A stretch of DNA of 64,000 bases, taken from Victivallaceae bacterium. GTDB lineage: Bacteria > Verrucomicrobiota > Lentisphaeria > Victivallales > Victivallaceae. Location: the NCBI GenBank assembly GCA_045534015.1, contig JAZSIZ010000060.1, positions 372 through 64,371 of the forward strand, in the 5' to 3' direction. The number at the start of each line of letters is the position of its first letter. The stretch's first letter is position 1. The notes under the pieces were generated by a model, which saw only the letters and a list, made by a program, of their open reading frames with translations, was not told the DNA's origin and made no database searches. Of this stretch, positions 1-64,000 are shown in pieces. A program made the translations under genes and the position numbers.

Positions 1-5
1 TGATT

Positions 6-1430
6 TTGTTATTTCATCTTTTGATACTGGTAACTTTTTGCGGTTGCCAGTATCATTATACACCATTCCCTGATGACTTTTATACCTATTCGCCAGCCGG
101 AGATATATTACGCACACCTGTCACACAACCGGTTGCCAAATCATCAAACATCTGCTCTGAAATTATGCCGGATGGCTCATTCAAATTGACTTCCGGAAAT
201 TTTCAATACAGCGGACAACCGGGCGAGTATATTTTTCCGGTATTGACCGACCGGCAAAAAATCTGGCTTTTAAGCGAAAAAGATTCTCCATTTATGCAAT
301 TGGTTCAATGGGATACTGCTACTGGAAAAACAACTGTTCCGTACCCCTGTTCCCACGATATTTCCGGAATCATTGCAACATATAACAACGGTAATCACCG
401 ACTGCACGCATTACAATATTTTTCCGGCGGAGAAATCAATTATCACTATTTTGATTTGAATATGGCACGCATGGAACAAATTTTACATCGCAATGGTGTG
501 AAATGTGTTATCTGGCATGAAAAATCGCCCGTTGCTGAAAAATGGCTTGCGGAACTTCTGTATACTGATCGCGAAAACCGTTGGGCAGAATGTGATTTAC
601 ATACTTTTACCTATCGTTATCTTTCTCCGCCGGTTCCAATCTCACCCACTATACGTTACAAAATTTCGTATCACGCCAACGATGGCACTCTTATTGATGC
701 TGTTTTAACCATTCCTGAAAAGTTTACAGAGCAATTGCCTCTGATTATTTTCCCTCACGGCGGCCCCGGGACTTCTGATTTTGTCTTATATGATTTCCGT
801 GCTGCATTTTTCGCAGAACAGGGTTTTGCCGTTTTGCAACCGAATTACCGCGGAAGCCGTCATTATGGCAAAAAATTCCGTACCGACGGATGGCGTGCAG
901 CAGGAATCAAGCAAGCATTGAATGACATTATCTGCGGAATTGATTTTTTAAAAAATAACTCTATGATCGATACTGGGAAGTGTTTTATTTTCGGTGGTTC
1001 ATGGGGCGGTTTTCTGGTAACAGCACTATTAACGGCATATCCTGATTTATTCAAAGGCGGAGTCGCTTTTTTCGGAGTATACGATTTGCCGCTGATGCTC
1101 CAATCATTTCCGGAGCGTTCCTGCGCACACAGGGCGTTGGATAAATTGCAATACGGAGATATTGATAACGCTGAAGATATGAAAGATTTGGATGCCATCT
1201 CTCCGCTGAAAAACATAAAAAATTTGTCTGCACCTCTAATGTTTGTCCATTTTACAGGCGACAATGTAATTGATTGGCACCAAGCGGAACTTTTGGAAAA
1301 CGCATTGATTCAAGCCGATAAAACATACATTTTTTATCACGGGCATGGAAATCACAGTTTCAATTCACGTTCTGAAGAGTTGGAATATTTACAAAAAGCG
1401 GTATCGTTTTTCAGAAACAAGGTCAAATGA
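6..1430 (+). CDS. S9-type serine peptidase / alpha-beta hydrolase (prolyl oligopeptidase or dipeptidyl peptidase class), probable lipoprotein
   Basis: 474-aa ORF. Hydrolase domain shows HGGPG, nucleophile elbow GGSWGG, a later Asp (GDNVID) and His (GHGNHSF). N-terminus LLILVTFCGC is lipobox-like. The ORF runs to the window edge (TTG at 6), so the true start may lie upstream. Confidence 0.7.
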   Translation: MLFHLLILVTFCGCQYHYTPFPDDFYTYSPAGDILRTPVTQPVAKSSNICSEIMPDGSFKLTSGNFQYSGQPGEYIFPVLTDRQKIWLLSEKDSPFMQLVQWDTATGKTTVPYPCSHDISGIIATYNNGNHRLHALQYFSGGEINYHYFDLNMARMEQILHRNGVKCVIWHEKSPVAEKWLAELLYTDRENRWAECDLHTFTYRYLSPPVPISPTIRYKISYHANDGTLIDAVLTIPEKFTEQLPLIIFPHGGPGTSDFVLYDFRAAFFAEQGFAVLQPNYRGSRHYGKKFRTDGWRAAGIKQALNDIICGIDFLKNNSMIDTGKCFIFGGSWGGFLVTALLTAYPDLFKGGVAFFGVYDLPLMLQSFPERSCAHRALDKLQYGDIDNAEDMKDLDAISPLKNIKNLSAPLMFVHFTGDNVIDWHQAELLENALIQADKTYIFYHGHGNHSFNSRSEELEYLQKAVSFFRNKVK

Positions 1431-1556
1431 CGGTGTGTGATAGAAATATATAAAAAATCGTATCACCTCCGAAAGAAGGAATTGAAAAAAGACTGAAATT
1501 TAAATGATCTTGGCTTGTGTCAATATTTTAGTTCACATCCTTTTATTTTCTGCAGC

Positions 1557-1585
1557 TTGAATTTTTTCTGATTTGCATTTATATT
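1557..1585 (+). promoter_or_regulatory. Putative sigma70-type promoter of the GH116 gene (TTGAAT, 17 nt, TATATT)
   Basis: ttgaat at 1557-1562, 17-nt spacer, tatatt at 1580-1585. It lies about 50 nt upstream of the ATG at 1634. Confidence 0.45.
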
Positions 1586-1633
1586 AAGCGAAAATGAAAA
1601 ACGCAGTTTTTTGTGAAATGCAAGGGAAAATTT

Positions 1634-4162
1634 ATGTATTACGGTAAAGAAAAATCTTCTGCGATCTCCTTTCCTTTGGGAGGAATCGGTTCAGGTTGCA
1701 TCGGGCTGGCTGGCAACGGCAGTTTGTGTGACTGGGAAATATTCAATAATTCCAATAAAAATTCCCTGTTGGGTTACACCCATTTCTGCGTGCGTGCCGG
1801 AAAGAAATTCCGGGTATTGCAGGGGGATTGTTTTGAACCGTATACCGGACATTACCGCAAAGGTGATGATGGCAAATACCGCGGCTTCGGCTGGGGCGTG
1901 GAAGAGGGATTGGTTCCCGGATTGCCCCATTTCCGCGATTTTTCTTTCAACGGCAGATTCCCGGTTGCGGAATTGGAATTTTCCGGCGAAGAAGCCGATT
2001 TTCCATTGCAGGCTTCTCTTACGGCATGGAGTCCGTTTATTCCGGGAATGGAAAGGGAATCTTCACTGCCGTGTGCTGTTTTTGAGTACACATTCAAAAA
2101 CATTTCCAGCGAACAAATTGAAACAACCGCAGTCGGCGTACTTGCCAATCCGTGGAATCATGCCGGACACCGTAATTTTATGCGGGCCTCCGGTAATACT
2201 CTGACGGTTTGTGACGGAGAGAAAAATGAGATTTCCCTGACAGTGGTCGATATTCCGGAAAATATTTCATATCAGGAGTATCTGTATCGCGGCTCATGGA
2301 TCGATGCTATGGAAATGTATCTGAATGATCTTGCCAAAGGCGGCAGGTTTGCTCCCCGTAACTATGAGGAAAATCCGGAAGTTGCCCGGTTGGATCATAC
2401 TCTTATGGCAGACCATTTTACTCTTGCTCCCGGTGAAAGCCGGAAAGCTGTATTCATCATTTCATGGCATATCCCGGAAAGAAGCAATTTCTGGAATGCC
2501 AAAGCCGATGAAGAAGCCAGTGCCAATGGCGTGACCAATTCGTGGCGCAATTATTATGCCGCAGAGTGGAGCGATTCAGCAGCTTCAGCTGCAGAATTAA
2601 GCAGCCGCCTGACCGAATTGCGGGAGAAGACCATGCGTTTCGCAGATATTCTGCACTCATCTGATCTTGATCCGGCAATCATTGATGGAGCATCTGCATC
2701 GTTGTCAACACTGCGTTCTCCAACTTGTCTGCGGTTGGAAGATGGTACATTGTACGGTTGGGAAGGCGTCGGCACTTCATGGGGCAGTTGTGAGGGATCG
2801 TGTATCCATGTGTGGAATTATGCTCTGGCTGTACCGTTTCTGTTTCCGGCATTGGAGCGTTCCATGAATGAATCCCATTTGAAGTACAGTGTGGATGAAA
2901 CCGGTGCCGCCCACTTCCGTCTGCATCTGCCATTGGGCATAAAAGCGCAAAAAGATTGGTTCCGGGCATGTGCAGATGGTCAATTCGGCTTGATTATGAA
3001 GTGTTTCCGTGATTGGAAGATTTCCGGAAACGGGAAATGGCTTAAGGAGTATTATCCCATATTGAAAAAGATGATGGAATTTGCCTGGAGCAAAGAAAAT
3101 CCTGATTTCTGGGATCCGGAGCGTTCCGGTATATTGACCGGCAGACAGCATCATACTCTGGATATGGAACTTTACGGACTTAATTCATGGTTGACCGGAT
3201 TTTATCTGGGGGCATTGCAGGCGATGGTGCAGATCGCAGGTTTCTGCGGTGATGAGGATTTTGCCGCAGAGTGCCGGATGATCCTGAAAAAGGGGAAATC
3301 AACAGTAAATGAGTGTTTTAACGGCAGATATTTCTGTCAGAAAATAGATTTGAAAGATCATTCGATCCTCGACCGTTGGGAAGGAGTTGATTTTTTCTAC
3401 TGGAATCCGGAATATAAAGAACTCAAGTATCAGATCGGCGATGGCGTGGAAATCGATGCCTGTCTGGGAGAATTTTTTGCTTCTCTGTACGGTGTCGGCA
3501 GTGTGCTGGATAAGGAAAAAACTGAACTGACTCTGGAAACGATTTACCGGAATAATTTCCGTTGCATGCGTGAACATATCAATCCGTGGCGCAGTTATGC
3601 GGTCAACGATGAAAGCGGGGTGTGCATCTGCACCTGGCTGGCAAATAAACCGGCGATCCCGCTGCCCTATAACAGCGAGATGATGAATGGATTTGAGTGG
3701 GCGTTTGCTTCCCATTTGATGTGGTGTGGTATGACGGATAAGGCAGAAAATATTGCCCGTGCCATCCGGCAGCGTTACGATGGTTCCCGGCGCAATCCGT
3801 GGAATGAATTTGAGTGCGGCAATAACTATGCCCGCAGTATGGCTGCCTACGGATTGATCCTGACGGCGAGCGGATTTATGTTTGATATGAGTAAAAAAAT
3901 GCTCGGCTTCCAACCCCGCAAAGCCGGTATGAAGCGTTGTTTCTGGAGTATCGGCACCGCCTGGGGGGAATTCCGTCAGGATGCTGTATCCTGTTCTCTG
4001 GAAATCGCTGCCGGCAAACTGGAGCTTGATAAACTGCGTTTGCCGGTTTGTCCGCACAAAGTTATGCATAATGGCAGGGAAATAGAATTCACCATGGCTG
4101 GTGATATGATCATTCTGCCGGAAATAACACTGCTTGAAAAAGATGTACTTATTTGCTGCTGA
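1634..4162 (+). CDS. Glycoside hydrolase family 116 (GBA2-type beta-glucosidase/glucosylceramidase-like)
   Basis: N-terminal ISFPLGGIGSGCIGLAGNGSLCDWEIFN is the typical GH116 N-domain signature. Length is about 840 aa. ATG at 1634 follows an aaggga RBS, while the tracked ORF starts at GTG 1613. It ends at TGA 4160-4162. Confidence 0.8.
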   Translation: MYYGKEKSSAISFPLGGIGSGCIGLAGNGSLCDWEIFNNSNKNSLLGYTHFCVRAGKKFRVLQGDCFEPYTGHYRKGDDGKYRGFGWGVEEGLVPGLPHFRDFSFNGRFPVAELEFSGEEADFPLQASLTAWSPFIPGMERESSLPCAVFEYTFKNISSEQIETTAVGVLANPWNHAGHRNFMRASGNTLTVCDGEKNEISLTVVDIPENISYQEYLYRGSWIDAMEMYLNDLAKGGRFAPRNYEENPEVARLDHTLMADHFTLAPGESRKAVFIISWHIPERSNFWNAKADEEASANGVTNSWRNYYAAEWSDSAASAAELSSRLTELREKTMRFADILHSSDLDPAIIDGASASLSTLRSPTCLRLEDGTLYGWEGVGTSWGSCEGSCIHVWNYALAVPFLFPALERSMNESHLKYSVDETGAAHFRLHLPLGIKAQKDWFRACADGQFGLIMKCFRDWKISGNGKWLKEYYPILKKMMEFAWSKENPDFWDPERSGILTGRQHHTLDMELYGLNSWLTGFYLGALQAMVQIAGFCGDEDFAAECRMILKKGKSTVNECFNGRYFCQKIDLKDHSILDRWEGVDFFYWNPEYKELKYQIGDGVEIDACLGEFFASLYGVGSVLDKEKTELTLETIYRNNFRCMREHINPWRSYAVNDESGVCICTWLANKPAIPLPYNSEMMNGFEWAFASHLMWCGMTDKAENIARAIRQRYDGSRRNPWNEFECGNNYARSMAAYGLILTASGFMFDMSKKMLGFQPRKAGMKRCFWSIGTAWGEFRQDAVSCSLEIAAGKLELDKLRLPVCPHKVMHNGREIEFTMAGDMIILPEITLLEKDVLICC

Positions 4163-4456
4163 AAACAGCTGTCCGCCGGATCAGCTTATTTCCAGTTCAC
4201 TGTCGAAGGAAAATTTGAATTGAAACACGGTAAAGGCAGAGCTTATGTGGAACTCCACCAATTCAACAACCGCAAACAGCTTATCGGCAAACGCCGCCAG
4301 CTGATCATTCCTGCAAACAAAGAGTGGGGGACTTACTCACAAATTCAGGATATGCTGCCGGAAGCGACCTCTGCCAAACTCTTTTTCATGGCACCATTAA
4401 CGGATGCCAGAGATGCGGCATACTTCCGCAACTTCTCCATCGAGGAAGTGCTGTAA
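4163..4456 (+). pseudogene. CBM4_9-like jelly-roll C-terminal fragment, in frame directly behind the GH116 TGA (remnant or readthrough tail)
   Basis: 98 codons stay open in the GH116 frame immediately after its stop. There is no ATG, only TTG at 4220. By eye the translation resembles the C-terminal beta-sandwich of the 970-aa protein at 33893-36775. Confidence 0.35.
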
Positions 4457-4479
4457 TATTTCAGCAGAATCCATAAATA

Positions 4480-4522
4480 AAAAACCGCATGATAAATACA
4501 TCAGATTTGTCACGCGGTTTTT
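4480..4522. terminator. Possible bidirectional hairpin between convergent genes
   Basis: aaaaaccgc (4480-4488) pairs with gcggttttt (4514-4522). The 25-nt loop is long, so this is weak. A/T runs on both sides would give U-tracts in either direction. Confidence 0.3.
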
Positions 4523-4534
4523 ATTCAGGAACGA

Positions 4535-7093
4535 TCAGAATTCAAACAAATATTGACCTCCGCAGATCGTTTGTGATGCCATTTGGGATGTTTCTGGGAA
4601 TACCACTTCTGCCAGGATCCCGGCTGGCAGAGATATTTCCCACAAGATCCGTTTGCCGTCTCTTCGCCAATTGGAAACTATTTTCCCGGCAACTGTTATC
4701 ACAGAAGCATCCACCCGGTTCAGACCAGTCGGGAAATATGGACGCATTTCCACTTTTTTGAAACCGGCTGAATCTGAAGCATTGGCAATACCGGCAAGCC
4801 GGCGGTAAAACCAGACGCTGACCGCTCCCAATGGGACATGAGAAAGAGAACGGGATAAATTTCCGGGAATTTGGCTTTCCCAGATTTCCGGTATAGAACT
4901 CATGCCGCCGGCCAGCATACTGGCGTAGCCCGGATCTCCACCGCGATGCAGCAGTTTCCATATCTCATCAAATTTACCGAAACGGTCAAGTACCTGAATA
5001 AGGCATGTTGTTCCGAGCAGACCGGTTACGATACGATTGTTTTCTGCAAGTTTTTTCAGCATGGTTTGCAAAACGGCATTTGCTGTTCGGGGAGGAAACT
5101 CCATGGAATACAATGCGAATGCCGCCGCCGCGATATGGCACTCTTTATCCACAGTACCGTCGGCTGCGATAAATTTTTCAACAAATGCTCCGGTAACAGC
5201 TTCCGCTTCAGCAGAGTATTTTTCCGCATCCTCATTATAACCGAGCAAATCAGCCATTTTTGACAAAATAGACAGACAAAGCGCATACATGGCAGTGCTG
5301 ATTGATTCAGGCTTTCCTGCACCGACTTTATATCCTTTTTCCCGGCAGAGATGATCTCCCCAGAGAGCAGCAGGCATAATAAAGTTCCTGCTCTGCGTCT
5401 GCCAGAAAGCCATATTTTTGCACAAAACCGGATAGTGTCGTTTGACAATCTGTTTGTCTCCGAAGTGCAGGTAATATTCCCAGAGCATCTGATAATAAGC
5501 ACTCACAAATGGGATGTCCGGTTTTTCCCGCAGAGGGAAGGGGACAATGTGGGGAATATAGCCATCATCCCAGATTGAATCTGCCATGTCATCAAAATAT
5601 TTGGCATAAAACTTGCGCATGTCAAAATGCATCAAAGCTTCCGGAGTTGCCGTCCATGCATCACCAAGCCAGCCCAACCTTTCACAACGCTGGGGACAAT
5701 CTGTCGGCAAACCGTGAAAATTCAATTTCAATGAACGGTTACTGCACCAATGGATCTTATTGATCAAATCATCGGATGAGATAAAACTGCCGGTTTCCTG
5801 ACAATCAGTATGAATGACTTTGGCAACTATATCACTGGTATCCGGTGGATTGCTGCCCTGCCAATTGCTGATTTCTACATAACGGAAACCATGCCAGGCA
5901 AAACGGGGTTCCCATTTTTCGCCAACCGGATCGCCGGAGCAAGTGTAAATGTCTGCAGCAAGGGCGGCTGAATTGCCTCTGGTATCAAGAGTGCCATCAG
6001 GAAAAATCCTTTCCGCAAAGCGCAGTTTGATCTGTTCTCCGGATTTGCCATGTACTTTCAAACATATCCTGCCGGTGATGATCCGGTCAAAATCAGCCAC
6101 CCACAAACCCTGTGCAGGACTGAATATCCTTACCGGTTCAACAGCTTCGATCTCTCTTTCCGGTTCGATGGTCGAAAGGACCAGTTTTCCGCCGGGAGCA
6201 GGAACCTGATGCACAGGCTGCCATTGCACAGGAGTTCGGTTGAATTCCAATCTGGCATCATAATGACAACCGTCATACAGGCAGTTGAATGTTTCAGGAC
6301 CGAAAGCATAGACCCAATCCAGATCAGAAACGATCTCTTTCAGTTTGCCGCCGCCGAAATCCAGTTTCGCCAGAAGACGCATTTTAGGGAATCCGTGCCA
6401 CTGCATCCGCCAATCCCAGTATTTTCTGGCAGGGTTGAACCAACCATTACCCAGAACAGCTTCAAAACAGTTTTTCCCGCGTTGCAGAAAAGGAGTAAGC
6501 TCATACACCATATAACATATCCGTTTCCGGTAAACTGTTCTGGGCGGAGAAAGAATATCATCACCAAGTTTATGCCCATTGATGGATAATTCACCATTGC
6601 CCAAACCGCAGAACGCAGCAAATGCACTGATCGGGAGCTCATCCAAAGTAAATTCACGGCGCAAAAAAGGTGCCCGTGAATCAACTTTAAAGTCAACCTT
6701 TTCATTGAGATAAGCAACATCTTTCATCCTGGAAAGATCCAACTGCACCTCATTTTCCATCCCCGCACCGATCCATAAGGCATTTTCCCAATCGCTTTCT
6801 TTCAAATAACAGCAGGTGATCTTATGAGGAGTACTCCACTCTGTCTCATTTTCCCGGGTATCACGGGTGCGGAGCTGCCAGCTGAATGTATCAAAAGCTG
6901 CCGGCTTTTTGCCGCCGAATACAGCCTGATGATCATCGCTCAACACCCAGCCGGAATCCCAAAGTACAGAATCATCCGCTGCTGTTACTCTTATCTGCCA
7001 TGCCGCCTGTACGGCGGATGTGAAATCATATGTCCAACGGAAAATCAAATCTCCGTCAACATTATACTCCCCGTTCAAAATTCTTAAAGACAT
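4535..7093 (-). CDS. Alpha-L-rhamnosidase, glycoside hydrolase family 78
   Basis: 852 aa. Motif HGLPTDCPQRCERLGWLGDAW matches the GH78 catalytic-domain signature (TDCPxR-ERLGW-GD). RBS agaggga lies upstream of the ATG at 7093. Confidence 0.85.
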   Translation of the reverse strand: MSLRILNGEYNVDGDLIFRWTYDFTSAVQAAWQIRVTAADDSVLWDSGWVLSDDHQAVFGGKKPAAFDTFSWQLRTRDTRENETEWSTPHKITCCYLKESDWENALWIGAGMENEVQLDLSRMKDVAYLNEKVDFKVDSRAPFLRREFTLDELPISAFAAFCGLGNGELSINGHKLGDDILSPPRTVYRKRICYMVYELTPFLQRGKNCFEAVLGNGWFNPARKYWDWRMQWHGFPKMRLLAKLDFGGGKLKEIVSDLDWVYAFGPETFNCLYDGCHYDARLEFNRTPVQWQPVHQVPAPGGKLVLSTIEPEREIEAVEPVRIFSPAQGLWVADFDRIITGRICLKVHGKSGEQIKLRFAERIFPDGTLDTRGNSAALAADIYTCSGDPVGEKWEPRFAWHGFRYVEISNWQGSNPPDTSDIVAKVIHTDCQETGSFISSDDLINKIHWCSNRSLKLNFHGLPTDCPQRCERLGWLGDAWTATPEALMHFDMRKFYAKYFDDMADSIWDDGYIPHIVPFPLREKPDIPFVSAYYQMLWEYYLHFGDKQIVKRHYPVLCKNMAFWQTQSRNFIMPAALWGDHLCREKGYKVGAGKPESISTAMYALCLSILSKMADLLGYNEDAEKYSAEAEAVTGAFVEKFIAADGTVDKECHIAAAAFALYSMEFPPRTANAVLQTMLKKLAENNRIVTGLLGTTCLIQVLDRFGKFDEIWKLLHRGGDPGYASMLAGGMSSIPEIWESQIPGNLSRSLSHVPLGAVSVWFYRRLAGIANASDSAGFKKVEMRPYFPTGLNRVDASVITVAGKIVSNWRRDGKRILWEISLPAGILAEVVFPETSQMASQTICGGQYLFEF

Positions 7094-7110
7094 ATTTTCC
7101 CTCTGGTATA

Positions 7111-8997
7111 TTATCTGGCTGAATCAAGATACTGCGGAAGCTTTCCTGCGGAAAGGACTCCTTCGGTACCTTTGCCGAGTGTAAATTCTGCAGTATCGGC
7201 AATATCCATACTGATTGTATAAGTTGAGCGTACTCCGGGAGTGTGTTTGATTTTTACGACCCTGGGTTCTTCAACACTGCCGGATGCAACAACTTTACCG
7301 GATTCATCCATGATCAGATACGATACCGGGCGGCGCAGTTTCCCTGCAATTTTGAATTCAAACTCATCTGCATTTTTCAAAACCGCAAAGCGGGCGTGGC
7401 ACTCCGTCAGCAATAATTTACTGCCTGAATAACCGAATGCTCCGGTATAGTCCAGTCTTATTTCTCCACCGGAAGCAGAAATCGCAGCATAAGCATTGCC
7501 TCCGGGGGAAACAGCTTGCTGAAGATGTTTGACTTTTTTTGAAAGCGTACCATCGAAACAATTCACTCCGGTCATGTCACTGAATTTGAGCTGAATATCT
7601 CTTCTTACAACAACATAATCTGCTGTCAGTGTACCGGATCCACAGAGAATAACCGTATACATTCCGCGCAACAGGATTTTTCCCTTGAAACCGGATTGAT
7701 CATCCGGAGTCTTAACGGCGAATTTTTTGGGATTTGCGATCGCCGGGACAAAATATTGCCGGTTGCGGTTGGCTATTTCTGCAGAGATCTCCTGCATGCG
7801 GTTGTTAAGGTCAAAGTTTTTTTTGCCGCTTGATGTGATCAGTGTAATATTGCCGACAATGGTTGAAATTTGTGCATCTGTCCAACTTTTAAAAGCAATG
7901 ACCTCTTTTGAATCGCTGTTTATCTGCAGATTTCCGAAGTTTATATTGCCGATTTTACCGCCGGTCATCCCTTCTATCGCCAGTATGATTGGAATCGAAT
8001 CTTTTCCGCTCTTAATGGAACAGTCAGTAAAACTCAGTGCCACGGTATCCAGATTGTCACGGATTAATAATTCAGCGTATTTGTTGTTTTCAAAACGGCA
8101 TTTTTCAAATTTTACAAAACCTCTTGGCGGAGTAACATTTTCTCTTTTGGTACGGTAAAAACTGTTAAATACAGTCATACCTTCCCGGTTATCGGAAATA
8201 ACGCAATTGCGCACAGTGATGGATTGCGCCGGGGCATCGCCTTCCAGATAAACTGTATAAAATTCAATCCCGGCTCCCTGATTGCCGGAAATAACGCAAT
8301 TTTCAATCAGACAATTGACCAGACGCTGGGGGGCAGGGGTGGAGTTCGGTTCAAAGTCGATTCCGGCGGCCGGAGCTGTTCCGGAGGTGTTGAGGATACG
8401 ACAACGGCGGATAATCAAATCTTCCGCTGAAATAACGCTGATTCCCTGGCGGTGGTGGCTGTCGATGATCAAATCTTCAAGGATCACATTTTTGCAGTAT
8501 TTCTGATCTTTTGTTGTGCCGAGATAGATGCCGTCGCCGCCGCTTTCCCGCAGTTCCAGATTGGCGATACGCACATTGGAAACGCCGTACATACCGATCA
8601 TGTGGCGATATTCAGAAGGCTGATAGCGTTTCGGATCCTGATAATCTGATTTGCGCATTTGCAATACAACTTTGCCTTTCCCCAACATGGTGATGTTGCG
8701 CAGTCCATTTGCTCTGAACAAAAATTCGCCGAGACTGCGGAAACGCCCTTCAGCGGCGACCACTCTGACTCCATCCTCAAAGATCAAGGTCAGATCGCTC
8801 CGCAGATAGATCTGACGGTGCAGAATCAGAGGATACCCCGGATTATCCACGATAACAGTTCCCGCTCCTGAATTGATCGCAGACTGCAACGCTGTACCGG
8901 CATCATTTTTTTCAGGTTTGAAATCGCTTAATTTTACAGTGGCTGCTGACAAAAGCAATGCGGCAAAAGAAAAAACAAGGTACAGAATTTTTTTCAT
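7111..8997 (-). CDS. Secreted right-handed parallel beta-helix protein (pectin-lyase fold), probable polysaccharide hydrolase or lyase
   Basis: Signal peptide MKKILYLVFSFAALLLSAA. Repetitive beta-helix turns are visible (GGDGIYLG, HHRQGISV, AAGIDFEPN, NQGAGIEF). It lies 17 nt upstream of the GH78 gene. Confidence 0.6.
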   Translation of the reverse strand: MKKILYLVFSFAALLLSAATVKLSDFKPEKNDAGTALQSAINSGAGTVIVDNPGYPLILHRQIYLRSDLTLIFEDGVRVVAAEGRFRSLGEFLFRANGLRNITMLGKGKVVLQMRKSDYQDPKRYQPSEYRHMIGMYGVSNVRIANLELRESGGDGIYLGTTKDQKYCKNVILEDLIIDSHHRQGISVISAEDLIIRRCRILNTSGTAPAAGIDFEPNSTPAPQRLVNCLIENCVISGNQGAGIEFYTVYLEGDAPAQSITVRNCVISDNREGMTVFNSFYRTKRENVTPPRGFVKFEKCRFENNKYAELLIRDNLDTVALSFTDCSIKSGKDSIPIILAIEGMTGGKIGNINFGNLQINSDSKEVIAFKSWTDAQISTIVGNITLITSSGKKNFDLNNRMQEISAEIANRNRQYFVPAIANPKKFAVKTPDDQSGFKGKILLRGMYTVILCGSGTLTADYVVVRRDIQLKFSDMTGVNCFDGTLSKKVKHLQQAVSPGGNAYAAISASGGEIRLDYTGAFGYSGSKLLLTECHARFAVLKNADEFEFKIAGKLRRPVSYLIMDESGKVVASGSVEEPRVVKIKHTPGVRSTYTISMDIADTAEFTLGKGTEGVLSAGKLPQYLDSAR

Positions 8998-9018
8998 TTT
9001 AGAATTATTCTCCTTAAA

Positions 9019-9777
9019 TCAGTTGTTGTCAGCATATTTGAAATAGTTGCCAGGATAGTCGCTGTATTTGTATGAATTTTTACTTCCCGCCAGCATATCT
9101 TTGTGAGTTTCCAGAGTTCTCACATGACCGTCATAATAGAGCATGTTAATCTTGTCTCTGTGCCAGACCGTATGTAAACCGCCATCCGGCATCACCTTGA
9201 GGTAGCTTGAAACTTCCGGATATGAACCGGCATAATTTACTATGGTATAATTGTCACCGAGCAAACTTATATTACTGTTGCCGTCTTTCAGACGCATTCT
9301 GCTGACTTCATGTTCAGGATTGCGCATGGAATATGAGGAATACCAGTTGCCGCTGGATATTTTGAAATCTTTTGCGAAATTCGGCGGCATGGTCAAACCT
9401 CCTGCCGGACAATAGAAAAGTTGAGGTTCTGACAGAAAATCCCCGGCATAAAGGTGTCCGGTAGTCCGGTATCTGGGGGTTCCGTTTTCCGTATTCTTGA
9501 TGTAATAACGGCAGGCGTAACGCCACCATGAATCAACTTCATACGGGATATAATCATCAAAAGCATCCGCATAAAGGGCGAATCCCAAACCGAATTGTTT
9601 GAGCTGATTGGTGCAACTGATCGTCCGTCCCCGTTCTCTGGCTGAATTAAGTGCCGGCAGCAGAATCGCTGCCAGAATAGCGATAATTGCAATGACAACC
9701 AGCAACTCAATGAGAGTAAATTGTTTGACAGATCGACGGCAGAAACTTTCGGATTTTTTCATAACAAGACCTTTCAT
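9019..9777 (-). CDS. Prepilin-type N-terminal cleavage/methylation protein with H-X9-DG motif (pseudopilin-like, DUF1559 type)
   Basis: Contains [32 protein letters not shown], the class III signal and hydrophobic helix. C-terminal [12 protein letters not shown] is a canonical H-X9-DG motif. The start ATG overlaps the LacI stop (ATGA at 9774-9777). Confidence 0.8.
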
Positions 9778-10835
9778 TGTTGTTTTTGGGTATTTTTATC
9801 CAGACGGCAATAAGATATTCCCGGGACCTCGATACAGCATGGTTCATTATCAAAAGCCCGCTCAATAAGATGGCTGCAGATAACCGGCACATCAAAACCC
9901 ACAGAAGATATCGGGATCGGTGATAATCTGCTGGCACTTGAATTGAAAAATCCACCGATAACCAGATCCACGCCGATTTTTTTTCCATGAGCAATAAATG
10001 CCGCAGCAGCTCCCAGAGCCGCCGCATCAGAGGGGAATATCACTGCTTGCAGATCCGGATAAAGAGTCAGCATTTTTGCTGCGATCGCTTTGCCGGATCG
10101 GTGATCTGTTGCCTGAATGTCTGTGTCTGTTGATGGGGGAGTGTCGCAGAGATAAAAAATATTACGCAGGATTTCTTCCGCTTCTTCAGGAGGATATATT
10201 TTTCTGATCAGCTCTGCCTCCATGCGTTCCGGCTCGCTGTTTCCGGAATACATCACATATTTTAATTTTCGGAAACCGGATTTGACAAACTGCCGGATCA
10301 ATTCAAGGCGTGCTTCGCCCGGGCAATTGACCACTCGGCGGGAAAAGAGATACCCCATGCCGATAAATGGACAACCGGCTTTTTTTATTTCCTGTTCAAT
10401 TTTGATGTAACCGACCGGATCACCGATCATTATAAAACTTTCTGCACCATGACTCAATTGTTCTCTGATGCGTTTCAGGTTTTCCTCCTCTTCGTAACCG
10501 AGAATCATTATATTGGTTGAAAAACCTTTGCGGTTGAGAGTATCAACGACCTCGATCAACAGTTCATTGAATGGTTCACGCTGACGAAGCTGCGGTGATG
10601 AAACGACCACTCCGACACAATGAATCGTGTCTCCATGCATCATTTTATAGCCGACATTCTGTCTCCATCCCAGTTCTTCAGCCAACTGCTTGACCTTTTC
10701 TACCGTACTTTCCGAAATAAAGCGGCTGTCCTGACCGGTCAAAATGCGGTGAACTGTTGTGACCGACAAATCCGCAGCTTTGGCAACATCACGCAGAGAA
10801 CAACGTTTTTTGGTTTTTGAAGCTTCTTTTTTCAT
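9774..10835 (-). CDS. LacI family transcriptional regulator
   Basis: N-terminal [25 protein letters not shown] followed by a periplasmic-binding-protein-like sugar-binding fold. It is the first gene of the operon. Confidence 0.85.
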
Positions 10836-10858
10836 ATAAAATCATCCGGTTAAAGGTG

Positions 10859-10874
10859 CGCTTACATGTAAGCG
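10859..10874. promoter_or_regulatory. Perfect 16-bp palindrome CGCTTACATGTAAGCG, candidate LacI operator
   Basis: Exactly self-complementary. It lies between the predicted -10 (10890-10895) and the LacI start codon (10835), in a roadblock position. Confidence 0.45.
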
Positions 10875-10889
10875 TATGAATTTGGTGAT

Positions 10890-10918
10890 AATATAGCATC
10901 TGAATCGTTGATTGTCAA
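10890..10918 (-). promoter_or_regulatory. Putative promoter of the LacI-pseudopilin-beta-helix-GH78 operon (TTGACA, 17 nt, TATATT)
   Basis: The reverse complement reads ttgaca atcaacgattcagatgc tatatt. Confidence 0.5.
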
Positions 10919-10946
10919 TAGTTGATTGTAAAATATTTTTACAAAA

Positions 10947-10981
10947 ACAGGAGACCATCTGAATAACAGACGGTCTCCTGT
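10947..10981 (-). terminator. Rho-independent terminator after the XRE-cupin gene
   Basis: 10-bp perfect stem (acaggagacc / ggtctcctgt) with a 15-nt loop. It is followed on the minus strand by uuuug. It lies 33 nt downstream of the stop at 11014. Confidence 0.6.
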
Positions 10982-11013
10982 CTTACATTATTGTATATAT
11001 CTGGAAATGAAGA

Positions 11014-11595
11014 TCAATTTATTTCCAGTTCACTGTCGGTGTAGATCAGCAATCCTTTTGCGTAAGTACAGCCCGGAGCAAGTTCCACACGGTGTGGCAC
11101 ATTGGCTTTCAGATAGATTGTGTCGTTTGGACGCATCAGATAACTTGTGTGGTCATCGCAGAGGATATAATTCAATTCCCCCTCAAGCAGGATGAAAAAT
11201 TCCTCGGTGTCGTGAAACTTGAATTCTCTGGGGGATGCCGGGGTGTATTCAATGATGAATGGATCCATTTTGCGTCCGATGTGACGGTGGGCAAGAGAGA
11301 GGTAACGGATCCCGTGTTCGCCGCCGTTATCCCGGTCAAGTTCCACACCATCACTCAAATTGCCGAATGTATACTGGCTGTTGGTATCGCCGTCTTCTGC
11401 AAAAAGCACGCTCATGGAGACCCCGAGAGCATCTGCTATCCGGGTAAGAGCTTTTAATGACGGGGTGATACGGAAATTTTCTACCTGGGAGATAAAACCT
11501 TTGCTGAAACCGCTGCTTCTGGCAAGCTGTTCCACGGTCATATCCTGCTCGATGCGGATTTTCCGGATGTTTTGGGATAATTCAAGTAAATTCAT
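11014..11595 (-). CDS. XRE-family HTH plus cupin domain transcriptional regulator
   Basis: HTH_3-like N-terminus (IRKIRIEQDMTVEQLARSSGFSKGFISQVE). C-terminal cupin_2-like barrel (EEFFILLEGELNY...VPHRVE). Confidence 0.8.
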   Translation of the reverse strand: MNLLELSQNIRKIRIEQDMTVEQLARSSGFSKGFISQVENFRITPSLKALTRIADALGVSMSVLFAEDGDTNSQYTFGNLSDGVELDRDNGGEHGIRYLSLAHRHIGRKMDPFIIEYTPASPREFKFHDTEEFFILLEGELNYILCDDHTSYLMRPNDTIYLKANVPHRVELAPGCTYAKGLLIYTDSELEIN

Positions 11596-11621
11596 GTCAG
11601 ATCCTGTTACAGTAACTTTAT

Positions 11622-11969
11622 TCAGATGTTTTCTGTTACTATAACACTGATTCCTGAATTATCAACATCATTTATGATAATATCGCCGTTTTTTACCGGC
11701 ATTTTTATCTGCATCTGATAAATTCTGTTGAGCAGAGCCGGTATCATTGCTTTGGGGCAGGGGGCGGACGAACGCACTGCTATGAATGGATGTGCCGGAT
11801 CATCACTGGGCATCACTGCCGTGACCACCCGTCTCGGATCGGTCAGTTCTGAAGTGGCGTATGCCGTTCCCCTGGGGCAGCGGTTGCCGGAAATCTGCCA
11901 TTTACCATCAACTTCTTCAGCACACAGATGACAGCCTTGCGGACAGCTTATACATATCAATTCGCGCAT
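11622..11969 (-). CDS. DUF1667 domain protein (small Cys-rich subunit accompanying GlpA-like dehydrogenases)
   Basis: Contains CISCPQGC...GNRCPRG and a PVKNGD tail. ATG at 11969 is preceded by GGAGG. The tracked ORF begins earlier, at 11990. Confidence 0.7.
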   Translation of the reverse strand: MRELICISCPQGCHLCAEEVDGKWQISGNRCPRGTAYATSELTDPRRVVTAVMPSDDPAHPFIAVRSSAPCPKAMIPALLNRIYQMQIKMPVKNGDIIINDVDNSGISVIVTENI

Positions 11970-11970
11970 A

Positions 11971-13218
11971 TCAACACTCCTCCAATTCAAATGTCACAGC
12001 TCCGGAAAGAATTGTGCCGGGCAATTCGGCAAAGATCATTTCCGCCGGACGGACGAACATGAGTTTCTTTTCCCACACACATTTGCCATCGATCAGGGCT
12101 TTAAGAACGGCTTTGTCTGTAACTACGGTCGGGCGGAAGAGGAAACGGGTATCTTTGCCTGACTCAAAGCGGTTGGGAATGGCGTATTTGAGATTTTTAC
12201 CGGCAGAACTGGCAAATTCTTTTCCCGGTTTTACCCCCATGAGATAATCAACGATGCACTTGCCGGCAAACTCCGCTTCTTCTGCTACGAAGTCCACCAG
12301 ATCATGAACATGCAGTACGTTTCCGGCGGAGAATACCCCCGGCACACTCGTCGAGTAGGTCGAATCGACCTCCGCTCCGCCGGTTGCCGGATTTTCTTTT
12401 ACTCCAAGCTGGCGGGCAAGTTCCATTTCCGGAATCAGTCCAACTGAAAAGAGAACAGTATCGCACTCAATGGTAAAAGCTTTGCTCATATCCGGGATGC
12501 GATTGGCATCCAGCGGGGCGGCAACTACCTGTGTTACCCGCTCTTTTCCATCGATATGAACGACAGAGGTGGAAAGATAAAGCGGAATATTAAAATCATT
12601 CAAACATTGCACCACATTTCTGGTCAATCCGGCGGAGTGCGGCATGATCTCAATAACAGCCTTTACCTCGATACCGCTCCAGCGCAGTCGCCGTGCCATG
12701 ATCAATCCGATGTCTCCGGAACCGACGATCACCGCTGATCTTCCGGGAAGTTTCCCCTCGCAATTGAGCAGTTTCTGTGCTGTTCCGGCGGTGAAAACTC
12801 CAGCCGGTCTTGCTCCGGGAGTGGCGATCGCTCCCCGGTTGCGTTCCCTGCATCCCATTGCAAGCATTACCGCCCGGGCATTGATATGGGTAACGCCGTC
12901 AGCTTTGGATAATACACGCAAATCAAAGGTTCCGTCATCAAGCTTCTTTATATCAGTGATGGCACTTTGTAATGCAAATTCTGCACCGGCGCATTTCGCT
13001 TTTTCTGACATGCGGAACGCAAATTCAGGCCCGGTCAACTCTTCTTTGAAGTATTTCAGTCCGAAGCCGTTATGGATGCATTGATTGAGAATACCGCCGG
13101 TTCTGCTTTCCCGGTCAATAATCAAAGTGGAACATCCGGCATCGGCACAGACACTGCCGGCTGCAAGTCCGGCGGCACCGGCTCCGGCGATGACCACATC
13201 GTAAGAACTTTTGCTCAT
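11971..13218 (-). CDS. NAD(P)/FAD-dependent pyridine nucleotide-disulfide-type oxidoreductase
   Basis: Two Rossmann motifs are present (VVIAGAGAAG and AVIVGSGDIG). The start overlaps the upstream stop (TAATG). Confidence 0.8.
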   Translation of the reverse strand: MSKSSYDVVIAGAGAAGLAAGSVCADAGCSTLIIDRESRTGGILNQCIHNGFGLKYFKEELTGPEFAFRMSEKAKCAGAEFALQSAITDIKKLDDGTFDLRVLSKADGVTHINARAVMLAMGCRERNRGAIATPGARPAGVFTAGTAQKLLNCEGKLPGRSAVIVGSGDIGLIMARRLRWSGIEVKAVIEIMPHSAGLTRNVVQCLNDFNIPLYLSTSVVHIDGKERVTQVVAAPLDANRIPDMSKAFTIECDTVLFSVGLIPEMELARQLGVKENPATGGAEVDSTYSTSVPGVFSAGNVLHVHDLVDFVAEEAEFAGKCIVDYLMGVKPGKEFASSAGKNLKYAIPNRFESGKDTRFLFRPTVVTDKAVLKALIDGKCVWEKKLMFVRPAEMIFAELPGTILSGAVTFELEEC

Positions 13219-14663
13219 TATTTTACCTCCAAATCGCCGAGCTTTCCGGCCAGAATGCGGCTTTTTCCACCGCGTTTGGTCAATTCTTCCATTGGTATTC
13301 CGCTGTTTTTGCTGATGATCTGCAGCACTTTGGCTGAACAGAACCCGCCCTGACAGCGTCCCATTCCGGCACGGGTGTAGAATTTTACTCCATCCACAGT
13401 TGTGTGTCCCCGTTTTACAGCTTCTACGATTTCAGCTTCTGAGATTTTCTCACAGCGGCAGATGATATTGGTCCATGCCGGATTTTCTTTATGAAGTTTC
13501 TGCAACTCGTCATCCGTCAAATTGCGGGCTTCATACCGTTCCGGTAAAGTTCCGTCAAAAGCAGGATTCTTTTCTGCAGACAATCCGGCATTTTGAAGAA
13601 GTTTGACAATATATTCGCCGATGGCAGGTGAAGCGGTCAATCCCGGGGATTGGATGCCCGCCGCCTGAATCAGGGCAGGGCGTTTTTCAGAAGCAGCGAT
13701 GTAAAAATCTTCTGATTCATGTACCGGACGCAATCCTGCAAAACTGGTGATCAGGTCTCTGGCTGCCAGACCGGTTACCATATTCTGAGTGAGCTTCAGG
13801 ATTTTTGCGAAGTTATCCGCCGTGGTTCCGGTATCAAGTTTGTCATCCACAGCTTCGGCAGTCGGTCCGATCATGGTCGTGCCTCCTGCAGTTGGGATAA
13901 CCAATACACCTTTGGAGTGTTTTACCGGCACCGGAAAAACTACCTTTGACGGTCTTCCGGCGCAGTTGCGGTCGAGGAGGTATTCTTCTCCTTTACGGGG
14001 GAATATTTTGAATTCTTCTGCGCCGAGTGCACGGGAAACTTCATCGGCAAACAATCCGGCGGCATTGACCACGAATTTTGCCCTGATCTTTCTACCGTCA
14101 GCCGCTGTCAATTCCCATGCTTCATCGCTGTATGTGCCGGCGGTCACTTTGAAGTCGCACCGCAGGGCAACCTGATTTTTTACTGCACTTTCCACCAGAG
14201 CGAAAACGTAACCGTAAGGTTCCAGCGTGCCGCCGTGCGGGACGAAAAAGCCGCCGACCGCATTGGCTGTGAGTTTGGGTTCCAATTCAAAAATACGTTT
14301 TCTGTCGCAGAATTCCATATCTTTTACGCCGTTATCCAAACCGCGCTGATAGAGTTTTTTCAGTGTCTCAAGCTCTTCTTCAGAGTAGGCTACCACCAGA
14401 ATTCCGCATTTCAAATAGGGATAATGAAGCTCTTTTGAAAGTTTTTCAATAAGCTCATTGCCCCGCAGTTCCAGTTGGGTTTTCAATGAGTCAGAAGGAT
14501 GGTGGAAGCCGCCGTGGACAATTCCGGAATTGGCTTTGGAGACACCCGAACACACTTCGTGACCGCTTTCCAGAAGTACCGTATTGACTGCATACTGCGA
14601 CAGCATGTAAGCAGTCGCCGCTCCGGTGGCTCCGGCTCCGATTATGGCAACATCGTACAGCAT
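13218..14663 (-). CDS. FAD-dependent glycerol-3-phosphate dehydrogenase-like oxidoreductase with BFD-like [2Fe-2S] domain
   Basis: Contains YDVAIIGAGATG and a DAO-type fold. C-terminal ICRCEKISEAEIVEAV...GRCQGGFC is the BFD-like motif. ATG at 14663 with RBS aaggtg is preferred over GTG at 14675. Confidence 0.8.
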   Translation of the reverse strand: MLYDVAIIGAGATGAATAYMLSQYAVNTVLLESGHEVCSGVSKANSGIVHGGFHHPSDSLKTQLELRGNELIEKLSKELHYPYLKCGILVVAYSEEELETLKKLYQRGLDNGVKDMEFCDRKRIFELEPKLTANAVGGFFVPHGGTLEPYGYVFALVESAVKNQVALRCDFKVTAGTYSDEAWELTAADGRKIRAKFVVNAAGLFADEVSRALGAEEFKIFPRKGEEYLLDRNCAGRPSKVVFPVPVKHSKGVLVIPTAGGTTMIGPTAEAVDDKLDTGTTADNFAKILKLTQNMVTGLAARDLITSFAGLRPVHESEDFYIAASEKRPALIQAAGIQSPGLTASPAIGEYIVKLLQNAGLSAEKNPAFDGTLPERYEARNLTDDELQKLHKENPAWTNIICRCEKISEAEIVEAVKRGHTTVDGVKFYTRAGMGRCQGGFCSAKVLQIISKNSGIPMEELTKRGGKSRILAGKLGDLEVK

Positions 14664-14707
14664 AGTTGAAAACACCTTGTTTAGCTTGTTGTTTACTTGT
14701 TTTGTAT

Positions 14708-14735
14708 AATATATACCAAGCGGTTAAAAAGTCAA
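14708..14735 (-). promoter_or_regulatory. Putative promoter of the GlpA-like operon (TTGACT, 16 nt, TATATT)
   Basis: The reverse complement reads ttgact ttttaaccgcttggta tatatt. Confidence 0.45.
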
Positions 14736-14860
14736 GCTTCTCTCGGAAAATATTAAGAAAAACAACAAAACTGTGCTGTATGTGACGCCGGAAATCGATT
14801 GAATCCGGCGGAATATTATCTGCCGGAACTTGTGGTGCATTTCAAGATTGAAGCTATTGT

Positions 14861-15874
14861 TCAGAGGTCGATAAAACCGTCAAATTGCAGCGGAATGACC
14901 TGATTCCAGGTGTTTTCTGCGTGATCGAATCCGCCCGGACCATCGGCAGCGGCGGCAAACAGTGCAATCGGAATTCCTGCCGCATCAAAGAGCAGCTGCG
15001 GGCGTTCAAGTGAACCGAGTGTAACTGAATTTCCGTTATCCAGTTCAATCGTTCTTGAGTAAGCTTTTCCCTGAAACAGCCACTGGCTGCCATCGGTGGA
15101 AACAAAGTGCGCCCCGGCGTGTTTTTCTCCTGTGAGGTTGCCGGAAATATCTTTGGCAATCATTTCCAGATTTTCGCCATTATGCCAGACAAAGGGATCT
15201 TCAATGGCAAGATCGTGTATCGCCGGAGTGTCGCCCCGCAAATACGGTCCTGCCGGAGTTTCCGCCACTGCCAGACCGGTATTTATACCGCCGCCGGGGA
15301 TGTTGGAGCGGTAATAGAGAAAAATTCTGCCGCCCGGCAATACACAGGCGGCGGGATTGGTGACTATGGTGCAGTCAAATTTTTCCGGACGGGCTTCCAG
15401 AACCGGTTCCGGAAGAAATTCCCATGGACCGGCAGGGGATTTGCTCCGTGCCAGACCGATACGGATCTGATCGTAACATCTGAAAACCAGTGTGGTGTCT
15501 TCTTTTATCTTATCCGCCGGAGTGGCTTCGCCCTGATAGGTGGAAGCTATATAGTACATCAAGTACCCGCCTTTGTATTTGATCACCGTCGGATTGTGTG
15601 CCATCATGCCGTTCCATTTATCCGGATCGCCTGACGGCTGAAGTTTTTCAATAAAACGGTACGGACCATTGAGTGTTTCCGAAAAAGTGTGGATTATTTC
15701 AGAAAACAGCACATAACCGTAGAGCATCGGGTAATCTTTGCGCCAGCATGAGGCATAAAGGTGGTAACCTTTGCCGGGTTCTTCCACCGCCGAACCGCAC
15801 CACACCCATTTATCCGCTTCCCGGTAGCCTCCTTGTGCCGGAGCAGGCAATAATCTGAAAGAGCTTTTCCGCAT
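14861..15874 (-). CDS. Probable five-bladed beta-propeller glycoside hydrolase (GH43/GH117-like)
   Basis: 337 aa. The pattern WVWCGSAV..GKGYHLY..., HNPTVIKYKGGYLMYY, AGPW and LERPQLLF resembles GH43-clan enzymes. Family assignment is uncertain. Confidence 0.45.
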   Translation of the reverse strand: MRKSSFRLLPAPAQGGYREADKWVWCGSAVEEPGKGYHLYASCWRKDYPMLYGYVLFSEIIHTFSETLNGPYRFIEKLQPSGDPDKWNGMMAHNPTVIKYKGGYLMYYIASTYQGEATPADKIKEDTTLVFRCYDQIRIGLARSKSPAGPWEFLPEPVLEARPEKFDCTIVTNPAACVLPGGRIFLYYRSNIPGGGINTGLAVAETPAGPYLRGDTPAIHDLAIEDPFVWHNGENLEMIAKDISGNLTGEKHAGAHFVSTDGSQWLFQGKAYSRTIELDNGNSVTLGSLERPQLLFDAAGIPIALFAAAADGPGGFDHAENTWNQVIPLQFDGFIDL

Positions 15875-15915
15875 GAACCGTTTTCCTGTTTTATATGTAG
15901 TGAATGTTGACTGTA

Positions 15916-15960
15916 GAAATCTGCCGGGACTGTCTTTTTTTTTCAGTTCCGGCAGATTTC
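15916..15960 (-). other. Strong intercistronic hairpin (17-bp stem, one mismatch)
   Basis: gaaatctgccgggactg (15916-15932) pairs with cagttccggcagatttc (15944-15960) across an 11-nt T/A-rich loop. No U-tract follows in the transcribed (minus) direction. Confidence 0.5.
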
Positions 15961-15973
15961 CCGGAGTTGCTGA

Positions 15974-17599
15974 TTATTTCAGCACAGCAGAACCGGCAAC
16001 CGGGATCACGCTGCCGTCTGCCGGATTGCATCCTGCGTCGACTGCATTGCAGCACGGAACTTTGATCGCCCGGTCGGAAAGGTTGCAGACAATGGTTTTT
16101 TTACCGTCATTTTTGATGCACTGATCAAATTTTCCGGCATCGCAGATAACAACCAGACGGCTGTTTTCATTTTCCACGATTGCCCCTTCAATATCCGACC
16201 AGCCGAAGACAAATCTCCATTCGCCGTGGTTGATCAATTCTCTGTTGGCATTGTACATATCGATGTAGTAACGGATGATCTGTTTTTCCGTATCGGTCAA
16301 ACGGGTGAGATCCATTGACAGCATCGGAACCCCGAGCAGCATCGCCATCATGTGACGGGCGACATTTTCGGTGGTTTCGCCAAAGGGCCAGTAAGCCGGA
16401 TCGGCGTGAGCAGGTCCGAGATTGCCGATGGAAAGACGGATTTCCACCATTCTGCCGAAGTTGCTCATCCAGTTGAAAGGCACATCACCGGCACGGAACT
16501 GGGTTCCGTATTTCAACATGCCGGGTATGGCGTAGCTCTGGCGGAATTCGATCAGTGCATCCGGATTATCCTCTTTCAATCCGCCGGTCAGATCGGCGAT
16601 GAGTTTTTCCGTCGCCCGGGCATTGGGGGCATCGACATTGGGAGGAACAATATCAAGGAAGTCGATTTTCAAGCCGTCAAGTCCGTTATCTTTGGCAAGA
16701 GCGCGCAATTTTTTGACCAACGGAGCGAAATCAGCTTTGTTGACATCCATTTTATCATACCCCTCAATGGGGGTATTGTTGGTCATGCCCGGATTATTCT
16801 GGTAGAGTTTGGATTTGAATCCCCAGAGGTGCGGGGCGCACCAGACCATATATTTCATGCCGAGCGACTGGATACGTTTGACATGATTTTTGAAATCGGG
16901 GAATTTTTTCTCCGAAACATCCCAGTCGCCGATCATCTCATACCAGCTGACAATGGTCTGCGGAGAAACCCGTTTCATATCATCATAGCACCAGCCGTCA
17001 TCGACGATCAAAGTGGTGAAGCCGAGGTCTTTGGCGATGGGACAGGTTTTTTCCACGAAGTCGGCAGTCACCGCACCGTGAACGGCATACCAGGTGCAGT
17101 AGACCGGATCGGTGGCAGCTGCCGGATAGGTGTAAGCGGGCAGAGCCAATGCTTTGCGCCAGTCGGCAACCGCATCCTGCCAATCAATGCTGCGGGCATC
17201 GAGGATAATGTCGAAAGAGCCGGTTTCTTCGCTTAAAGCGATGGTACAGGTAATGTCATAAGTTCCCTTTTCCTGATTGACTTCAAAACGGATACGGGTG
17301 TCATCCTGCAAATCGGTCGAGGCAAAAGTGCCCTTGTTGATTCCGGCGGTGTTGAATGCCGCTACGACCGGAATGTTTTTCTGCGCTCCGCTGTCGAGTT
17401 CCAGAACCCACGGCAGATTGCGTTTTTCCGGACCGGCAACCAGAGAATTGAGCCATACTTCATGGACATCGACCAGTGAGATGCTGGTGGTGATGACCAC
17501 TTTGTCTGCTCCTTTTTCCGGGGTTGCGGAAATTCTGGTGTAATCTCCGGTTTTGGCAAATTCCTGCGTTGTGCCATTGGAGTAAGTAAATTTGATCAT
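15974..17599 (-). CDS. Clan GH-D alpha-galactosidase-like glycoside hydrolase (GH36/GH27 type)
   Basis: Contains LIVDDGW, LKIDFLD (K-x-D nucleophile context) and FRAGD. N-terminal beta-sandwich precedes a TIM barrel. 541 aa. Confidence 0.55.
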   Translation of the reverse strand: MIKFTYSNGTTQEFAKTGDYTRISATPEKGADKVVITTSISLVDVHEVWLNSLVAGPEKRNLPWVLELDSGAQKNIPVVAAFNTAGINKGTFASTDLQDDTRIRFEVNQEKGTYDITCTIALSEETGSFDIILDARSIDWQDAVADWRKALALPAYTYPAAATDPVYCTWYAVHGAVTADFVEKTCPIAKDLGFTTLIVDDGWCYDDMKRVSPQTIVSWYEMIGDWDVSEKKFPDFKNHVKRIQSLGMKYMVWCAPHLWGFKSKLYQNNPGMTNNTPIEGYDKMDVNKADFAPLVKKLRALAKDNGLDGLKIDFLDIVPPNVDAPNARATEKLIADLTGGLKEDNPDALIEFRQSYAIPGMLKYGTQFRAGDVPFNWMSNFGRMVEIRLSIGNLGPAHADPAYWPFGETTENVARHMMAMLLGVPMLSMDLTRLTDTEKQIIRYYIDMYNANRELINHGEWRFVFGWSDIEGAIVENENSRLVVICDAGKFDQCIKNDGKKTIVCNLSDRAIKVPCCNAVDAGCNPADGSVIPVAGSAVLK

Positions 17600-17621
17600 A
17601 GCATATACCCTTTCTTTTGGT

Positions 17622-18716
17622 TTACAGAATCTTTTTCAAAACTTTTTTCAAACCTTTGGCAATAAAGTAAAATCCCAGATCAGTTTGATGGATGCCGTCA
17701 ACGGAAAATTCGTGCCAGTCTTTTCCGGCGATTTTGCCGCCGTTGATGAAATAAAGATTTTTGTCCCCAGCCTTGCGCAGACGGCGGATAAGTCCCTGCT
17801 GGAAGCGGACGGATGCCGCCTGTTTCGGAGCCTGTATTTCCGGAGAGCCGGATATGGGGATCTCTCTATTCATTCTGACACTGGACATGACCAGAATCGG
17901 AGTTTCCGGATTTTTCTTCCGGAGAATGCTGATGAAATTTTCCAGAGTCTCCCGTATGCCTTCAGCTTGAGCGTTGGGTTCATAATCCAGAATGAATGCT
18001 GCCGGATTTTCGATTTTTGTCAGATATTCAGCCACGACCGGTTCGCCTCTGCCGCTGCCGGAAAATCCGTAATTCAGCACCGGCTGATTGAAATATCTGG
18101 AAAGGATCGCTGTATAAGCCATCCCCGGGCGGGATGCACATCCTCCTTGCGTGATGCTGGTTCCGTAAACGATGATCGGCTGTTCACTGGCAAAGGGGGC
18201 AGGGGGGAGGATTTGGGCATCCTCATCGATGCCGATTTCCAGAGAAAGCACACCGCTGTACAACGGCATGTTGATGGTATAGTTTTCCATTTTACCGGAT
18301 AATTCAAAGGTGTGCAGCGCACTGGTGTACTCATCGCTGCCGGCTTTACTGCGGCTGCCGCCGAGCATGGCAGCTTTACCCGGTTCGCCGATGTAGAGGT
18401 CAAAACCGCAGCCGCCGGTATCTGGCATGTGATCGGCGTGGCTGGATTCGTGCAGCTTTACTCTGATCCAGAGTCTTCTGGTGTTGCTGCGGAAATCCAG
18501 TCTGCCGCCTGAAGTATGATATGCCTGTACCTCAACTCCATGTGGCAAATCCTGCGTCAGCGGAAAACGGCGCAGAGTTTTTCCCGGTTCATGAAAGACA
18601 AATCCGGTCAGACGGATCGGGGGGGTATCAAAGGGGATGAATTTAAGCCCGTCCTGTGATTTATTCGGCACAGCCATTGCCGGATCGAATTTTGCGGCAG
18701 AATTATTCATGGTCAT
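17622..18716 (-). CDS. SGNH/GDSL hydrolase with GxDLY-type N-terminal domain (carbohydrate esterase-like)
   Basis: GFDLY motif in the N-terminal beta-domain. Block I is VYGTSITQGG (Ser nucleophile). Block V is DGIHQTD (Asp-x-x-His). Confidence 0.65.
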   Translation of the reverse strand: MTMNNSAAKFDPAMAVPNKSQDGLKFIPFDTPPIRLTGFVFHEPGKTLRRFPLTQDLPHGVEVQAYHTSGGRLDFRSNTRRLWIRVKLHESSHADHMPDTGGCGFDLYIGEPGKAAMLGGSRSKAGSDEYTSALHTFELSGKMENYTINMPLYSGVLSLEIGIDEDAQILPPAPFASEQPIIVYGTSITQGGCASRPGMAYTAILSRYFNQPVLNYGFSGSGRGEPVVAEYLTKIENPAAFILDYEPNAQAEGIRETLENFISILRKKNPETPILVMSSVRMNREIPISGSPEIQAPKQAASVRFQQGLIRRLRKAGDKNLYFINGGKIAGKDWHEFSVDGIHQTDLGFYFIAKGLKKVLKKIL

Positions 18717-18731
18717 CTTTGCTCCATCTGT

Positions 18732-19280
18732 TTATCCGATTGCCGGAGTGAATATTTTACCATTTTCCAATTCACGTACGCTCAATGTTTCCCCGTCAAA
18801 CCAACCGAATGTACGGATGAGTGTATTTTTCGGCAATGAGATCGAACCCGGATTGAAGATGGTTATACCGTTTGCCAGAACTTTATTCATCGCAATATGG
18901 GTATGCCCATGGGCGAGAATTGAACCGGCAGGCAGATCGGGCAGGTTGTTTTCATTCCACAGATGTCCGTGTGTGAGGAAAAATCTGTGCTTGCAGGCAA
19001 ACAGTTCTGAATAATCCGCCATAATGGGGAAATTGAGCAGCATCTGATCCACTTCGGCATCGCAGTTGCCCCGGACGGCAAGGATCTGATCTTTCCGGGC
19101 GTTCAGCAGTTCCACAACTTCCGGCGGATTGTACAGATCCGGCACCCCGTTACGGGGACCGTGGTAGAGAATATCTCCGAGGATGACCAGCTGATCAGCC
19201 TGTAACGCATCCGCATGGGCAAGAGCTTTTCTTAAAGTAGCCGGCATTCCGTGGATGTCGGATATAAACATTATTTTCAT
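18732..19280 (-). CDS. YfcE-family metallophosphoesterase (Mn-dependent phosphodiesterase type)
   Basis: Contains MFISDIHG, GDILYHGPRN, GNCD and HGH, the calcineurin-like motifs. At 182 aa the size is typical of YfcE/MJ0936. Confidence 0.8.
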   Translation of the reverse strand: MKIMFISDIHGMPATLRKALAHADALQADQLVILGDILYHGPRNGVPDLYNPPEVVELLNARKDQILAVRGNCDAEVDQMLLNFPIMADYSELFACKHRFFLTHGHLWNENNLPDLPAGSILAHGHTHIAMNKVLANGITIFNPGSISLPKNTLIRTFGWFDGETLSVRELENGKIFTPAIG

Positions 19281-19281
19281 T

Positions 19282-19938
19282 TCAGAATACTTCCCTGTTA
19301 TATACTTCTTTATTCAGTTGTTCAAAAAAATCTGCCATGAATGCCGCTTTTTCGACAGCCATTTTTCTGCCTGCTGCTGAACGCATCCGGCGTGGAATAT
19401 AGCGCAGTTTGACCAGATATTCCCGGTAAGCGGTATCTTCTTTGCTGTATGCTTTGGAATTGATCGCTTCATCTTCGGTGTTGTGCAGGCGGGCATTCAC
19501 GTGACCGGCGAAAAGGAATGCTCTGCCGATTCCGACTGCTCCCAGAGAATCAAGTTTATCTGCATCAAAAACCAGATCTGCCTCCAGAGAAGACGGCTCA
19601 TCATTGCTCCGGAAACGGTGGGTTCGTACCGCTTCGGAAACTGCCGTTGTCAAATTTTCCGGAAAACCGTTTTGCCGCATCAGCGGTATAAGCAGTTGTG
19701 CGCCGGTTTTTGCATGGCACACCAAACCTTTACCGGCACTTTCTTCCGGACGGGCTATATCATGGAGCAAAGCGGCGAGCATCACCACTTCTTTATCAGC
19801 TTCCGGATGAAACTTCAACAGAGCTTCAGCATTAGCCATCACCCGCAGAGTGTGGTCAAAATCGTGACAGCTTCCGGAGGTTGACAATCTTGCTTTTACA
19901 TAAGCGTATAAATTTTCGTAATTGCCGTGGTATTCCAT
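19282..19938 (-). CDS. HD-domain metal-dependent phosphohydrolase
   Basis: Contains H...HD (SCHDFDHTLRV, ALLHDIARPE) and a downstream D (FDADKLD). Confidence 0.75.
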   Translation of the reverse strand: MEYHGNYENLYAYVKARLSTSGSCHDFDHTLRVMANAEALLKFHPEADKEVVMLAALLHDIARPEESAGKGLVCHAKTGAQLLIPLMRQNGFPENLTTAVSEAVRTHRFRSNDEPSSLEADLVFDADKLDSLGAVGIGRAFLFAGHVNARLHNTEDEAINSKAYSKEDTAYREYLVKLRYIPRRMRSAAGRKMAVEKAAFMADFFEQLNKEVYNREVF

Positions 19939-20631
19939 TCAGTTGATACTCCTGACCCAGATGAATCTGGCATCATCCATTCGAAGTGAAAGCTGGGTGT
20001 CCATGATCCTTATCCGGATAAGATCGCCGAATGGTGCGATCCCTTCCAGTTCCAGAACAGCCCCGGGAACGATTCCCATATCGGCGAATTTCTTGATTCC
20101 CCGCAAGTTTTCGGAAATATAGACGATTTCCGCCTGATGTTTTTTCTCCAGTTTGTCCAGAGACAGGAGATTTTTGCCCGGTTCCTGATTGATAGCAGGC
20201 ATGGTCTCTGCCAGAAATGCCCGTAATCCGGCGCAATCTTCACGCTGTTCGACAGCTTCGATAAGAGCGGTCATCCGTGAAGTTACCGGTTCGGCAATGA
20301 CATGTTCGATCCGGCAGGCGGTGGCATCGGCTTCAGCCGGATCGACCTTGAGCAGCTGTGAAAGAAAGCGGCACAATGCTTCGTGACGGCGGCGGATGAC
20401 CGCTGCCCGGGCAGAGCCGGTATCGGTCAATCGGACCGGCGTGTGCGGACGGTAGATGATCAGCCCCCTTGCGGCAAGCGACTGGAGGGCATTGGTGACT
20501 GATGGCATGGAAACCCCCAGTTTCCCGGCTATATCCTTTGTATGTGCATGTTCATTTTCTTCGAGGATCTCTGCGATGGCTTCAAGATAATCTTCCAGAC
20601 TGCTGGATATTGGCAAATGGTTTTTCGGCAT
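19939..20631 (-). CDS. DtxR/MntR-family metal-dependent regulator fused to a FeoA-like domain
   Basis: Contains EDYLEAIAEI..., a winged-helix domain, a dimerisation domain, and a C-terminal FeoA/SH3-like segment (MGIVPGAVLELEGIAPFGDLIRIRI). Confidence 0.8.
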   Translation of the reverse strand: MPKNHLPISSSLEDYLEAIAEILEENEHAHTKDIAGKLGVSMPSVTNALQSLAARGLIIYRPHTPVRLTDTGSARAAVIRRRHEALCRFLSQLLKVDPAEADATACRIEHVIAEPVTSRMTALIEAVEQREDCAGLRAFLAETMPAINQEPGKNLLSLDKLEKKHQAEIVYISENLRGIKKFADMGIVPGAVLELEGIAPFGDLIRIRIMDTQLSLRMDDARFIWVRSIN

Positions 20632-20678
20632 ACTGGTGTTCCTGTATTGGCAGAGCAGATTTTTTTGCTCCGCATTGC

Positions 20679-20693
20679 TGTTATAACTTAACA
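20679..20693. promoter_or_regulatory. Inverted repeat TGTTA-N5-TAACA at the predicted transcription start of the DtxR-like gene (candidate operator)
   Basis: tgttataacttaaca has 5-bp arms. It begins about 7 nt downstream of the predicted -10. Confidence 0.3.
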
Positions 20694-20699
20694 GTGTCT

Positions 20700-20728
20700 A
20701 ATATACCATGCCGGAAAGCTTTTTGCAA
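20700..20728 (-). promoter_or_regulatory. Putative promoter of the DtxR-headed operon (TTGCAA, 17 nt, TATATT)
   Basis: The reverse complement reads ttgcaa aaagctttccggcatgg tatatt. Confidence 0.45.
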
Positions 20729-20732
20729 GCCG

Positions 20733-21770
20733 TCAAAGCGGCATTATGCACAGCGGACGGGGCATTTTCATTACAAAACCATTGGGCGTGAGTGTTCCGG
20801 TGGTGTTGTCGAAGTCGAAATAGCGAACTTCATCGGAAAACTCATTGGCGGCGGCAAAGAAATTTTTCCCGATGAAATTGACATCCCGCGGACTGCTTCC
20901 TCCGGAAAGTGTCAGTGCCGCAGGAAAAAGTCCTCCCTTGCCGTCAAGCTCGACAGTTGCCAGTGAATCGAATCCCCGGTTTGTACAGATGATGAAATCC
21001 CTGCCGGCTGAAAAACGCAGAGCCGAGGCTTTGAAGGGTTTTTGCGCTCCCCGGGGAAGCAAATAGAGTTCTTCCTGCGGGAGCAGTCTGCCGTTATCCC
21101 AGTGAAAAGAGAGCAGACAGTTGCCCAGTTCTGTAATTACATAGACAATGGTGTTTTCCTCATCAAAGAGGATGTGGCGCGGACCGCATCCGGCTTCAAG
21201 CTCGTTGATTACCGGAGAATCGGCGTCTATACCGTTTTGCTCATCAAAGGCATAGCAGTATATACGGTCGTTGCCCAGATCGGCAACGGAGAGGAATTTT
21301 CCATCCGGAGAAAAGACGCAGCAGTGCGGGTGCGGCATCTCCTGACGGACTTTGTCCGGACCGGTGCCGTGATGCTGAATGATCCGGCTCCGGGCGGCGA
21401 TTGAACCATCCGGAGCAAGGCGGTATTCGGAAAATGTGCCGGAAAAGTAGTTCGCTGAATAGAGAAAATTCCGGCAGGGGGAAGCTGTCAGATGGCAGGT
21501 CGATATGCCTCCGGATGGGACGATGTTCCCGAGCGGGGAAAGTTTGCCGTTTTCTGTGATGGCAAAAGCGGCAACTGCGTCAAATTCATCATTTTCACTG
21601 CAAGTTGCATAAAGGATTTCTTTTTTCTTATCAAACGCCAGATAACCGGCTCCGGTCAGCGGAACGGATGAGATTATTGATGGAGTACCGTTTTCAGACA
21701 TCATGCAGGTGTGTATGCCGCCTTTTCCCGGAACCCTGTGAAATGAGGAAATAAAAAAAGTCTGTGTCAT
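20733..21770 (-). CDS. Lactonase, 7-bladed beta-propeller family (6-phosphogluconolactonase-like)
   Basis: Repeated propeller blades and a GPRHILFD motif. ATG at 21770 is preceded by GGAG, and the tracked ORF starts at 21812. Confidence 0.7.
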   Translation of the reverse strand: MTQTFFISSFHRVPGKGGIHTCMMSENGTPSIISSVPLTGAGYLAFDKKKEILYATCSENDEFDAVAAFAITENGKLSPLGNIVPSGGISTCHLTASPCRNFLYSANYFSGTFSEYRLAPDGSIAARSRIIQHHGTGPDKVRQEMPHPHCCVFSPDGKFLSVADLGNDRIYCYAFDEQNGIDADSPVINELEAGCGPRHILFDEENTIVYVITELGNCLLSFHWDNGRLLPQEELYLLPRGAQKPFKASALRFSAGRDFIICTNRGFDSLATVELDGKGGLFPAALTLSGGSSPRDVNFIGKNFFAAANEFSDEVRYFDFDNTTGTLTPNGFVMKMPRPLCIMPL

Positions 21771-21875
21771 TGTGAAAATTCTCCATACATTTGAAATTAT
21801 CGTCACTGTCAATGCAAAATAACCTGTCTTCGGAGTTTTTTCAAGGAGATAACGCGGTAAATATCATGTTTTTTA

Positions 21876-21904
21876 TTGAAAAATTGAAGAAATCGGATTA
21901 TATT
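21876..21904 (+). promoter_or_regulatory. Putative panD promoter (TTGAAA, 17 nt, TATATT)
   Basis: Reads ttgaaa aattgaagaaatcggat tatatt. Confidence 0.45.
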
Positions 21905-21950
21905 ATAACCCGTCGAGAAACAATTGTATTTCATGGGAGAGCAGAAAATC

Positions 21951-22310
21951 ATGTTCAGACAGATGTTGAGCGGCAAGATCCATACCGCCAGAATCACCCG
22001 TTGTGTTGTGGATTATGAGGGAAGTTTGGAAATTGATCCGGAACTTTTGAAAGAAGCAAATATCATGCCGTATGAAAAGATTCTGGTCGCCAATCGCAAC
22101 AATGGTTCCCGTCTGGAAACTTATGCAATTCCGGGGAAAGCCGGAAGCCGGGATTTCTGTTTGAATGGTCCTGCTGCAAAACTCGGCAATGTCGGTGATG
22201 TGGTCACGATCATGGCTTTTGCTGTGGTTGATGATGCCGGATGTGCAGCCCATCGCCCCACGGTCATCGTACTGGATGAGAATAATCAGATCGCCCATCG
22301 CCATAACTGA
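21951..22310 (+). CDS. panD: Aspartate 1-decarboxylase (pyruvoyl-dependent)
   Basis: MFRQMLSGKIHTARITRCVVDYEGSLEID contains the self-cleavage Gly-Ser in the YEGS context. About 119 aa counted from the ATG at 21951. Confidence 0.9.
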   Translation: MFRQMLSGKIHTARITRCVVDYEGSLEIDPELLKEANIMPYEKILVANRNNGSRLETYAIPGKAGSRDFCLNGPAAKLGNVGDVVTIMAFAVVDDAGCAAHRPTVIVLDENNQIAHRHN

Positions 22311-22330
22311 TTTTTGCGGAAAAGTGCCAT

Positions 22331-22681
22331 ATGCATTGTGACACGTTGATCATGGTGAACAATCTGGATGTGTGCCGCTACTTTTACCGCCGCACACTCC
22401 GCCTCGGAGAACCGGTCATTGACAGTAATGATATTGCTGTGTTTATGACTGGTGACGGCAGCCGGGTTATCCTTGAAAGGAATCCCGGAAAATATCTTGA
22501 ACATGGTTCAGCTGCCTGCCGTCTGGTTTTACACGTGGATAATGCTGAAGAATTTGCCGCATATCTGGAAGGCGAGGGCATAACGGTGGAGCCGGCTTTG
22601 TCTTTGCTTTTCAATAACTTCGGACGGATCTCCGACCCCGAGGGCAATGTGATTTTGTTGTGCAGCACCGGGGCATTGTGA
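22331..22681 (+). CDS. VOC/glyoxalase-bleomycin-resistance fold protein
   Basis: 116 aa with a beta-alpha-beta-beta-beta pattern. The ending DPEGNVILL is typical of VOC proteins. Confidence 0.55.
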   Translation: MHCDTLIMVNNLDVCRYFYRRTLRLGEPVIDSNDIAVFMTGDGSRVILERNPGKYLEHGSAACRLVLHVDNAEEFAAYLEGEGITVEPALSLLFNNFGRISDPEGNVILLCSTGAL

Positions 22682-22746
22682 CCGGTTGCGGGCAAAGAGA
22701 ATGCCGGATATTTCCGGATCATTGTGCGATGTCCCTGAAAAGTAAA

Positions 22747-22782
22747 CCGGCACCGCCTGCCGGAATGATCTTTTTCTTTTTT
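22747..22782 (+). terminator. Possible terminator after the panD-VOC pair
   Basis: ccggca ccgcc tgccgg hairpin, then a T-rich tract (tttttctttttt) starting 7 nt later. Confidence 0.4.
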
Positions 22783-22810
22783 GTTGTACAACAGACCATG
22801 CCGGGCGGAT

Positions 22811-22836
22811 AAAAAAAGCGGACGGACAATGCCCGC
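22811..22836 (-). terminator. Rho-independent terminator after the 185-aa lipoprotein gene
   Basis: Minus-strand RNA gcgggc-auugucc-guccgc forms 6 bp (one G-U) and is followed directly by uuuuuuu. It lies 32 nt past the stop. Confidence 0.6.
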
Positions 22837-22867
22837 CCGGAAAAACAGATGATTTTGCGGTGTGGTT

Positions 22868-23425
22868 TCAAAGCCCCACGATCTCCACATGCTCAATGAG
22901 TTTGTCTTCACCAATGTCATATGTTACAGTGCCGTTATATTTTGAGCCGTCACTTAAGGTTACAGTGTAGTTGTAAATGTTGTTCCCTGTGTGAGTGGCA
23001 GTGACATTGGAAATGGGTCTGTTGTCCCGGCTCTGTTTTTCCGACCTGACTTTTTCAGCGACATAAACTTCCAGCAGCCGGTCAATTTCCTCTCCTGAAA
23101 TCTTCCAATAAATATCTTCGCCGTTATAAGTGGCATTTGCAATGACAGAAATTGTCTTGCCGCCGCATAAGAATGTTACATGGAGCATATAAAAATCTCC
23201 GTCGGAAGCGGTGATGTTGACATCGACAACCTTGGTTTTTTTCTCCCATGGGGCGGAACTTTGCTGTGAAAAATTACGCTCTATGGATGATTTGAATTTG
23301 CGTTCAATATCAGCTTCACTTTCCAGAAATTTTCCACAACCTCCGGAAAGTACCGCAGCAAGTGTAAATACTGCCATGATCGTTGTGAAAACTTTGCCGT
23401 TATTCAGTAAATTTTTTGCGGACAT
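22868..23425 (-). CDS. Hypothetical lipoprotein
   Basis: Lipobox-like signal AAVLSGGCGK and a GGAG RBS. No recognisable domain. Confidence 0.5.
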   Translation of the reverse strand: MSAKNLLNNGKVFTTIMAVFTLAAVLSGGCGKFLESEADIERKFKSSIERNFSQQSSAPWEKKTKVVDVNITASDGDFYMLHVTFLCGGKTISVIANATYNGEDIYWKISGEEIDRLLEVYVAEKVRSEKQSRDNRPISNVTATHTGNNIYNYTVTLSDGSKYNGTVTYDIGEDKLIEHVEIVGL

Positions 23426-23540
23426 AGCTGCTCTCCTTTTTTATGCTTTTTTGTTATGGCTGTGAATAATATATACTTGAATACAGTAAAAAACAATATC
23501 GTAAAAAAAATTTTTACAGATTTTATTATTTTGCAGGGGC

Positions 23541-23575
23541 GGTGAAAATTATTTTTTTAAACTTGCATTTTCACC
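23541..23575. promoter_or_regulatory. 9-bp perfect inverted repeat bracketing the -35 box of the parE promoter
   Basis: ggtgaaaat (23541-23549) and attttcacc (23567-23575) are separated by 17 nt. Confidence 0.3.
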
Positions 23576-23591
23576 AAAGTGGTGTTATATT
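23563..23591 (+). promoter_or_regulatory. Putative parE-parC promoter (TTGCAT, 17 nt, TATATT)
   Basis: Reads ttgcat tttcaccaaagtggtgt tatatt. The -10 lies downstream of the tracked GTG at 23579, which argues for the ATG at 23612. Confidence 0.45.
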
Positions 23592-23611
23592 TTCCAAAAT
23601 ATATTTATACA

Positions 23612-25462
23612 ATGCAGAAAGAAAACATGTCCGAAGAAGAAAAAGTACCTGTTGTCACCTATAATGAAGATGACATAAAAACCCTTTCACACCTTGAACA
23701 TATCCGGTTGCGCCCGGGAATGTATATCGGGCGTCTGGGAAATGGTTCTCATCAGGATGACGGCATCTACATACTGCTCAAGGAAATCATCGATAATGCC
23801 ATTGACGAATTCATAATGGGGTGCGGCAAGCGTATCGAAGTGACGGTGGATGTTGAATCCGGTAAAGTCACAGTCCGTGACTACGGACGCGGTATCCCGT
23901 TGGAAAAACTTGTCGATTGTGTTTCACTCATGAATACCGGTGGAAAATACAATTCAGATGCTTTTCAATACTCTATCGGAATGAATGGTGTGGGAACTAA
24001 AGCAGCCAATGCATTGTCGGTGTTTTTTAAGGCACGCAGTATCCGTGACGGTAAATTCCGTGAAGCAGAATTCTGCCGGGGAGAGATCACCGGGGATAAA
24101 AGCGGAGAAACTGAAGAGCGTAACGGTACTTATATTGAATTTATTCCCGATCCTGAAAAATTTCCGGATTACAAATTCAAACTGGACTACGTTGAAAAGC
24201 GTATCTGGATGTATGCATATTTGAATGTCGGATTGTATCTCTATCTCAATGGTGAAAAATATTATTCTGCCAAAGGGTTGAGTGATCTGCTGGAAACCGA
24301 GACCGGCGATGAGCGGCTTTATGACATCATTTACTTCCGCAGTAAACAATTGGAATTTGCGCTCACACACAGCGACAATTATGAGACCAATTACTCCTTT
24401 GTCAATGGTCAGTACACCAGTGACGGCGGTACTCATTTGTCCGCATTCAAGGAAGGGGTATTAAAGGGGATCAATGAGTATTCCGGCAAAAGTTTCAAAG
24501 CTGATGCCATCCGTGATGGCATGATCGGAGCAATTGCCGTAAAAGTCAAAGAACCGGTTTTTGAATCGCAGACCAAAAACAAACTGGGCAACACTGATGT
24601 ACGCGGACCGATTGTTTCTGCAGTGAGTGCGGCTGTGGCGGATTTTCTGCACAAGCATAAAGAGACCGCCGAAGTGGTCATTGACAAGGTGAACCGCAAC
24701 GAGCAGTTCCATAAACAGACTCAGGAAGCTAAAAAGAAGTTCAGGGAAACCGCCCAGAAGACCAGATTGCGCATCCCGAAACTCAAGGATTGCAAATACC
24801 ATATCGGTGACAAATGGCCGAGAAAAGTCGAACCCAAGGAAACGATGATTTTCCTTACCGAGGGTGATTCTGCCGCCGGTTCTCTGGAAAAGAAGCGTGA
24901 TGTGGATAATCAGGCTATATTCGCACTGCGTGGTAAACCGAAAAATGCTTATGGCGAAACGATCGAGATGATCTATAAAAATGAGGAACTGACCTTTCTC
25001 ATGCAGGCGCTGGGCGTGGAAGATTCTACCGAGAATCTGCGTTATGACAAAATCATTCTCGCCACCGATGCTGATGTTGACGGACTGCATATCCGCAATC
25101 TGCTGTTGACATTCTTCCTTTCATTTTTCAGCGAACTGGTGCTTTCCGGACATCTTTATGTGTTGGAAACTCCGCTTTTCCGGGTAAAAAAGGGCAGGGA
25201 TGTCTACTATTGTTATAATGAAGCAGAAAGAGACAGAACAGCCGCAAGTCTCGGCAAATGTGAAATAACCCGTTTCAAAGGTCTCGGTGAGATTTCTCCG
25301 GATGACTTCGGCGAATTCATCGGCGAAAACATGCGTCTGTCACCGGTCACTCTGGATAATATGCACGGCGTAAATGAGGTGCTTAAATTTTATATGGGTG
25401 ACAACACCCCGGAGCGCAAAGAATATATCATGAACAATCTGGAGGTCGTGGACTATGAGTGA
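23612..25462 (+). CDS. parE: Type IIA topoisomerase subunit B (topoisomerase IV ParE-like; GyrB not excluded)
   Basis: GHKL ATPase motifs (EIIDNAIDE, GRGIP, GMNGVG), a TOPRIM domain (EGDSAAGS) and PLRGK-like ALRGKP. It lacks the long GyrB insertion. It overlaps the next gene by 8 nt. Confidence 0.85.
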   Translation: MQKENMSEEEKVPVVTYNEDDIKTLSHLEHIRLRPGMYIGRLGNGSHQDDGIYILLKEIIDNAIDEFIMGCGKRIEVTVDVESGKVTVRDYGRGIPLEKLVDCVSLMNTGGKYNSDAFQYSIGMNGVGTKAANALSVFFKARSIRDGKFREAEFCRGEITGDKSGETEERNGTYIEFIPDPEKFPDYKFKLDYVEKRIWMYAYLNVGLYLYLNGEKYYSAKGLSDLLETETGDERLYDIIYFRSKQLEFALTHSDNYETNYSFVNGQYTSDGGTHLSAFKEGVLKGINEYSGKSFKADAIRDGMIGAIAVKVKEPVFESQTKNKLGNTDVRGPIVSAVSAAVADFLHKHKETAEVVIDKVNRNEQFHKQTQEAKKKFRETAQKTRLRIPKLKDCKYHIGDKWPRKVEPKETMIFLTEGDSAAGSLEKKRDVDNQAIFALRGKPKNAYGETIEMIYKNEELTFLMQALGVEDSTENLRYDKIILATDADVDGLHIRNLLLTFFLSFFSELVLSGHLYVLETPLFRVKKGRDVYYCYNEAERDRTAASLGKCEITRFKGLGEISPDDFGEFIGENMRLSPVTLDNMHGVNEVLKFYMGDNTPERKEYIMNNLEVVDYE

Positions 25463-27968
25463 TGAAAATGACATCCAGCTCAATGGCGGAGTGCTTCCGG
25501 AGGATAATGATTCAGCGGTTCTTGCCAAACACCGGCAGGGAACAAACGATTACTTCCGCAAGATGATCGACCGCAACTTTCTGGATTACGCCAGTTACGT
25601 TATCGGTTCGCGTGCGATACCCGATGTTGATGACGGATTGAAACCGGTGCAGCGGCGTATTTTGTGGGCTCTTTATCAGGTCTACGACGGGCGTACCCAG
25701 AAAGTGGCGAATATTGTCGGAAACACCATGCATTACCATCCGCACGGCGATGCTTCCATCGGGGATGCTCTGGTGGTGCTTGCCAATAAAGGCGGCGTGA
25801 TCGAGAATCGTTTCCGTGACCGCAAGAGCGGACAGGAAAAAGTGGAATATCTCAACGTGCCTTACTTCATTATGAAGCAGGGTAACTTCGGCAACATCCT
25901 CACCGGCAGTCCGGCGGCGGCGGGCAGGTATACTGAATGCGGTCTGACCAAACTTGCCTATGAAACGATGTTCAATAACGACATTACCGCCTTTGTGCCC
26001 AACTACGACGGCAGAAAAGAAGAACCGGTGGTACTGCCTGCCAAATTGCCCAGTCTGCTCATGCTTGGCAGTGACGGTATCGCTGTCGGTATGTCAACCT
26101 GTGTGTTGCCGCACAACTTCAATGAGCTTATCGATGCGGAAATCGCAGTCCTTCAGGGGAGACCATTTGAACTTTATCCGGACTTTCAGCAGGGCGCACT
26201 GATGGATGTCCGTGAGTATGATGACGGCAACGGCAGAATTATCCTGCGGGCCAAAATCGATATTGAGGGCAGGGATCTGATCATCCGTGAAATACCGGCG
26301 ACCTGTACATCTGAATCGCTGGTTTCATCCATTGAGCGTGCCGCAGAGAAAAACAAGATCCGTATTTCCAGTGTGGATGATTTTACAACTGACCATGTGG
26401 AAATAAGAGTTACTCCGACAAGAGGGTACACTCCGGAGCAGACCTTGCAGGGTTTGTACATGTATACAGATTGCTCCATTTCGCTATCTTCCCGGATCGT
26501 GGTGATCTGTGACCGCAAACCGGTGCAGATGAGCGTAAGTGAAGTATTGAAGCGTAATGTGGAAAAATTGGTCGGCTATCTCAAAGAGGAGCTGGAAATC
26601 GACCTTTCCCGGCAGAATGAATTGCGTCATGCCAAAACCCTTGCCCAGCTCTTTTTCGAGAACCGTATTTACAAAAAAATCGAGGAGTGCCGCAGTCAGG
26701 AGGAGGAGTATGCCGAAGTCCACGCCGGACTTAAGCCTTTCCGGAATCAGCTGCTGCGGGATGTTACCGATGCGGATATTGATAAACTTCTGGCTCTGCC
26801 GGTGCGCCGCATCGCCCGCTTTGACATCGAGAAGAACCAGCAGGAGTTGCGGGAAATCGATGAGAAAATCAAAGATATTCGTTACAAACTTGCCCATCTG
26901 ATCAATTATACCATCGATGTTTTAAGCGATATTAAAAAGAAATACGGAGCATCTTTCCCGCGGAGAACCGAGATTGAAAAAATCGAACAGATCGACCGCA
27001 AAGCTGCAGCATTGAACAATATCAAAGTCGGCTGGGATCGCCGCAATGGTTATGTCGGTACCGGAATAAAGAGCGAAGACATGTTTGTCTGCAACGAGTA
27101 TGACCGTCTGCTCAAGGTGGAAAAAAGCGGTCGGTACACGGTTATACCGATGGTGCCGGATAAACTTTTTGTGGGTAAACTTTATGATTTCCGCAAATAT
27201 GATGCAGAAACGCAATTCGGTATAATTTACAAGGAAACCAAGAGCGGCAAATATTACGGAAAACGTTCCAGTATCGGCGGATTTATTCTGGAAAAAGAGT
27301 ATAATCTCTGTCCGCCGGGATGCAAGCTTGAGCTTTTTACCCCCCGGGCTGATGCCATCTATTTATGGACCGAAGAAGACGGCAGAGGGAAAAGCTCCAC
27401 CCGGGAAATCAATCTGATGGAGTTTCCCGTCCGTTCACCCAAGGCAAGAGGATTTCTTATCAGCAGTAAAAATATGACCAAAGTGGTGCATTCCCGCTAT
27501 CTTACAGAAGAGGAGATCGCCGCCCTTTCCATTCCAGATGATCCGGAAGAGGATGTTGAAAATACGGTTGCTGATGAGGAAACTGCTGCGGAAACGGAAA
27601 ATACCGCAGTGGAGGATAATTCTGAAACAGCCAGCGTGAAAAAACTTCCCATTCCCAAAGGTATTCTTGCAATTGTGGCGGCGGCAAAGGAATCTGCCCG
27701 TAAATCTTTATTGCAGGAGTGTTCGCCGGAAGCGGAAGAACCGGCAACTGAAAACATTGAGACCGAACCGGTTGCTGAAGAGGCCGTTGAGGCGGAAGCG
27801 GTTACTGAACCGGAAGTTGAGCCGGTGATTGAAGATAAGTGGGAACTTTCAGGGGACCCGGATGACATGCCCCGCCGCCGCAGGAATGTTAAAACTCTGC
27901 CGCCAGTAAACAAGCCGGAAATAAAGGATGATGATTTGGGAATAATCCAACCGGAATTCGGATTTTAA
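25455..27968 (+). CDS. parC: Type IIA topoisomerase subunit A (ParC-like, Bacteroidota-style) with acidic C-terminal tail
   Basis: Contains DGLKPVQRRILWAL, YHPHGDASIGDA, QGNFGNILTG and AAGRYTE (active-site Tyr context). I saw no GyrA-box. The last ~150 aa are Glu/Asp-rich. Confidence 0.85.
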   Translation: MSDENDIQLNGGVLPEDNDSAVLAKHRQGTNDYFRKMIDRNFLDYASYVIGSRAIPDVDDGLKPVQRRILWALYQVYDGRTQKVANIVGNTMHYHPHGDASIGDALVVLANKGGVIENRFRDRKSGQEKVEYLNVPYFIMKQGNFGNILTGSPAAAGRYTECGLTKLAYETMFNNDITAFVPNYDGRKEEPVVLPAKLPSLLMLGSDGIAVGMSTCVLPHNFNELIDAEIAVLQGRPFELYPDFQQGALMDVREYDDGNGRIILRAKIDIEGRDLIIREIPATCTSESLVSSIERAAEKNKIRISSVDDFTTDHVEIRVTPTRGYTPEQTLQGLYMYTDCSISLSSRIVVICDRKPVQMSVSEVLKRNVEKLVGYLKEELEIDLSRQNELRHAKTLAQLFFENRIYKKIEECRSQEEEYAEVHAGLKPFRNQLLRDVTDADIDKLLALPVRRIARFDIEKNQQELREIDEKIKDIRYKLAHLINYTIDVLSDIKKKYGASFPRRTEIEKIEQIDRKAAALNNIKVGWDRRNGYVGTGIKSEDMFVCNEYDRLLKVEKSGRYTVIPMVPDKLFVGKLYDFRKYDAETQFGIIYKETKSGKYYGKRSSIGGFILEKEYNLCPPGCKLELFTPRADAIYLWTEEDGRGKSSTREINLMEFPVRSPKARGFLISSKNMTKVVHSRYLTEEEIAALSIPDDPEEDVENTVADEETAAETENTAVEDNSETASVKKLPIPKGILAIVAAAKESARKSLLQECSPEAEEPATENIETEPVAEEAVEAEAVTEPEVEPVIEDKWELSGDPDDMPRRRRNVKTLPPVNKPEIKDDDLGIIQPEFGF

Positions 27969-28003
27969 TCGGTTCGTGAACAACAAATAAAGGAACTTGT
28001 ATA

Positions 28004-29245
28004 ATGGCATTTACCAAAGCTCAAAAGTCGTGGCTGGCTTATGATCCGGCTATTTCAGCGTATGCAATGATCGTGAGAACGGTGGTCGCTCCTATCTTTC
28101 TCACCTTTGCCGCAGGCTCTTATTTAGGCGAAGATAAATGTACCGAATACTGGGGGTATACTTGCAGCATTGCCGGATTGGTTGCCGGAGCGATCTCGGT
28201 TTTCTGCGGCCCATGGATCGATGCCAAACGGAAAAAGGTGCAGGCTGTGGCTCTTTTTACCATTCTCGGTGTGCTTTCCACGCTTGCCTATATTCCGTTG
28301 AACTATTTTAATGCCGGCAGTGCCGCCCCTTATATCGTCATGGGGATAAGTTTTGTCGGCATGCTCAGTTTTATGGGGTCCAACAGTTTCTACGATTCGC
28401 TGCTGGTCAGCATTACCGGGAAATCTGAACGTGATAAAGTTTCCAGCTGGGGGTTTGCTCTCGGTTACGGCGGTGCGCTGGTTTCGTTTCTGCTCTGTCT
28501 GCCATTGATGTTCATTGCTGATCAGAAGTTCTTTTTCCCCGGAGCGTTTCTGATTGCCGCATTGTGGTGGGCGGCAGGTTCTCTGCCGCTTTTCAAAAAT
28601 GTGCGGGAGAAACATGATGGCGAAATGCAAAAGAGTGTGAATTTGAAAGACACTCTGAAATATATCTGGGAGAACAAGAATATTCTCATCTTTCTGGCTG
28701 CCTACTTCCTTTATATTGACGGAGTAGGTACGATTATGATGCAGGCTACTTTGATTGCCACATCGCTGAAAATAGATACGCTCTTTATCATGGTGACTAT
28801 CCTTGCTCTGCAGATCATAGGTTTGCCTTTTACGCTGCTTTTCGGCAAACTGGCGGATCGTTTTTCTGCCAAGGCGATGATTTATGTTGCCATCGCAATT
28901 TATATAAGTATTGCGGTTATTGTCACAGTGATGTCCTTTTTGCATGATGCAGGCATCCGGGTGATCCTTTTCTATGTCGCCGCCGGATTGATCGGCACGG
29001 CACAGGGCGGTATCCAGTCTTTGAGCCGCTCTCTTTTCAGTAAGATCATTCCCCAGCACCGTGCGGCAGAACTTTTTGCCGTATATAATATTTTCGGGCG
29101 GTTCACTACGATCGTCGGACCGTTGCTGATGATTCCCATCGCTGTCCATGTCTGGGGCAAAGCTGAACTGGGTATTTCGTTGATGATCCTGCCCTTTATT
29201 TGCGGTGCTCTGCTTCTCAGTAAAGTGAAAGTTGCGGAAAATTGA
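28004..29245 (+). CDS. MFS transporter (UMF1/Atg22-like)
   Basis: About 12 predicted hydrophobic helices. The N-terminus AYDPAISAYAMIVRTVVAPIF is typical of the UMF1 family. Confidence 0.7.
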   Translation: MAFTKAQKSWLAYDPAISAYAMIVRTVVAPIFLTFAAGSYLGEDKCTEYWGYTCSIAGLVAGAISVFCGPWIDAKRKKVQAVALFTILGVLSTLAYIPLNYFNAGSAAPYIVMGISFVGMLSFMGSNSFYDSLLVSITGKSERDKVSSWGFALGYGGALVSFLLCLPLMFIADQKFFFPGAFLIAALWWAAGSLPLFKNVREKHDGEMQKSVNLKDTLKYIWENKNILIFLAAYFLYIDGVGTIMMQATLIATSLKIDTLFIMVTILALQIIGLPFTLLFGKLADRFSAKAMIYVAIAIYISIAVIVTVMSFLHDAGIRVILFYVAAGLIGTAQGGIQSLSRSLFSKIIPQHRAAELFAVYNIFGRFTTIVGPLLMIPIAVHVWGKAELGISLMILPFICGALLLSKVKVAEN

Positions 29246-30258
29246 TCCTGTCCTATATTCTTAAACGCCTGTTGCTGGCTCTGTTTACGCTGCTGATAAT
29301 TCTCTTTGTCAGCTACGTACTTTTGCGTTTGGCTCCCGGGGATCCGACCCGCAGTGACATGCTTTCCGGAGAGACCGGAACCATGAACAGTGAACAGAGT
29401 GTGTTGAAAGAAAACAATGCGCTGAAAGAAAAACTCAATCTGGATAAACCGGTGATGACCGGATTTGTTATTTGGTTGAAATCAGTGATCCTGCATGGGG
29501 ATTTCGGCGAATCTGCCGCTGTTGAACCGGGGAGAAAAGTCACGGAGATGATCGGCGAAAGATTGCCATTGACAATTAAAATAAATGTGCTGGCAATTCT
29601 GGTTACTTATACTCTTGCCATATTTATCGGAGTTACAACAGCCGCCCGCGCCGGCAGCTTCTATGACCGGGCGGTGGAAGTACTGCTTTTTACCCTTTAT
29701 TCACTGCCGGTGATGTGGGTCGGATTGCTGCTTCAGTCACTTTTGTGTGAAGGCGGTAAATATCCGCTGTTCCCATTGTCGGGCAATAGTCCGGATAACT
29801 CACTTTCTCTTCCGCTGTTTGAATATCTGTGGCAGGAGTTGCGCTATCTGGCTCTACCGGTGCTGTGCCTTTCCTATGCCGGATTGGCGGGGTTGTCCCG
29901 CTATACCCGGGGCAGTGTATTGCAGAATATAAGATCCGATTTTATCCGTACCGCCCATGCCAAAGGTCTTTATGGTCCGGTGGTATTGTGGAAACACGCA
30001 TTCGGTAATGCGCTTATTACCATGATCACTCTTTTCAGCGGTCTGCTGCCTTCGCTGATTTCCGGCAGTGTACTGGTTGAATATATTTTCAATCTTCCCG
30101 GGATGGGAACGCTGTCTTTGCAGGCACTTTCCAGCCGGGACTATCCATTGCAGATGGCATTGTTTTCCTTTGCCGGAGCATTGACTTTGGCGGGGATTTT
30201 TATCTGTGACCTCTTATATATGGCAGCCGATCCCAGAATCAGGTTGACAAAACGGTAA
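29242..30258 (+). CDS. ABC transporter permease, OppB/DppB family (orphan: no partner subunits adjacent)
   Basis: (M)ILSYILKRLLLALFTLLII...LAPGDP N-terminus and a BPD_transp_1 core. The TTG start overlaps the MFS stop (TTGA). Confidence 0.75.
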   Translation: MILSYILKRLLLALFTLLIILFVSYVLLRLAPGDPTRSDMLSGETGTMNSEQSVLKENNALKEKLNLDKPVMTGFVIWLKSVILHGDFGESAAVEPGRKVTEMIGERLPLTIKINVLAILVTYTLAIFIGVTTAARAGSFYDRAVEVLLFTLYSLPVMWVGLLLQSLLCEGGKYPLFPLSGNSPDNSLSLPLFEYLWQELRYLALPVLCLSYAGLAGLSRYTRGSVLQNIRSDFIRTAHAKGLYGPVVLWKHAFGNALITMITLFSGLLPSLISGSVLVEYIFNLPGMGTLSLQALSSRDYPLQMALFSFAGALTLAGIFICDLLYMAADPRIRLTKR

Positions 30259-30272
30259 AATGATGTTAGATT
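30244..30272 (+). promoter_or_regulatory. Putative promoter of the 30319 gene (TTGACA, 17 nt, TAGATT), inside the 3' end of the permease gene
   Basis: Reads ttgaca aaacggtaaaatgatgt tagatt. Confidence 0.35.
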
Positions 30273-30318
30273 ATAGTAAATGACAATTAAAAATTGAATA
30301 CATAGAGAGATTTTGATT

Positions 30319-32178
30319 ATGAAAAAGAAAAGTATTCTGTTACTGCCGTTGCTTCTTTTTTGCTGTTGCGGAGTATTTGCTGCGCAAACTCCCATGGAAA
30401 CTTTTGACCGGTTGCGGTCTATGGCGATCAAAAAGGATGCCATATCCATGATCTCAATGGCAGAAGGTGATCTGCTCAATAAACTGCTTAATGGAGAGAT
30501 CCCTAAAGATTTCCGGGATATGCTTTTTCATGCCACAGATGTTTTTGAAGATGCTTATGTGCGTATGCAGGATCCTAACAAAGCGGAGGTTTACGTATTT
30601 TACCGGCTTGAAAAGAAATCCGGCTTTGTCTGTCTGAAAATGAAAAATGACGGTGCCGGAAATTTCAAAGTAACCTCTTATGTCCTGCAGCAGCCGCCGG
30701 GAGCAGGAGTGTATTTGAATCGTTTCTTCAAAGCATTGAAAGCCAAACGAACCGATGAGCTCAAGGAATATTTGTCTGCAGAACTTTTTGATCGTTATCA
30801 GAAAGGAGGCATGCCCGGTTTTGCTGTCGATGCGCCATATTCCATCGTGCCTGGCAAAAAAGGCTCCGATAAGGTGGATTTTTCAGTCACCAGACGTGGG
30901 TTGAATGGTAAAATAACCTTGAAAAAATCCGGAATGGTATGGAAAATTTCTGCTGTTGATGAGATCCTCTGCGGAGTCCAGCCGATTGATGTGGTGGAGA
31001 AATTATGTGCATATTCCACTGTTTTTGTCAAGCACCAGCGGGCGTGGGTCCTTTATGTGTTTTCGCGTTATATAACAACTCTTAAACAATCTGAATCCGG
31101 AGTACAGGGGGCATCTGCTGCTGTCAAATTCATCCAGGAAACCCTCTCATTTCCCAGAAACGAAGAAGCTTTGAAAGAGGTGCTTCCGGATAATACCGAT
31201 ATTAAAAAGTTTTTGAAATTCACCGGAAACCGCTATCGGAAAGTTACTCCTGTTGCCATAGAAAGTGAATCTGAAAATGCTGCGGTGATCTATGTGCTTG
31301 CTGAACACCCCACTGATATCGAAAACATTTGTCTCTATGCTGTGCAGGTGCAGAAAAATAATGAGAGTTGGAAAATCAATACCGAATGGAATGAAAAGAA
31401 GGTGGTGAAAGTTATAACGCTCAAAGATATTGAGAACACGCTTGATGAAAAAGAGATGGAGGGCATTATTGACAAAGATGCCGCATTCCGGGGCGTTTAT
31501 GAGCAGAAGATCAGTGAATATATGAGCAAAATGGACCGGGATGATGTTATTGCAGCTGCGGCAAGTATTTACGATATAACCGGACAGAAAATGTCCGGCG
31601 GCAAAATTGAAGTGACAGTAAAACTTGACGGAGCATACGGCGGAGAATTGATTTTTGAATTGATTTTTGACCGGGAGAAAGGCAGACCGATCATTACCGG
31701 AATCAATGCCGATAAGAGCTACAAGATGGAGCATGCGCCTTTGAATGTGGTCAAGCAGCTGCATTGCAATGTTTTTGAAGCAGGTAAAAAAGGCGATGAT
31801 GAAGAAACTGAAAAGTTGCTTTCAGCCGATTATAAAGATACATTCTTTGAGGATATCGGAAAGTCCGGAGAATTCACTTACGAAGAAAAATCCATCCAGA
31901 TGAAAAGCAGCGAATCAGACAGTGCCGAAGTAGAAGTGAAATATCTCCTCAAAGCAAAAAATGCAGATGCGCAGTCGGAAGATATTACCGCCAATTATAC
32001 GTTTGTTCTGGAAAATCGCCGCTGGGTAATCTGTGATGTGGAACGCAAAGTGATCAAAAGAAAACCCGCAGCTCCTGCCGCAGAGGGGGATGGTGGTGAA
32101 AGCAGCTCGGCAGAAGAGGATAATTCTGCAGAAGAAGATTCCGGTGACAAAGAAAAGTCCGGAGACGAAGAAGAGTGA
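30319..32178 (+). CDS. Secreted/lipoprotein with tandem NTF2-like (DUF4878-style) modules and an acidic tail
   Basis: Signal LLLPLLLFCCCGVFA. Four to five modules each end in a strand-turn-strand such as KITLKKSGMVWKISAV, YAVQVQKNNESWKINTEW and YTFVLENRRWVICDV. The C-terminus is EGDGGESSSAEEDNSAEEDSGDKEKSGDEEE. Confidence 0.55.
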   Translation: MKKKSILLLPLLLFCCCGVFAAQTPMETFDRLRSMAIKKDAISMISMAEGDLLNKLLNGEIPKDFRDMLFHATDVFEDAYVRMQDPNKAEVYVFYRLEKKSGFVCLKMKNDGAGNFKVTSYVLQQPPGAGVYLNRFFKALKAKRTDELKEYLSAELFDRYQKGGMPGFAVDAPYSIVPGKKGSDKVDFSVTRRGLNGKITLKKSGMVWKISAVDEILCGVQPIDVVEKLCAYSTVFVKHQRAWVLYVFSRYITTLKQSESGVQGASAAVKFIQETLSFPRNEEALKEVLPDNTDIKKFLKFTGNRYRKVTPVAIESESENAAVIYVLAEHPTDIENICLYAVQVQKNNESWKINTEWNEKKVVKVITLKDIENTLDEKEMEGIIDKDAAFRGVYEQKISEYMSKMDRDDVIAAAASIYDITGQKMSGGKIEVTVKLDGAYGGELIFELIFDREKGRPIITGINADKSYKMEHAPLNVVKQLHCNVFEAGKKGDDEETEKLLSADYKDTFFEDIGKSGEFTYEEKSIQMKSSESDSAEVEVKYLLKAKNADAQSEDITANYTFVLENRRWVICDVERKVIKRKPAAPAAEGDGGESSSAEEDNSAEEDSGDKEKSGDEEE

Positions 32179-32264
32179 CGCATAAAAAACGTTTCCGTTA
32201 TCCGGAGCATCGGAGCAAGTTTTGGTGATATCTCCAATGTTGTGACGTCGGTATATCAAGTTAT

Positions 32265-32311
32265 ATGCGGCAAGAGCAGGGCGTGATATTGACCGTAATG
32301 CGTTGCCGCAT
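32265..32311 (+). terminator. Possible terminator hairpin in a convergent intergenic region
   Basis: atgcggcaa / ttgccgcat form a 9-bp perfect stem with a 29-nt loop, followed by gttagtttt. The long loop makes it weak. Confidence 0.3.
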
Positions 32312-32348
32312 GTTAGTTTTCTACAAAAATCGAGACAATAACAAGTTT

Positions 32349-32969
32349 TTATTCCGCCGTATATTGGAACTTGAAAGGTTCTGCATCATACAGGCTGATT
32401 TTTCCATCCTGATCAAAAGTGTAGCATTGGCGGATGAATGTGGTGTCATCATCGGAGTAGCTGTATTTGACCAGCATAACTTTGCCGTTTTCTACGAGAG
32501 CTTCCAGATTCTGTGCTTCAAACGCATTAAAGGTATATTTTTTCTGCTGATTTGAAACAAAGATCCCGACATCGGAAAGTCCGGCGAATCTGCCGTTCCA
32601 CACTTTGATATTGACAAAGATGTAATCCGGCTTCTTATCTCCATTCAAATCAGCTTTGTAACATGCTGCCATGGTTTCGCAAAGCTCATCGGGCAGGGTG
32701 AAAATGAAGTTATCCACCCGCACTTTATGACTGTATTGAGCTTCAATATCGGGCAGGGCGGTTGCTTCGGTATTTTTTACGACACCATTGATAAATGTCA
32801 TCTTCTGTGCCGGCAAAAATGGATAATTTAACTCGGTTGCATTGGTAAAAGGTTTATTTGCCGGACGCATCGGAAGTGCGGCGGCGGCAAGTGAACAGCA
32901 CAGAACAGCACCGGAGAGAATAGTTTTCATCCGGGAAAAATTTATAAGATAAGATTTTGCAGCAGCCAT
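32349..32969 (-). CDS. Hypothetical secreted protein
   Basis: Strong RBS AAGGAGA 8 nt before the ATG at 32969. Hydrophobic signal ILSGAVLCCSLAAAA. Contains an FG-GAP-like DLNGDKKPDYIF segment. Confidence 0.5.
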   Translation of the reverse strand: MAAAKSYLINFSRMKTILSGAVLCCSLAAAALPMRPANKPFTNATELNYPFLPAQKMTFINGVVKNTEATALPDIEAQYSHKVRVDNFIFTLPDELCETMAACYKADLNGDKKPDYIFVNIKVWNGRFAGLSDVGIFVSNQQKKYTFNAFEAQNLEALVENGKVMLVKYSYSDDDTTFIRQCYTFDQDGKISLYDAEPFKFQYTAE

Positions 32970-33081
32970 AAAAAATTCTCCTTATTGTTTTAACTTGGTA
33001 TTTTTGTTAACGTACACCGCACAAGTTGATTTTGCAACCGATATTCTGTGAATTTGCGATTTATTTAAAAAATCAGTATAT

Positions 33082-33118
33082 AAAAAAGAACGCAGCACCC
33101 ATCAGTGAGTGTTGCGTT
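33082..33118 (-). terminator. Rho-independent terminator closing the AraC-controlled operon
   Basis: 10-bp stem (one A-C mismatch) aacgcaacac / gugcugcguu followed by cuuuuuua on the minus strand. It lies about 20 nt after the stop at 33139. Confidence 0.6.
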
Positions 33119-33138
33119 TTTTGCAGGGGAATAGAATT

Positions 33139-33873
33139 TTATTTACTGAGTCTGTTTCCACCTTCGACCAAATAGTAAGAGGCGATAGGGGAACTGCCTC
33201 CGCAGTATACCGCATATTTTGCATCGGTTGCACTTGCCACAGGGGCAAGGATCTCATCCGGAGTGAAAGTTTGCACGTGTCCGGCAACAAACAGAAAATT
33301 TCCTTTTCCGGAGTGTTTGAAAAATGCACTGGCAAAATTGCCGGAGGTCGCGCCATACAAACAGGTGCGGTTGGCATGTTCCACTCCGCCGTTGTAAGAA
33401 TCGGCTGCCAGAACCGTGGTCTGCGGGGTGCCGTGGGTTTTTGTGTACAATGTGCCATAATCCTGAAGTTTGAATAAAGGCATAACTCCGTAATCTGCTA
33501 CTTTGTAACTGTAAGCATAATAAGCCCGCTTGCCGTCATTTTCCAAGCCGCAATGAAACACTTCCGGGGTAAGAGATTCCTGGTCATCCGCAGCTTTTAT
33601 TGCATCTATGGATGGTCCGCCAACATACGGGGAAAGCAAAGCGATGGCACTGTAATTGTATTCTTTTATGGTACCTTGTTTATGAGTAAAGTAACCATCA
33701 AAGTCCCCGGCATACATTTGGGCGGCGTTGCCGATCTGCTTCTGATTGTTGATACAGCTTGCCGTTCTGCCGCGCTCACGGGCGGAGTTGAGGGCGGGCA
33801 GCAAAATTGCCGCCAGAATGGCGATAATTGCAATAACTACAAGGAGTTCGATAAGGGTGAATGATTTTTTCAT
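33139..33873 (-). CDS. Prepilin-type N-terminal cleavage/methylation protein, H-X9-DG-like (pseudopilin-like)
   Basis: [36 protein letters not shown]. The C-terminal variant motif is [12 protein letters not shown]. Confidence 0.8.
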
Positions 33874-33892
33874 GGTAATAGATTCCTTTATA

Positions 33893-36775
33893 TCAATGTT
33901 TGCGGATTATCAGTGAACGGCTCCATACTTTATCTCCCTTGCCCATATTTCTTGCGAGGAAATAAAATTTTACGCTGACTGTGCGTGGATGCAGTTTTAT
34001 TGTGCCGGAATAGCTTTGCCAATCAGTTCCCGGTTTGATTTGCACCGGGGTGAAGCGGATTCCTTTACCATTGGCATCAAATTCGTAGAAGCCGACATCA
34101 AATCTTCCGGCAGTCAATCTTTCCGGTTTTATTTCTGTGGTAAAAGAGAGCGTGCGGCAATTTTTCAGATTTTTGACCGGATACCATACATAACGCCACT
34201 GATTATTCGGACCATCGGTAAGCTGTAGAAATGTGCTTCCATCCGCAACTTTGATAAAGTTTTCTGCTTTGGCACCCCATCCGGAAGGACGGACAAAATT
34301 TACTTCATCGGTATTTTCCCGGATGTTATCCAAAGTGTTAAAATAAGCTGTTGCCGCTTGGAAAACTTCATATTCATTTCTGCCGCCGATCCACAAAGTA
34401 TCATTGTCAACAAGTTTGATAAAACCATGCAGATGTGATGCCCCCGGAGAAAGTTTCGGGAAATCTCCGACCGTGCCGATCAGAATTTTTTTACCGGCAA
34501 CCGGAAGTTTATCAGGAGTGACAATGGGCAGTTCCAGACGCTGCATCGAGCCATCCATAAATCCGGGTTCCCGATTGCGCAATTGCCCGAAACGCTTGAT
34601 GCTGGCGGCGATAAATGGTCGGTAAACACTCATCATCAAGGCTGCATCATACGCTTTGCCGGATTGAGGAGCTACGACTACTGGTGTATTGGTGTCATCC
34701 ATGAATTCAGTAAGAACCGGATTAGAAGAATCAAAATCACATATCGGAAGATAGGTTAAAACAGCCTGACCATTGGTGAAATAGCCGGATGCCGGCCCGA
34801 AAAATCCACGCATATCTTCTTTACGGCAGGCAAACGTTGTTATGTTATTTCCAGATAAGGTGACTTGATTTCCGTTGCGTGAAGCGGTGAAGTTTTCCGG
34901 ATTACCGGAAAGTTTGACAGCCCGTAAAACGGCATAAGTGTGCGGTTCCAGAGTAATGGTAAAAATGGTTTCTCCGTTAATGATTTTCTGTTCCAGAGAG
35001 CCATTCTCCGGGATGAATCCATAAAAACCATCTCCAAGATAATGGTTTATTACCCGCAAGGTTGCGGTAGTTGCTGTACGTTCCGGATTGCTGATAGTGA
35101 TGATGGTCTGTTCTCCTTCTCCGAAACGCCCCACCCAAAATTTTCCGGCATCTTTGACTGCGGGGATCACTTGGTATCCGGCCCGTTGAATAGTTCTCAG
35201 AATTTCAATTTCGCCAATGGGGATCGCTCCCACATTCCAACTTTTGGGAACTGCACCGATTTCAAGACATTTGAAATGGAGCAGTTTGGCTTGAGCGGCA
35301 GCGATTGCTGTGCGTTGCGATGCCGGTATGCGATACCATTTGATTGCAGTATTGGCTGTGTATGGTACGACACCCCAAAAGACGATCGGCTTTTTGCCGG
35401 CAGATAACCGCAACGGCAGAACCATATCAATATTCAACTCCGGAGAACCTTCCATCATGATAGCATCTGCATGGAATACAGTGAAAGGAGAAAATTCTGA
35501 AAGTGCCATATTAAATATACACCCCATTGCCTTGCCGTTACGGGTAAGAGTATGAATATACTCGGCAAACGGTATCGGCACAATTGTGTCAGAGGTGTAT
35601 ATATTGTTGTTATCATCAAATGTTCTGCCTCTGCCGTAAGCAAGTTGTGATGGTGTGTTGAATACACTGGTGCTGTTGGCCATATCAAAGGCAAAACCGC
35701 TGACCTCATAATTTTCCACAATCAGCCGCAGTTGTTCTTTCAGATAATCGAATATCGGTGAACCGGGAGCAAAGACACTTTTGGTTTTTCCTCTGTTTGT
35801 CGGAATACTCGGCAGTCCACTGGTACCTTGTACTGCTTCAGGATAGTTATTGGCCAAATTTTGATGGATATCACGTACAAGGATATAGAAAAACATTGCA
35901 GTATTTATGTTTCCATAACGCATTTCATCCCGGACAAAAGCATCAAAAATATCGCGGGTCACCCATGACGTATCTCTGACATCTTTGTAACGGCGTACCG
36001 GATTGGTATCACCCTGCCATCCGGCTCCGACTGCGTACCAGTTTCCGGATTCATACCATGGAGTATAGGTCCACTCCCAATCCATTCCATACTGTCTGGC
36101 ACTGTGGGTCTGAAAAAGTCTGGTCATGTGCGACGAGCAGTGATCTCCGCCGACACCGTAGATTCTAGGATCAATATTTTCGATTGGAGAAAAATATTGA
36201 GGGAATGCCCGGTAATAAGCATCAACTGCATTTCTCCAGCCGAAATCAGGAGTAAATGGTGCACTCAAAACAGTAATTGTTTGCGGGTGATCTTTATCGA
36301 CAACGATCCGGGTGTCCAGATCGATTGCACTGTCGGAATATTGCCGGTAAAGTGTGCTTAATTCTGAATCCGGAGAAAGAGATACCGCCCAACCGTTTTC
36401 ATTATTGTAAGCCGCAGCCATGGGGAATGTTTCAAGCAACAAATCCCGGCAAATCGGCGTATCGGTGATTTGGTGTTCAGTGTTGCCATCCCAGAACATG
36501 GATGCTTGAAAAATCAATGTTTCCCGGAATTTTACTTTAAGTAAACGGTGAGAGGATCCGGAATCACTGAATGTAAACTTCCAACCGGATAGTGAGCCGT
36601 ATTTGACCGCTTCAATTTTTACAGACAATGACCCATTTTGCCAAGTACCGTCGGCAACCGATTGTATAGGGAAAAGTTCTTTATTGTTTTGGGCATCGGT
36701 TATGGTCAGAAAACTTTGAGCCCGGAGGACTACTGAATAAAGCAGCAGTAATAAAATCGTGTAAAACTTATTCAT
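33893..36775 (-). CDS. Large secreted protein of unknown family (possible TIM-barrel glycan-active core plus C-terminal CBM-like jelly roll)
   Basis: Signal [21 protein letters not shown]. There are no catalytic motifs I recognise. The C-terminal ~140 aa resemble a CBM4_9-type sandwich. ATG at 36775 (RBS gagg) overlaps the upstream stop (AATGAATAA). Alternative starts are at 36787 and 36805. Confidence 0.55.
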
Positions 36776-37595
36776 TGGGGACCTCATAATTTTCTGTTTT
36801 TCCATCTGATAAGGTTAAAGTTAAAATATAGTCAACGCTTTGAGTGGGCAGAATGACTGTGAAATTCTGGCGGTCTGTTTTGCTTTGACGGAAATACTCC
36901 TGCCCATTTTTATCTTTGATAACGATTGATGACCAGTTATTGGTGTTGACAGTGATTTGCAGATTTGAAGCTGCCTGTCCAAAGTAGACATCGGTATAGT
37001 TTACCCATCCTTTATATCCACCGAAACATCCGCAGCGTATTGCATAAGTTTTGATTCCTTTGCCGGTCGGAGGGGTGAACTCCCGCGTATAAGTTGTCCA
37101 TGTATCGGCATTTACTCCGGAAACCAGATCAGGATCTATGAATTTATCCAGAATTGCTTTGGCAGATCGGCCTTGGTGGGGGTATGCGAGAATGAAAAAT
37201 GTTGTTTGACTTACCGGATAATGCCCTAATGGGCTACCGCCGTCATTGTATTCCGGACAACTTAACCATATATTGGCAAAAGTACGGTATGCTCTGATTT
37301 TTGCTCTGATGCAGTATCGCACCCCTTCTTGAACCTGAACCAGTTGAAGAAAATAACCGTATTTCTGTCCCGGTGATTCGATAACTATGCCGCCGATGTC
37401 ACTGCGGAATGTGAATGCTGCTTTTGAGCAATTATCAAAATACCAATGTTGCGGCATTCCTTGAGTATTTTTTATTGAAAAATCTGCATTTTTTAATAAA
37501 TTCGGAGCAAATATTCGTTCCATGGATATATTGGCTGCTCCGAGTGGTAGCATTATCGCCAGTAAAATCATTGATGCAAGCCGTTTCATTATCAT
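36768..37595 (-). CDS. Secreted CBM-like (galactose-binding/CBM4_9-type) protein with C-terminal beta-sandwich
   Basis: The ATG at 37595 has a strong AAGGAGG RBS. Signal MIMKRLASMILLAIMLPLGAA. NLLKNADFS...HWYF...VQVQEGVRYCIRAKI is a CBM-like pattern. The longer tracked ORF (to 37727) would overlap the AraC gene. Confidence 0.5.
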   Translation of the reverse strand: MIMKRLASMILLAIMLPLGAANISMERIFAPNLLKNADFSIKNTQGMPQHWYFDNCSKAAFTFRSDIGGIVIESPGQKYGYFLQLVQVQEGVRYCIRAKIRAYRTFANIWLSCPEYNDGGSPLGHYPVSQTTFFILAYPHQGRSAKAILDKFIDPDLVSGVNADTWTTYTREFTPPTGKGIKTYAIRCGCFGGYKGWVNYTDVYFGQAASNLQITVNTNNWSSIVIKDKNGQEYFRQSKTDRQNFTVILPTQSVDYILTLTLSDGKTENYEVPNE

Positions 37596-37621
37596 AAAGA
37601 CCTCCTTTGTTAATTGCAATA

Positions 37622-37650
37622 AATATACTACAAAAACAAGGATAAAAAAA
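37622..37650 (-). promoter_or_regulatory. Putative activator-dependent promoter (poor -35 TTTTTT, 17 nt, TATATT) of the CBM-like/970-aa/pseudopilin operon
   Basis: -10 tatatt is the reverse complement of 37622-37627. The -35 position is a T-run immediately flanked by the direct repeats at 37653-37689. Confidence 0.35.
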
Positions 37651-37652
37651 TA

Positions 37653-37689
37653 ACAAAAACGGCAATGTTCAGGACAAAATCGGCAAATG
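37653..37689 (-). promoter_or_regulatory. Tandem direct repeats with 21-nt period, CATTTGCCGATTTTGT / CATTGCCGTTTTTGT (candidate AraC-family binding sites)
   Basis: Plus-strand copies are acaaaaacggcaatg (37653-37667) and acaaaatcggcaaatg (37674-37689). The distal copy is identical over 16 nt to 38590-38605 in the AraC gene's own promoter. Confidence 0.5.
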
Positions 37690-37695
37690 TGTTTT

Positions 37696-38553
37696 TTAGT
37701 GCTGTTTCCAGTGGCGGGGCTGTTCATTCAGATATTTGCGGAAAAGTCTGGCAAAGTAACAGCTGTCTTTGAATCCTGCTTTTTCTGCTGCATCAGAAAC
37801 GGAACAACCGTTGCGGAGAAATTCCCGGGCAGCTTCCAATCGCAACAGCAACAAATATTGCAGGGGAGTTTTGCCCAGAGATTTTTTGAAAGTCCGGGTA
37901 AAGGTCGATTGAGACATGCTGGCTCTTTTTGCCAGTTGAGCGATATTAAGCTCGTATCGGTAATTTTTCAACATATAATTTATCGTATCCTGAAACTTTT
38001 CCGGCAGCGGCAGGGGACGGGATTGGACATCCGGCGAATAGTGAGCCAGCAGCAGAGGTATGACCTGTAAAAACGCTCCGTATGCTGCCAGCAAAGCTCC
38101 TGGTGTTCGCTCTTTTTGCAAATTGTAAGCTGACAAAAGAATGGTTTTTACCGTTTCCAGTACAGGTTGGGGCAATTCGAATTTCGGATAAAATTTATGT
38201 TGATGGCAAAACGCCGGATCGATCCCGAACAAAGTCACATACCCCGGATGGTGACAGATACTGCGCACGGGAATATTCAATTGCTCAAAGTGGAAGATGA
38301 TATTCATCAGCTCCACATTCTCTTCATTCCGGTAGCGGTGCAATCCTCCGGGCGGAATGACCAGTACATCGCCGGCGGAAATATTTTCTTCGCTGTAGTC
38401 GGTTTCGTAGGTGGCACTCCCGTTGAACATGATGGCGATTTCTGAAAATTCATGGGAATGAAATCCCAGATCACCACTGTACCCCGTATAATAAAGGTAT
38501 ACCGGCAATTGACCTTTTTGAAAAAATGTTGAATCTTTCAGTACTTTGCCCAT
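37696..38553 (-). CDS. AraC/XylS family transcriptional regulator (cupin sensor plus HTH)
   Basis: N-terminal cupin (HSHEFSEIAIMFNG...) and a C-terminal double HTH (IAQLAKRASMSQSTFTRTFKK...CSVSDAAEKAGFKDSCYFARLFRK). Confidence 0.85.
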   Translation of the reverse strand: MGKVLKDSTFFQKGQLPVYLYYTGYSGDLGFHSHEFSEIAIMFNGSATYETDYSEENISAGDVLVIPPGGLHRYRNEENVELMNIIFHFEQLNIPVRSICHHPGYVTLFGIDPAFCHQHKFYPKFELPQPVLETVKTILLSAYNLQKERTPGALLAAYGAFLQVIPLLLAHYSPDVQSRPLPLPEKFQDTINYMLKNYRYELNIAQLAKRASMSQSTFTRTFKKSLGKTPLQYLLLLRLEAAREFLRNGCSVSDAAEKAGFKDSCYFARLFRKYLNEQPRHWKQH

Positions 38554-38579
38554 TGCTATTTCCTCAATGCTGTTTTTCT

Positions 38580-38608
38580 ACTATACTGCACAAAATCGGC
38601 AAATGCAA
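38580..38608 (-). promoter_or_regulatory. Putative AraC gene promoter (TTGCAT, 17 nt, TATAGT) overlapped by the 16-nt repeat
   Basis: The reverse complement reads ttgcat ttgccgattttgtgcag tatagt. The motif catttgccgattttgt (38590-38605) spans the -35 box and spacer. Confidence 0.45.
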
Positions 38609-38617
38609 ATTGTCCGG

Positions 38618-38646
38618 TTGACAAAACGGTAAATCAGCGGTATATT
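38618..38646 (+). promoter_or_regulatory. Putative divergent promoter (TTGACA, 17 nt, TATATT) of the small Cys-rich protein gene
   Basis: Reads ttgaca aaacggtaaatcagcgg tatatt. Its -35 box is only 9 nt from the -35 box of the AraC promoter. Confidence 0.5.
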
Positions 38647-38675
38647 AGAGCAAATTTACAGGAAAGGAATTGAAC

Positions 38676-38993
38676 ATGTGTAAAGCTGTTGAATTATTTA
38701 CAGCAGTTCCAAAAATGCACAATTGCGCTCAGGCTGTCGCTTCCGGGGCAGGGGATGAGGCTTTAAGTGATGCAATGAAACTTTGCGGCGGCGGTAAAGC
38801 TCCGCTTGGCAGATGCGGCGCACTTCACGCGGCTTTGGAATTGACTCCGGAATCTGTGCATGAAAAACTTATTGCAGATTTTTCTGCCGCTGCCGGAGCT
38901 GAAACCTGCCGGGAAATAAAGAACGCTGTTTCGCCGTTTCCCTGCGCAGAGTGTGTCAGACTTGGAGCGAAACTGGTTGAAAAATACCGCTGA
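38676..38993 (+). CDS. Small Cys-rich protein, C_GCAxxG_C_C-like (putative redox-active)
   Basis: NCAQAV..., GRCGALHAA (GCAxxG-like), ETCREI and CAECV follow the spacing of that family but in a short form. RBS aggaaagga. TTG at 38670 is an alternative start. Confidence 0.4.
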   Translation: MCKAVELFTAVPKMHNCAQAVASGAGDEALSDAMKLCGGGKAPLGRCGALHAALELTPESVHEKLIADFSAAAGAETCREIKNAVSPFPCAECVRLGAKLVEKYR

Positions 38994-39005
38994 TACAACA
39001 TGAAA

Positions 39006-39023
39006 ATGCTGCTTCGGCGGCAT
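39006..39023 (+). terminator. UUCG-tetraloop hairpin after the small Cys-rich gene (no U-tract)
   Basis: augcugc-UUCG-gcggcau forms 7 bp including one G-U. It lies 13 nt after the stop. Terminator function is uncertain. Confidence 0.25.
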
Positions 39024-39177
39024 CCGGAAAAATCATTATAGCAGTAAACCGATTCAAATCGCATGTCTGTTTTCTGTTATGACCATCTTGAAAGATGTGC
39101 AGCGTATCATCGGAACTGATGTTTTGATTTTTATGTGAAATGGTTGTCTGCAGCAATGTAACAAACGTTTTTCATGC

Positions 39178-39206
39178 TTGAAAAGTTTTGTCATGCAGTG
39201 TATATT
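39178..39206 (+). promoter_or_regulatory. Putative hydG promoter (TTGAAA, 17 nt, TATATT)
   Basis: Reads ttgaaa agttttgtcatgcagtg tatatt. It implies a leader of roughly 135 nt before the ATG at 39347. Confidence 0.45.
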
Positions 39207-39346
39207 ATACACTGAAAACGCTTCCGAGGCAAAAGGTATGGTTCCTGATGCCGGGGGACGCAGTCGAAAATATTTTGCCGCACTTCCGGCATCTGCTTTG
39301 TCTGTTTCTCCCAGAAAAGAGGATGCAGAAATCAGCAGAGGTTTTT

Positions 39347-40762
39347 ATGTACGATGTGATGTCTCCCCATGCCGTGGACTTTATTGATGACGGCGAAATA
39401 CAGGCAACTCTCAAGTTCGCCGAAGAAAACAAAAATAATGCCGCTCTGGTCGATGAAATTCTTGCCAAAGCCAAAGAGGGCAAAGGTTTGAATCACCGTG
39501 AGGCAATGGTGCTGCTCGATTGTGAACTTGCCGATAAAAAACAGCAGATCCTCGATCTTGCCATGGAGATCAAACGCAAAAATTACGGCAACCGGATCGT
39601 GATGTTTGCACCTTTGTATCTTTCCAATTATTGCATAAACAGCTGTGTGTACTGCCCGTATCATGTGCAGAACCGTACAATTCCCCGGAAAAAACTTACG
39701 CAGGAAGAGATCCGCAATGAGGTGATCGCACTGCAGGATATGGGACACAAACGCCTTGCCCTGGAAACCGGTGAAGATCCGAAAAACAATCCGATCGAAT
39801 ATATCCTTGACAGTATCAAAACCATTTATTCGATCAAGCACAAAAACGGAGCCATCCGCCGGGTGAATGTCAACATCGCCGCCACTACGGTGGAAAATTA
39901 CCGGAAACTCAAAGATGCCGGCATCGGTACATATATCCTCTTTCAGGAGACCTACAACAAAAAGAATTATGAAGCTCTCCACCCGGCGGGTCCTAAAAGT
40001 GATTATGCGTGGCACACAGAAGCTATGGATCGTGCCATGGATGGAGGCATCGATGATGTCGGCTGCGGCGTGCTTTACGGCTTGAGCACCTACCGTTACG
40101 ACTTTGTGGGACAATTGATGCATGCCGAACACCTTGAAGCATACAAAGGTGTCGGACCGCACACCATCAGCGTTCCCCGGATCCGTCCGGCAGATGACAT
40201 TGACGCCAGTAAATTCAGTAATGCCATTTCCGATGATATGTTTGAAAAGCTGGTAGCAGTGCTGCGTATTGCCGTACCTTACACCGGGATAATCGTTTCC
40301 ACAAGGGAATCCAAAGCTGCCCGTGAGCGGGTTCTGAAAGTTGGAGTTTCCCAGATTTCCGGAGGTTCCCGAACCAGTGTCGGCGGTTACACCACCGAGG
40401 CCCGGCACGATGAAACGGCGCAATTTGATGTCAGCGACCTGCGGACTTTGGATGAAGTAATCAAATGGCTTTTGGAGCAGGGACACATTCCCAGTTTCTG
40501 TACGGCCTGTTACCGTGAAGGACGCACCGGCGACCGTTTTATGACTCTTGTAAAAAACGGTCAGATCGCCAACTGCTGTCACCCCAATGCCTTGATGACA
40601 TTGAAAGAGTACATGGAAGATTACGCTTCACCGGCAACCAAAGAGATCGGCGACCGAATGATCGCGCAGGAGTTGCTCAATGTGCCGAATGAAAAAGTCC
40701 GTGCGATCGCCGAAGCAAATCTGAAAGATATTGTCAACGGGAAGCGGGATTTCCGTTTCTGA
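39347..40762 (+). CDS. hydG: [FeFe]-hydrogenase H-cluster maturase HydG (radical SAM tyrosine lyase)
   Basis: Radical SAM CINSCVYCPY, a ThiH/HydG-like core, and the C-terminal cluster motif CTACYREGRTGDRFM...CC. 471 aa counted from the ATG at 39347. The tracked ORF start (39188) lies inside the predicted promoter. Confidence 0.85.
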   Translation: MYDVMSPHAVDFIDDGEIQATLKFAEENKNNAALVDEILAKAKEGKGLNHREAMVLLDCELADKKQQILDLAMEIKRKNYGNRIVMFAPLYLSNYCINSCVYCPYHVQNRTIPRKKLTQEEIRNEVIALQDMGHKRLALETGEDPKNNPIEYILDSIKTIYSIKHKNGAIRRVNVNIAATTVENYRKLKDAGIGTYILFQETYNKKNYEALHPAGPKSDYAWHTEAMDRAMDGGIDDVGCGVLYGLSTYRYDFVGQLMHAEHLEAYKGVGPHTISVPRIRPADDIDASKFSNAISDDMFEKLVAVLRIAVPYTGIIVSTRESKAARERVLKVGVSQISGGSRTSVGGYTTEARHDETAQFDVSDLRTLDEVIKWLLEQGHIPSFCTACYREGRTGDRFMTLVKNGQIANCCHPNALMTLKEYMEDYASPATKEIGDRMIAQELLNVPNEKVRAIAEANLKDIVNGKRDFRF

Positions 40763-40775
40763 AAGAATTTTATCA

Positions 40776-42824
40776 ATGGGAATATTCAAACTGCACGCTC
40801 CTTTTGAGCCTGCCGGAGATCAGCCGGAAGCTATCCGGCAGCTCCGGGAGAACTTGAAAAGCTCCCGAAGGTTTCAGACGCTTCATGGCGTAACCGGTTC
40901 GGGCAAGACTTATGTTCTTGCCCAGGCTATCGCTGAACAGGATCGTCCGGTGCTGGTTCTGTCGCACAATAAAACTCTTGCAGCCCAGCTTTACAGTGAA
41001 TTCAAGAGTTTTTTTCCGGAAAATGCAGTTGAATATTTCATCAGTTATTACGATTATTATCTGCCGGAATCATACATTCCGCAGACCGACACCTATATTG
41101 CCAAGGATGCTTCGATCAACGAGGATATTGAAAAACTCCGTCTTTCCGCTACCGCCAGTCTGGTGGAAAGACGGGATGTCATTATTGTGGCAAGTGTTTC
41201 ATGTATATACAGTTTGGGCGCACCGGAAGAGTTTAATGAAATGTGTGTCCGTCTGGATTCAGGAGATACCATCAACCGTGATGAATTGCTGCGCAGATTG
41301 ATCGAAATCCAGTATAACCGTAATGATACCGCTCCGGGCAAGGGTGAATTCCGGGTGCGTGGTGATGTGGTGGATGTTTTTGAACCGCAGCGGGATGATT
41401 TTATCAGGATAAGTTTTTTTGACGATGCGATAGACCGGATGGAAAGACGCGATGCTTTGACCGGAAAATTGAAATCAGTTCTGCCGGAAGGCACACTTTT
41501 TCCATGTAAACATTTTGTGATGCCTCCGGATCGTATCGCATCGGCAGCAGAATCAATCCGTCAGGAAAAGCGAGAAAGGGTGAAGTTCTTTGAAGATCAG
41601 GGCTTGCTGGTCGAAGCCCAGCGGATTGATCAGCGCGTGGAATATGATCTGGAAATGATGCAGGAACTGGGCTATTGCAGTGGTATTGAAAATTATACCA
41701 TGCATCTTTCCAATCGTCAGCCCGGTATGCGTCCATACTGTCTCTTTGACTTTTTCAAGGATGATTTTCTCACCATTGTCGATGAATCTCATGTGACATT
41801 GCCGCAGGTGCAGGCAATGTACAAAGCCGATCGTCAACGCAAGCAGACTCTGATTGATCACGGTTTCAGATTGCCGTCTGCTCTGGAAAACCGTCCGCTG
41901 CGTTTTGAGGAGTTTGAAGGGCTTACCGGTCAGACTATTTATGTTTCAGCCACTCCCGGGGAGATGGAAAAAGAGCGTTGCAGTGATATGGTTGAATTGA
42001 TTGTCCGCCCGACCGGTCTGCTTGATCCGGAAATCGAAGTGCGTCCCCTGGAAGGGCAGTTGGACGATGTTATTGAAGAGATCCGCAAGGTTTCAGGTTC
42101 AGGCGGCAGAACTCTGGTTACAACCCTGACCAAGAAAAATGCTGAACGCCTTTCTGATTATCTCGGGGATATCGGAGTAAAAACCAGTTATCTGCACTCT
42201 GAAATGGACGCCCTTGAGCGGGTTCGGGTATTGAATAAACTGCGGGATGGCGATTTTGAGTGTCTGATCGGCATAAATCTGCTCCGGGAGGGTATCGACC
42301 TGCCGGAAGTGGCTCTGGTGGCGATACTTGATGCTGACAAAGTAGGCTTTCTGCGTTCCGAGCGGTCACTGGTGCAGACAGCGGGCAGGGCGGCACGCAA
42401 CAAGGACGGCAGAGTGATTCTCTACGGGGATAATATTACTCCGGCAATGAAAGCTCTTATGGATGAAACTGCACGCCGCCGGAAAAAACAGCAGGCGTAC
42501 AACGAAGCTCACGGCATTGTGCCGAAAACCGTTGTCAAAGAAAAACGGCAGACCATCAGTGAGATCATCGGCAGCAAGCCGCGCAATAAACGAGCCAAAA
42601 TGCCTGATTTTGTCTGCAATACAGTTGATGATGGCAGCGGTGGAATTGTCGATTTCGACAAAATGAATATGAACAGCAAAGAAATGGCTGCTTTGATTGC
42701 CGAACTTACCGGCGAAATGCTTGCCGCCGCCGAAGCTCTGGAATTTGAACGTGCAGCAGATCTGCGCGATAAAATAAAAATGTTGTCGGGTGAAAATATC
42801 ATATCAAAAAAGAAAGGGAAATGA
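40776..42824 (+). CDS. uvrB: Excinuclease ABC subunit B
   Basis: FKLHAPFEPAGDQPEAI, GVTGSGKT, DESH, helicase motifs, and the C-terminal UVR domain (EFERAADLRDKI). Confidence 0.95.
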   Translation: MGIFKLHAPFEPAGDQPEAIRQLRENLKSSRRFQTLHGVTGSGKTYVLAQAIAEQDRPVLVLSHNKTLAAQLYSEFKSFFPENAVEYFISYYDYYLPESYIPQTDTYIAKDASINEDIEKLRLSATASLVERRDVIIVASVSCIYSLGAPEEFNEMCVRLDSGDTINRDELLRRLIEIQYNRNDTAPGKGEFRVRGDVVDVFEPQRDDFIRISFFDDAIDRMERRDALTGKLKSVLPEGTLFPCKHFVMPPDRIASAAESIRQEKRERVKFFEDQGLLVEAQRIDQRVEYDLEMMQELGYCSGIENYTMHLSNRQPGMRPYCLFDFFKDDFLTIVDESHVTLPQVQAMYKADRQRKQTLIDHGFRLPSALENRPLRFEEFEGLTGQTIYVSATPGEMEKERCSDMVELIVRPTGLLDPEIEVRPLEGQLDDVIEEIRKVSGSGGRTLVTTLTKKNAERLSDYLGDIGVKTSYLHSEMDALERVRVLNKLRDGDFECLIGINLLREGIDLPEVALVAILDADKVGFLRSERSLVQTAGRAARNKDGRVILYGDNITPAMKALMDETARRRKKQQAYNEAHGIVPKTVVKEKRQTISEIIGSKPRNKRAKMPDFVCNTVDDGSGGIVDFDKMNMNSKEMAALIAELTGEMLAAAEALEFERAADLRDKIKMLSGENIISKKKGK

Positions 42825-43705
42825 TTATGAGAACTCACGCAATGGGAGAAATGACGGTCAAGGAGATCCGGGAATATCTCAAAACCAACAAAACTATTAT
42901 CGTACCTTACGGTGTTGTTGAGCAGCACGGTTATCACCTGCCGGTAAGTATGGATATCCACAATGCGGAAGTACCCGCTTATGTGCTGGCTGAAAAACTT
43001 GACTGCATTGTCGCTCCTCCTTTGAACTACTGTTTTTCCGGCGGACAATTGCCCGGTACGATCAATGTACGTCCCACCAGTTTTTGTGCAATGATGTGTG
43101 ATATTGTGGAATCTCTTGCCAGTCAGGAGTTTGAAAATATTTTGATCTATCCCGGCCACGGCGGTTCAGAGAGTCTTGCCCAGTTGAAAGAGGCTCTGCG
43201 CATTTTGAAGTGGCTCAATGCTTCGCTGGAAAAGGTGATGATCATGATTCTGCGCCGCGGCGATCACTGGCAGCAGCCGCAGGATCCCCGGATGAGCGGA
43301 GGTGACTTCCATGCCGGAAGATCCGAAACTTCTCTGATGCTTGCTTACCGCAACAATCTGGTGCAGATGGAGAATCTGGAACTGGATGAAATGGAACTTG
43401 CCGAGCGTATGCGTCACGATCAGGATGCTTATCAGATCTGTACCACTTTGAGCGGTCAGGAGCAGGAGATCGCCACTACCCGTCAGCGGCCGGAAATCAA
43501 AGTAGGCGTGATGGGTTATCCCGAATTGGCTTCTGCAGAACTGGGCAGGGAATTTGTCGAAAAACCGATTGAGATCATGGCTGAAATGATCAAAAAAGCC
43601 ATTGCTGATGCCGATGAAAACCGGCGCACCGGCAACCGTGTCGAGGTAAAATCCCCGGTGCTGGTGGTTGAAGAAGGTTCAGAAAAAGTCGCCATCAAAG
43701 CCTGA
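42821..43705 (+). CDS. Creatininase-family amidohydrolase
   Basis: Contains VVEQHGYHLPVSMD, PGHGG and HAGRSETS. The start overlaps the uvrB stop, and later in-frame ATGs are possible. Confidence 0.7.
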   Translation: MIMRTHAMGEMTVKEIREYLKTNKTIIVPYGVVEQHGYHLPVSMDIHNAEVPAYVLAEKLDCIVAPPLNYCFSGGQLPGTINVRPTSFCAMMCDIVESLASQEFENILIYPGHGGSESLAQLKEALRILKWLNASLEKVMIMILRRGDHWQQPQDPRMSGGDFHAGRSETSLMLAYRNNLVQMENLELDEMELAERMRHDQDAYQICTTLSGQEQEIATTRQRPEIKVGVMGYPELASAELGREFVEKPIEIMAEMIKKAIADADENRRTGNRVEVKSPVLVVEEGSEKVAIKA

Positions 43706-43724
43706 ACATTTTTTGTTGATTTTT

Positions 43725-43760
43725 TCCTCCCGGGGATATATTGCCGGGGGGAATTTTTAT
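43725..43760 (+). terminator. Rho-independent terminator after uvrB-creatininase
   Basis: uccucccgg / ccgggggga form 9 bp (one G-U) with a 10-nt loop, followed by auuuuuauuug. Confidence 0.55.
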
Positions 43761-43789
43761 TTGTAAATACTGTTGCGGTGTGCTATATT
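43761..43789 (+). promoter_or_regulatory. Putative promoter (TTGTAA, 17 nt, TATATT) of the phosphoethanolamine-transferase-like gene
   Basis: Reads ttgtaa atactgttgcggtgtgc tatatt. Confidence 0.45.
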
Positions 43790-43826
43790 AAGCGGAGGTG
43801 TGTATAAATTTTTCAGGTAATTTCAG

Positions 43827-45566
43827 ATGAATTTAAATACTGATACAGTAAAATCCAAATGCAAAGAAACATATCTCCGTCTGTGTGACAGCTCAAGGTG
43901 TGTGCAGAATTTTTACGATATTCCGTTCAGAGAAGTTCTGTTTCTTATTCTGATGTTTCTGGTCATGTTGATCATCAACTATCTTTTGATTGCACTGCAT
44001 GGTTTTTCACTTTCATATTCCAAACAATTTCCGGAAATATCCTGTTTGTCAGGAGTATTCTGGTTGTTGTGGTTGTCTTTTATCGGATACTTTGCCTGTC
44101 GCCGCTGCCGGTGGTATCTTTTCGCCTTGGCAACGTGTCACTTTGCGGTGCTTTTTATCCTGCTGGCAATTTATTTCACCACCGGAACATTTTTTTGTGA
44201 ATCGATTCTTTATCTGGTTTACGATACCACCTGGGAAGAGAGCAAAGGATTTTTTTCAGCTTATGTAAACTGGAAAAGTATTCTGATTCTGATCACCATT
44301 CTGGTAGCGTATTCCGGTTCAATGTTTTTTATTATGAAGCTGGGCAGGAGAAAGAAAAAATATTGCAAAGGAGACCTGGCCGCCTCTCTGACAATGTTAC
44401 TTATATTCTTCTTTTCGTGGGTATTATGGCAGGGGGATGGTAATTTTATAGAAACGATCTGGCATGAACACCCATTTCATGGTATATATGATCATATCCG
44501 GACTTTTAACAAACATGCCGGGGAATTTATTGTGGAGATGCGCCACCGAACAGTACCGGATTATGTGGAATTGAATCCTGCTTTCGCCGGAAAACCGCCA
44601 ATCGGAGTATTGGTTATCGGGGAATCTGCCATCCGTTCTCATCATTCCATTTACGGTTATGAGCGCAATACCACTCCTTCACTGCTTGCCAGAAAAGATG
44701 AGATTATCGCTTTCGAGGATACGATCGCAGTGCTTCCTATGACTATTACAGCTCTTAAATACTGGCTGACTGATATGACTTTGGAACACCGTCATCTGTC
44801 GTGGACGATTTTTGATGTGCTGAAAAAATCCGGTTACAAGGTGGATGTGATCACCAATCAGAATAAATCCGGCTGGGCTGATTCTCCTTTGCAGATGATT
44901 TTTGCCACCGCAGATTCCGTGACCTATATGCACGAGGAAAATTTCAGCGATCTGGCAGAAGACCGTAATGCTCAAATTTATGACGGAGCTTTACTGCCGC
45001 CATTTTCTGCATGGATTGTCAAGGCACAGCAGGATGTTCATACTCCGCAGCTGGCAGTGCTGCATCTTTTCGGCAGCCATGAGCCTTATGGTTCACGTTT
45101 CCCCGCTGAATATTCTCATGTTTTCATGAATGATACCACCAGGACAAAGCGTGTCAATGAATATGATTCATCTGTGTGGTATTCCGATATGATATTGGGA
45201 AAAATCCTTGCCGAACTGGAAAAATTGGATCGTCCGGCATATCTGATATATTTTTCCGATCACGGTTCAGTTTGCGAGCAATCTCAACTGCGCACTCCCG
45301 GTTCGGAGGAAAACTCGGCTTATGAAATACCGTTTTTGATTTGGACAAACCGCCACTACCGGGAACAGGTTCCTGAATTGGTGGAAAGAATGAAACTTCA
45401 CCGTCAAGTTCCTTTGCAGGCAGACCGGGCGCACTTCGGGTTGCTGGAAATGATGGGGATTTCTTTTCGCAAAGATATCGGGAAATTTAATTTCCTATCA
45501 GATCGATATGTATTGCCGCCCCGTTTTATCCGGGAGGGAGAAGCACCTTATCGCCGAGAGCAGTGA
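43827..45566 (+). CDS. Membrane sulfatase-family phosphoethanolamine transferase (EptA/CptA-like)
   Basis: N-terminal multi-TM region, then LVIGESAIRSHHSIYGYERNTTP and HLFGSH, which are sulfatase-domain motifs. Confidence 0.7.
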   Translation: MNLNTDTVKSKCKETYLRLCDSSRCVQNFYDIPFREVLFLILMFLVMLIINYLLIALHGFSLSYSKQFPEISCLSGVFWLLWLSFIGYFACRRCRWYLFALATCHFAVLFILLAIYFTTGTFFCESILYLVYDTTWEESKGFFSAYVNWKSILILITILVAYSGSMFFIMKLGRRKKKYCKGDLAASLTMLLIFFFSWVLWQGDGNFIETIWHEHPFHGIYDHIRTFNKHAGEFIVEMRHRTVPDYVELNPAFAGKPPIGVLVIGESAIRSHHSIYGYERNTTPSLLARKDEIIAFEDTIAVLPMTITALKYWLTDMTLEHRHLSWTIFDVLKKSGYKVDVITNQNKSGWADSPLQMIFATADSVTYMHEENFSDLAEDRNAQIYDGALLPPFSAWIVKAQQDVHTPQLAVLHLFGSHEPYGSRFPAEYSHVFMNDTTRTKRVNEYDSSVWYSDMILGKILAELEKLDRPAYLIYFSDHGSVCEQSQLRTPGSEENSAYEIPFLIWTNRHYREQVPELVERMKLHRQVPLQADRAHFGLLEMMGISFRKDIGKFNFLSDRYVLPPRFIREGEAPYRREQ

Positions 45567-45604
45567 TCAGTGTCAGAGTTTTTCTGTAAAAACAGGAGCA
45601 TCGT

Positions 45605-46657
45605 ATGAAAGACCGCTGGAGTGGATTGGATATCTACCGTATTATTGCCATGGTGATGATAACGGCATTGCATGTAAATCATCAACATCTTGGCTTGATG
45701 GATAGATCCAGACCAATGGCAATTTTCTATATCGGTTATCTGGTGGAATACGCCTGCTTTGCCGGAGTGAATTGTTTTGCTATGCTTTCCGGATTTATCA
45801 TGGGACGCAGCAATCCGGCGTATGACGGGAAATGGCTGAAAAAATTTTTTCTCTTCTGGTTGAAAATCGTTACCTGGGCAGTTGTGCTGTATCTTGGAGT
45901 GTTCTGTTATTCCAAAGGAACGTCAGGTTTTTCGCTTGAGCAGCTTGAATTGATACTGGTTCCATTGGATCCGGGCTGGTGGTATATTTGTGCCTACATG
46001 GGATTGCTGGTTGTATTGCCGGTAATCTCAAAAGGATTGAACAGCTGTTCACGTCGTGAATTGTTGATTCTGGCAATAATGCTGTTTGCTGTTTTTTCTG
46101 TATTGCCCATGATTTGTGAATCAGAAGGAGCCTGGGCTCTTGAATATGGTTATTCCACCATCTGGCTTGCTGTATGTTTTATTTTCGGAGCGACGATCAG
46201 GGAGTTTTACGATGATCTGATCCGCTTCAAATGGCTGAATGCAGTTGCGGTTGTGATCGTGTCGGGTTGCGTGTTGCTGCCGTGTTGCCTGCATCTTTTT
46301 TTGCCGGATGAGCGGCGTTTTATGAATTATACATCACCATTTTGCCTTTTGGAAGCTGCCGGATTGCTGGTGCTGTGCGCCCGGATCAAATTGAAACGGA
46401 ACCGGGTAATTAAATGGGTGTCATTCGTCAGTATCAATTCGCTTGGGATATATCTTTTTCAGACATATTGCTATGTCTGGCAGAATTGTATTGTCAGGGA
46501 GTTCCCTCCGGGGTATTCTTTTGCCGGAACATTGTGGCGTCTGCTGACAACGGTAGTGTCGCTTTGCGCAGCAGGTGTGTTTTGTAATCTTGTTGTGGAT
46601 AGAATATTTCGTCTTCTGCCATGGGATGGATGGCTGGATAAATGGTGCAAACATTGA
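45605..46657 (+). CDS. Acyltransferase family 3 (integral membrane O-acyltransferase)
   Basis: RWSGLDIYRIIAMVMITALH N-terminal motif and about 10 hydrophobic helices. Confidence 0.7.
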   Translation: MKDRWSGLDIYRIIAMVMITALHVNHQHLGLMDRSRPMAIFYIGYLVEYACFAGVNCFAMLSGFIMGRSNPAYDGKWLKKFFLFWLKIVTWAVVLYLGVFCYSKGTSGFSLEQLELILVPLDPGWWYICAYMGLLVVLPVISKGLNSCSRRELLILAIMLFAVFSVLPMICESEGAWALEYGYSTIWLAVCFIFGATIREFYDDLIRFKWLNAVAVVIVSGCVLLPCCLHLFLPDERRFMNYTSPFCLLEAAGLLVLCARIKLKRNRVIKWVSFVSINSLGIYLFQTYCYVWQNCIVREFPPGYSFAGTLWRLLTTVVSLCAAGVFCNLVVDRIFRLLPWDGWLDKWCKH

Positions 46658-46883
46658 ATTGCTTCAGTCGCACAGCTCATTTGTCATAAGTTGTCTGTAA
46701 TTGAAGCGGATTTTTTTCAATTTACATAGAACTGCATTTTTTTCCAGAATAAAATAAATATCATTGAAAAATACCTGTCCTGCCGAAAAAGTTTTCGGTG
46801 TGAGATATAGTAAAAAATGGTAAAAGTCACCCGAGCATGGAACTTTTTACCGCAAAAAATGGAAAATTTATTGCCCAAGGCAT

Positions 46884-46924
46884 AAAAAATCCCCGCCTGT
46901 ATTTGAGAATGTTTCAGGCAGGGG
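46884..46924 (-). terminator. Rho-independent terminator after the CE7-Ldh_2 operon
   Basis: Minus-strand RNA ccccugccug...caggcgggg forms 9 bp with a 1-nt bulge, followed by auuuuuua. It lies 17 nt after the stop at 46941. Confidence 0.55.
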
Positions 46925-46940
46925 AAAGTTGTATTTCCGG

Positions 46941-47975
46941 TCAAGCCATCCCGAGCATTTTTGCGGCACGCTCCAATTCGGCAACGCTGGCATCCGGCAG
47001 ATCGATTCCCTGTGCGTATGCTTTTGCTTCGGAAATGAATTCTATTTCCCCGGGATAATAGATCTTGCTCACACCATCGGCTTTGGGGGCATTGACCAAT
47101 TCTTCAATAACCGATTCCATTCTGGCAGTAAAGTTTTCCAGACCGCCGAAAAATGCCGGATTGATGGTCAGGAAAAAGTGTCCGGTATCGGCATCCTGCC
47201 CCGGAATGGTGTTCCATGAATTTACTCCGGAAAGTATCCCCGCTCCGGCAAGGACTCCGGAAAGCATTTCCACCATCATCGCCAAACCGTAACCTTTGTG
47301 TCCGCCGAAAGGCAGCATGATCGCACCATTGTAGATCTCTTTGGGGTCAGTGGTCGGCTTGCCCTCTTTATCCAATATCCATCCTTCCGGGATCGGTTTG
47401 TTATCGGCGGCGGCAATGATCAGTTTGCCGCTGGCAACGACGCTCATGCAAATGTCAAAAAGAATCGCCCGGTATTTGCCAGCCGGAGCCGCGTATGCAA
47501 AAGGATTGTTGCCGATGCCGGCGGCAGAAGCACCGCTTACAGCAATGAGCGGGCAGGTGTTGCTCATTGAAAAACCGATGAGACCGGCTTCAGCACACTT
47601 CATAGCATAAAATCCTGCTGCCCCATAGTGATCGCTGTGATTGACCGTCGCTGCTGCCAATGGCATGGAAGCAGCTTTGGCGATCAGGCGTTCAGTTACT
47701 TCATAAGAGGCGGGAATGCCCAGACCTCCGGCGGCACTGGCACGGATGAAAGCCGGACCTTCATCAATAATTTTGATTTCGGCATCCGGAATAATGCCAC
47801 CGCTTTTTATGCAATCAATGTAACGGGCAAGACGGATAACACCATGCGAATTGATTCCTCTGGCATCCGCACTGACCAGTGTTTCAGCTGTACGTTGCGC
47901 CGCCAATTCCGGTACATTTGCCTGCATCAAAAGTTTTTTGCAATCTTCGATAAGTTTGTCAACGGTAATGATCAT
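46941..47975 (-). CDS. Ldh_2 family (malate/L-lactate/ureidoglycolate-type) dehydrogenase
   Basis: Contains GINSHGVIRLARYIDCIKSGGI and GGHKGYGLAMMVE. The start overlaps the CE7 stop by 4 nt. Confidence 0.8.
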   Translation of the reverse strand: MIITVDKLIEDCKKLLMQANVPELAAQRTAETLVSADARGINSHGVIRLARYIDCIKSGGIIPDAEIKIIDEGPAFIRASAAGGLGIPASYEVTERLIAKAASMPLAAATVNHSDHYGAAGFYAMKCAEAGLIGFSMSNTCPLIAVSGASAAGIGNNPFAYAAPAGKYRAILFDICMSVVASGKLIIAAADNKPIPEGWILDKEGKPTTDPKEIYNGAIMLPFGGHKGYGLAMMVEMLSGVLAGAGILSGVNSWNTIPGQDADTGHFFLTINPAFFGGLENFTARMESVIEELVNAPKADGVSKIYYPGEIEFISEAKAYAQGIDLPDASVAELERAAKMLGMA

Positions 47976-49279
47976 TTTGAAATCTCCTGGTGAATACGTT
48001 CTCTTCCGTCAAATTTCCACGGCGGTGCGATGTGTCCCAGACGTGGAAACAGCGTAATATCTTTTTTTACTTTTAATTCCTGATAGGTCAGCCATACAGA
48101 TACCGGCGGGCAGATGGCATCGATCATGCCGATACTCATGATCGTTTCACATTCGATACGGCTTGCCAGATTTATAATATCCACATAATCTGACGCAATC
48201 GCAATTGCCGGATCTTTTCTGTTATTTATACCGGGCCAGCCCGGGGCGCGGTTCACTTCTCCGGCTCCGTGATCGGCAAGCGCAGGGACATTGGCAATAC
48301 ACAACGTAACATCCTTGCTCAAGGCGGCTGCAGCAATTGCCTGCGCTCCGCCCTGACTGCGCCCGGAGACGATAATGGTTTTTCCATCCCATTCAGGGAG
48401 AGTTTTTACAAACTCTATGGCTCTGACGGTACGGAGGAACATATTTTTGAAATAGCTGTTTTCCCGGTCATTACGGTGGTTAAAAACATTACGGTCTGCC
48501 GGAGTCTTCCTGTTCAGCTGCTTGTAGAACTCTTTTGGCATACCGTTCTTTATGCCGTGGGCGTTGACATCGAAAACGATTGCTTTGTCTTTGTACTCCT
48601 CATGCACGGAAGAGCTTTTGAATCCGGCACCGTGAAAATAGATCACTGCAGGCAGACTTTTCGGAACGGCTTTTTGCGGAACGACCAGAAATCCGGTCAC
48701 CGGAATGCCGGCAATGGAGTTTATTTCAACTTCTTCACAGCGGATTACATCATTCTGCCGGTAAAGTTTTCTTTCGACATTCATCGGAATGGCGGCAAGT
48801 TTTTTCAATTCATTATTCCAGAATTCATCAAAATCTGCCGGACGTTTTCTGGCTCTTTGCAATTTTTCCGGAGCAACAAAAACGCCATCTCCGTAACCGG
48901 CTGTCCTGGGCGGAGGAGATATTTCTTTGCCGTTGGCATCAATGTAAACTCCCGTGACCATTACATGAGCCGGAACAGCAGAAGCCATAGTTACTGTAAA
49001 CTTTTCAACCGCATGTTCAGCGGTTTCTTTCTTTATTCCGTTGATCCACTTGAATATCCGGATTTTTGCCGCATTTTCAGGCGCTGCTGCCGGTGTAACG
49101 GTGAAAGTTACTGTTTCTTTGCATTTTACCGGATCTCCATTTATTCCGGAGGTAATGACCAGCGGCATAGGCGGAACATTGCCCAGTTCTTTGCCCTCGG
49201 AAGTATATGCCGGTTTGTCAGCCGCCGTTGCAAAAACAACGGACAGTAACAAAAAGAGCAACAAAAAAATTTTTTTCAT
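47972..49279 (-). CDS. Carbohydrate esterase family 7 (acetyl xylan esterase/cephalosporin-C deacetylase-like) with N-terminal Ig-like domain
   Basis: Signal peptide present. GRSQGG is the nucleophile signature of CE7/AXE1, with downstream Asp and His (GHIAPP region). Confidence 0.75.
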   Translation of the reverse strand: MKKIFLLLFLLLSVVFATAADKPAYTSEGKELGNVPPMPLVITSGINGDPVKCKETVTFTVTPAAAPENAAKIRIFKWINGIKKETAEHAVEKFTVTMASAVPAHVMVTGVYIDANGKEISPPPRTAGYGDGVFVAPEKLQRARKRPADFDEFWNNELKKLAAIPMNVERKLYRQNDVIRCEEVEINSIAGIPVTGFLVVPQKAVPKSLPAVIYFHGAGFKSSSVHEEYKDKAIVFDVNAHGIKNGMPKEFYKQLNRKTPADRNVFNHRNDRENSYFKNMFLRTVRAIEFVKTLPEWDGKTIIVSGRSQGGAQAIAAAALSKDVTLCIANVPALADHGAGEVNRAPGWPGINNRKDPAIAIASDYVDIINLASRIECETIMSIGMIDAICPPVSVWLTYQELKVKKDITLFPRLGHIAPPWKFDGRERIHQEISK

Positions 49280-49369
49280 ATCATTTTACTCCGTTCATAA
49301 TACAGAAGACCACTTCAATTATTTCTGAAAATCATAAAAACAGCAGCATTATTGCCGTTGTATTCAGTT

Positions 49370-49398
49370 AATATACCACAAAAACGGCACTTTTACAA
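49370..49398 (-). promoter_or_regulatory. Putative promoter of the CE7-Ldh_2 operon (TTGTAA, 17 nt, TATATT)
   Basis: The reverse complement reads ttgtaa aagtgccgtttttgtgg tatatt. Confidence 0.45.
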
Positions 49399-49451
49399 AT
49401 AATATGCAAAAATGCCGATTGCAAAAAAAATTTTTTTCACAACTTTGGAGT

Positions 49452-51896
49452 TTACTGTTTCTGATAACGGATTATCCGTGCGGTGCGCGGCTGTGCCAAC
49501 CGCAAGGTCAAACCTTTTTCCAGAAGTTCCCGCCCGGTTATTTTCAGCGGGGCAAAGGTGTTGTCCATATCCCACACTTTGTATGAAACTTCCGGATCAA
49601 GAGCTTTGAATTTGATCACGCTTTCAACGACCGGACTGTTTTCGGTGCGGAATACCAGCATCATGCCGTCACCGGTTTCCGGAGCATCATATTGAAAAGC
49701 TGTCCACAAAGCGACTGCTTTGCCCTGCGGTTCAAGCACCGGATAGAAGTCTTTGGTGAAAAAGTGCTGGATCTCTTTGTACTGGGCAAGCTGTTCATTC
49801 AGCCATTCGTAAGGATAACCATTGTCAACATCATTGGCAGCATTGTAAAGACAGCGCACTGCCATGGTACTGCTCATCACCGAGCGGAACAAATAGGTGT
49901 CCGGGGCAAAGCGTTTCTGCAGACCGGCACCGAATATCGGCCAGAAACGGGCAAGACCATTGATGTGGGTCAGCGAGTAATCTGCATCAAACTCCATTTC
50001 GCACATCATATCGCTGTATGCCAGAGGATAACTGTAACGGAGCAATTCAGGATCAAGCCGTCTGCCGCCGGAAGCACAGTTGTCGATTTTCAACTTGGGA
50101 TGTTTTTTGCGCAGCTCACGCCACAATTTATACAAGCCTGCCATAAATTTGATTTCCGTTATTCCGGTTCTGCCCGGCGGATCGGCTTTGCGCCAGTAGG
50201 GTAGCGGTTCAAAGTTGAAGTCCTCCCTGAACCAGTCGATTTGATTGCGCTCAATGATCGAAGAAAGTTTATTGAAACACCACTGCCATGCCTCCGGATG
50301 ACCGAGATTCAGCAGAGTTTCATATTCTCCGTCAAGGAAAATCAGATATTCCGGATGCTGTTTGGCGATATTGCGGTCTTTGATCACCCGTTCCGGTTCA
50401 AACCATACGAGAAAATCTTTGCCGTGCCGGTGGGCTGCGGCGGAAATGTTTTTCATTTCCTCCGGGAAATTTTCCGGATCAAAATCCCAGTCCCCCACAT
50501 TTTTCCGCCAGGTGTCAGTTGCTTCATCTCCGTTGTCACTGTTTTCGGCGTACCATCCGGCATCGATCCAGAAAATGTCAAAAGGCACTTTCATTTTGAC
50601 CAGATGCTCCAGGCGGCGCAAATGTTCTTTTTCTCCCATACCGCCCCAGTGCATCGCTGAAATCGGCAGCTTGGGCATTTTGCCGTTGACCCGGGGCGTA
50701 AGATGTGACATTACAAATCTGCGCCACAAATTGATCGCCGCTTCATTGCCGCCGGCTGAATTGTACTGCAGAAAGGAAGAAGGTATTTCAACAGATTCTC
50801 CCGGAGTAAGATAAAGGTCAAGATACTCCATCCCGGCGACCAACTCTCTGCCGCTGGCAAAATTACGGACATCTGAAAACCATTGTCCGCTCCAGCCGAC
50901 CACCAGCCGCAAATTTTCTTCATCATTGCCGATATCCACCACCGGCAGGAAACTTTCTGATGATCTGCCGTTGATACAGCGGCTCTGCACGACGGCATTA
51001 TCCGGTAATTCATCCCGCACCGGAATAAAAGAGTTGCGGAAAGAATTTGCACCGCCGCCGGGAAGATGGAAGGAACCGAGCAGACGTTTTACATTCAGCG
51101 GCGTGAAGTGGGGTATCGTTTCCGGATAAAGGATCACCGAGGCTGAACGGACTTTTCGCAGCTGTTTGGAGTTTTCTTTTGTGGTATTGGTAAAGGTGGT
51201 GTGCCACTCCCAGACCGGAAAATCGTGAAACGCTTTGAGTTTCACCTCTGCGATCATGCCATCCATATTGCAGCTGTAAGTGTGCAAAGTGTGATCGGCA
51301 AATTTTTCTTCTGCATGGGTGATCCCCTTCCGGGTGAACCATTGCTGTGCCGGAATGCCGTCATATTCAAAATCAATGGGCATTTTATTCAGAATTCCCG
51401 GTTGACCTATTTTTATGATCCTGCCGTCAGCGGTGGTCGCTTCGATATTTGCCCAGTTGGCAAAGTGGTTGGATAATTTTCCTTCAATGTCGACATGCAG
51501 TTCCAGTGAATCCAGATGGGGCAGATCAAGGTCAAAAATGTGGACATCATCGACGGTCAGCGGTGCAGAGGCGGCAAGTTCTTTGCCGTTGCCGTGGATC
51601 GAAAAACGCATGGGACAAACATAACGTTTGCTGTTGCGGGTGTAACGGCAGTCTTCCATGCCCGCCACTGCCCGGATGTGGACGACCGGATGGGAGAAGG
51701 CAACTTTTATCACACTGGCGGCGTGAGTACCAAAGCCGTATTCATACTCTTTGCCGGCGATTTTCAGCGGAGTGCCGAAGATACCTTTCCCGTGTATCAA
51801 TTCCCGGTTGCCCTGATGGTAAGCAGTGACTGCAGCATAAGGCTGGTGCAGCATCCCCGCACCGGCAGACATCTGCCGGATATTATTATCCATCAT
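49452..51896 (-). CDS. NPCBM-domain plus GH36-like alpha-galactosidase
   Basis: The N-terminal ~130 aa are NPCBM-like (LKIAGKEYEYGFGTHAASVIKV...MRFSIHGNGKELA...LELHVD). The catalytic part has FWIDAGWY and KIDNCASGGRRLD. ATG at 51896 overlaps the upstream stop (ATGA). Confidence 0.6.
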   Translation of the reverse strand: MMDNNIRQMSAGAGMLHQPYAAVTAYHQGNRELIHGKGIFGTPLKIAGKEYEYGFGTHAASVIKVAFSHPVVHIRAVAGMEDCRYTRNSKRYVCPMRFSIHGNGKELAASAPLTVDDVHIFDLDLPHLDSLELHVDIEGKLSNHFANWANIEATTADGRIIKIGQPGILNKMPIDFEYDGIPAQQWFTRKGITHAEEKFADHTLHTYSCNMDGMIAEVKLKAFHDFPVWEWHTTFTNTTKENSKQLRKVRSASVILYPETIPHFTPLNVKRLLGSFHLPGGGANSFRNSFIPVRDELPDNAVVQSRCINGRSSESFLPVVDIGNDEENLRLVVGWSGQWFSDVRNFASGRELVAGMEYLDLYLTPGESVEIPSSFLQYNSAGGNEAAINLWRRFVMSHLTPRVNGKMPKLPISAMHWGGMGEKEHLRRLEHLVKMKVPFDIFWIDAGWYAENSDNGDEATDTWRKNVGDWDFDPENFPEEMKNISAAAHRHGKDFLVWFEPERVIKDRNIAKQHPEYLIFLDGEYETLLNLGHPEAWQWCFNKLSSIIERNQIDWFREDFNFEPLPYWRKADPPGRTGITEIKFMAGLYKLWRELRKKHPKLKIDNCASGGRRLDPELLRYSYPLAYSDMMCEMEFDADYSLTHINGLARFWPIFGAGLQKRFAPDTYLFRSVMSSTMAVRCLYNAANDVDNGYPYEWLNEQLAQYKEIQHFFTKDFYPVLEPQGKAVALWTAFQYDAPETGDGMMLVFRTENSPVVESVIKFKALDPEVSYKVWDMDNTFAPLKITGRELLEKGLTLRLAQPRTARIIRYQKQ

Positions 51897-54800
51897 TTGC
51901 TCAACTCCTTTTTTTTTACATTTTCCCCGGCTGAATTTTTTGCCGGAGTTGTTTTTGCTTCCCAGATGATATTTTTGATCTCCGTTTGGTGGCTGCTTTC
52001 TCCGGCACTCCAGTTGACCAGTATTTGCAGCTGGATAAATTGCACTCCGGGCCACCATTTGCCTTTTTCCGGCACTAAAGAGCGACCGCTGACGGTAACC
52101 GTATAGACCTCTTCATCCTTAACTTCGGCATGGTGAAGATTGTAATATCCACCGCCTTTGCTTTGCCGGATAACAGTTCCGGCGGGCAGATCAACGGGGG
52201 AGGGGGAGTTCAATTCAATCACCCATTTGCCATCTTTGAAAGATATGGATCGGGCAAAAGTTTTCAGCGTAGTGCGATTGGGCAAGTCAGATAAATCATA
52301 CTTGGCGTTGACGTGAATTTCTCCACGGTTTTTCAAATCCCATTTTTCCGCATTTTTTACCGTCAGAAATTTATCTCCTTTTTTCAGCGGCATTATCAGT
52401 TCTGTTTCACTTCCGGCAACCGCATTTACGGCATTGGCAGGGATCCACCGTTTGTTTTTATCCAGCGGATGAGCGCAAATATAGATGGTGGAGTTTTTAT
52501 TTCCGGCAAGCTGTTTTGCTGTCAGGGTTATGGTGTAAGTTTTTTCCGGATCGATGGGAATGATGTTTTTGCTGCGCATTTCAGCTTTGCCGGTCGAGAT
52601 GAATGCTCCATCGGCAAAGATCGTGTTGGATGCAAGTTTCCACGCCTGCGGAGTGTTGTAGATCAACGTTTCCGGGGCTTTGCCCTGCATCGCTTTTTCT
52701 CCGGGAGTAAGCGGTTTAAGATATTTTTCACCTTTTTTCAGCAGCTTGATCGCAGGATATGAGAGAACCGCATCCACCGGCATATCATATCTCTGCCAGA
52801 AAAGCGTCTGCCGGTTGTTTTTGGTGATGAAATAGTAACGCAGCATATTCAGGCGGATGCTTTCCGGAGTTTTATCATATCCCAGAAGTGAAAACGGTAT
52901 TGTCACCATCATGCTCCAGCCGTTGGCATTATATTTGATCGGGACATCAAAAAATCCTTCCCAGCTGCCGTCTTTTTCCAGCTTGTCCATGATTACCCCT
53001 TTGGCATTGACCATCAGCTGAATACGTTTGTTTTGAGCATTGCCGATGAGAAATTCCATCATATTGCCGCCGGTCCACGTATCTCTTTTTGCCGACGGGG
53101 CAAAAACTTTGTCGCCGGGAACGCTGTCAAAACATCTTACACCCACATAAAGATTCTGGTCATCGTGAAGCATTCTCACTTCTGTTCTGACCTTGGCAGT
53201 GCCGGAAATATAAGGGGTGAAAACATCGTTCAACTCCGTGTCTTTCCACGCTCCGGTTTTGAAATCCGGATCAAATTCCGGAGTTTTTTCACAATATGCC
53301 GCCTGAAGTTTGGCAGTTTCACATTTGATCATCCGTTCAAATGAGGCAGTGAGGCGAGCCAGCATGATTCTGGCATTGGGGTGCATTTTCTTGGTGGCGG
53401 CTTTCTGCAGTAAAGTACGCAGTTTATTTTCCAGACCTGGATCATAGATCACCGCTTTTGCCCATGAACCGTAAGGACTTTCGTGCCAGTTGGAAACTCC
53501 CGGACTTTTCTTCCATGCGTTCTCAAGAATGGCGTAATATTCGCTGATTTCTTTTGCGGCATCACCATAGACCCGCTGGAAAAATATCTGGCGGTAATAT
53601 TCCACCCCCTTATACGGATCCCATGAAGCATTGCACAAAACCCAGAAGTAAGGCATATTCTGATCCCAGATATGGGGGCCTTGAGAATGCACAAAGCTTC
53701 TGCCGTTTGAATCATTGATCATCTCTGACATGGTGCGTCTTACATTATATTTTGAGTTGACAAACTGCCAGTCGGCAATGGCTATGGCATCCATGGGGCG
53801 GGGGAATTCAGCGACCAGACCGTAGTATTCCCGCCAGCACAGATCACTCCCGGTTTTGCTCCAATTCAGGAACTTATCAAATGATTCTTTATTTTTTGGA
53901 TGGGTGATCGGATATTTTGAATCCCGGAAGATCGGGGCGAAATTGACCTGGATTATCGGGTGGACATCACATGACGGAGCCGCCTCCGTCTGATAATAGG
54001 CATTGGTTTTGATTTTTTTATCCGGATAACGTTTGTGCAGTTCCGCCGCGATCCGGTTGAGCCACATGAAAAATTGTGTGGAGCGGTAATTTTTATCTTT
54101 GATGGTAATGACTTTGCCATTGGCAAGTTTTATCGGGGCGGTACAGCCGGGGCATTCACAGGAATCAAAAGTATCTTCCAAAACCACACCGAAAACATCA
54201 TAATCTTTTTTGTGTTCTTCCACTTTTTCCAGAAAATTTTTCAGCCACTCCTTGAAACACTCTTCATTGGATAAACACAATCCGGTTTGCAAGTGCCCAT
54301 TTTCTGACGGACGTTTGCGTCTGCCGTTGATCAGGTTGTAAAATTCCGGGTGTTTGTCATAATACTTTTTTTCCGGCATGTAATAGCCCACGATATTATG
54401 ATGACCATTGAATATGAAAAATTGGTCAAAATGGTGGCGATTCAGCTTGCCGTTGACGGTGTTATAGGTGCTGAATGAAGAGTTGTTGCGTACTTGCCAC
54501 AATTCAGTGGCAGGAACAAATAGATTGCTGTATTGGAATCCCCGCTGGGTGAATTTAGGAACTGAAATGAAATCAGTTTCAGTAAATACCAATGTGGGAT
54601 TTTTCGTGAAAATCATACCGAATTTCACATCCGGTCTTGCCCAGATAATGTCGGTGTTGTTAAAAAGCAGAGCGTGTACGCCACGGATCAATCCGGTTCC
54701 CCGTGTAGCGGCAATGGTGATGGTCTTGCCTTTGGCGCGGATGGCGAAACCATCTGTATTACCGATAGCGGCAAGATCGTGTTCCATGCCGGCAGGATTC

Positions 54801-55039
54801 AGAGCAAGTACGATTTGGACACAGCCGTTTTTACCAGGCGGTACGATGGGCAGAGTCGCTCCGGAAATCTCTTTGATCCATAATTGGAGTTCTTCAGCTG
54901 CGAAATCAGCAGCATCACCGGCATTGGCAGGCAGCACGATAACAGCTTTTGCCTTGCCGTTGCTGGTGATCATGATGCCGTTTGCAAGGAGTGTTATGCC
55001 GGAAAACAGGCACAAAAACAGCACGCATAACTTTTTCAT
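51893..55039 (-). CDS. DUF4838-like secreted protein with CBM9-like module and a C-terminal domain of unknown function
   Basis: Signal peptide, then an N-terminus typical of DUF4838 (KAKAVIVLPANAGDAADFAAEELQLWIKEISGA). A CBM9/DOMON-like segment follows (VRTEVRMLHDDQNLYVGVRCFD). The last ~250 aa are paralogous to the 259-aa ORF next door. Confidence 0.6.
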   Translation of the reverse strand: MKKLCVLFLCLFSGITLLANGIMITSNGKAKAVIVLPANAGDAADFAAEELQLWIKEISGATLPIVPPGKNGCVQIVLALNPAGMEHDLAAIGNTDGFAIRAKGKTITIAATRGTGLIRGVHALLFNNTDIIWARPDVKFGMIFTKNPTLVFTETDFISVPKFTQRGFQYSNLFVPATELWQVRNNSSFSTYNTVNGKLNRHHFDQFFIFNGHHNIVGYYMPEKKYYDKHPEFYNLINGRRKRPSENGHLQTGLCLSNEECFKEWLKNFLEKVEEHKKDYDVFGVVLEDTFDSCECPGCTAPIKLANGKVITIKDKNYRSTQFFMWLNRIAAELHKRYPDKKIKTNAYYQTEAAPSCDVHPIIQVNFAPIFRDSKYPITHPKNKESFDKFLNWSKTGSDLCWREYYGLVAEFPRPMDAIAIADWQFVNSKYNVRRTMSEMINDSNGRSFVHSQGPHIWDQNMPYFWVLCNASWDPYKGVEYYRQIFFQRVYGDAAKEISEYYAILENAWKKSPGVSNWHESPYGSWAKAVIYDPGLENKLRTLLQKAATKKMHPNARIMLARLTASFERMIKCETAKLQAAYCEKTPEFDPDFKTGAWKDTELNDVFTPYISGTAKVRTEVRMLHDDQNLYVGVRCFDSVPGDKVFAPSAKRDTWTGGNMMEFLIGNAQNKRIQLMVNAKGVIMDKLEKDGSWEGFFDVPIKYNANGWSMMVTIPFSLLGYDKTPESIRLNMLRYYFITKNNRQTLFWQRYDMPVDAVLSYPAIKLLKKGEKYLKPLTPGEKAMQGKAPETLIYNTPQAWKLASNTIFADGAFISTGKAEMRSKNIIPIDPEKTYTITLTAKQLAGNKNSTIYICAHPLDKNKRWIPANAVNAVAGSETELIMPLKKGDKFLTVKNAEKWDLKNRGEIHVNAKYDLSDLPNRTTLKTFARSISFKDGKWVIELNSPSPVDLPAGTVIRQSKGGGYYNLHHAEVKDEEVYTVTVSGRSLVPEKGKWWPGVQFIQLQILVNWSAGESSHQTEIKNIIWEAKTTPAKNSAGENVKKKELSK

Positions 55040-55060
55040 GGTTTTCTCCTGATATGTAAT

Positions 55061-55840
55061 TTATTCTTCGATAATGGAAATGTCTGTTATTTTCACCGTA
55101 TTGTCTTTGGCATCCTGATTCCAGTTGACCAGCAGTATCAGCTGAGTGTATTCCACGCCTTTCCACCATTTGCCAGCCTGGGGCGGAGCGGCATTGCCCT
55201 GAAGCGAGGCATTGAAGTTGTGGGTCGTGAAAATGTATTTTGCACCCACATGGAAGTATCCGCCGCTGTTTGCCTGACGGATGGTCAAACCGGCTGGCAG
55301 AGAAACTTTTACCGGTTTATCCAATTCAATTTTCCACACATTGCCATCCTGCTGGATTTTTACCGGATTGCTGTTGAGATTCAAAGCGTTGGGCAAATCA
55401 GACAAATCAGCTTTGGCATTGTAGTGGATCCCGCCTTTGTGAGAAAGTTTCCACTTTGAGGCATCTTTGATAAAGATCACTTTGTCGCCGGATTTTACCG
55501 GAGCAGTCAATTGTGTTTCTGTTCCGGTAACAGGGCTTACGGTATTGGCAGAAATCCAGCGGCGGCTGCCATCCAATGGATTCAACACCACATATACCAG
55601 CGATGGTTTGGTGCCGGAAGTTCGGGCGACCGTGACCTTGACGGTATATTTCTTTGCCGGATCGACGGGGAAGACTTTGCGGCAATTGAGCTGAGCCTTG
55701 CCGGTAACGGTGATCGCTCCATCGGCAAAGGTGACATTTTGCCGGGGATGCCAGTTCTTTGCATCCATATAGTCAAATTCAGCGGCATTGACCGTAAGGC
55801 ACACAGCGGCAAAGATCAGGGAAGAAAAAATTTTTTTCAT
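55061..55840 (-). CDS. Secreted protein consisting of a single domain of unknown function (paralogue of the DUF4838 protein C-terminus)
   Basis: Signal MKKIFSSLIFAAVCLTVNA. It aligns by eye over its whole mature length with residues ~790-1030 of the 1048-aa protein (FADGA..TGKA, P.DP.K.YT, PLD..RWI.AN, NAK.DLSDLPN, LPAG..IRQ..GGY, GKWW.GV...Q..ILVNW). Confidence 0.6.
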   Translation of the reverse strand: MKKIFSSLIFAAVCLTVNAAEFDYMDAKNWHPRQNVTFADGAITVTGKAQLNCRKVFPVDPAKKYTVKVTVARTSGTKPSLVYVVLNPLDGSRRWISANTVSPVTGTETQLTAPVKSGDKVIFIKDASKWKLSHKGGIHYNAKADLSDLPNALNLNSNPVKIQQDGNVWKIELDKPVKVSLPAGLTIRQANSGGYFHVGAKYIFTTHNFNASLQGNAAPPQAGKWWKGVEYTQLILLVNWNQDAKDNTVKITDISIIEE

Positions 55841-55861
55841 CTTGTTCAGCCTTTCTTAAAA

Positions 55862-56662
55862 TCAGGGTTTTGCCCATTCTGCCAGTTTGTGGGTGGTGTT
55901 TTCCTGATGCGGATTGAGGTATTTGTATCTGAAACTGCTGCTGATCGTGCCGGTATCATCGGCAATTTCAGAGATCGCCGCATCGGAAACGTGACCGCCG
56001 AGATGGATCATATTCATCCTTTCATTGTGGGTCGCGCGCAACTTGATGGTGTTATCATTGCCGTTGGCTTTGGGATAAACTTTATTGGTATAGCGGAAGA
56101 AATAAGGCTGGCTGGAGGTTGAACCCGGATGGATCTCTTTATTGGTGCCGTCAACCGCAAATGCCAGATCATTGCCATTGACAAAGCTGAGGAAATTGTT
56201 TACTTTGAATTGAGTATTGGAGTAACCGGAACTGCTCATATCGTGATAATAGCCGAATGCTCCGGTGTAATGGGTGTAGCTCATGGATGCCGCGATCTTG
56301 CCGCGGAACTCATTGGGATTGCTGTAAAGAGTCGTATCTACGGCTGAACCGCCGGGACAGGCAAGAAATTCACATGCACCGGTGATTTTGTAGATCTCTG
56401 AATACCAGGTCGCTTTGTCATCACCGTAACGGAGCAGGGTGCTCAAGGCATAACCATCGTAAGCATCAATGTAAAACTGATGCCCCAAACCGATTTGTTT
56501 AAGGTTGTTCTTGCAGCTGGCACTGCGTCCGCGCTCCCTTGCACTGTTGAGTGCCGGAAGCAGGATAGCCGCCAGAATAGCGATGATAGCGATCACGACC
56601 AGCAGCTCGATCAGGGTGAATGATTTTCTCGGAGAAGTTGAATCGGTGAAATACTTTTTCAT
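55862..56662 (-). CDS. Prepilin-type N-terminal cleavage/methylation protein, H-X9-DG-like (pseudopilin-like)
   Basis: [34 protein letters not shown]. The C-terminal variant is [19 protein letters not shown]. Confidence 0.8.
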
Positions 56663-56692
56663 GGTAGCACTCCTTTTTTTAGGTGGGTTGTT

Positions 56693-57637
56693 TTATTTTT
56701 GTTCACTTTCGAGATAGTCAAGATAACGGTCATAAAGGCCGTGGGCTCCGGCGTAGATGCTGTTGGGGCTCATAAAGTGGGAAAATTCAAAGGTCATGGC
56801 ATTTTTTATTCCTGCGGCTTCGGCGGCACGGAGTTTGTAAAGCATCTTTTCCCATTTTATCGGCAGGAAGCGGATCGGCATATCCCGGTCGAAACTTTCA
56901 CAGTTTGTCCAGCACTCCATTCCGAATTCTTCAATTATCCGGCGATTGATTTCCAGATATTTCTGCAATTCAAAAATATCCACATGACCATCCTGAAATG
57001 CCACAATATCCACCGCTCCGCGCAACTCGGAAAGGATGGTGCGCCACTCTTTTTCGTGAGCTTCCGGGGTGATGCTCGCATTGCCGGTGGCAGCTTCCGG
57101 ATTCCACTCGTTGCCCTCTTTGATGCCTTTGATAAATGGGGAGATCACTACCGGCAAGCCGCCGGAAAGTTCTTTGCAGTATTTGCCCAATCCGGCATAA
57201 AGACCGATGATATTTCCGGATTTAACACTGATTTCATGGCAGATGTACCATCCGGCAAAGGCTTTTCTGGAGCCGTATTTCTGCCACGCTTCAAGGGCGG
57301 TGCCTTTATTCAATTCGATCTCCTTTTCCCACATCCCGTTGGAAGAATAGTAGCGGCTGTGGTAAAGACCGAGGAAGAAACGCATATCATATTTTTCAGC
57401 CAGCCGGAGAAAGATATCCAGCAGATCGGTTTCCGGCATCGCTGTGCCGGCATTACGGTGCAGATATTCGCAGGGCCACGCTGTCCATCTTGCCAGACCG
57501 CTGCGGATCATGATCACGGTGTTTATACCGGCTGCTTTCATGGCGGCAAAATCGCGATCCCACTCTTTTTCTCCCCAATTCTGATGGGGAATATCCCAAC
57601 TTATCTCATCGATAAAAGTAGCTGTTATTTTAAGCAT
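56693..57637 (-). CDS. DUF4434-like TIM-barrel protein (putative glycoside hydrolase)
   Basis: TATFIDEISWDIPHQNWGEKEWDRDFAAMKAAGINTVIM is the characteristic DUF4434 N-terminus. No signal peptide is seen. Confidence 0.55.
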   Translation of the reverse strand: MLKITATFIDEISWDIPHQNWGEKEWDRDFAAMKAAGINTVIMIRSGLARWTAWPCEYLHRNAGTAMPETDLLDIFLRLAEKYDMRFFLGLYHSRYYSSNGMWEKEIELNKGTALEAWQKYGSRKAFAGWYICHEISVKSGNIIGLYAGLGKYCKELSGGLPVVISPFIKGIKEGNEWNPEAATGNASITPEAHEKEWRTILSELRGAVDIVAFQDGHVDIFELQKYLEINRRIIEEFGMECWTNCESFDRDMPIRFLPIKWEKMLYKLRAAEAAGIKNAMTFEFSHFMSPNSIYAGAHGLYDRYLDYLESEQK

Positions 57638-57669
57638 ATTAACATCCTTATGATATTGTTTGCAATTTT

Positions 57670-57697
57670 AATATATCCATCATGAGTAATGATTCAA
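57670..57697 (-). promoter_or_regulatory. Putative promoter (TTGAAT, 16 nt, TATATT) of the DUF4434-pseudopilin-DUF4838-GH36 operon
   Basis: The reverse complement reads ttgaat cattactcatgatgga tatatt. Confidence 0.45.
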
Positions 57698-57714
57698 ATG
57701 CTGTTGAAATTTTC

Positions 57715-57734
57715 TTGCGCACAGTTTGCGCACA
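57715..57734. promoter_or_regulatory. Two tandem TTGCGCACA motifs with 11-nt period, upstream of the -35 box (candidate regulator sites)
   Basis: ttgcgcaca occurs at 57715-57723 and 57726-57734. The 14-mer tttgcgcacaaaaa (57725-57738) recurs exactly at 60278-60291. Confidence 0.45.
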
Positions 57735-57745
57735 AAAATGATTCA

Positions 57746-60202
57746 TCACTTATTATAAGTTGTTTTCAGGTGATAAATCTTTATATCCTTTGCAATTTGC
57801 TCTGCCGAATATTCTTCTGCCGGGAAGAATATTATTTCCCGCATTTTTCCGGGCAGCAAAGTAAAATTGTTGTCAGAAAAAATCCCTTTGTACCCGGGGA
57901 GATCAAGCGCTGTAAAGAGTGCCGTACCGGATGCAGAAAGAGTGATGACAAATTCATTGCCCCGCCGGATGATTTCAGTTTTGATCTTTGTTTCCGGCAG
58001 AATCATATCTTTGAAAGGGGCAAAAAATACGCTGTTGCGGTGGTAGAATCTGCCGCCATCAGGAGTGGTGACCTCAAGATATATTTCCAGAAAATGTTCT
58101 TGGGGATCTATGGCAAATTTATGTTGACAATCTTTGATGATCTGCAAACATTGCCCTTGGGACAGATGGCGCGTATCGGTTCGTTTTTCCAGAAGTTCTC
58201 CGGAAATGTGCCTTTTTTCCACTGTGAGCATGGCTTGACACTCTTGGATAAGATCGCTGGTTATGTAAAGCGGGTAGTGGTTGTTTTCATCCTTATACAC
58301 CGCAGAAATCACCGGGGCATAGAAACGTTTGGCTTCATAATTGAGCAGTTTCCACTTGCCGCCGTATTCGATGCTTGACCATGATGCCACCGGCCAGTTG
58401 TCGTTGAATTGCCAGAAGATCGTCCCCATACAGCGGGGTCTCAAAGTGCGCCAGAACTCCACCCCGGTTTTGATTGCCAGAGCCTGCTGCACCTGGGAAA
58501 GATAGAGGAAGTTTTCCAACCCTTCCGGCTGACGGAAATATTTGGCGAACATGTCGATGATCGGCTGATTGCCCAGCCGGTGCTTCTGATGCCAGGAAAT
58601 CGCCGGAGAATGGATTTCCAGCTGATCATCAGGACAGAAAAGTTTTACGGTATCCAATGACGGAAACGATTGATAACCGAATTCCGAACAGAAACGGGGC
58701 TTGATCGAGTAATAAGCGGAAAATTCTTTGCCGCCATGCCAAACCTCCCAGTAGTGCATATCTCCGTGCCGGTCTTCATGCCAGTTGTCAGTGGTACTGC
58801 CGGGACCTCCGCAGGGTGAACTCGGCCAGAAAACCCTTTCCGGGTCAAGTGCAGCAGCTTTGGATGCCAGAAAATCATTGAGTCTTTTATACTGGATAAG
58901 CCACTGCTCTTTTTGTTCCGGTGTTCTGGTGAAGCATCCGCTGCACTCATTGTCGCCGCACCAGATTGCCAGCGAAGCGTGATGGCGCAAACGGCGTATC
59001 TGATACTCCAATTCTGAATCGACTCCGGCAAGGAATTCATCATCCGATGGATATTCGGAAACCGAGAACATCATATCCTGCCAGACCATCAATCCTTTTT
59101 TATCGCAAAGCTCATAGAAAATATCTTTTTCATAAAATCCGCCGCCCCATACCCGGATCATATTCATATTGGCAAGCCGGGCAGATTCCAGCAGATTTTC
59201 GTACCGTTCATCGGACATCCTGCCAGGCAGGGCATCACAGGGTATCCAGTTGGCACCTTTGGCAAAAATATCTTTGCCGTTCACCCGGAAAAAAAGCGAG
59301 GTTCCATACTCATCCGGCTGATGCACCGTCTCGATGGTGCGCAGACCGATCTGGCGGCAGAGTTTATCACCATCGGCGGCGGCATTCAGCTGGTAAAGTT
59401 CTGACTTACCCGCTCCATTGGGCCACCAGAGCCGGGGCGAGGGGACTGTAAAAGTGGTTTGCACCAGATTCATTCCCGGCTGCAATGAGACTGAAACGCT
59501 TTTACTTTCATTGTTAAATTCAAACGAGACACACTCTGTTGCCGGTTTTTCCGCATAAATTTCGGCAATCGCCGTAACTTCCGCCAGATCGGGCGAGTGC
59601 TTTTGCTCTGTTCTGATATTACGGATAACCAAATTATTGAAAGCAGAAAGCGTGATCGGAGCATACACCCCGTTGGCAGAAAGAAAAATCCCCCAATCCC
59701 AACCACCGGAACAGATCGGTTTGCGCACCTGATTGAGATCAGGGATCTTGCAGTAGCCGCATTGACGGAACTTCTGTCCCCGCTTTTCTGCAATTTTTTT
59801 TACCGCTTCATCTATCGATACAAAAGTGAGGCGGATATGGTTTTTGCCGGGACGCAGAAACCGTTTCACTTCCGTGTTATATGCCGCATAGAGATTGCTG
59901 CAGGAAACAACGTTATTGCCGTTGAGGGAAATTTCGCAAAAGGTATCGACCATAGACAGATCAAGAGAAATACATGCGTGATCCAGAAACTTCGCAGGCA
60001 AAGTAAATTCCCGTTCAAAGATCCAGCTTTCCAGACGGAAGTGTTGTATGATTTGTTCATTATCCGCCCAATATGGGTCAGGGCACAGCCCTGCATTTAT
60101 CAGTGCGCTGTAGTTATCCCCCGGCAGTTGAGCCGGAATATTCTGGTACTTGCCATTGGCTGTTGACAGTTGCCAAACGCCGTCAAGTGAAACTTTTTGC
60201 AT
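57746..60202 (-). CDS. Beta-mannosidase, glycoside hydrolase family 2
   Basis: MQKVSLDGVWQL...PGDNYSALINAGLCPDPYW, NMIRVWGGGFYE (acid/base region), WEVWHG and CSEFGYQS (nucleophile region). ATG at 60202 with RBS ggggga. The tracked ORF extends to 60310. Confidence 0.85.
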   Translation of the reverse strand: MQKVSLDGVWQLSTANGKYQNIPAQLPGDNYSALINAGLCPDPYWADNEQIIQHFRLESWIFEREFTLPAKFLDHACISLDLSMVDTFCEISLNGNNVVSCSNLYAAYNTEVKRFLRPGKNHIRLTFVSIDEAVKKIAEKRGQKFRQCGYCKIPDLNQVRKPICSGGWDWGIFLSANGVYAPITLSAFNNLVIRNIRTEQKHSPDLAEVTAIAEIYAEKPATECVSFEFNNESKSVSVSLQPGMNLVQTTFTVPSPRLWWPNGAGKSELYQLNAAADGDKLCRQIGLRTIETVHQPDEYGTSLFFRVNGKDIFAKGANWIPCDALPGRMSDERYENLLESARLANMNMIRVWGGGFYEKDIFYELCDKKGLMVWQDMMFSVSEYPSDDEFLAGVDSELEYQIRRLRHHASLAIWCGDNECSGCFTRTPEQKEQWLIQYKRLNDFLASKAAALDPERVFWPSSPCGGPGSTTDNWHEDRHGDMHYWEVWHGGKEFSAYYSIKPRFCSEFGYQSFPSLDTVKLFCPDDQLEIHSPAISWHQKHRLGNQPIIDMFAKYFRQPEGLENFLYLSQVQQALAIKTGVEFWRTLRPRCMGTIFWQFNDNWPVASWSSIEYGGKWKLLNYEAKRFYAPVISAVYKDENNHYPLYITSDLIQECQAMLTVEKRHISGELLEKRTDTRHLSQGQCLQIIKDCQHKFAIDPQEHFLEIYLEVTTPDGGRFYHRNSVFFAPFKDMILPETKIKTEIIRRGNEFVITLSASGTALFTALDLPGYKGIFSDNNFTLLPGKMREIIFFPAEEYSAEQIAKDIKIYHLKTTYNK

Positions 60203-60233
60203 TATTTTTCCCCCATTCTTTCTATGCTGATTA

Positions 60234-60261
60234 AATATAGCCGGAAATGGAGCTTTGACAA
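60234..60261 (-). promoter_or_regulatory. Putative GH2 promoter (TTGTCA, 16 nt, TATATT)
   Basis: The reverse complement reads ttgtca aagctccatttccggc tatatt. Confidence 0.45.
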
Positions 60262-60273
60262 CTGCTGACGGCA

Positions 60274-60293
60274 CTTTTTTTGCGCACAAAAAG
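60274..60293. promoter_or_regulatory. 20-bp near-palindrome CTTTTTTTGCGCACAAAAAG (18/20 symmetric), candidate operator between divergent promoters
   Basis: It is centred on GC|GC and lies between the -35 boxes of the GH2 and LacI promoters. It shares its core with the tandem motifs at 57715-57734. Confidence 0.45.
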
Positions 60294-60303
60294 GACACAA
60301 AAC

Positions 60304-60332
60304 TTGACAAGTACCATCTTGAGTACTATCTT
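60304..60332 (+). promoter_or_regulatory. Putative promoter of the second LacI gene (TTGACA, 17 nt, TATCTT)
   Basis: Reads ttgaca agtaccatcttgagtac tatctt. Confidence 0.4.
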
Positions 60333-60356
60333 AATAGACGAAAACACGAGGTGGTT

Positions 60357-61253
60357 ATGAATAAAAAAATCACAATGGAAAAACTGGCGGCTATGGCAGG
60401 GTGCTCTCACTCTACAGTCTCCCGGGCATTGAGCGGCAGTTCACGGATCTCTGCGGAAACCAAAAAACGTATTCTTGAGTTGGCTGCCCGTGAAAATTAC
60501 CGGGCACAAAAAGGGCAGCGCGTTGCGGCAACGATCTGGAACGTGGCGGACTTCGTGCCGGATCTTTACATCCAGTTGCTTCTTCAGCATCTGGCTATGG
60601 AGATGCACAAACGTCACTTCCGCAATATCAGCGTACCTTTTTACGACATTCCGCTGTTGAATGAGTTTTATATTACCGGGGCAGTTTCCATTGTTCCGTT
60701 TCACCGGATCGCCCGCAGCTGGTCGGCAAGCCGCCCGACACCGCTGGTTACGGTAAATGATTACAGTGAAACTGTCGGCGGTATCCATTCTGTCACTTCT
60801 GATGAATATGGTACAGTTTCCTCTGTCGTCGATATGCTGCTTGCCAGTGGTTGCCGCCGGCCGGTTTTTATATCACCCCAGGCCGATAACTATTGTCATA
60901 ATTTGCGTAATCAGAGCTATCTGGATGCAATGCACCGTAATGGCATAAAGCCGAGGGTCGCTACATATTTCCGGGGATTTACGGAAGATGATATTGCATA
61001 TCCGGAGGCAGACAGTTTTATTCTGGCAGGAGAAAATATTGTCTTTTTGAAACACGGGATTTTGCGCCGTTTTCCTTCAGCAAAACTGGCGGTCTGGTAT
61101 TTCAAAGAGGAAAAGCATGACGGAGAGATCGCTGTTGTGCAAAATTTTGCCGAATTGGCTTCACAGGCAGTATCTTTGCTTGAGTGTTCCATAAATACTC
61201 CGGCAGATGCTGAAAATCGCAAAATCCCCTGTCTGATCAGAAATTTTCTGTAA
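60357..61253 (+). CDS. LacI family transcriptional regulator
   Basis: HTH ITMEKLAAMAGCSHSTVSRALSG. ATG at 60357 follows gaggtgg. The tracked ORF start (60255) would lie inside the promoter region. Confidence 0.8.
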   Translation: MNKKITMEKLAAMAGCSHSTVSRALSGSSRISAETKKRILELAARENYRAQKGQRVAATIWNVADFVPDLYIQLLLQHLAMEMHKRHFRNISVPFYDIPLLNEFYITGAVSIVPFHRIARSWSASRPTPLVTVNDYSETVGGIHSVTSDEYGTVSSVVDMLLASGCRRPVFISPQADNYCHNLRNQSYLDAMHRNGIKPRVATYFRGFTEDDIAYPEADSFILAGENIVFLKHGILRRFPSAKLAVWYFKEEKHDGEIAVVQNFAELASQAVSLLECSINTPADAENRKIPCLIRNFL

Positions 61254-61267
61254 AGGAAATCGGTTTT

Positions 61268-62461
61268 ATGCCCAATGCACTTACTCACTCTGTTATTACC
61301 CGCGCAGCTCTGGCATTGCAGCCGTTTGATACCGGATGCTGTGATGCTTTGATCTCAGATTACTGTAATTATCCCGACCGTTATTCTGCGGCTGATTATG
61401 ATTTGCCAACAGATGATATCCAGTTTCATTATCTGCCGGACAGTTCGTTGAATGAGCTGTACCGTTTCTGGAAATGCAAAGACGGCAAATTGGAACATTG
61501 CCGTAATTTCACCAATGAAAATTTTTATCATGCGGTTTCCGGATTTTCACGCTATCTGGATCTGACGTTTTCCAATTTCCGCAACGGCAACCGCGAGGAG
61601 GCATTGAAATATCTCGGGTGGATCCTGCATGTTCTTGAAGATGCCACATTCGGATTGCATTCTCTGGAAGGCTGTCTTGGTTCTGATCCATTTATTCTTG
61701 ACCGGCTTAGCGGGAAGCCGGTTTCTGATATGCTGGTGGAAATACAGTTGGATAAGATGCCGGAATTGCCGGTGTACAGTCCCCGGGCGCTGGGAGATTC
61801 ATGCGCTGAAACAGTTATGCGTCTTTATGCTGAATACTGTCGTGTTTCAGCTGATTCCAGGCAGTGTTGTTTCCGATATGCCATCAGTAAGCTTTACGGC
61901 ACCGGTGATGTAGAGAAGGAAAAAAAGCAGATGTTTGATAATGCCGTAAAATTGTGTGCAGATACTGTTTATACAGTATTCATGCTGGCATCCGGAAAAA
62001 CGTTGAGAACCGGAGACACAATCATGCTTACCAGCTTTGAGCCTTATGAGTTTCCCTTTGGCGGATGCAATGGCTACCGTTACCGGCAATACAGTATCGA
62101 TCATGCTCTGGATAACGCTTCACATCCGATACCGCTGCGGCTGGGAGAAAAAGAATATGCCAGGGGGATAGCTTTTGCGGCTCATCATGCCGGGGCTTTG
62201 CGTTATATTATCAGTGAGGAAATATTTCGCAAATTCACTTGCCGTATCGGATTGCATCCGGGGGGCTCCACTGAAAAACAGGTAGGCATTTCGATTATTA
62301 ACCGCGGCACAGTTGTGGAAACGTTTACTTTAGATAAACATAACGATATTTACGATTTGACCATCGATGCTCCGGGGGGTGAATTCGGTTTTGTATACCG
62401 TTGTTCTCCTGCCGCCGGAGAGGTCGTAGTTATTGCTGAACCTCAACTTTTTTACCGGTAA
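61268..62461 (+). CDS. Zinc-dependent phospholipase C / P1-nuclease-fold domain fused to a C-terminal NPCBM-like module
   Basis: N-terminal ALTHSVITRAAL and HVLEDATFGLH resemble Zn_dep_PLPC metal ligands. The C-terminal ~150 aa (PLRLGEKEYARGIAFAAHHAGALRYII...FTCRIGLHPG...ISIINRGTVV) are NPCBM-like. It lies 14 nt after the LacI gene. Confidence 0.4.
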   Translation: MPNALTHSVITRAALALQPFDTGCCDALISDYCNYPDRYSAADYDLPTDDIQFHYLPDSSLNELYRFWKCKDGKLEHCRNFTNENFYHAVSGFSRYLDLTFSNFRNGNREEALKYLGWILHVLEDATFGLHSLEGCLGSDPFILDRLSGKPVSDMLVEIQLDKMPELPVYSPRALGDSCAETVMRLYAEYCRVSADSRQCCFRYAISKLYGTGDVEKEKKQMFDNAVKLCADTVYTVFMLASGKTLRTGDTIMLTSFEPYEFPFGGCNGYRYRQYSIDHALDNASHPIPLRLGEKEYARGIAFAAHHAGALRYIISEEIFRKFTCRIGLHPGGSTEKQVGISIINRGTVVETFTLDKHNDIYDLTIDAPGGEFGFVYRCSPAAGEVVVIAEPQLFYR

Positions 62462-62682
62462 CAGAAAATATCCGTAAAAAACAGCCTGGAAAAATTATTA
62501 AGAGCACCCCAAAGGTTGAATACAACTTTTGAGGTACATTGGAAACTTGAGGAATATATTTGCGATTTCAGCAACGAAAGAGTATCTTTGAAATTAAAAG
62601 GAATGAGTCCGGTATAATATCGAACCCATTCCATGCCGTTTTCCCCGTCCAAATTTCCAGGGGCACAGGTTGTTTTTTTGTT

Positions 62683-63999
62683 TTACAGTAATTCTTTGTC
62701 AAAATTAAATGTTTCGGTATCAGCATTCTTCCAGTTTGCATTGCGCAAATCGTAGAAATCATAGACACCCGGAACTCTCGGGACAGACATTACTGATACC
62801 GGGAATATTCTTGACAACCCGGAAGTTTTTTCAAAGCGCAATTCAAAACGGTTCCCTCTGGCATCTGAAAATTCTCCGGCAAATGGAATTTTTGCCCGGG
62901 TGGTAAGCAAAGATGGTCTGCCCAGACGGAAACACTCCACTTCCAGAACAGATTTGTTCCGCATATCCAGAATATCCTGCCGACTCATTTCGATATGTGC
63001 CATTACTCTGGAACAATGCAAATCTGATAGTTCTTGAATTGCGGCACTGTTGCACACCGGAAGCGGCGCAGAGGCGATGAGGAACAATTCCGGATCATCC
63101 ATTTTTGCAAAAAGTTCAAAGCCGTAAAGTGAGGTTATGCGGAAACGGCGGATCCCGGATGCGTAAGCATTTGCAACAGCTTTTTTCAGGGCAGGGAGCT
63201 TTGCTTCCGGACAGAATTCCGGCAGGATCGCTTCCTGCGATAACTTATTGAGGTCAAAAATATTATCAGCACGAACCGCTCTGCGGTCAGCCGGTTCCGC
63301 CCCGTTTGGTTTCATAGCCACAGTTTCCCGCAGGTATTCTTCGGTAACTGATAATGGTGTCAACGCCAGATAATCGGTGCGGAATTTATCCAATGCTACG
63401 ACCCGCTGATCGAAAACTTGTGCCGGTGTAACCGTATCATGGAATTTTTTCCAGAATTCTCTGCGTATTTGTTTGAGTTCGGCTGCCGGGAAAAACCAGT
63501 TGCCGTTGATTTCCACAGAACTGTTTTTTGCAAGAGCAAAATTCGCAGAATCAGATTCTGCAAAAGCACTTAATATTTTTGCGGAATCGACCGGATGTTT
63601 TTCCGCCGGTTTCAAATTGAGTGGAAGTGCAAATTTTTCAAAGGGGGCATTGAGCGCATTTACACTCAAATATTCACCGGAAAGTGAAATTTGCAATGTT
63701 ATTTGTTTGCGGCGTGAGGGCAGGGCTTCCAAACGGCGGGTGTAGTCCGGAAAGCTTTCCCCGATTTTGAAAATTCCTCCATTGTAAGGAACCGCTTTAT
63801 CGCAACAGATGAAAACTTTATGTCCCGGACGGACATATTTTGTCTGGATATTATCCACAAACATTTTGGTGACAGTCAGTGCAACGCCGTCATCGCCGCT
63901 GGCGGGCTGTATGCGGAGCCGGTCGCCGATATGCACCCGCTTTTTTGCGGTGAAGCCGAAGCCGTTATCAAAAACCGCTTCGACACTGCCCACACGCAA
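62683..63999 (-). CDS. U32-family peptidase-like protein, C-terminal portion (5' end beyond the window)
   Basis: The ORF is open to the window edge. The first visible segment (GFGFTAKKRVHIGDRLRIQP...) resembles the beta-barrel that follows the U32 catalytic domain, with a DUF3656-like region after it. This assignment is tentative. Confidence 0.4.
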   Translation of the reverse strand: MRVGSVEAVFDNGFGFTAKKRVHIGDRLRIQPASGDDGVALTVTKMFVDNIQTKYVRPGHKVFICCDKAVPYNGGIFKIGESFPDYTRRLEALPSRRKQITLQISLSGEYLSVNALNAPFEKFALPLNLKPAEKHPVDSAKILSAFAESDSANFALAKNSSVEINGNWFFPAAELKQIRREFWKKFHDTVTPAQVFDQRVVALDKFRTDYLALTPLSVTEEYLRETVAMKPNGAEPADRRAVRADNIFDLNKLSQEAILPEFCPEAKLPALKKAVANAYASGIRRFRITSLYGFELFAKMDDPELFLIASAPLPVCNSAAIQELSDLHCSRVMAHIEMSRQDILDMRNKSVLEVECFRLGRPSLLTTRAKIPFAGEFSDARGNRFELRFEKTSGLSRIFPVSVMSVPRVPGVYDFYDLRNANWKNADTETFNFDKELL

Positions 64000-64000
64000 A

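Follow-up and report, generated by a model that had tools for sequence, protein, structure and literature searches.

Proteins of the DUF1559 or H-X9-DG family reach 41-100 paralogues per genome (PMC8567305); P. limnophila has 68, and no other paralogue family is reported to be as big in a planctomycete genome (PMC10632474). In T. immobilis, DUF1559 genes are "often flanked by" genes for proteins with signal peptides (PMC8567305). Pili-like fibres of Planctomycetes bind gold-labelled dextran (PMC5394234), and a type IV-like pilus locus of Akkermansiaceae has been proposed to serve attachment to fucose-rich glycans (PMC13174399). PVC polysaccharide degraders lack Sus-type outer-membrane systems.

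In Klebsiella, the Pul secreton and its secreted glycanase, pullulanase, are induced together by a sugar signal, and minor pilins hold PilC/PilY1. In modular or adhesive pilins (Streptococcus sanguinis PilB, PMC8179133; the MUL2 pilus, PMC13174399; Caldicellulosiruptor, bioRxiv 10.1101/614800), the part outside the stem binds, and pilus genes are tied to polysaccharide use; the Caldicellulosiruptor pili are induced by xylan (bioRxiv 10.1101/614800). The Sulfolobus bindosome places a prepilin-type signal on sugar-acquisition proteins.

The 64,000-nucleotide stretch of Victivallaceae DNA analysed here (the window) carries three genes that share with DUF1559/TIGR04294 proteins of Planctomycetes, Verrucomicrobia and Lentisphaerae the prepilin-type stem, the C-terminal H-x9-(D)G-H hairpin and the same large paralogue expansion, and their public homologues in Lentisphaeria are named DUF1559. 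Unlike the Pul secreton, each window operon has a lone pilin, without ATPase, platform, secretin, peptidase or minor pseudopilins, and the family provides many alternative subunits where there is one GspG. The modular and adhesive systems comprise one locus with its own machinery and few pilins, whereas here a single subunit occurs per substrate operon, with no recognisable grafted binding module. As with minor pilins and PilC/PilY1 (PMC13533445), a pilin gene lies beside a gene for a large Sec-exported non-pilin protein, which might be carried on the filament, but the window partners have no evident conserved C-terminal strand, and the window pilins differ from GspK/PilK-type subunits in that they keep E5 and look like major subunits. 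The presence of one divergent paralogue per sugar-regulated locus, with a proposed role in glycan capture, recalls SusD. This is an analogy only, as there is no sequence or fold relation and no SusC-like partner, and SusD is a lipoprotein whereas the window proteins have a prepilin stem. The bindosome proteins are genuine ABC-type solute-binding proteins encoded beside transporters, and neither feature was found for the window pilins.

Three paralogues with an identical stem

The three predicted open reading frames were all recovered, with lengths of 252, 244 and 266 aa, and all lie on the minus strand, which the original prediction had left out. A six-frame search of the window yielded no FTLIE-type open reading frame beyond these three. 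Their features, read from translations and family scans, are as follows.

9019..9777, minus strand: pilin1, prepilin-type, DUF1559-like pseudopilin, 252 aa; leader of residues 1-19 with Gln at -1
9625-9720, minus strand: stem block of pilin1
9124-9162, minus strand: H-X9-DG-H of pilin1
33139..33873, minus strand: pilin2, paralogue, 244 aa
33766-33861, minus strand: stem block of pilin2
33277-33315, minus strand: H-X9-AG-H of pilin2
55862..56662, minus strand: pilin3, paralogue, 266 aa
56525-56620, minus strand: stem block of pilin3
55991-56029, minus strand: H-X9-GG-H of pilin3

The 32-residue stem block is exactly the same in all three proteins, and the DNA encoding it differs pairwise at 24-26 of 96 nt, all changes being synonymous. 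Synonymous sites in the block are saturated (pS 0.85-0.93 between pairs of paralogues) and non-synonymous changes are zero. The original prediction had attributed the identity to selection rather than recent gene conversion, and these values bear it out by ruling out the latter; judged from the substitution pattern, the identity is the product of an old duplication followed by absolute purifying selection. Thousands of prepilin-type "DUF1559" proteins of Lentisphaeria have this block as their consensus stem, and dozens of unrelated homologues carry it verbatim. It is therefore not specific to these three genes, and we rejected the idea that it is a special trait of this genome. The closest relative is GCA_054270175.1, the relatives belong to Victivallales/Lentisphaeria, and orthologues of pilin2 are 60-96% identical. 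Toward the C-terminus, the motif has the predicted forms, H-X9-DG in pilin1, H-X9-AG in pilin2 and H-X9-GG in pilin3, and in each a further His follows. Profile-level alignment places all three in one RH-x4-N-x4-(D)GH column block.

A pilin-type N-terminus with an unusual residue before the predicted cleavage site

The proposed family assignment stood for TIGR02532, which all three pilins match with 22.4-22.8 bits (cutoff 16.3), and held in part for the other models. All three pass the gathering score of PF07596 (DUF1559/SBP_bac_10; 27.5, 34.2 and 31.9 bits, threshold 23.3), but the matches span only profile positions 2-37 of 268, corresponding to alpha-1C, and leave the domain body unmatched. 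For TIGR04294, the H-X9-DG model, pilin1 reaches 16.6 against a cutoff of 19, though the motif is visible by eye, and neither pilin2 nor pilin3 gives a match. The window pilins thus differ from described DUF1559 proteins both in these partial or missing matches and in being shorter. PF07963 is matched by pilin2 and pilin3 (29.3 and 32.8, cutoff 21.2), with pilin1 just under at 20.6.

The likeness to GspG/PulG comprises the class III signal, F1, E5, P22 and the first 45-65 residues, which match models of GspG, PilA and ComGC; GspG is the top-scoring model for the N-terminus in two of the three pilins. However, the scores against the GspG equivalog model TIGR01710 are 28.9-37.1 bits versus a threshold of 88.85, the matches extend no further than model positions 2-45 or 2-65, and the heads are unrelated. 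By these scores, the pilins are not GspG equivalogs.

A short basic leader, F1, E5, a hydrophobic helix of ~20-21 residues and P22 can all be read from the translations, and the F1-, E5- and P22-type positions are invariant in alignments of 76 and 60 sequences. F1 of the family profile aligns to residue 1 of the mature pilins in the filament structures 6xxd, 8pfb and 5wda. The residue at -1, canonically Gly with Ala or Ser as accepted variants, is Gln in pilin1 and Ser in pilin2 and pilin3. Among 120 close homologues, it is R in 28, S in 25, G in 16, A in 13 and C in 9, and in the broader set of PVC loci, G in 29, A in 18 and S in 10. By these counts, this subfamily does not keep the canonical Gly at -1, and cleavage is only predicted. 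In AF2 models, the alpha-1 helix has 51 residues in both proteins analysed: in pilin1 it spans 22-72 and leads into a small alpha/beta head (pLDDT 84), and in pilin3 it spans 17-67, with a mixed alpha/beta head (pLDDT 74) and the same order of elements.

Gene content of the three operons

Each pilin gene was said to lie in a tight co-directional operon with its own regulator, together with secreted glycan-active or unidentified proteins. Operons 1 and 2 conform to this description in strand and regulator. Operon 1 contains the following elements.

10890..10918, minus strand: candidate sigma-70-like promoter, TTGACA-17-TATATT, 11/12, best match upstream of the LacI gene
9774..10835, minus strand: LacI-family regulator (Pfam LacI and Peripla_BP_3)
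7111..8997, minus strand: right-handed beta-helix protein with signal peptide, 628 aa (Pfam Beta_helix)
4535..7093, minus strand: GH78 alpha-L-rhamnosidase without signal peptide, final gene of the operon (family scan)

The LacI stop codon overlaps the pilin1 start by 4 nt, an overlap also seen in locus L093, and the LacI-pilin arrangement recurs in loci L001, L083 and L085 as well as L093. The operon 1 transcript may begin at the element at 10890..10918, which is a consensus match only, since sigma-70-like promoter matches in total are not above those in shuffled sequences. The beta-helix gene lies 21 nt 3' of pilin1. Its product, which may be an extracellular depolymerase, matches the rhamnogalacturonidase family NF049898 weakly and also matches a phage tail-fibre beta-helix. 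The glycan suggested by operon 1 is of a pectin type that contains rhamnose.

Operon 2 consists of an AraC gene and genes without family assignment.

37696..38553, minus strand: AraC-family regulator, head of operon 2 (family scan)
36768-37727, likely start near 37595, minus strand: unk319, signal peptide, no family match
33893-36805, minus strand: unk970, signal peptide, no family match
32349..32969, minus strand: unk206, small signal-peptide protein

The end of unk970 lies 19 nt before pilin2, and the order regulator, two unassigned genes, pilin is kept in L097. Downstream, unk206 follows 169 nt 3' of pilin2 and is missing after the pilin2 orthologue in L097, and lies outside the conserved unit. 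Pfam and NCBIfam returned no family for the operon 2 proteins, and unk970 has no PDB sequence match either. The glycan-operon label is thus not borne out here: with an AraC regulator and no-family proteins only, operon 2 is not demonstrably glycan-related.

In operon 3, the regulator is divergently transcribed.

60255..61253, probable start near 60357, plus strand: LacI-family regulator, divergent from the operon
57746-60310, minus strand: GH2 beta-mannosidase-like protein without signal peptide, upstream of pilin3
56693-57637, minus strand: DUF4434 protein without signal peptide, upstream of pilin3
55061..55840, minus strand: unk259, signal-peptide protein, 21 nt 3' of pilin3
51893-55039, minus strand: DUF4838 protein with signal peptide; C-terminal domain at 51968-52660
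49452-52058, probable start 51896, minus strand: GH36-like alpha-galactosidase with NPCBM domain
49385..49417, minus strand: terminator-like hairpin of 13 pairs, then a T run

Among solved structures, the DUF4434 protein is most closely related to 4h41, a "putative alpha-L-fucosidase". The C-terminal domain of the neighbouring DUF4838 protein recurs as a separate protein in unk259 (41% identity), and an unk259 orthologue also follows the pilin3 orthologue in L092. The DUF4838 and GH36-like genes are the last of the operon, whose end is likely marked by the hairpin, which would separate off the AXE1-Ldh_2 genes. Operon 3 points to a mannoside- or galactoside-type glycan.

Junctions were predicted to be translationally coupled or shorter than 31 nt, which stands except for the 169 nt after pilin2, 108 nt between GH2 and DUF4434, and the 172 nt between GH36 and AXE1 that contain the 13-bp hairpin. 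Judged by eye, signal peptides are present only in the beta-helix protein, unk970, unk319, unk206, unk259, DUF4838 and AXE1; GH78, GH2, DUF4434 and Ldh_2 lack them. As predicted, the sizeable open reading frames of the window yielded none of the machinery for type IV pili or type II secretion; T2SS F and E genes are present in a few related loci. The three operons contain no SusC-like or TonB-dependent receptor gene. ABC transporter genes are absent from these operons and from related cassettes; the sole ABC permease of the window (29242-30258) belongs to an unrelated plus-strand cluster. Rfam and tRNA scans of the window gave no matches.

A regulator-pilin-enzyme cassette in related loci

The comparison covered 84 loci, the window and 83 related ones. 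The embedding in sugar-regulated operons was supported and extended, with synteny kept among orthologues. LacI/GntR-type regulators were enriched directly upstream of the pilin, at position -1 (12/19 in the 84 loci, odds ratio 23, p=8e-10). Peripla_BP_3 was found in 14 of 46 upstream neighbours and is not among the families matching at least 2 of 110 control genes. The next same-strand gene downstream encodes a signal peptide in 26 of 46 cases; among distal genes, the figure is 100 of 426 (odds ratio 4.2, p=6e-6). All three window pilins are followed by such a gene, two of them with 21-nt spacing. Downstream proteins are often glycan-active and include beta-helix, pectate-lyase-like, heparinase, DUF4962, fucosidase, sulfatase, GH16 and DUF4838 classes, and regulator and pilin stay together where the enzyme class behind them changes between beta-helix and DUF4838. 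Among the loci examined, the cassette of sugar regulator, pilin and secreted glycan enzyme occurs in Lentisphaerota loci only, and it recurs in relatives from gut and sediment. The DUF1559 family is known; a limited literature search found no description of the cassette.

Because the downstream genes are enriched in signal peptides, a protein-handling role fits equally well. The subunit would join a pilus or a type II secretion pseudopilus, and its head might be a cargo-specific adaptor that docks the secreted protein or proteins of its own operon, pushing them through the secretin or holding them on the filament; minor pilins with PilC/PilY1 and the Pul secreton with pullulanase are precedents. 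The 26 of 46 neighbours with signal peptides are large exo-enzymes, the N-terminus scores best against GspG in two pilins, secretion-system genes are up on laminarin in Lentisphaerae strains (PMC11361711), and tip proteins join minor pilins by beta-strand addition (PMC13533445). Several observations argue against such an adaptor. Beta-helix-linked pilins form one orthologue group, but DUF4838-linked pilins form no single group, and within the pilin1 orthologue group the partner class does not track head phylogeny; co-diversification of head and partner was accordingly rejected. In operon 2, near-identical partners (unk319 97%, unk970 93% identity between orthologues) stand beside a pilin2 that is 75% identical. 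No C-terminal peptide, tag or strand common to the partner proteins was seen, so that a shared C-terminal tag was also rejected, and in some operons a cytoplasmic GH4 enzyme, or nothing, directly follows the pilin. We consider the adaptor somewhat doubtful.

Diverged heads under purifying selection

The predicted divergence of the C-terminal parts was evident: BLAST similarity among the paralogues is confined to the first ~70 residues, and the heads beyond the stem are homologous solely at the profile level (217 columns in the profile-profile alignment of the pilin1 family with pilin3). Full-length pilin1 matched more than 7,900 proteins, via the stem, whereas its head alone, searched against 1.84 billion representative proteins, matched only 14 clusters (E<=1e-3). 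The heads have a binding-type composition: they average 9.0% Tyr+Trp and 7.5% Asn, versus 5.1% and 4.6% in the other window proteins, and the pilin1 head reaches 13.7% Tyr+Trp. Residues invariant across the family, Cys...Cys-Pro, S-Y-G and R-H-x4-N-x4-D-G-H, would point to a function common to all paralogues rather than to a substrate-specific site.

When identities are compared across orthologous loci, no protein is less conserved than the pilin in two of the three operons, which suggested at first that the pilin evolves faster than its neighbours. This was rejected on the basis of dS: synonymous divergences of the operon 2 genes are very different, and the lower pilin identity in operons 2 and 3 is due to recent exchange of the neighbouring enzyme genes. 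The dN/dS of orthologous pilins is 0.11-0.12, similar to that of the neighbouring enzymes, and by this measure orthologous heads are under purifying selection.

These data bear on the possibility that the proteins are ordinary major pseudopilins without specificity, a copy in each inducible operon raising the supply when secretion demand rises, and head differences arising as a protein exposed at the surface diversifies, for instance under pressure from phages or grazers. The identical stem, which makes all copies interchangeable, the invariant head positions and the low identity of the pilin between orthologous loci would suit such a role. Yet the low identity reflects gene exchange among the neighbours, the heads are as constrained as the enzymes, and dosage alone hardly accounts for hundreds of heads that differ from one another and are each conserved. 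Increased supply is thus quite improbable as the explanation.

The original prediction proposed a structural search for a lectin-like fold. Run with Foldseek against the PDB on the AF2 models of two of the three pilins, it gave no lectin, CBM, SusD or solute-binding fold (best E 0.7 and 1.3) and recovered only the PilE helix (E 1.3), with no pilin head; a lectin, CBM or solute-binding fold was accordingly rejected for these two models. A profile search of PDB sequences matched the stem only, with no solved relative of the head, and the Pfam SusD/RagB models had no match in the window pilins.

A further reading takes the prepilin signal as an inner-membrane anchor after cleavage and the head as a periplasmic, non-polymerised binding protein or chaperone for oligosaccharides or enzymes, resembling the bindosome. 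By its Pfam name, SBP_bac_10, the family is classed as solute-binding, its members in planctomycetes are found in membrane fractions (PMC8567305), and the intracellular location of GH78, GH2 and DUF4434 means that oligosaccharides must be imported. Nevertheless, besides the missing solute-binding fold and the missing ABC transporter genes, a two-lobe binding protein would need a larger head, and the strict conservation of E5, P22 and the whole alpha-1 corresponds to a need for filament packing, beyond that of a mere anchor. We regard this reading as very improbable.

Discussion

The most likely reading makes each pilin an interchangeable subunit, specific to its operon, of a shared type IV filament or type II secretion-like machine; it would act outside the cytoplasm, in the glycan pathway of that operon. 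We tentatively prefer, at less than even confidence, the version in which the head of the subunit captures the glycan of the operon. The filament would be either a pilus or the pseudopilus of type II secretion, with the genes for its assembly machine elsewhere in the genome. The invariant N-terminus (leader, F1, E5, 21-residue helix, P22, alpha-1C) would provide for common processing, a hold in the inner membrane and polymerisation, so that any paralogue could polymerise beside any other in the same machine. The ~180-residue head, conserved within an orthologue group and unrecognisably different between paralogues, would be the operon-specific part. When LacI, GntR or AraC senses its sugar, the matching subunit and the secreted proteins of the operon would be made and the subunit would join the filament, where its Tyr/Trp/Asn-rich head may capture or retain the glycan at the cell surface or in the periplasm, supplying a binding step akin to that of SusD-type proteins of Bacteroidota.

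The SusD-like substrate-binding fibre of the original prediction is plausible, but it has no matching fold in the two models and no adjacent SusC-like or ABC partner, and secretion or display of the co-encoded proteins fits about equally. The non-Gly residue at -1, the absence of machinery, transporter or outer-membrane partner from the operons, and an operon 2 without recognisable glycan enzyme all speak against glycan capture by such a filament. Between a head that binds glycan and one that handles the co-encoded secreted enzymes, glycan binding is slightly favoured.

Taken further, capture by operon-specific subunits could amount to a programmable heteropolymeric fibre, whose subunits, numbering from dozens to hundreds, share the stem but differ in the head, each sugar-responsive operon supplying one. 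The shared filament would be re-composed according to the glycans sensed and would serve as the glycan-capture device of bacteria without SusC/SusD. Such a fibre is unlikely; if true, it would apply to Lentisphaerota and perhaps to PVC bacteria in general, and would explain both the expansion of DUF1559 and the dextran-binding fibres of Planctomycetes. The cassette of sugar regulator, private pilin and secreted enzyme offers concrete substrate-gene pairs that are open to direct experiment, and thereby a testable lead on the role of the very large DUF1559 family.

Three pilin paralogues with an identical stem

The original prediction had placed three prepilin-type, DUF1559-like paralogues in the window. 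All three ORFs are present at the predicted coordinates, to which we add the strand:

9019-9777, minus strand: pilin1, ORF of 252 aa
33139-33873, minus strand: pilin2, ORF of 244 aa
55862-56662, minus strand: pilin3, ORF of 266 aa

The translations share exactly the predicted 32-residue block, located in the stem (N-terminal methylation signal and hydrophobic helix), and a search of all six reading frames found no further ORF of the window with an FTLIE-type motif. Across the 96 nt encoding the block, 24-26 positions differ per pair, all of them synonymous. Because pS is saturated (0.85-0.93, ~28 synonymous sites) and non-synonymous changes are absent, the identity is attributable to selection rather than to recent conversion, as had been proposed. 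The possibility that the block is a peculiarity of these three genes was ruled out: it recurs verbatim in dozens of matches from a search with pilin1. Of the 8,000 candidates scored in that search, more than 7,900 were significant, and many of these bear the name "DUF1559 domain-containing protein [Lentisphaeria bacterium]". In the family alignments (76 and 60 members), F1, T2, L3, I4, E5 and P22 (mature numbering) are invariant, as are the hydrophobic run and the stretch after P22.

Pairwise BLAST detected similarity between the paralogues over the first ~70 residues only. When the family alignments of pilin1 and pilin3 were compared profile to profile, 217 columns aligned, and both families share landmarks in the head, the remaining C-terminal part (W..L, C-P-S, S-Y-G-x-N, a conserved D and R-H-N-x3-N-x-L-x2-D-G-H-V). 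Homology of the three proteins thus extends along their whole length. The C-terminal motifs are as predicted, canonical H-X9-DG in pilin1, H-x9-AG-H in pilin2 and H-x9-GG-H in pilin3. AlphaFold2 models of pilin1 (pLDDT 84, pTM 0.79) and pilin3 (pLDDT 74, pTM 0.75) both predict a 51-residue helix followed by a small mixed alpha/beta head, with identical element order, including the beta-hairpin bearing H-x9-(D/G)G-H.

TIGR02532 scored above its cutoff in all three proteins. The score threshold of PF07596 (DUF1559, now SBP_bac_10) was also passed, via profile positions 2-37 of 268 only. With the H-X9-DG model, pilin1 fell under the cutoff and pilin2 and pilin3 gave no match; the GspG, PilA and ComGC equivalog models scored far below theirs. 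Against solved type IV pilins and GspG, the family profile matched over the stem helix only, placing F1 on mature residue 1. Within the prepilin/DUF1559 family, the paralogues make up a short Lentisphaerota branch, and their sequences are compatible with assembly-competent type IV filament subunits. However, whereas the canonical prepilin peptidase site has Gly at position -1, before the predicted cleavage site, the three proteins carry other residues:

9721-9723: codon before F1 of pilin1, Gln
33862-33864: codon before F1 of pilin2, Ser
56621-56623: codon before F1 of pilin3, Ser

Among close Lentisphaeria homologues, Arg is the commonest residue here, and both Arg and Ser outnumber Gly. This suggests either an unusual peptidase specificity or no cleavage.

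Organization of the pilin operons

Each pilin gene lies in its own gene cluster, operons 1 to 3. The main features of operons 1 and 3 are as follows:

10918-10890: promoter-like site, operon 1
9774-10835: LacI regulator, operon 1, overlapping pilin1 by 4 nt
7111-8997: beta-helix protein, operon 1, with signal peptide
4535-7093: GH78 rhamnosidase, operon 1
56693-60310: GH2 and DUF4434 proteins, operon 3
55061-55840: unk259, operon 3
51968-52660: C-terminal domain of the DUF4838 protein, operon 3
49417-49385: terminator-like 13-bp hairpin after the GH36-like gene
49398-49370: promoter-like site

Operon 1 runs LacI, pilin1, a 21-nt gap, the beta-helix protein (weakly similar to a rhamnogalacturonidase and a phage tail-fibre beta-helix) and GH78. 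Operon 2 consists of AraC, two signal-peptide proteins without family match and pilin2, with a small signal-peptide ORF 169 nt beyond; none of its members is recognizably glycan-active, and a 60%-identical pilin2 relative heads an operon with two GH78 genes. In operon 3, LacI is upstream and divergent, and the order is GH2, DUF4434 (nearest solved relative, a putative fucosidase), pilin3, unk259, DUF4838 and GH36-like/NPCBM. The small secreted protein unk259 corresponds, as a separate copy, to the C-terminal domain of the adjacent DUF4838 protein (41% identity over 231 aa), and this domain matched nothing in Pfam, NCBIfam or PDB. Since the hairpin and the second promoter-like site both fall in the 172-nt gap 49279-49452, AXE1-Ldh_2 is probably a unit separate from the pilin3 operon.

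As predicted, the sizeable ORFs of the window include no pilus or secretion machinery. The GH78, GH2 and DUF4434 proteins lack signal peptides, which would imply import of oligosaccharides. The pilin operons contain no transporter gene; the sole transporters of the window, MFS (28004-29245) and an ABC permease (29242-30258), belong to an unrelated plus-strand cluster. Two further regions (14861-18716 and 1613-4162) encode GH43-like, GH36-like, SGNH esterase and GH116 proteins, with neither signal peptides nor a pilin gene, which fits the view that pilins accompany operons with exported proteins. At 43827-46657 lies an envelope-modification pair unrelated to the pilins: a sulfatase-domain protein, LTA-synthase-like in layout because its N-terminal region is long and hydrophobic, and after it an Acyl_transf_3 membrane acyltransferase.

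Conserved association with regulators and secreted proteins

The arrangement is kept in orthologues from other genomes (identity to the window pilin in brackets):

L001 (73%): LacI, pilin, beta-helix, GH78
L085 (46%): LacI, pilin, beta-helix, GH4
L090: regulator, pilin, GH4, beta-helix
L083 and L087: LacI, (unknown), pilin, DUF4838
L092 (68%): DUF4434, pilin, unk259-like, DUF4838-like
L093: regulator overlapping pilin, unknown, GH39, fucosidase
L097 (75%): AraC, two unknowns, pilin

Additional family members in these loci adjoin GH20, a pectate-lyase-like protein, GH123 and a GDSL/DUF6259 protein.

We then sampled 80 loci, one genome per species, with ORFs called in this analysis and signal peptides assigned by a crude heuristic. 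Directly downstream same-strand genes encoded a signal peptide in 26/46 cases, versus 100/426 genes at least 4 positions away (odds ratio 4.2, p=6e-6); the upstream figure was 6/54. Pfam families of the downstream set included Beta_helix, Pect-lyase_RHGA_epim, Laminin_G_3, Hepar_II_III_C, DUF4962, Alpha_L_fucos, Sulfatase, GH16, GH78 and DUF4838, whereas 14/46 upstream genes carried the sugar-binding regulator domain Peripla_BP_3, with GntR or LacI DNA-binding domains. The 110 distal control genes yielded housekeeping families, and no regulator family of the Peripla_BP_3 kind had at least 2 matches among them. Using a locally built regulator HMM on the 80 loci, the window, L001, L083 and L085, we located 12 of the 19 LacI/GntR-type regulators immediately upstream of a pilin gene (odds ratio 23, p=8e-10), all 12 from Lentisphaerota/Victivallales loci. 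Thus, the association whose test had been proposed is supported on sampled loci rather than whole genomes.

Possible roles of the heads

A PDB search with the pilin1 and pilin3 models recovered no significant structural neighbour (best E 0.7 and 1.3, the latter a match to the PilE helix only). Thus, the check for a lectin-like fold was negative for these two models, which also lend no support to the family name "SBP" for these proteins. Searched by itself, the pilin1 head (residues 73-252) matched only 14 clusters at E<=1e-3 out of 1.84 billion representative proteins; at single-sequence sensitivity, each head nearly constitutes a separate family. Orthologue dN/dS (0.111 for pilin1, 0.124 for pilin3) indicates purifying selection akin to that on the enzyme neighbours. 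The heads are enriched in Tyr (6.8%), Trp (2.2%) and Asn (7.5%); Tyr+Trp amounts to 13.7% in the pilin1 head versus a mean of 5.1% in the other window proteins, only one of which reaches 8.9%. Such a composition is suggestive of a binding surface, for carbohydrate or protein.

We infer cleavage, polymerisation, localisation and any binding of pilin1-3. The identical stem would make every paralogue suit one machine and one filament, and the head is operon-specific and under selection. Tentatively, we rate as most likely that the head deals with the glycan of its operon, forming a capture or retention fibre, given the conserved linkage to sugar-sensing regulators, the binding-like composition and the polysaccharide-binding fibres observed in PVC bacteria (PMC5394234; PMC13174399). 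Nearly as likely, the head could handle the co-encoded secreted proteins, in secretion or display. This would be consistent with the signal-peptide genes enriched directly downstream, the resemblance of the stem to GspG and the induction of Lentisphaerae secretion-system genes on laminarin (PMC11361711). The same study reports polysaccharide-induced extracellular filaments, read by its authors as filamentous phages, which we take as a lead, not as evidence.

No C-terminal tag common to the partner proteins was seen, and the partners themselves vary. Among the pilin1 orthologues, regulator and pilin always stay paired, and the downstream enzyme class alternates between beta-helix and DUF4838, out of step with the head tree. 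The window and L097, a metagenomic relative, form a mosaic: ~3 kb (37600-34620) that span unk319 and most of unk970, the operon 2 proteins without family match, are 96-100% identical in nucleotides, whereas AraC, the unk970 3' end and pilin2 are only 65-80% identical, and dS is 0.045 for unk319, 0.21 for unk970, 1.74 for AraC and saturated for pilin2. Operon 3 and L092 show the same, milder mosaic. The pattern points to a recent recombination or transfer event that took the unk319/unk970 genes and left the pilin behind. Enzyme genes can thus move independently of their pilin, which weakens a strict lock-and-key model of pilin and cargo. A pure supply role appears improbable, and a non-polymerised, membrane-anchored periplasmic binder more improbable still.

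A palindromic element in the leader-coding region

Many family members of other loci, though not those of the window, carry a palindromic element of ~165-183 nt within the leader-coding region, between two copies of an FTLIELLV-coding 24-mer:

L001, 10067-10231
L097, 9037-9201
L099, 1-70

It comprises a ~25-bp hairpin (GGGGAGAGGGGAAAAACCTCTTTTC-CCGT-GAAAAGAAGTTTTTCCCCTCT.CCC) and a TTGACA; inserts of this kind occur in 22/204 fetched homologues. Two copies, from different paralogues and different genomes, are identical at 152/165 nt, and L099 translates this DNA in a different frame, so selection acts at the DNA level. The element resembles a small mobile or repeat element for which the cleaved-off prepilin leader may be a safe harbour.

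The family in the literature

The family and its expansion are already known: published accounts describe 91-100 members in T. immobilis, which occur in membrane fractions and have signal-peptide genes as neighbours (PMC8567305), and 68 paralogues, two of them essential (PMC10632474). In the portion of the literature naming DUF1559 that we covered, subscription sources being outside its scope, we found no description of a regulator-pilin-exoenzyme cassette, nor any account that ties the family to Lentisphaerota CAZyme operons. Here, lone, operon-private pilin subunits occur in place of a pilus or secretion locus, and the cassette brings a long-standing annotation gap within experimental reach.

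Follow-up and report, generated by a model that had tools for sequence, protein, structure and literature searches.

Bacteroidota polysaccharide utilisation loci encode a glycosidase together with a regulator that responds to sugar and a binding protein that has no catalytic role, and the set is passed on as one. The cassette described here follows the same logic, although it is built without the SusC/SusD pair and without lipoprotein signals; a pseudopilin replaces the surface-anchored component, and the binding protein is a detached domain of the enzyme, as its fusion to the enzyme in other genomes demonstrates. The source is a gut Victivallaceae (Lentisphaerae) bacterium.

Described relatives exist for the parts. 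GH36 enzymes (clan GH-D; AgaA 4FNR, Flavonifractor 9AYU and Thermotoga TmGalA) share a sandwich-barrel-sandwich core with the large protein of the cassette, and GH66, GH31 and GH101 enzymes likewise combine a barrel with sandwiches. An Asp on barrel strand β4 and an acid on β6 are the arrangement of GH27, GH31, GH36 and GH66; in GH66 the nucleophile is Asp and the acid/base is Glu. The CBM4-Ig part of Clostridium thermocellum CbhA (3K4Z) has a jelly roll and then an Ig-like domain, as does the small protein of the cassette, and the DUF1559/H-X9-DG families of the PVC superphylum, like type II pseudopilins, begin with the N-terminal methylation helix (N_methyl, TIGR02532) that is also found here. 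We consider it probable that the locus is a self-contained glycan-utilisation cassette whose large protein represents a candidate for a new retaining-glycosidase family, novelty being judged against Pfam, NCBIfam and PDB sequences.

Gene layout and regulation

Four intact genes, all on the minus strand, encode in order an AraC regulator, a 275-aa protein, a 960-aa protein and a pseudopilin, and are followed by a terminator; within the window (the whole 64-kb stretch of DNA that was analysed) the cassette is flanked by housekeeping genes. Pseudogenisation, raised as a risk in the earlier note, is contradicted by intact reading frames and by purifying selection, with dN/dS against the closest orthologue at 0.06 in araC, 0.19 in the gene of the large protein and 0.28 in that of the small one; none of the three is a pseudogene.

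The regulator (37696..38553, minus strand) is a 285-aa AraC/XylS-family protein with a cupin-type ligand-binding domain at its N-terminus and a double HTH at its C-terminus. HTH_18 (7.6e-22) and AraC_binding (1.7e-8) both exceed their Pfam cut-offs and HTH_AraC matches at 2.7e-16; the best NCBIfam match is RhaS (2.9e-24), yet its 86 bits fall short of the cut-off, which is 288. The earlier note had this gene right in identity and position and also made it the first gene of the unit, which holds for the strand; the gene very probably has its own promoter, however, because araC is transcribed divergently in most orthologous loci. At least nine distinct orthologous contexts have an AraC-type gene beside the cassette, most of these genes being oriented divergently.

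Two candidate AraC half-sites lie 5′ of araC (38590..38632, minus strand; TTACCGTTTTGT at 38632-38621 and TTGCCGATTTTGT at 38602-38590), and two lie 5′ of the 275-aa gene (37653..37686, minus strand; TTGCCGATTTTGT at 37686-37674 and TTGCCGTTTTTGT at 37665-37653). The latter pair are direct repeats with a start-to-start spacing of 21 bp, which is typical for AraC-family activators, and 3′ of them come a TATATT-like −10 element and then the AAGGAGG ribosome-binding site. Of the five places in the whole window where the pattern TT[AG]CCG.?TTTTGT matches, four belong to the regions 5′ of araC and of the 275-aa gene, and each of the four lies on the strand of the genes. Both regions contain the exact 16-mer CATTTGCCGATTTTGT, and the intergenic region before the 275-aa gene is conserved in orthologous loci L005 and L006. 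A scan for sigma-70-type promoters found 14 against 12.2 expected, not above chance. The regulator, as a sugar sensor, would bind the TTGCCG(N)TTTTGT direct-repeat half-sites in front of araC itself and of the three-gene operon, placing both under AraC control.

The intrinsic terminator (33082..33118, minus strand) is a hairpin followed by CUUUUUUAUAU. Its stem (33117..33089) with the U-run has a dG of −14.5 kcal/mol (z −3.26), and 0 of 200 shuffles were as stable, which bears out the earlier placement of a terminator here. A simple consensus terminator scan did not flag it, because the stem has an internal mismatch.

Small partner protein and pseudopilin

The 275-aa accessory protein (36768..37595, minus strand; AAGGAGG 7 nt 5′ of the start) is predicted to be Sec-exported, its N-terminus being signal-peptide-like (MIMKRLASMILLAIMLPLGA/AN). 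Its AlphaFold (AF2) model (pLDDT 83.6) has a CBM4/16/61-like β-jelly roll at residues ~22-207 and an Ig-like β-sandwich at residues ~210-271, and Foldseek matches it to 3k4z (CBM4-Ig, 2.4e-7) and also to 4d0q, CBM16 and CBM61, in agreement with its earlier description as a CBM-like secreted protein. The N-terminal NLLxNxxF...W is typical of CBM_4_9-type modules; the CBM_4_9 HMM itself gives only 12.5 bits (cut-off 25.9). Unlike the CBM4-Ig, CBM16 and CBM61 modules the protein is free-standing with its own signal peptide, and carbohydrate binding is putative.

The small gene stands directly 5′ of the enzyme gene in 16/16 informative contexts, down to 31% enzyme identity, and the two genes share a stop/start overlap (8, 4 or 1 nt) in the ten loci checked, a 1-nt gap separating them in L016. 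In some family members the two are one chain: the small protein is fused at the enzyme N-terminus in P0055 (E 2.8e-50; one signal peptide in all, Pro/Lys/Gln linker), P0070 and P0141, and at the C-terminus in P0168, P0175 and P0152 (Planctomycetota). Because of these fusions the 275-aa protein is, as judged from sequence, a detached module of the enzyme.

The pseudopilin-like protein (244 aa; 33139..33873, minus strand) is encoded after a 19-nt gap behind the large gene. It opens with a class-III signal and N-methylation helix (KKS/), continues with a globular domain specific to the lineage and carries H-X9-AG in its C-terminal part. N_methyl (5.8e-7), DUF1559 (3.7e-8, over the N-terminal 31 residues only) and TIGR02532 (above cut-off) match it, its PDB matches are restricted to the pilin N-terminal helix, and in NCBIfam GspG reaches 37 bits against a cut-off of 89. 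It shares the DUF1559 start and a C-terminal H-X9-xG with the DUF1559/H-X9-DG families but differs in having a cassette-specific globular domain, Ser instead of the canonical Gly at −1 (before FTLIE) and AG for DG, and its gene sits in a CAZyme operon rather than in a secretion-machinery operon. The earlier note had the pseudopilin and the gap right and the motif, given there as H-X9-DG, wrong: its Asp is replaced by Ala here, while pilin orthologues in other cassettes carry DG. The Ser at −1 and the Ala for the motif Asp make processing and function uncertain.

Might the pilin be a bystander, adjacent to the unit of small and large proteins through genome-wide interspersion or a generic secretion-related need? 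Pilin-like genes are abundant in Victivallales; the window holds three DUF1559 pilin genes, each in a different CAZyme operon; the pilin is not directly 3′ of the enzyme gene in L012, L017, L019 and L026; and here it lies outside the recombination tract described below and deviates from the motif as noted. Against this, the gene after that of the enzyme encodes an orthologous pilin in 12/15 informative contexts, where chance would give ~5% (about one pilin per 20 window genes). The cassette pilins are orthologous over the globular domain too (41-74% identity over >200 aa), while their likeness to other pilins of this genome is confined to the N-terminal helix, those of the window matching over no more than the first ~60-70 residues. 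Even in L027, a distant member of the family whose small partner is a different, lectin-like protein, a pilin comes next. We regard a bystander role as unlikely, though of the alternatives weighed here it keeps the most weight.

Fold, family and predicted active site of the large protein

The gene for the 960-aa predicted glycosidase (33893..36775, minus strand) begins best at ATG 36775 within AATGAATAA, with GAGG 6 nt 5′ of it and a signal peptide at the N-terminus (predicted Sec export); this start overlaps the upstream stop by 8 nt, much as the earlier note had proposed, and the gene runs to 33893. A start at 36805 would give the longest ORF (970 aa) and is the less likely choice.

The AF2 model (pLDDT 91.4, pTM 0.88) has an N-terminal β-sandwich (residues 21-175), a (β/α)8 barrel (~180-545), a second β-sandwich (547-650), an α/β domain (~699-830) and a C-terminal jelly roll (840-960). 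The earlier suggestion of a central TIM-like barrel of ~600 aa stands as to the barrel and needs correction as to its size, about 365 aa flanked by β-sandwiches. With Foldseek, 198 PDB matches at E≤1e-3 were found, GH36 α-galactosidases on top (4fnr, 1.7e-14; best GH36 matches 1.7e-14 to 1e-10), along with the GH36 A-antigen GalNAc-ase 9ayu, GH101 (5a56, 1.6e-13), GH31 (3wem, 4e-11) and GH66 (8iu8, 4e-11). The barrel and both flanking sandwiches match these four families at Foldseek probability 1.0, with moderate TM-scores (0.35 query-normalised, 0.45-0.53 target-normalised); the C-terminal part is weakly like BcsB carbohydrate-binding/flavodoxin-like modules.

Sequence searches tell a different story from the fold. 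In the 2025 copy of Pfam neither the protein nor any of 49 close homologues has a match at E≤1, nothing turned up in NCBIfam (release 20 of 2026), and a profile search of all PDB sequences (2026 copy) returned nothing significant, the only match being 30 residues around the β4 motif of GH31 α-galactosidase 8j53 (E 0.09). Family-profile comparisons by hhalign with GH31 YicI and with the window's own GH36 gave probabilities below 1%. The family comprises at least 615 clusters or representatives at E≤1e-3, mostly unnamed. The earlier note's claim of no recognisable catalytic family is thus upheld for sequence, no established GH or PL family being matched in Pfam or NCBIfam, and not for structure, as Foldseek recognises the fold class. 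It was also correct that this is the window's one pseudopilin locus without a sequence-recognisable enzyme, because the other two contain recognisable ones (GH78, GH36, GH2, DUF4838 and DUF4434).

Asp364 (codon 35684..35686, minus strand; motif SGFAFDMAN) stands directly after strand β4, as placed by DSSP of the model and a codon check, and is invariant in 50/50 close homologues and in 100% of 120 distant representatives; it is the predicted catalytic nucleophile. Glu442 (35450..35452, minus strand; motif HADAIMMEG), directly after β6, is the predicted general acid/base, with Asp437 of the same motif (35465-35467, minus strand) the alternative. Both are invariant in close-homologue set A1 and present in 97% of distant representatives. 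The assignment of Asp364 and Glu442 was made by strand counting in the AF2 model. D364, D437, E442, N422, R456, K462, Y297 and W235 are 85-100% conserved over 126 distant representatives, and most of these residues lie at or near the C-terminal ends of strands β2-β7, D437 being just before β6 and K462 just before β7.

The β4 acid lies in a hydrophobic-x-D-M-x-N context, FDMAN here against KWDMN in GH36 chain 3mi6 (PDB) and REDFN in the window's own GH36, and a second acidic residue after β6 is common to GH36 and this protein; the predicted Asp/Glu pair is that of GH66. Structure-aligned identity to GH36 is nevertheless 8-10%, with no Melibiase HMM match; the K-x-D nucleophile and SGGGRxD acid/base motifs of GH36 are missing, a Glu takes the putative acid/base role that in GH36 falls to an Asp, and the protein carries two additional C-terminal domains and has its CBM-like partner encoded by a gene of its own. 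Neither does the protein match any GH66, GH31 or GH101 family HMM, and its domain complement differs from theirs.

We think it improbable that the protein is a routine member of a recently established CAZy family that has neither a Pfam or NCBIfam model nor a solved structure: many GH families since about 2017 have no Pfam model and the fold class is wholly conventional, but besides the empty searches above (50 members in the case of Pfam) every homologue is named 'hypothetical protein' at source, and no description of the family was found in the literature. An equally slim chance attaches to a barrel that is not a hydrolase (instead a lyase, phosphorylase or transglycosylase, or else a protein without catalysis that binds glycan or has a structural role on a retained GH36-like scaffold), for which there are precedents, GH31 including α-glucan lyases and GH66, GH13 and GH70 including transferases, and which would suit the absence of motif identity with characterised hydrolases and the BcsB-like C-terminal part; yet conservation of the β4 Asp and β6 Glu reaches 97-100% across hundreds of divergent sequences, the conserved aromatic and Asn/Arg/Lys residues at or near strand ends fit a glycosidase or transglycosidase site and would be needless for a pure binder, nucleotide- or phosphate-dependent chemistry is unlikely because the protein is predicted to be exported, and the neighbours in orthologous loci are exo-glycosidases.

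Inheritance, neighbours and probable substrate

A tract at 34645..37687 (minus strand), delimited by sliding identity and mismatch lists, is 98.8% nucleotide-identical to two Victivallaceae MAGs, while its flanks are just 69-79% identical. Within it lie the promoter and candidate operators, the small gene and, of the enzyme, the barrel with the sandwich on either side; its 3′ breakpoint coincides with the model domain boundary near residue 699. dS is 0.03 for the small gene, 1.9 for araC and saturated for the pilin; the value for the whole enzyme gene, 0.21, mixes tract and flank.

Orthologous cassettes often adjoin α-L-rhamnosidases and GH42, as a survey of homologue neighbourhoods of the kind proposed earlier brought out. 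GH106 lies 3′ of the cassette in four distinct contexts (L001-3/L011, L007, L012 and L013), with a weak match below threshold in L020, and GH42 lies directly 5′ in L009 and L019; other neighbours are GH78 in L023, RhaM in L024 and, in L004, FucI together with an SSF transporter. The neighbouring enzymes are heterogeneous (GH92, DUF4838, GH123_N) and the genomes CAZyme-dense. No rhamnosidase or transporter gene stands beside the cassette in this window.

Under the reading we prefer, a glycan-utilisation cassette with a retaining glycosidase, the operon supplies a Sec-exported CBM4/16-like jelly-roll and Ig protein, a Sec-exported five-domain enzyme translationally coupled to it through the 8-nt overlap, and a dedicated DUF1559/H-X9-DG-type pseudopilin. 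With Asp364 as nucleophile and Glu442 as acid/base, the enzyme would be expected to cleave a glycosidic bond by double displacement with retention, in hydrolysis (or transglycosylation), the bond most likely being an α-linkage because nearly all structural relatives are α-specific. The small protein would serve as the enzyme's carbohydrate-binding module on a separate chain, probably docking on the enzyme or holding the polymer, and the pseudopilin may be a membrane-anchored or fibre-incorporated partner with a part in exporting or retaining the enzyme pair, or in capturing substrate or product. The likeliest substrate is a glycan of plant or host that contains rhamnose and galactose, which could be, for example, pectic rhamnogalacturonan or arabinogalactan.

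Gene order of the cassette

The minus-strand unit reported in the earlier note exists as described: gene order, coordinates and terminator were all found in the sequence, and the whole cassette is one unit of 5.5 kb. The finding is real, and the interpretation given there, that of an AraC-controlled set of secreted proteins with a barrel enzyme, a CBM-like partner and a pseudopilin, is essentially right. All genes lie on the minus strand. The regulator gene araC (38553..37696, 285 aa) is separated by a 100 nt spacer from the small gene (37595..36768), which has an AAGGAGG ribosome-binding site and encodes a protein of 275 aa whose N-terminus resembles a signal peptide. The large gene (36775..33893, 960 aa), encoding the predicted enzyme, most plausibly starts at the ATG at position 36775, inside AATGAATAA; this predicted start overlaps the small-gene stop by 8 nt and has GAGG 6 nt upstream. 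The pseudopilin gene (33873..33139, 244 aa) follows after 19 nt, and the cassette closes with a hairpin and U-run at approximately 33117-33082 (dG -14.5 kcal/mol, z -3.26), a hairpin that none of 200 shuffled sequences equalled in stability. It was found by folding; a consensus terminator scan passed over it, and the matches of a consensus promoter scan were not above chance level.

Clear pseudogenisation, named beforehand as evidence that would speak against the locus, was considered and is rejected: the reading frames are unbroken, the predicted catalytic residues show conservation, and dN/dS lies at 0.06-0.28.

Several unassigned genes lie close by. Divergent from araC is a 107-aa Cys-rich ORF (38670-38993, plus strand) with no Pfam match at E<=1e-4. 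The block of homology shared with three relatives (L004-L006; L numbers denote loci of relatives with orthologous or paralogous cassettes) reaches to about 38960, through most of this ORF, and L004 has a 106-aa gene in its place, so the ORF may belong to the conserved block. Just past the terminator lies the gene of a 206-aa protein (32349-32969, minus strand), preceded by an AAGGAGA ribosome-binding site of its own. The N-terminus of this protein resembles a signal peptide, neither Pfam nor NCBIfam places it in a family, and relatives show no synteny between it and the cassette. A 621-aa signal-peptide protein (30313-32178, plus strand) has a strongly acidic Ser/Glu/Asp-rich C-terminal tail and no Pfam family.

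A large protein with a glycosidase-type fold

The earlier note recognized no catalytic family in the large protein, and stated that a confident family HMM match would reduce its novelty. No such match was found in Pfam or NCBIfam, and phmmer and hmmsearch returned nothing from PDB sequences. A word-indexed search gave 49 homologues, all named 'hypothetical' and all from Lentisphaerae/Victivallales metagenome-assembled genomes (MAGs). When the 50 family members were scanned against Pfam at E<=1, no catalytic domain or GH family appeared, and the accessory CBM_4_9 was found in 5 of them; eight distant members likewise gave no GH family, only Laminin_G_3 and PEP-CTERM. A profile of the 50-sequence alignment, searched against 1.84 billion representatives, matched 615 proteins at E<=1e-3, of which 235 reached E<=1e-30. 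The family thus comprises at least 615 clusters at 50% identity, without a model in the libraries searched; the sole distant member with a source name comes from Planctomycetota. Paralogues sought within the window were not found, nor was any description of the family or the cassette in the literature searched (pseudopilins in Victivallales, DUF1559, H-X9-DG, and new GH36-, GH101- and GH31-related families).

An AlphaFold2 model built from the same alignment (pLDDT 91.4, pTM 0.88) shows an N-terminal beta-sandwich (residues 21-175), a (beta/alpha)8 barrel (approximately 180-545), a second beta-sandwich (547-650), an alpha/beta domain (approximately 699-830) and a C-terminal jelly roll (840-960). 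The barrel suspected from the sequence is therefore present in the model, although its length is about 365 residues rather than 600. Foldseek, which the earlier note had proposed for both the large and the small protein, returned a GH36/GH31/GH66/GH101-type fold for the former and a CBM4-Ig/CBM16/CBM61-type fold for the latter. For the large protein there were 198 PDB matches at E<=1e-3, the leading ones being GH36 alpha-galactosidases (4fnr, 1.7e-14), the GH36 blood-group-A GalNAc-ase 9ayu, GH101 endo-alpha-GalNAc-ases, GH31 and GH66. The sandwich/barrel/sandwich architecture of GH36 is present (4fnr, 9ayu, 8k1a, 6phu and 1zy9 at E 1e-14 to 1e-10, probability 1.0), at a structure-aligned identity of 8-10% to the Foldseek matches.

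Membership of one of these known families was considered. For GH36 (Pfam Melibiase, clan GH-D) there was no significant sequence or HMM match, and hhalign against the genuine GH36 of the window gave a probability of 0.4%. For GH31, a family with a nucleophile motif of WxDMNE type, there was no Glyco_hydro_31 match, and hhalign against E. coli YicI gave 0.15%; the only GH31 signal was a weak 30-residue profile match to the alpha-galactosidase 8j53 (E 0.09). These null hhalign results mark the protein as a structural relative, and not a sequence-detectable member, of those families. Judged by sequence (Pfam, NCBIfam, PDB sequences and source names), it is outside GH36, GH31 and every other family checked.

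Catalysis in GH27, GH31 and GH36 relies on an Asp that follows beta4 and an acidic residue that follows beta6, and GH66 has the Asp/Glu version. In the DSSP string of our model, W235 lies in beta2, Y297 in beta3 and N422 in beta5; D364, the predicted nucleophile, directly follows beta4; D437 and E442 bracket beta6; and K462 and W467 bracket beta7. E442 is the predicted acid/base and D437 the alternative. Across the 50 close sequences Y297, D364, N422, D437, E442 and K462 do not vary, and W235 and W467 hardly do; among 126 distant representatives D364 is conserved in 100%, D437, E442 and Y297 in 97%, K462 in 96% and N422 in 95%. GH36 has the nucleophile motif K-x-D and an Asp acid/base, whereas the large protein, with residues placed by strand position in the model, has F-x-F-D and a Glu. 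Its GFAFDMAN resembles the GH36 beta4 motif YIKWDMN (PDB 3mi6); the GH36 of the window reads WFREDFN. It is also this motif that gives the weak 30-residue match to the GH31 alpha-galactosidase. Because hhalign gave no signal, the catalytic residues are assigned by where they fall relative to the barrel strands of the model and by how well they are conserved. The large protein is most likely a retaining glycosidase with a GH36/GH31/GH66-type fold.

Some relatives of the enzyme depart from the usual arrangement. In L014 (10001-12302, from the rumen MAG RGIG8244) the homologue aligns in two pieces, 10001-10441 and 10449-12302, and the 7-nt gap between them, not being a multiple of three, implies a frameshift, so that the gene is either a pseudogene or misassembled; two further paralogous cassettes of this MAG, L010 and L013, are intact. 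The distant family member P0130 (L026, 8001-11732) has a 388-aa N-terminal extension with a PEP-CTERM-like motif at residues 262-285, which may reflect two genes called as one or else an atypical way of anchoring. Directly upstream of the cassette in the closest relatives, L004, L005 and L006 (approximately 1-7700, before araC), are two more distant paralogues of the large protein (22-24% identity; 1309 and 865 aa), accompanied by another pilin and a 197-aa gene; these tandem paralogous cassettes are absent at that position in the window.

Probable partners and regulator

In its model (pLDDT 83.6) the small protein shows a beta-jelly roll and, C-terminal to that, an Ig-like sandwich. Foldseek found it to have the beta-jelly-roll fold of CBM4/16/22/61 type, matching the CBM4-Ig module of CbhA (3k4z, 2.4e-7), 2zey (1.9e-6), 1gui (9e-6) and 2xom (4e-5); CBM16, CBM61 and CBM4 modules and a hyaluronan-binding module are among its matches. 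Target-normalised TM is 0.65-0.71 for the single-module 2zey, 1gui and 2xom, and 0.36 for the two-domain 3k4z. Pfam CBM_4_9 scored 12.5 bits on it, below the gathering threshold of 25.9. The small protein is most likely carbohydrate-binding.

In all loci whose sequence extends upstream of the enzyme gene, the small gene directly precedes it (16 of 16 distinct contexts, across which enzyme identity falls from 93% to 31%). In the ten loci compared, the window and nine orthologous ones, the small-gene stop and enzyme-gene start overlap by 8, 4 or 1 nt, and in L016 they are 1 nt apart; the overlaps indicate probable translational coupling of the two genes. A profile search with the small protein further uncovered fusions to the enzyme in other family members, N-terminal in P0055 (E 2.8e-50), P0070 and P0141, and C-terminal in P0168, P0175 and P0152. 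P0055 has a single signal peptide and a small-protein homologue ending in LENE like the free proteins, then a Pro/Lys/Gln-rich linker, then an enzyme lacking its own signal peptide. Synteny, stop/start overlaps and fusions together make the small protein a detached accessory module of the enzyme. That it is an unrelated neighbor is rejected on the fusions and the 16/16 synteny. One distant member, L027, has a different small lectin-like protein, of Laminin_G_3 type, at the small-gene position.

The pseudopilin matches N_methyl (29.3 bits, cut-off 21.2) and TIGR02532 (22.8, cut-off 16.3), reads FTLIE with Glu at +5, and has the N-terminal methylation motif and hydrophobic helix expected of type IV pilin-like proteins. 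DUF1559 (Pfam SBP_bac_10) scores 34.2 bits against a cut-off of 23.3, over profile positions 2-32 of 268 only; PDB pilins match residues 5-65 only; and GspG (TIGR01710, the T2SS major pseudopilin) scores 37.1 bits, below its equivalog cut-off of 88.85. The protein was correctly called a pseudopilin, but its C-terminal motif is H-X9-AG, not the H-X9-DG claimed: Ala replaces Asp in the window and in the closest orthologue (L004), while DG is kept in the cassette pilins of L001, L007, L013, L020 and L027. TIGR04294 is not among the NCBIfam matches at E<=1. The canonical Gly at -1 of the prepilin peptidase site is absent (MKKS|FTLIE), its place being taken by Ser in the window and by K, C, M or H in the orthologues, and this site (33862-33873) raises the question of whether pilins of the cassette are cleaved by prepilin peptidase.

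In 12 of 15 informative contexts the enzyme gene is followed by the gene of an orthologous pilin (41-74% identity over more than 200 aa, globular domain included), and the other two pilins of the window match the cassette pilin only in the first 60-70 residues or so. We infer that the pseudopilin is a partner dedicated to the cassette, either anchored in the membrane or carried on a fibre. Each of the window's three pilin genes belongs to a CAZyme operon, the other two operons (both minus strand) being LacI, pilin, beta-helix protein and GH78 rhamnosidase (10835..4535), and GH2, DUF4434, pilin, 259-aa protein, DUF4838 and GH36 with NPCBM (60310..49452). A pilin gene within a CAZyme operon seems to be a general pattern of this genome. 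Another small CAZyme cluster of the window (15974-17599 and 14861-15874, minus strand) holds the window's second Melibiase-type (GH36-like) protein, a short one of 541 aa, beside a weak GH43-like protein and an SGNH esterase.

The regulator has the C-terminal double HTH and N-terminal cupin-type ligand domain of the AraC/XylS family, all above Pfam cut-offs (HTH_18 77.9 bits, cut-off 33.6; HTH_AraC 59.7, cut-off 26.6; AraC_binding 34.7, cut-off 21.1). Its best NCBIfam match is RhaS (NF010028), aligned over the full length at 86 bits against an equivalog cut-off of 288. With a score so far under the cut-off, L-rhamnose is rejected as an assigned ligand and stays a hint only. The pattern TT[AG]CCG.?TTTTGT has five matches in 64 kb, four of them in the two upstream regions of the cassette on the gene strand: candidate half-sites at 38632 and 38602 before araC, and at 37686 and 37665, with 21-bp spacing, before the small gene (all minus strand). 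The two regions have an exact 16-mer in common, and L005 and L006 carry an almost identical sequence between araC and the small gene.

An AraC-type gene adjoins the cassette in at least nine distinct contexts, usually divergently. Contrary to the earlier note, which made araC the first gene of the operon, it probably has its own promoter, being mostly divergent in orthologous loci; this argues for a structural operon of small, large and pilin genes with araC as a separately transcribed regulator.

Possible transfer, substrate hints and significance

From 37687 to about 34645 the cassette is 98.8% identical in nucleotide sequence to two independent Victivallaceae MAGs (L005 and L006). This tract spans the promoter and candidate operators, the small gene and the first 710 or so enzyme codons. 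Outside it, identity to the same loci is 77% for araC, 74% for the last 250 or so enzyme codons and 69% for the pilin gene (flanks overall 69-79%), and homology ends at about 38960 and 33180. The 3' breakpoint of the tract coincides with the predicted domain boundary near residue 699, and with this breakpoint and the tract's extent, binding module and catalytic core appear to have been exchanged as one unit, which suggests recent recombination or transfer of the two together, though a chimeric assembly may also account for the tract.

On both sides of the cassette the window has housekeeping genes (topoisomerase subunits, an MFS transporter, a permease, a radical-SAM gene and a uvrB-like gene). 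The homologue neighborhoods, collected as had been proposed, include rhamnosidases and GH42 and give a weak pointer to the substrate. GH106 alpha-L-rhamnosidase lies downstream of the cassette in L001-3/L011, L007, L012 and L013, with a weak match below threshold near it in L020; GH78 is a neighbor in L023/L015 and a RhaM mutarotase in L024. GH42 beta-galactosidase is directly upstream in L009 and L019, L004 has an L-fucose isomerase and an SSF transporter, and other loci have GH92, DUF4838 and GH123_N. Together with the RhaS-like regulator, these enzymes point weakly to rhamnose- and galactose-containing glycans, such as pectic rhamnogalacturonan or arabinogalactan; since the genomes are CAZyme-dense, our confidence in this is low.

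We regard it as rather probable that the AraC-regulated cassette encodes a previously undescribed retaining-glycosidase family with a GH36/GH31/GH66-type fold, working with a detached CBM-like subunit as well as a pseudopilin dedicated to it. A bolder proposal, which we think unlikely, is a PVC-specific module of three components for processing glycans. It would contain a founding member of a new family of retaining glycosidases, new in its specificity as well and acting as a two-chain enzyme with its detached CBM, and a pseudopilin that would serve to export or tether the enzyme or to supply it with substrate. The new specificity would possibly be for an alpha-linked residue beside rhamnose or galactose in pectin-type glycans, and pilin-like fibres or anchors would be the PVC counterpart of Sus-type surface machinery. 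If true, this would be the first function for the hugely expanded DUF1559/H-X9-DG paralogue families.

For the cassette as a retaining glycosidase with two partners, chemistry and fold are conventional. What is notable is a large unannotated family, the clean evidence for a split module, and a pilin linkage that touches an open question of the PVC superphylum. Conserved coupling and independent N- and C-terminal fusions make the split CBM a clean example of a detached module, and tell experimenters to co-express the small and large proteins. Lentisphaerae, Planctomycetes and Verrucomicrobia are degraders of complex glycans in gut and ocean, and much of their machinery is unannotated. Here predicted catalytic residues, accessory binding subunit, regulator and candidate operators lie together in 5.5 kb, a concrete candidate for a new glycoside hydrolase family, set apart by Pfam, NCBIfam and PDB sequence searches, and its tight linkage to an orthologous pseudopilin offers a way to learn what the very large DUF1559/H-X9-DG families of the PVC superphylum do.
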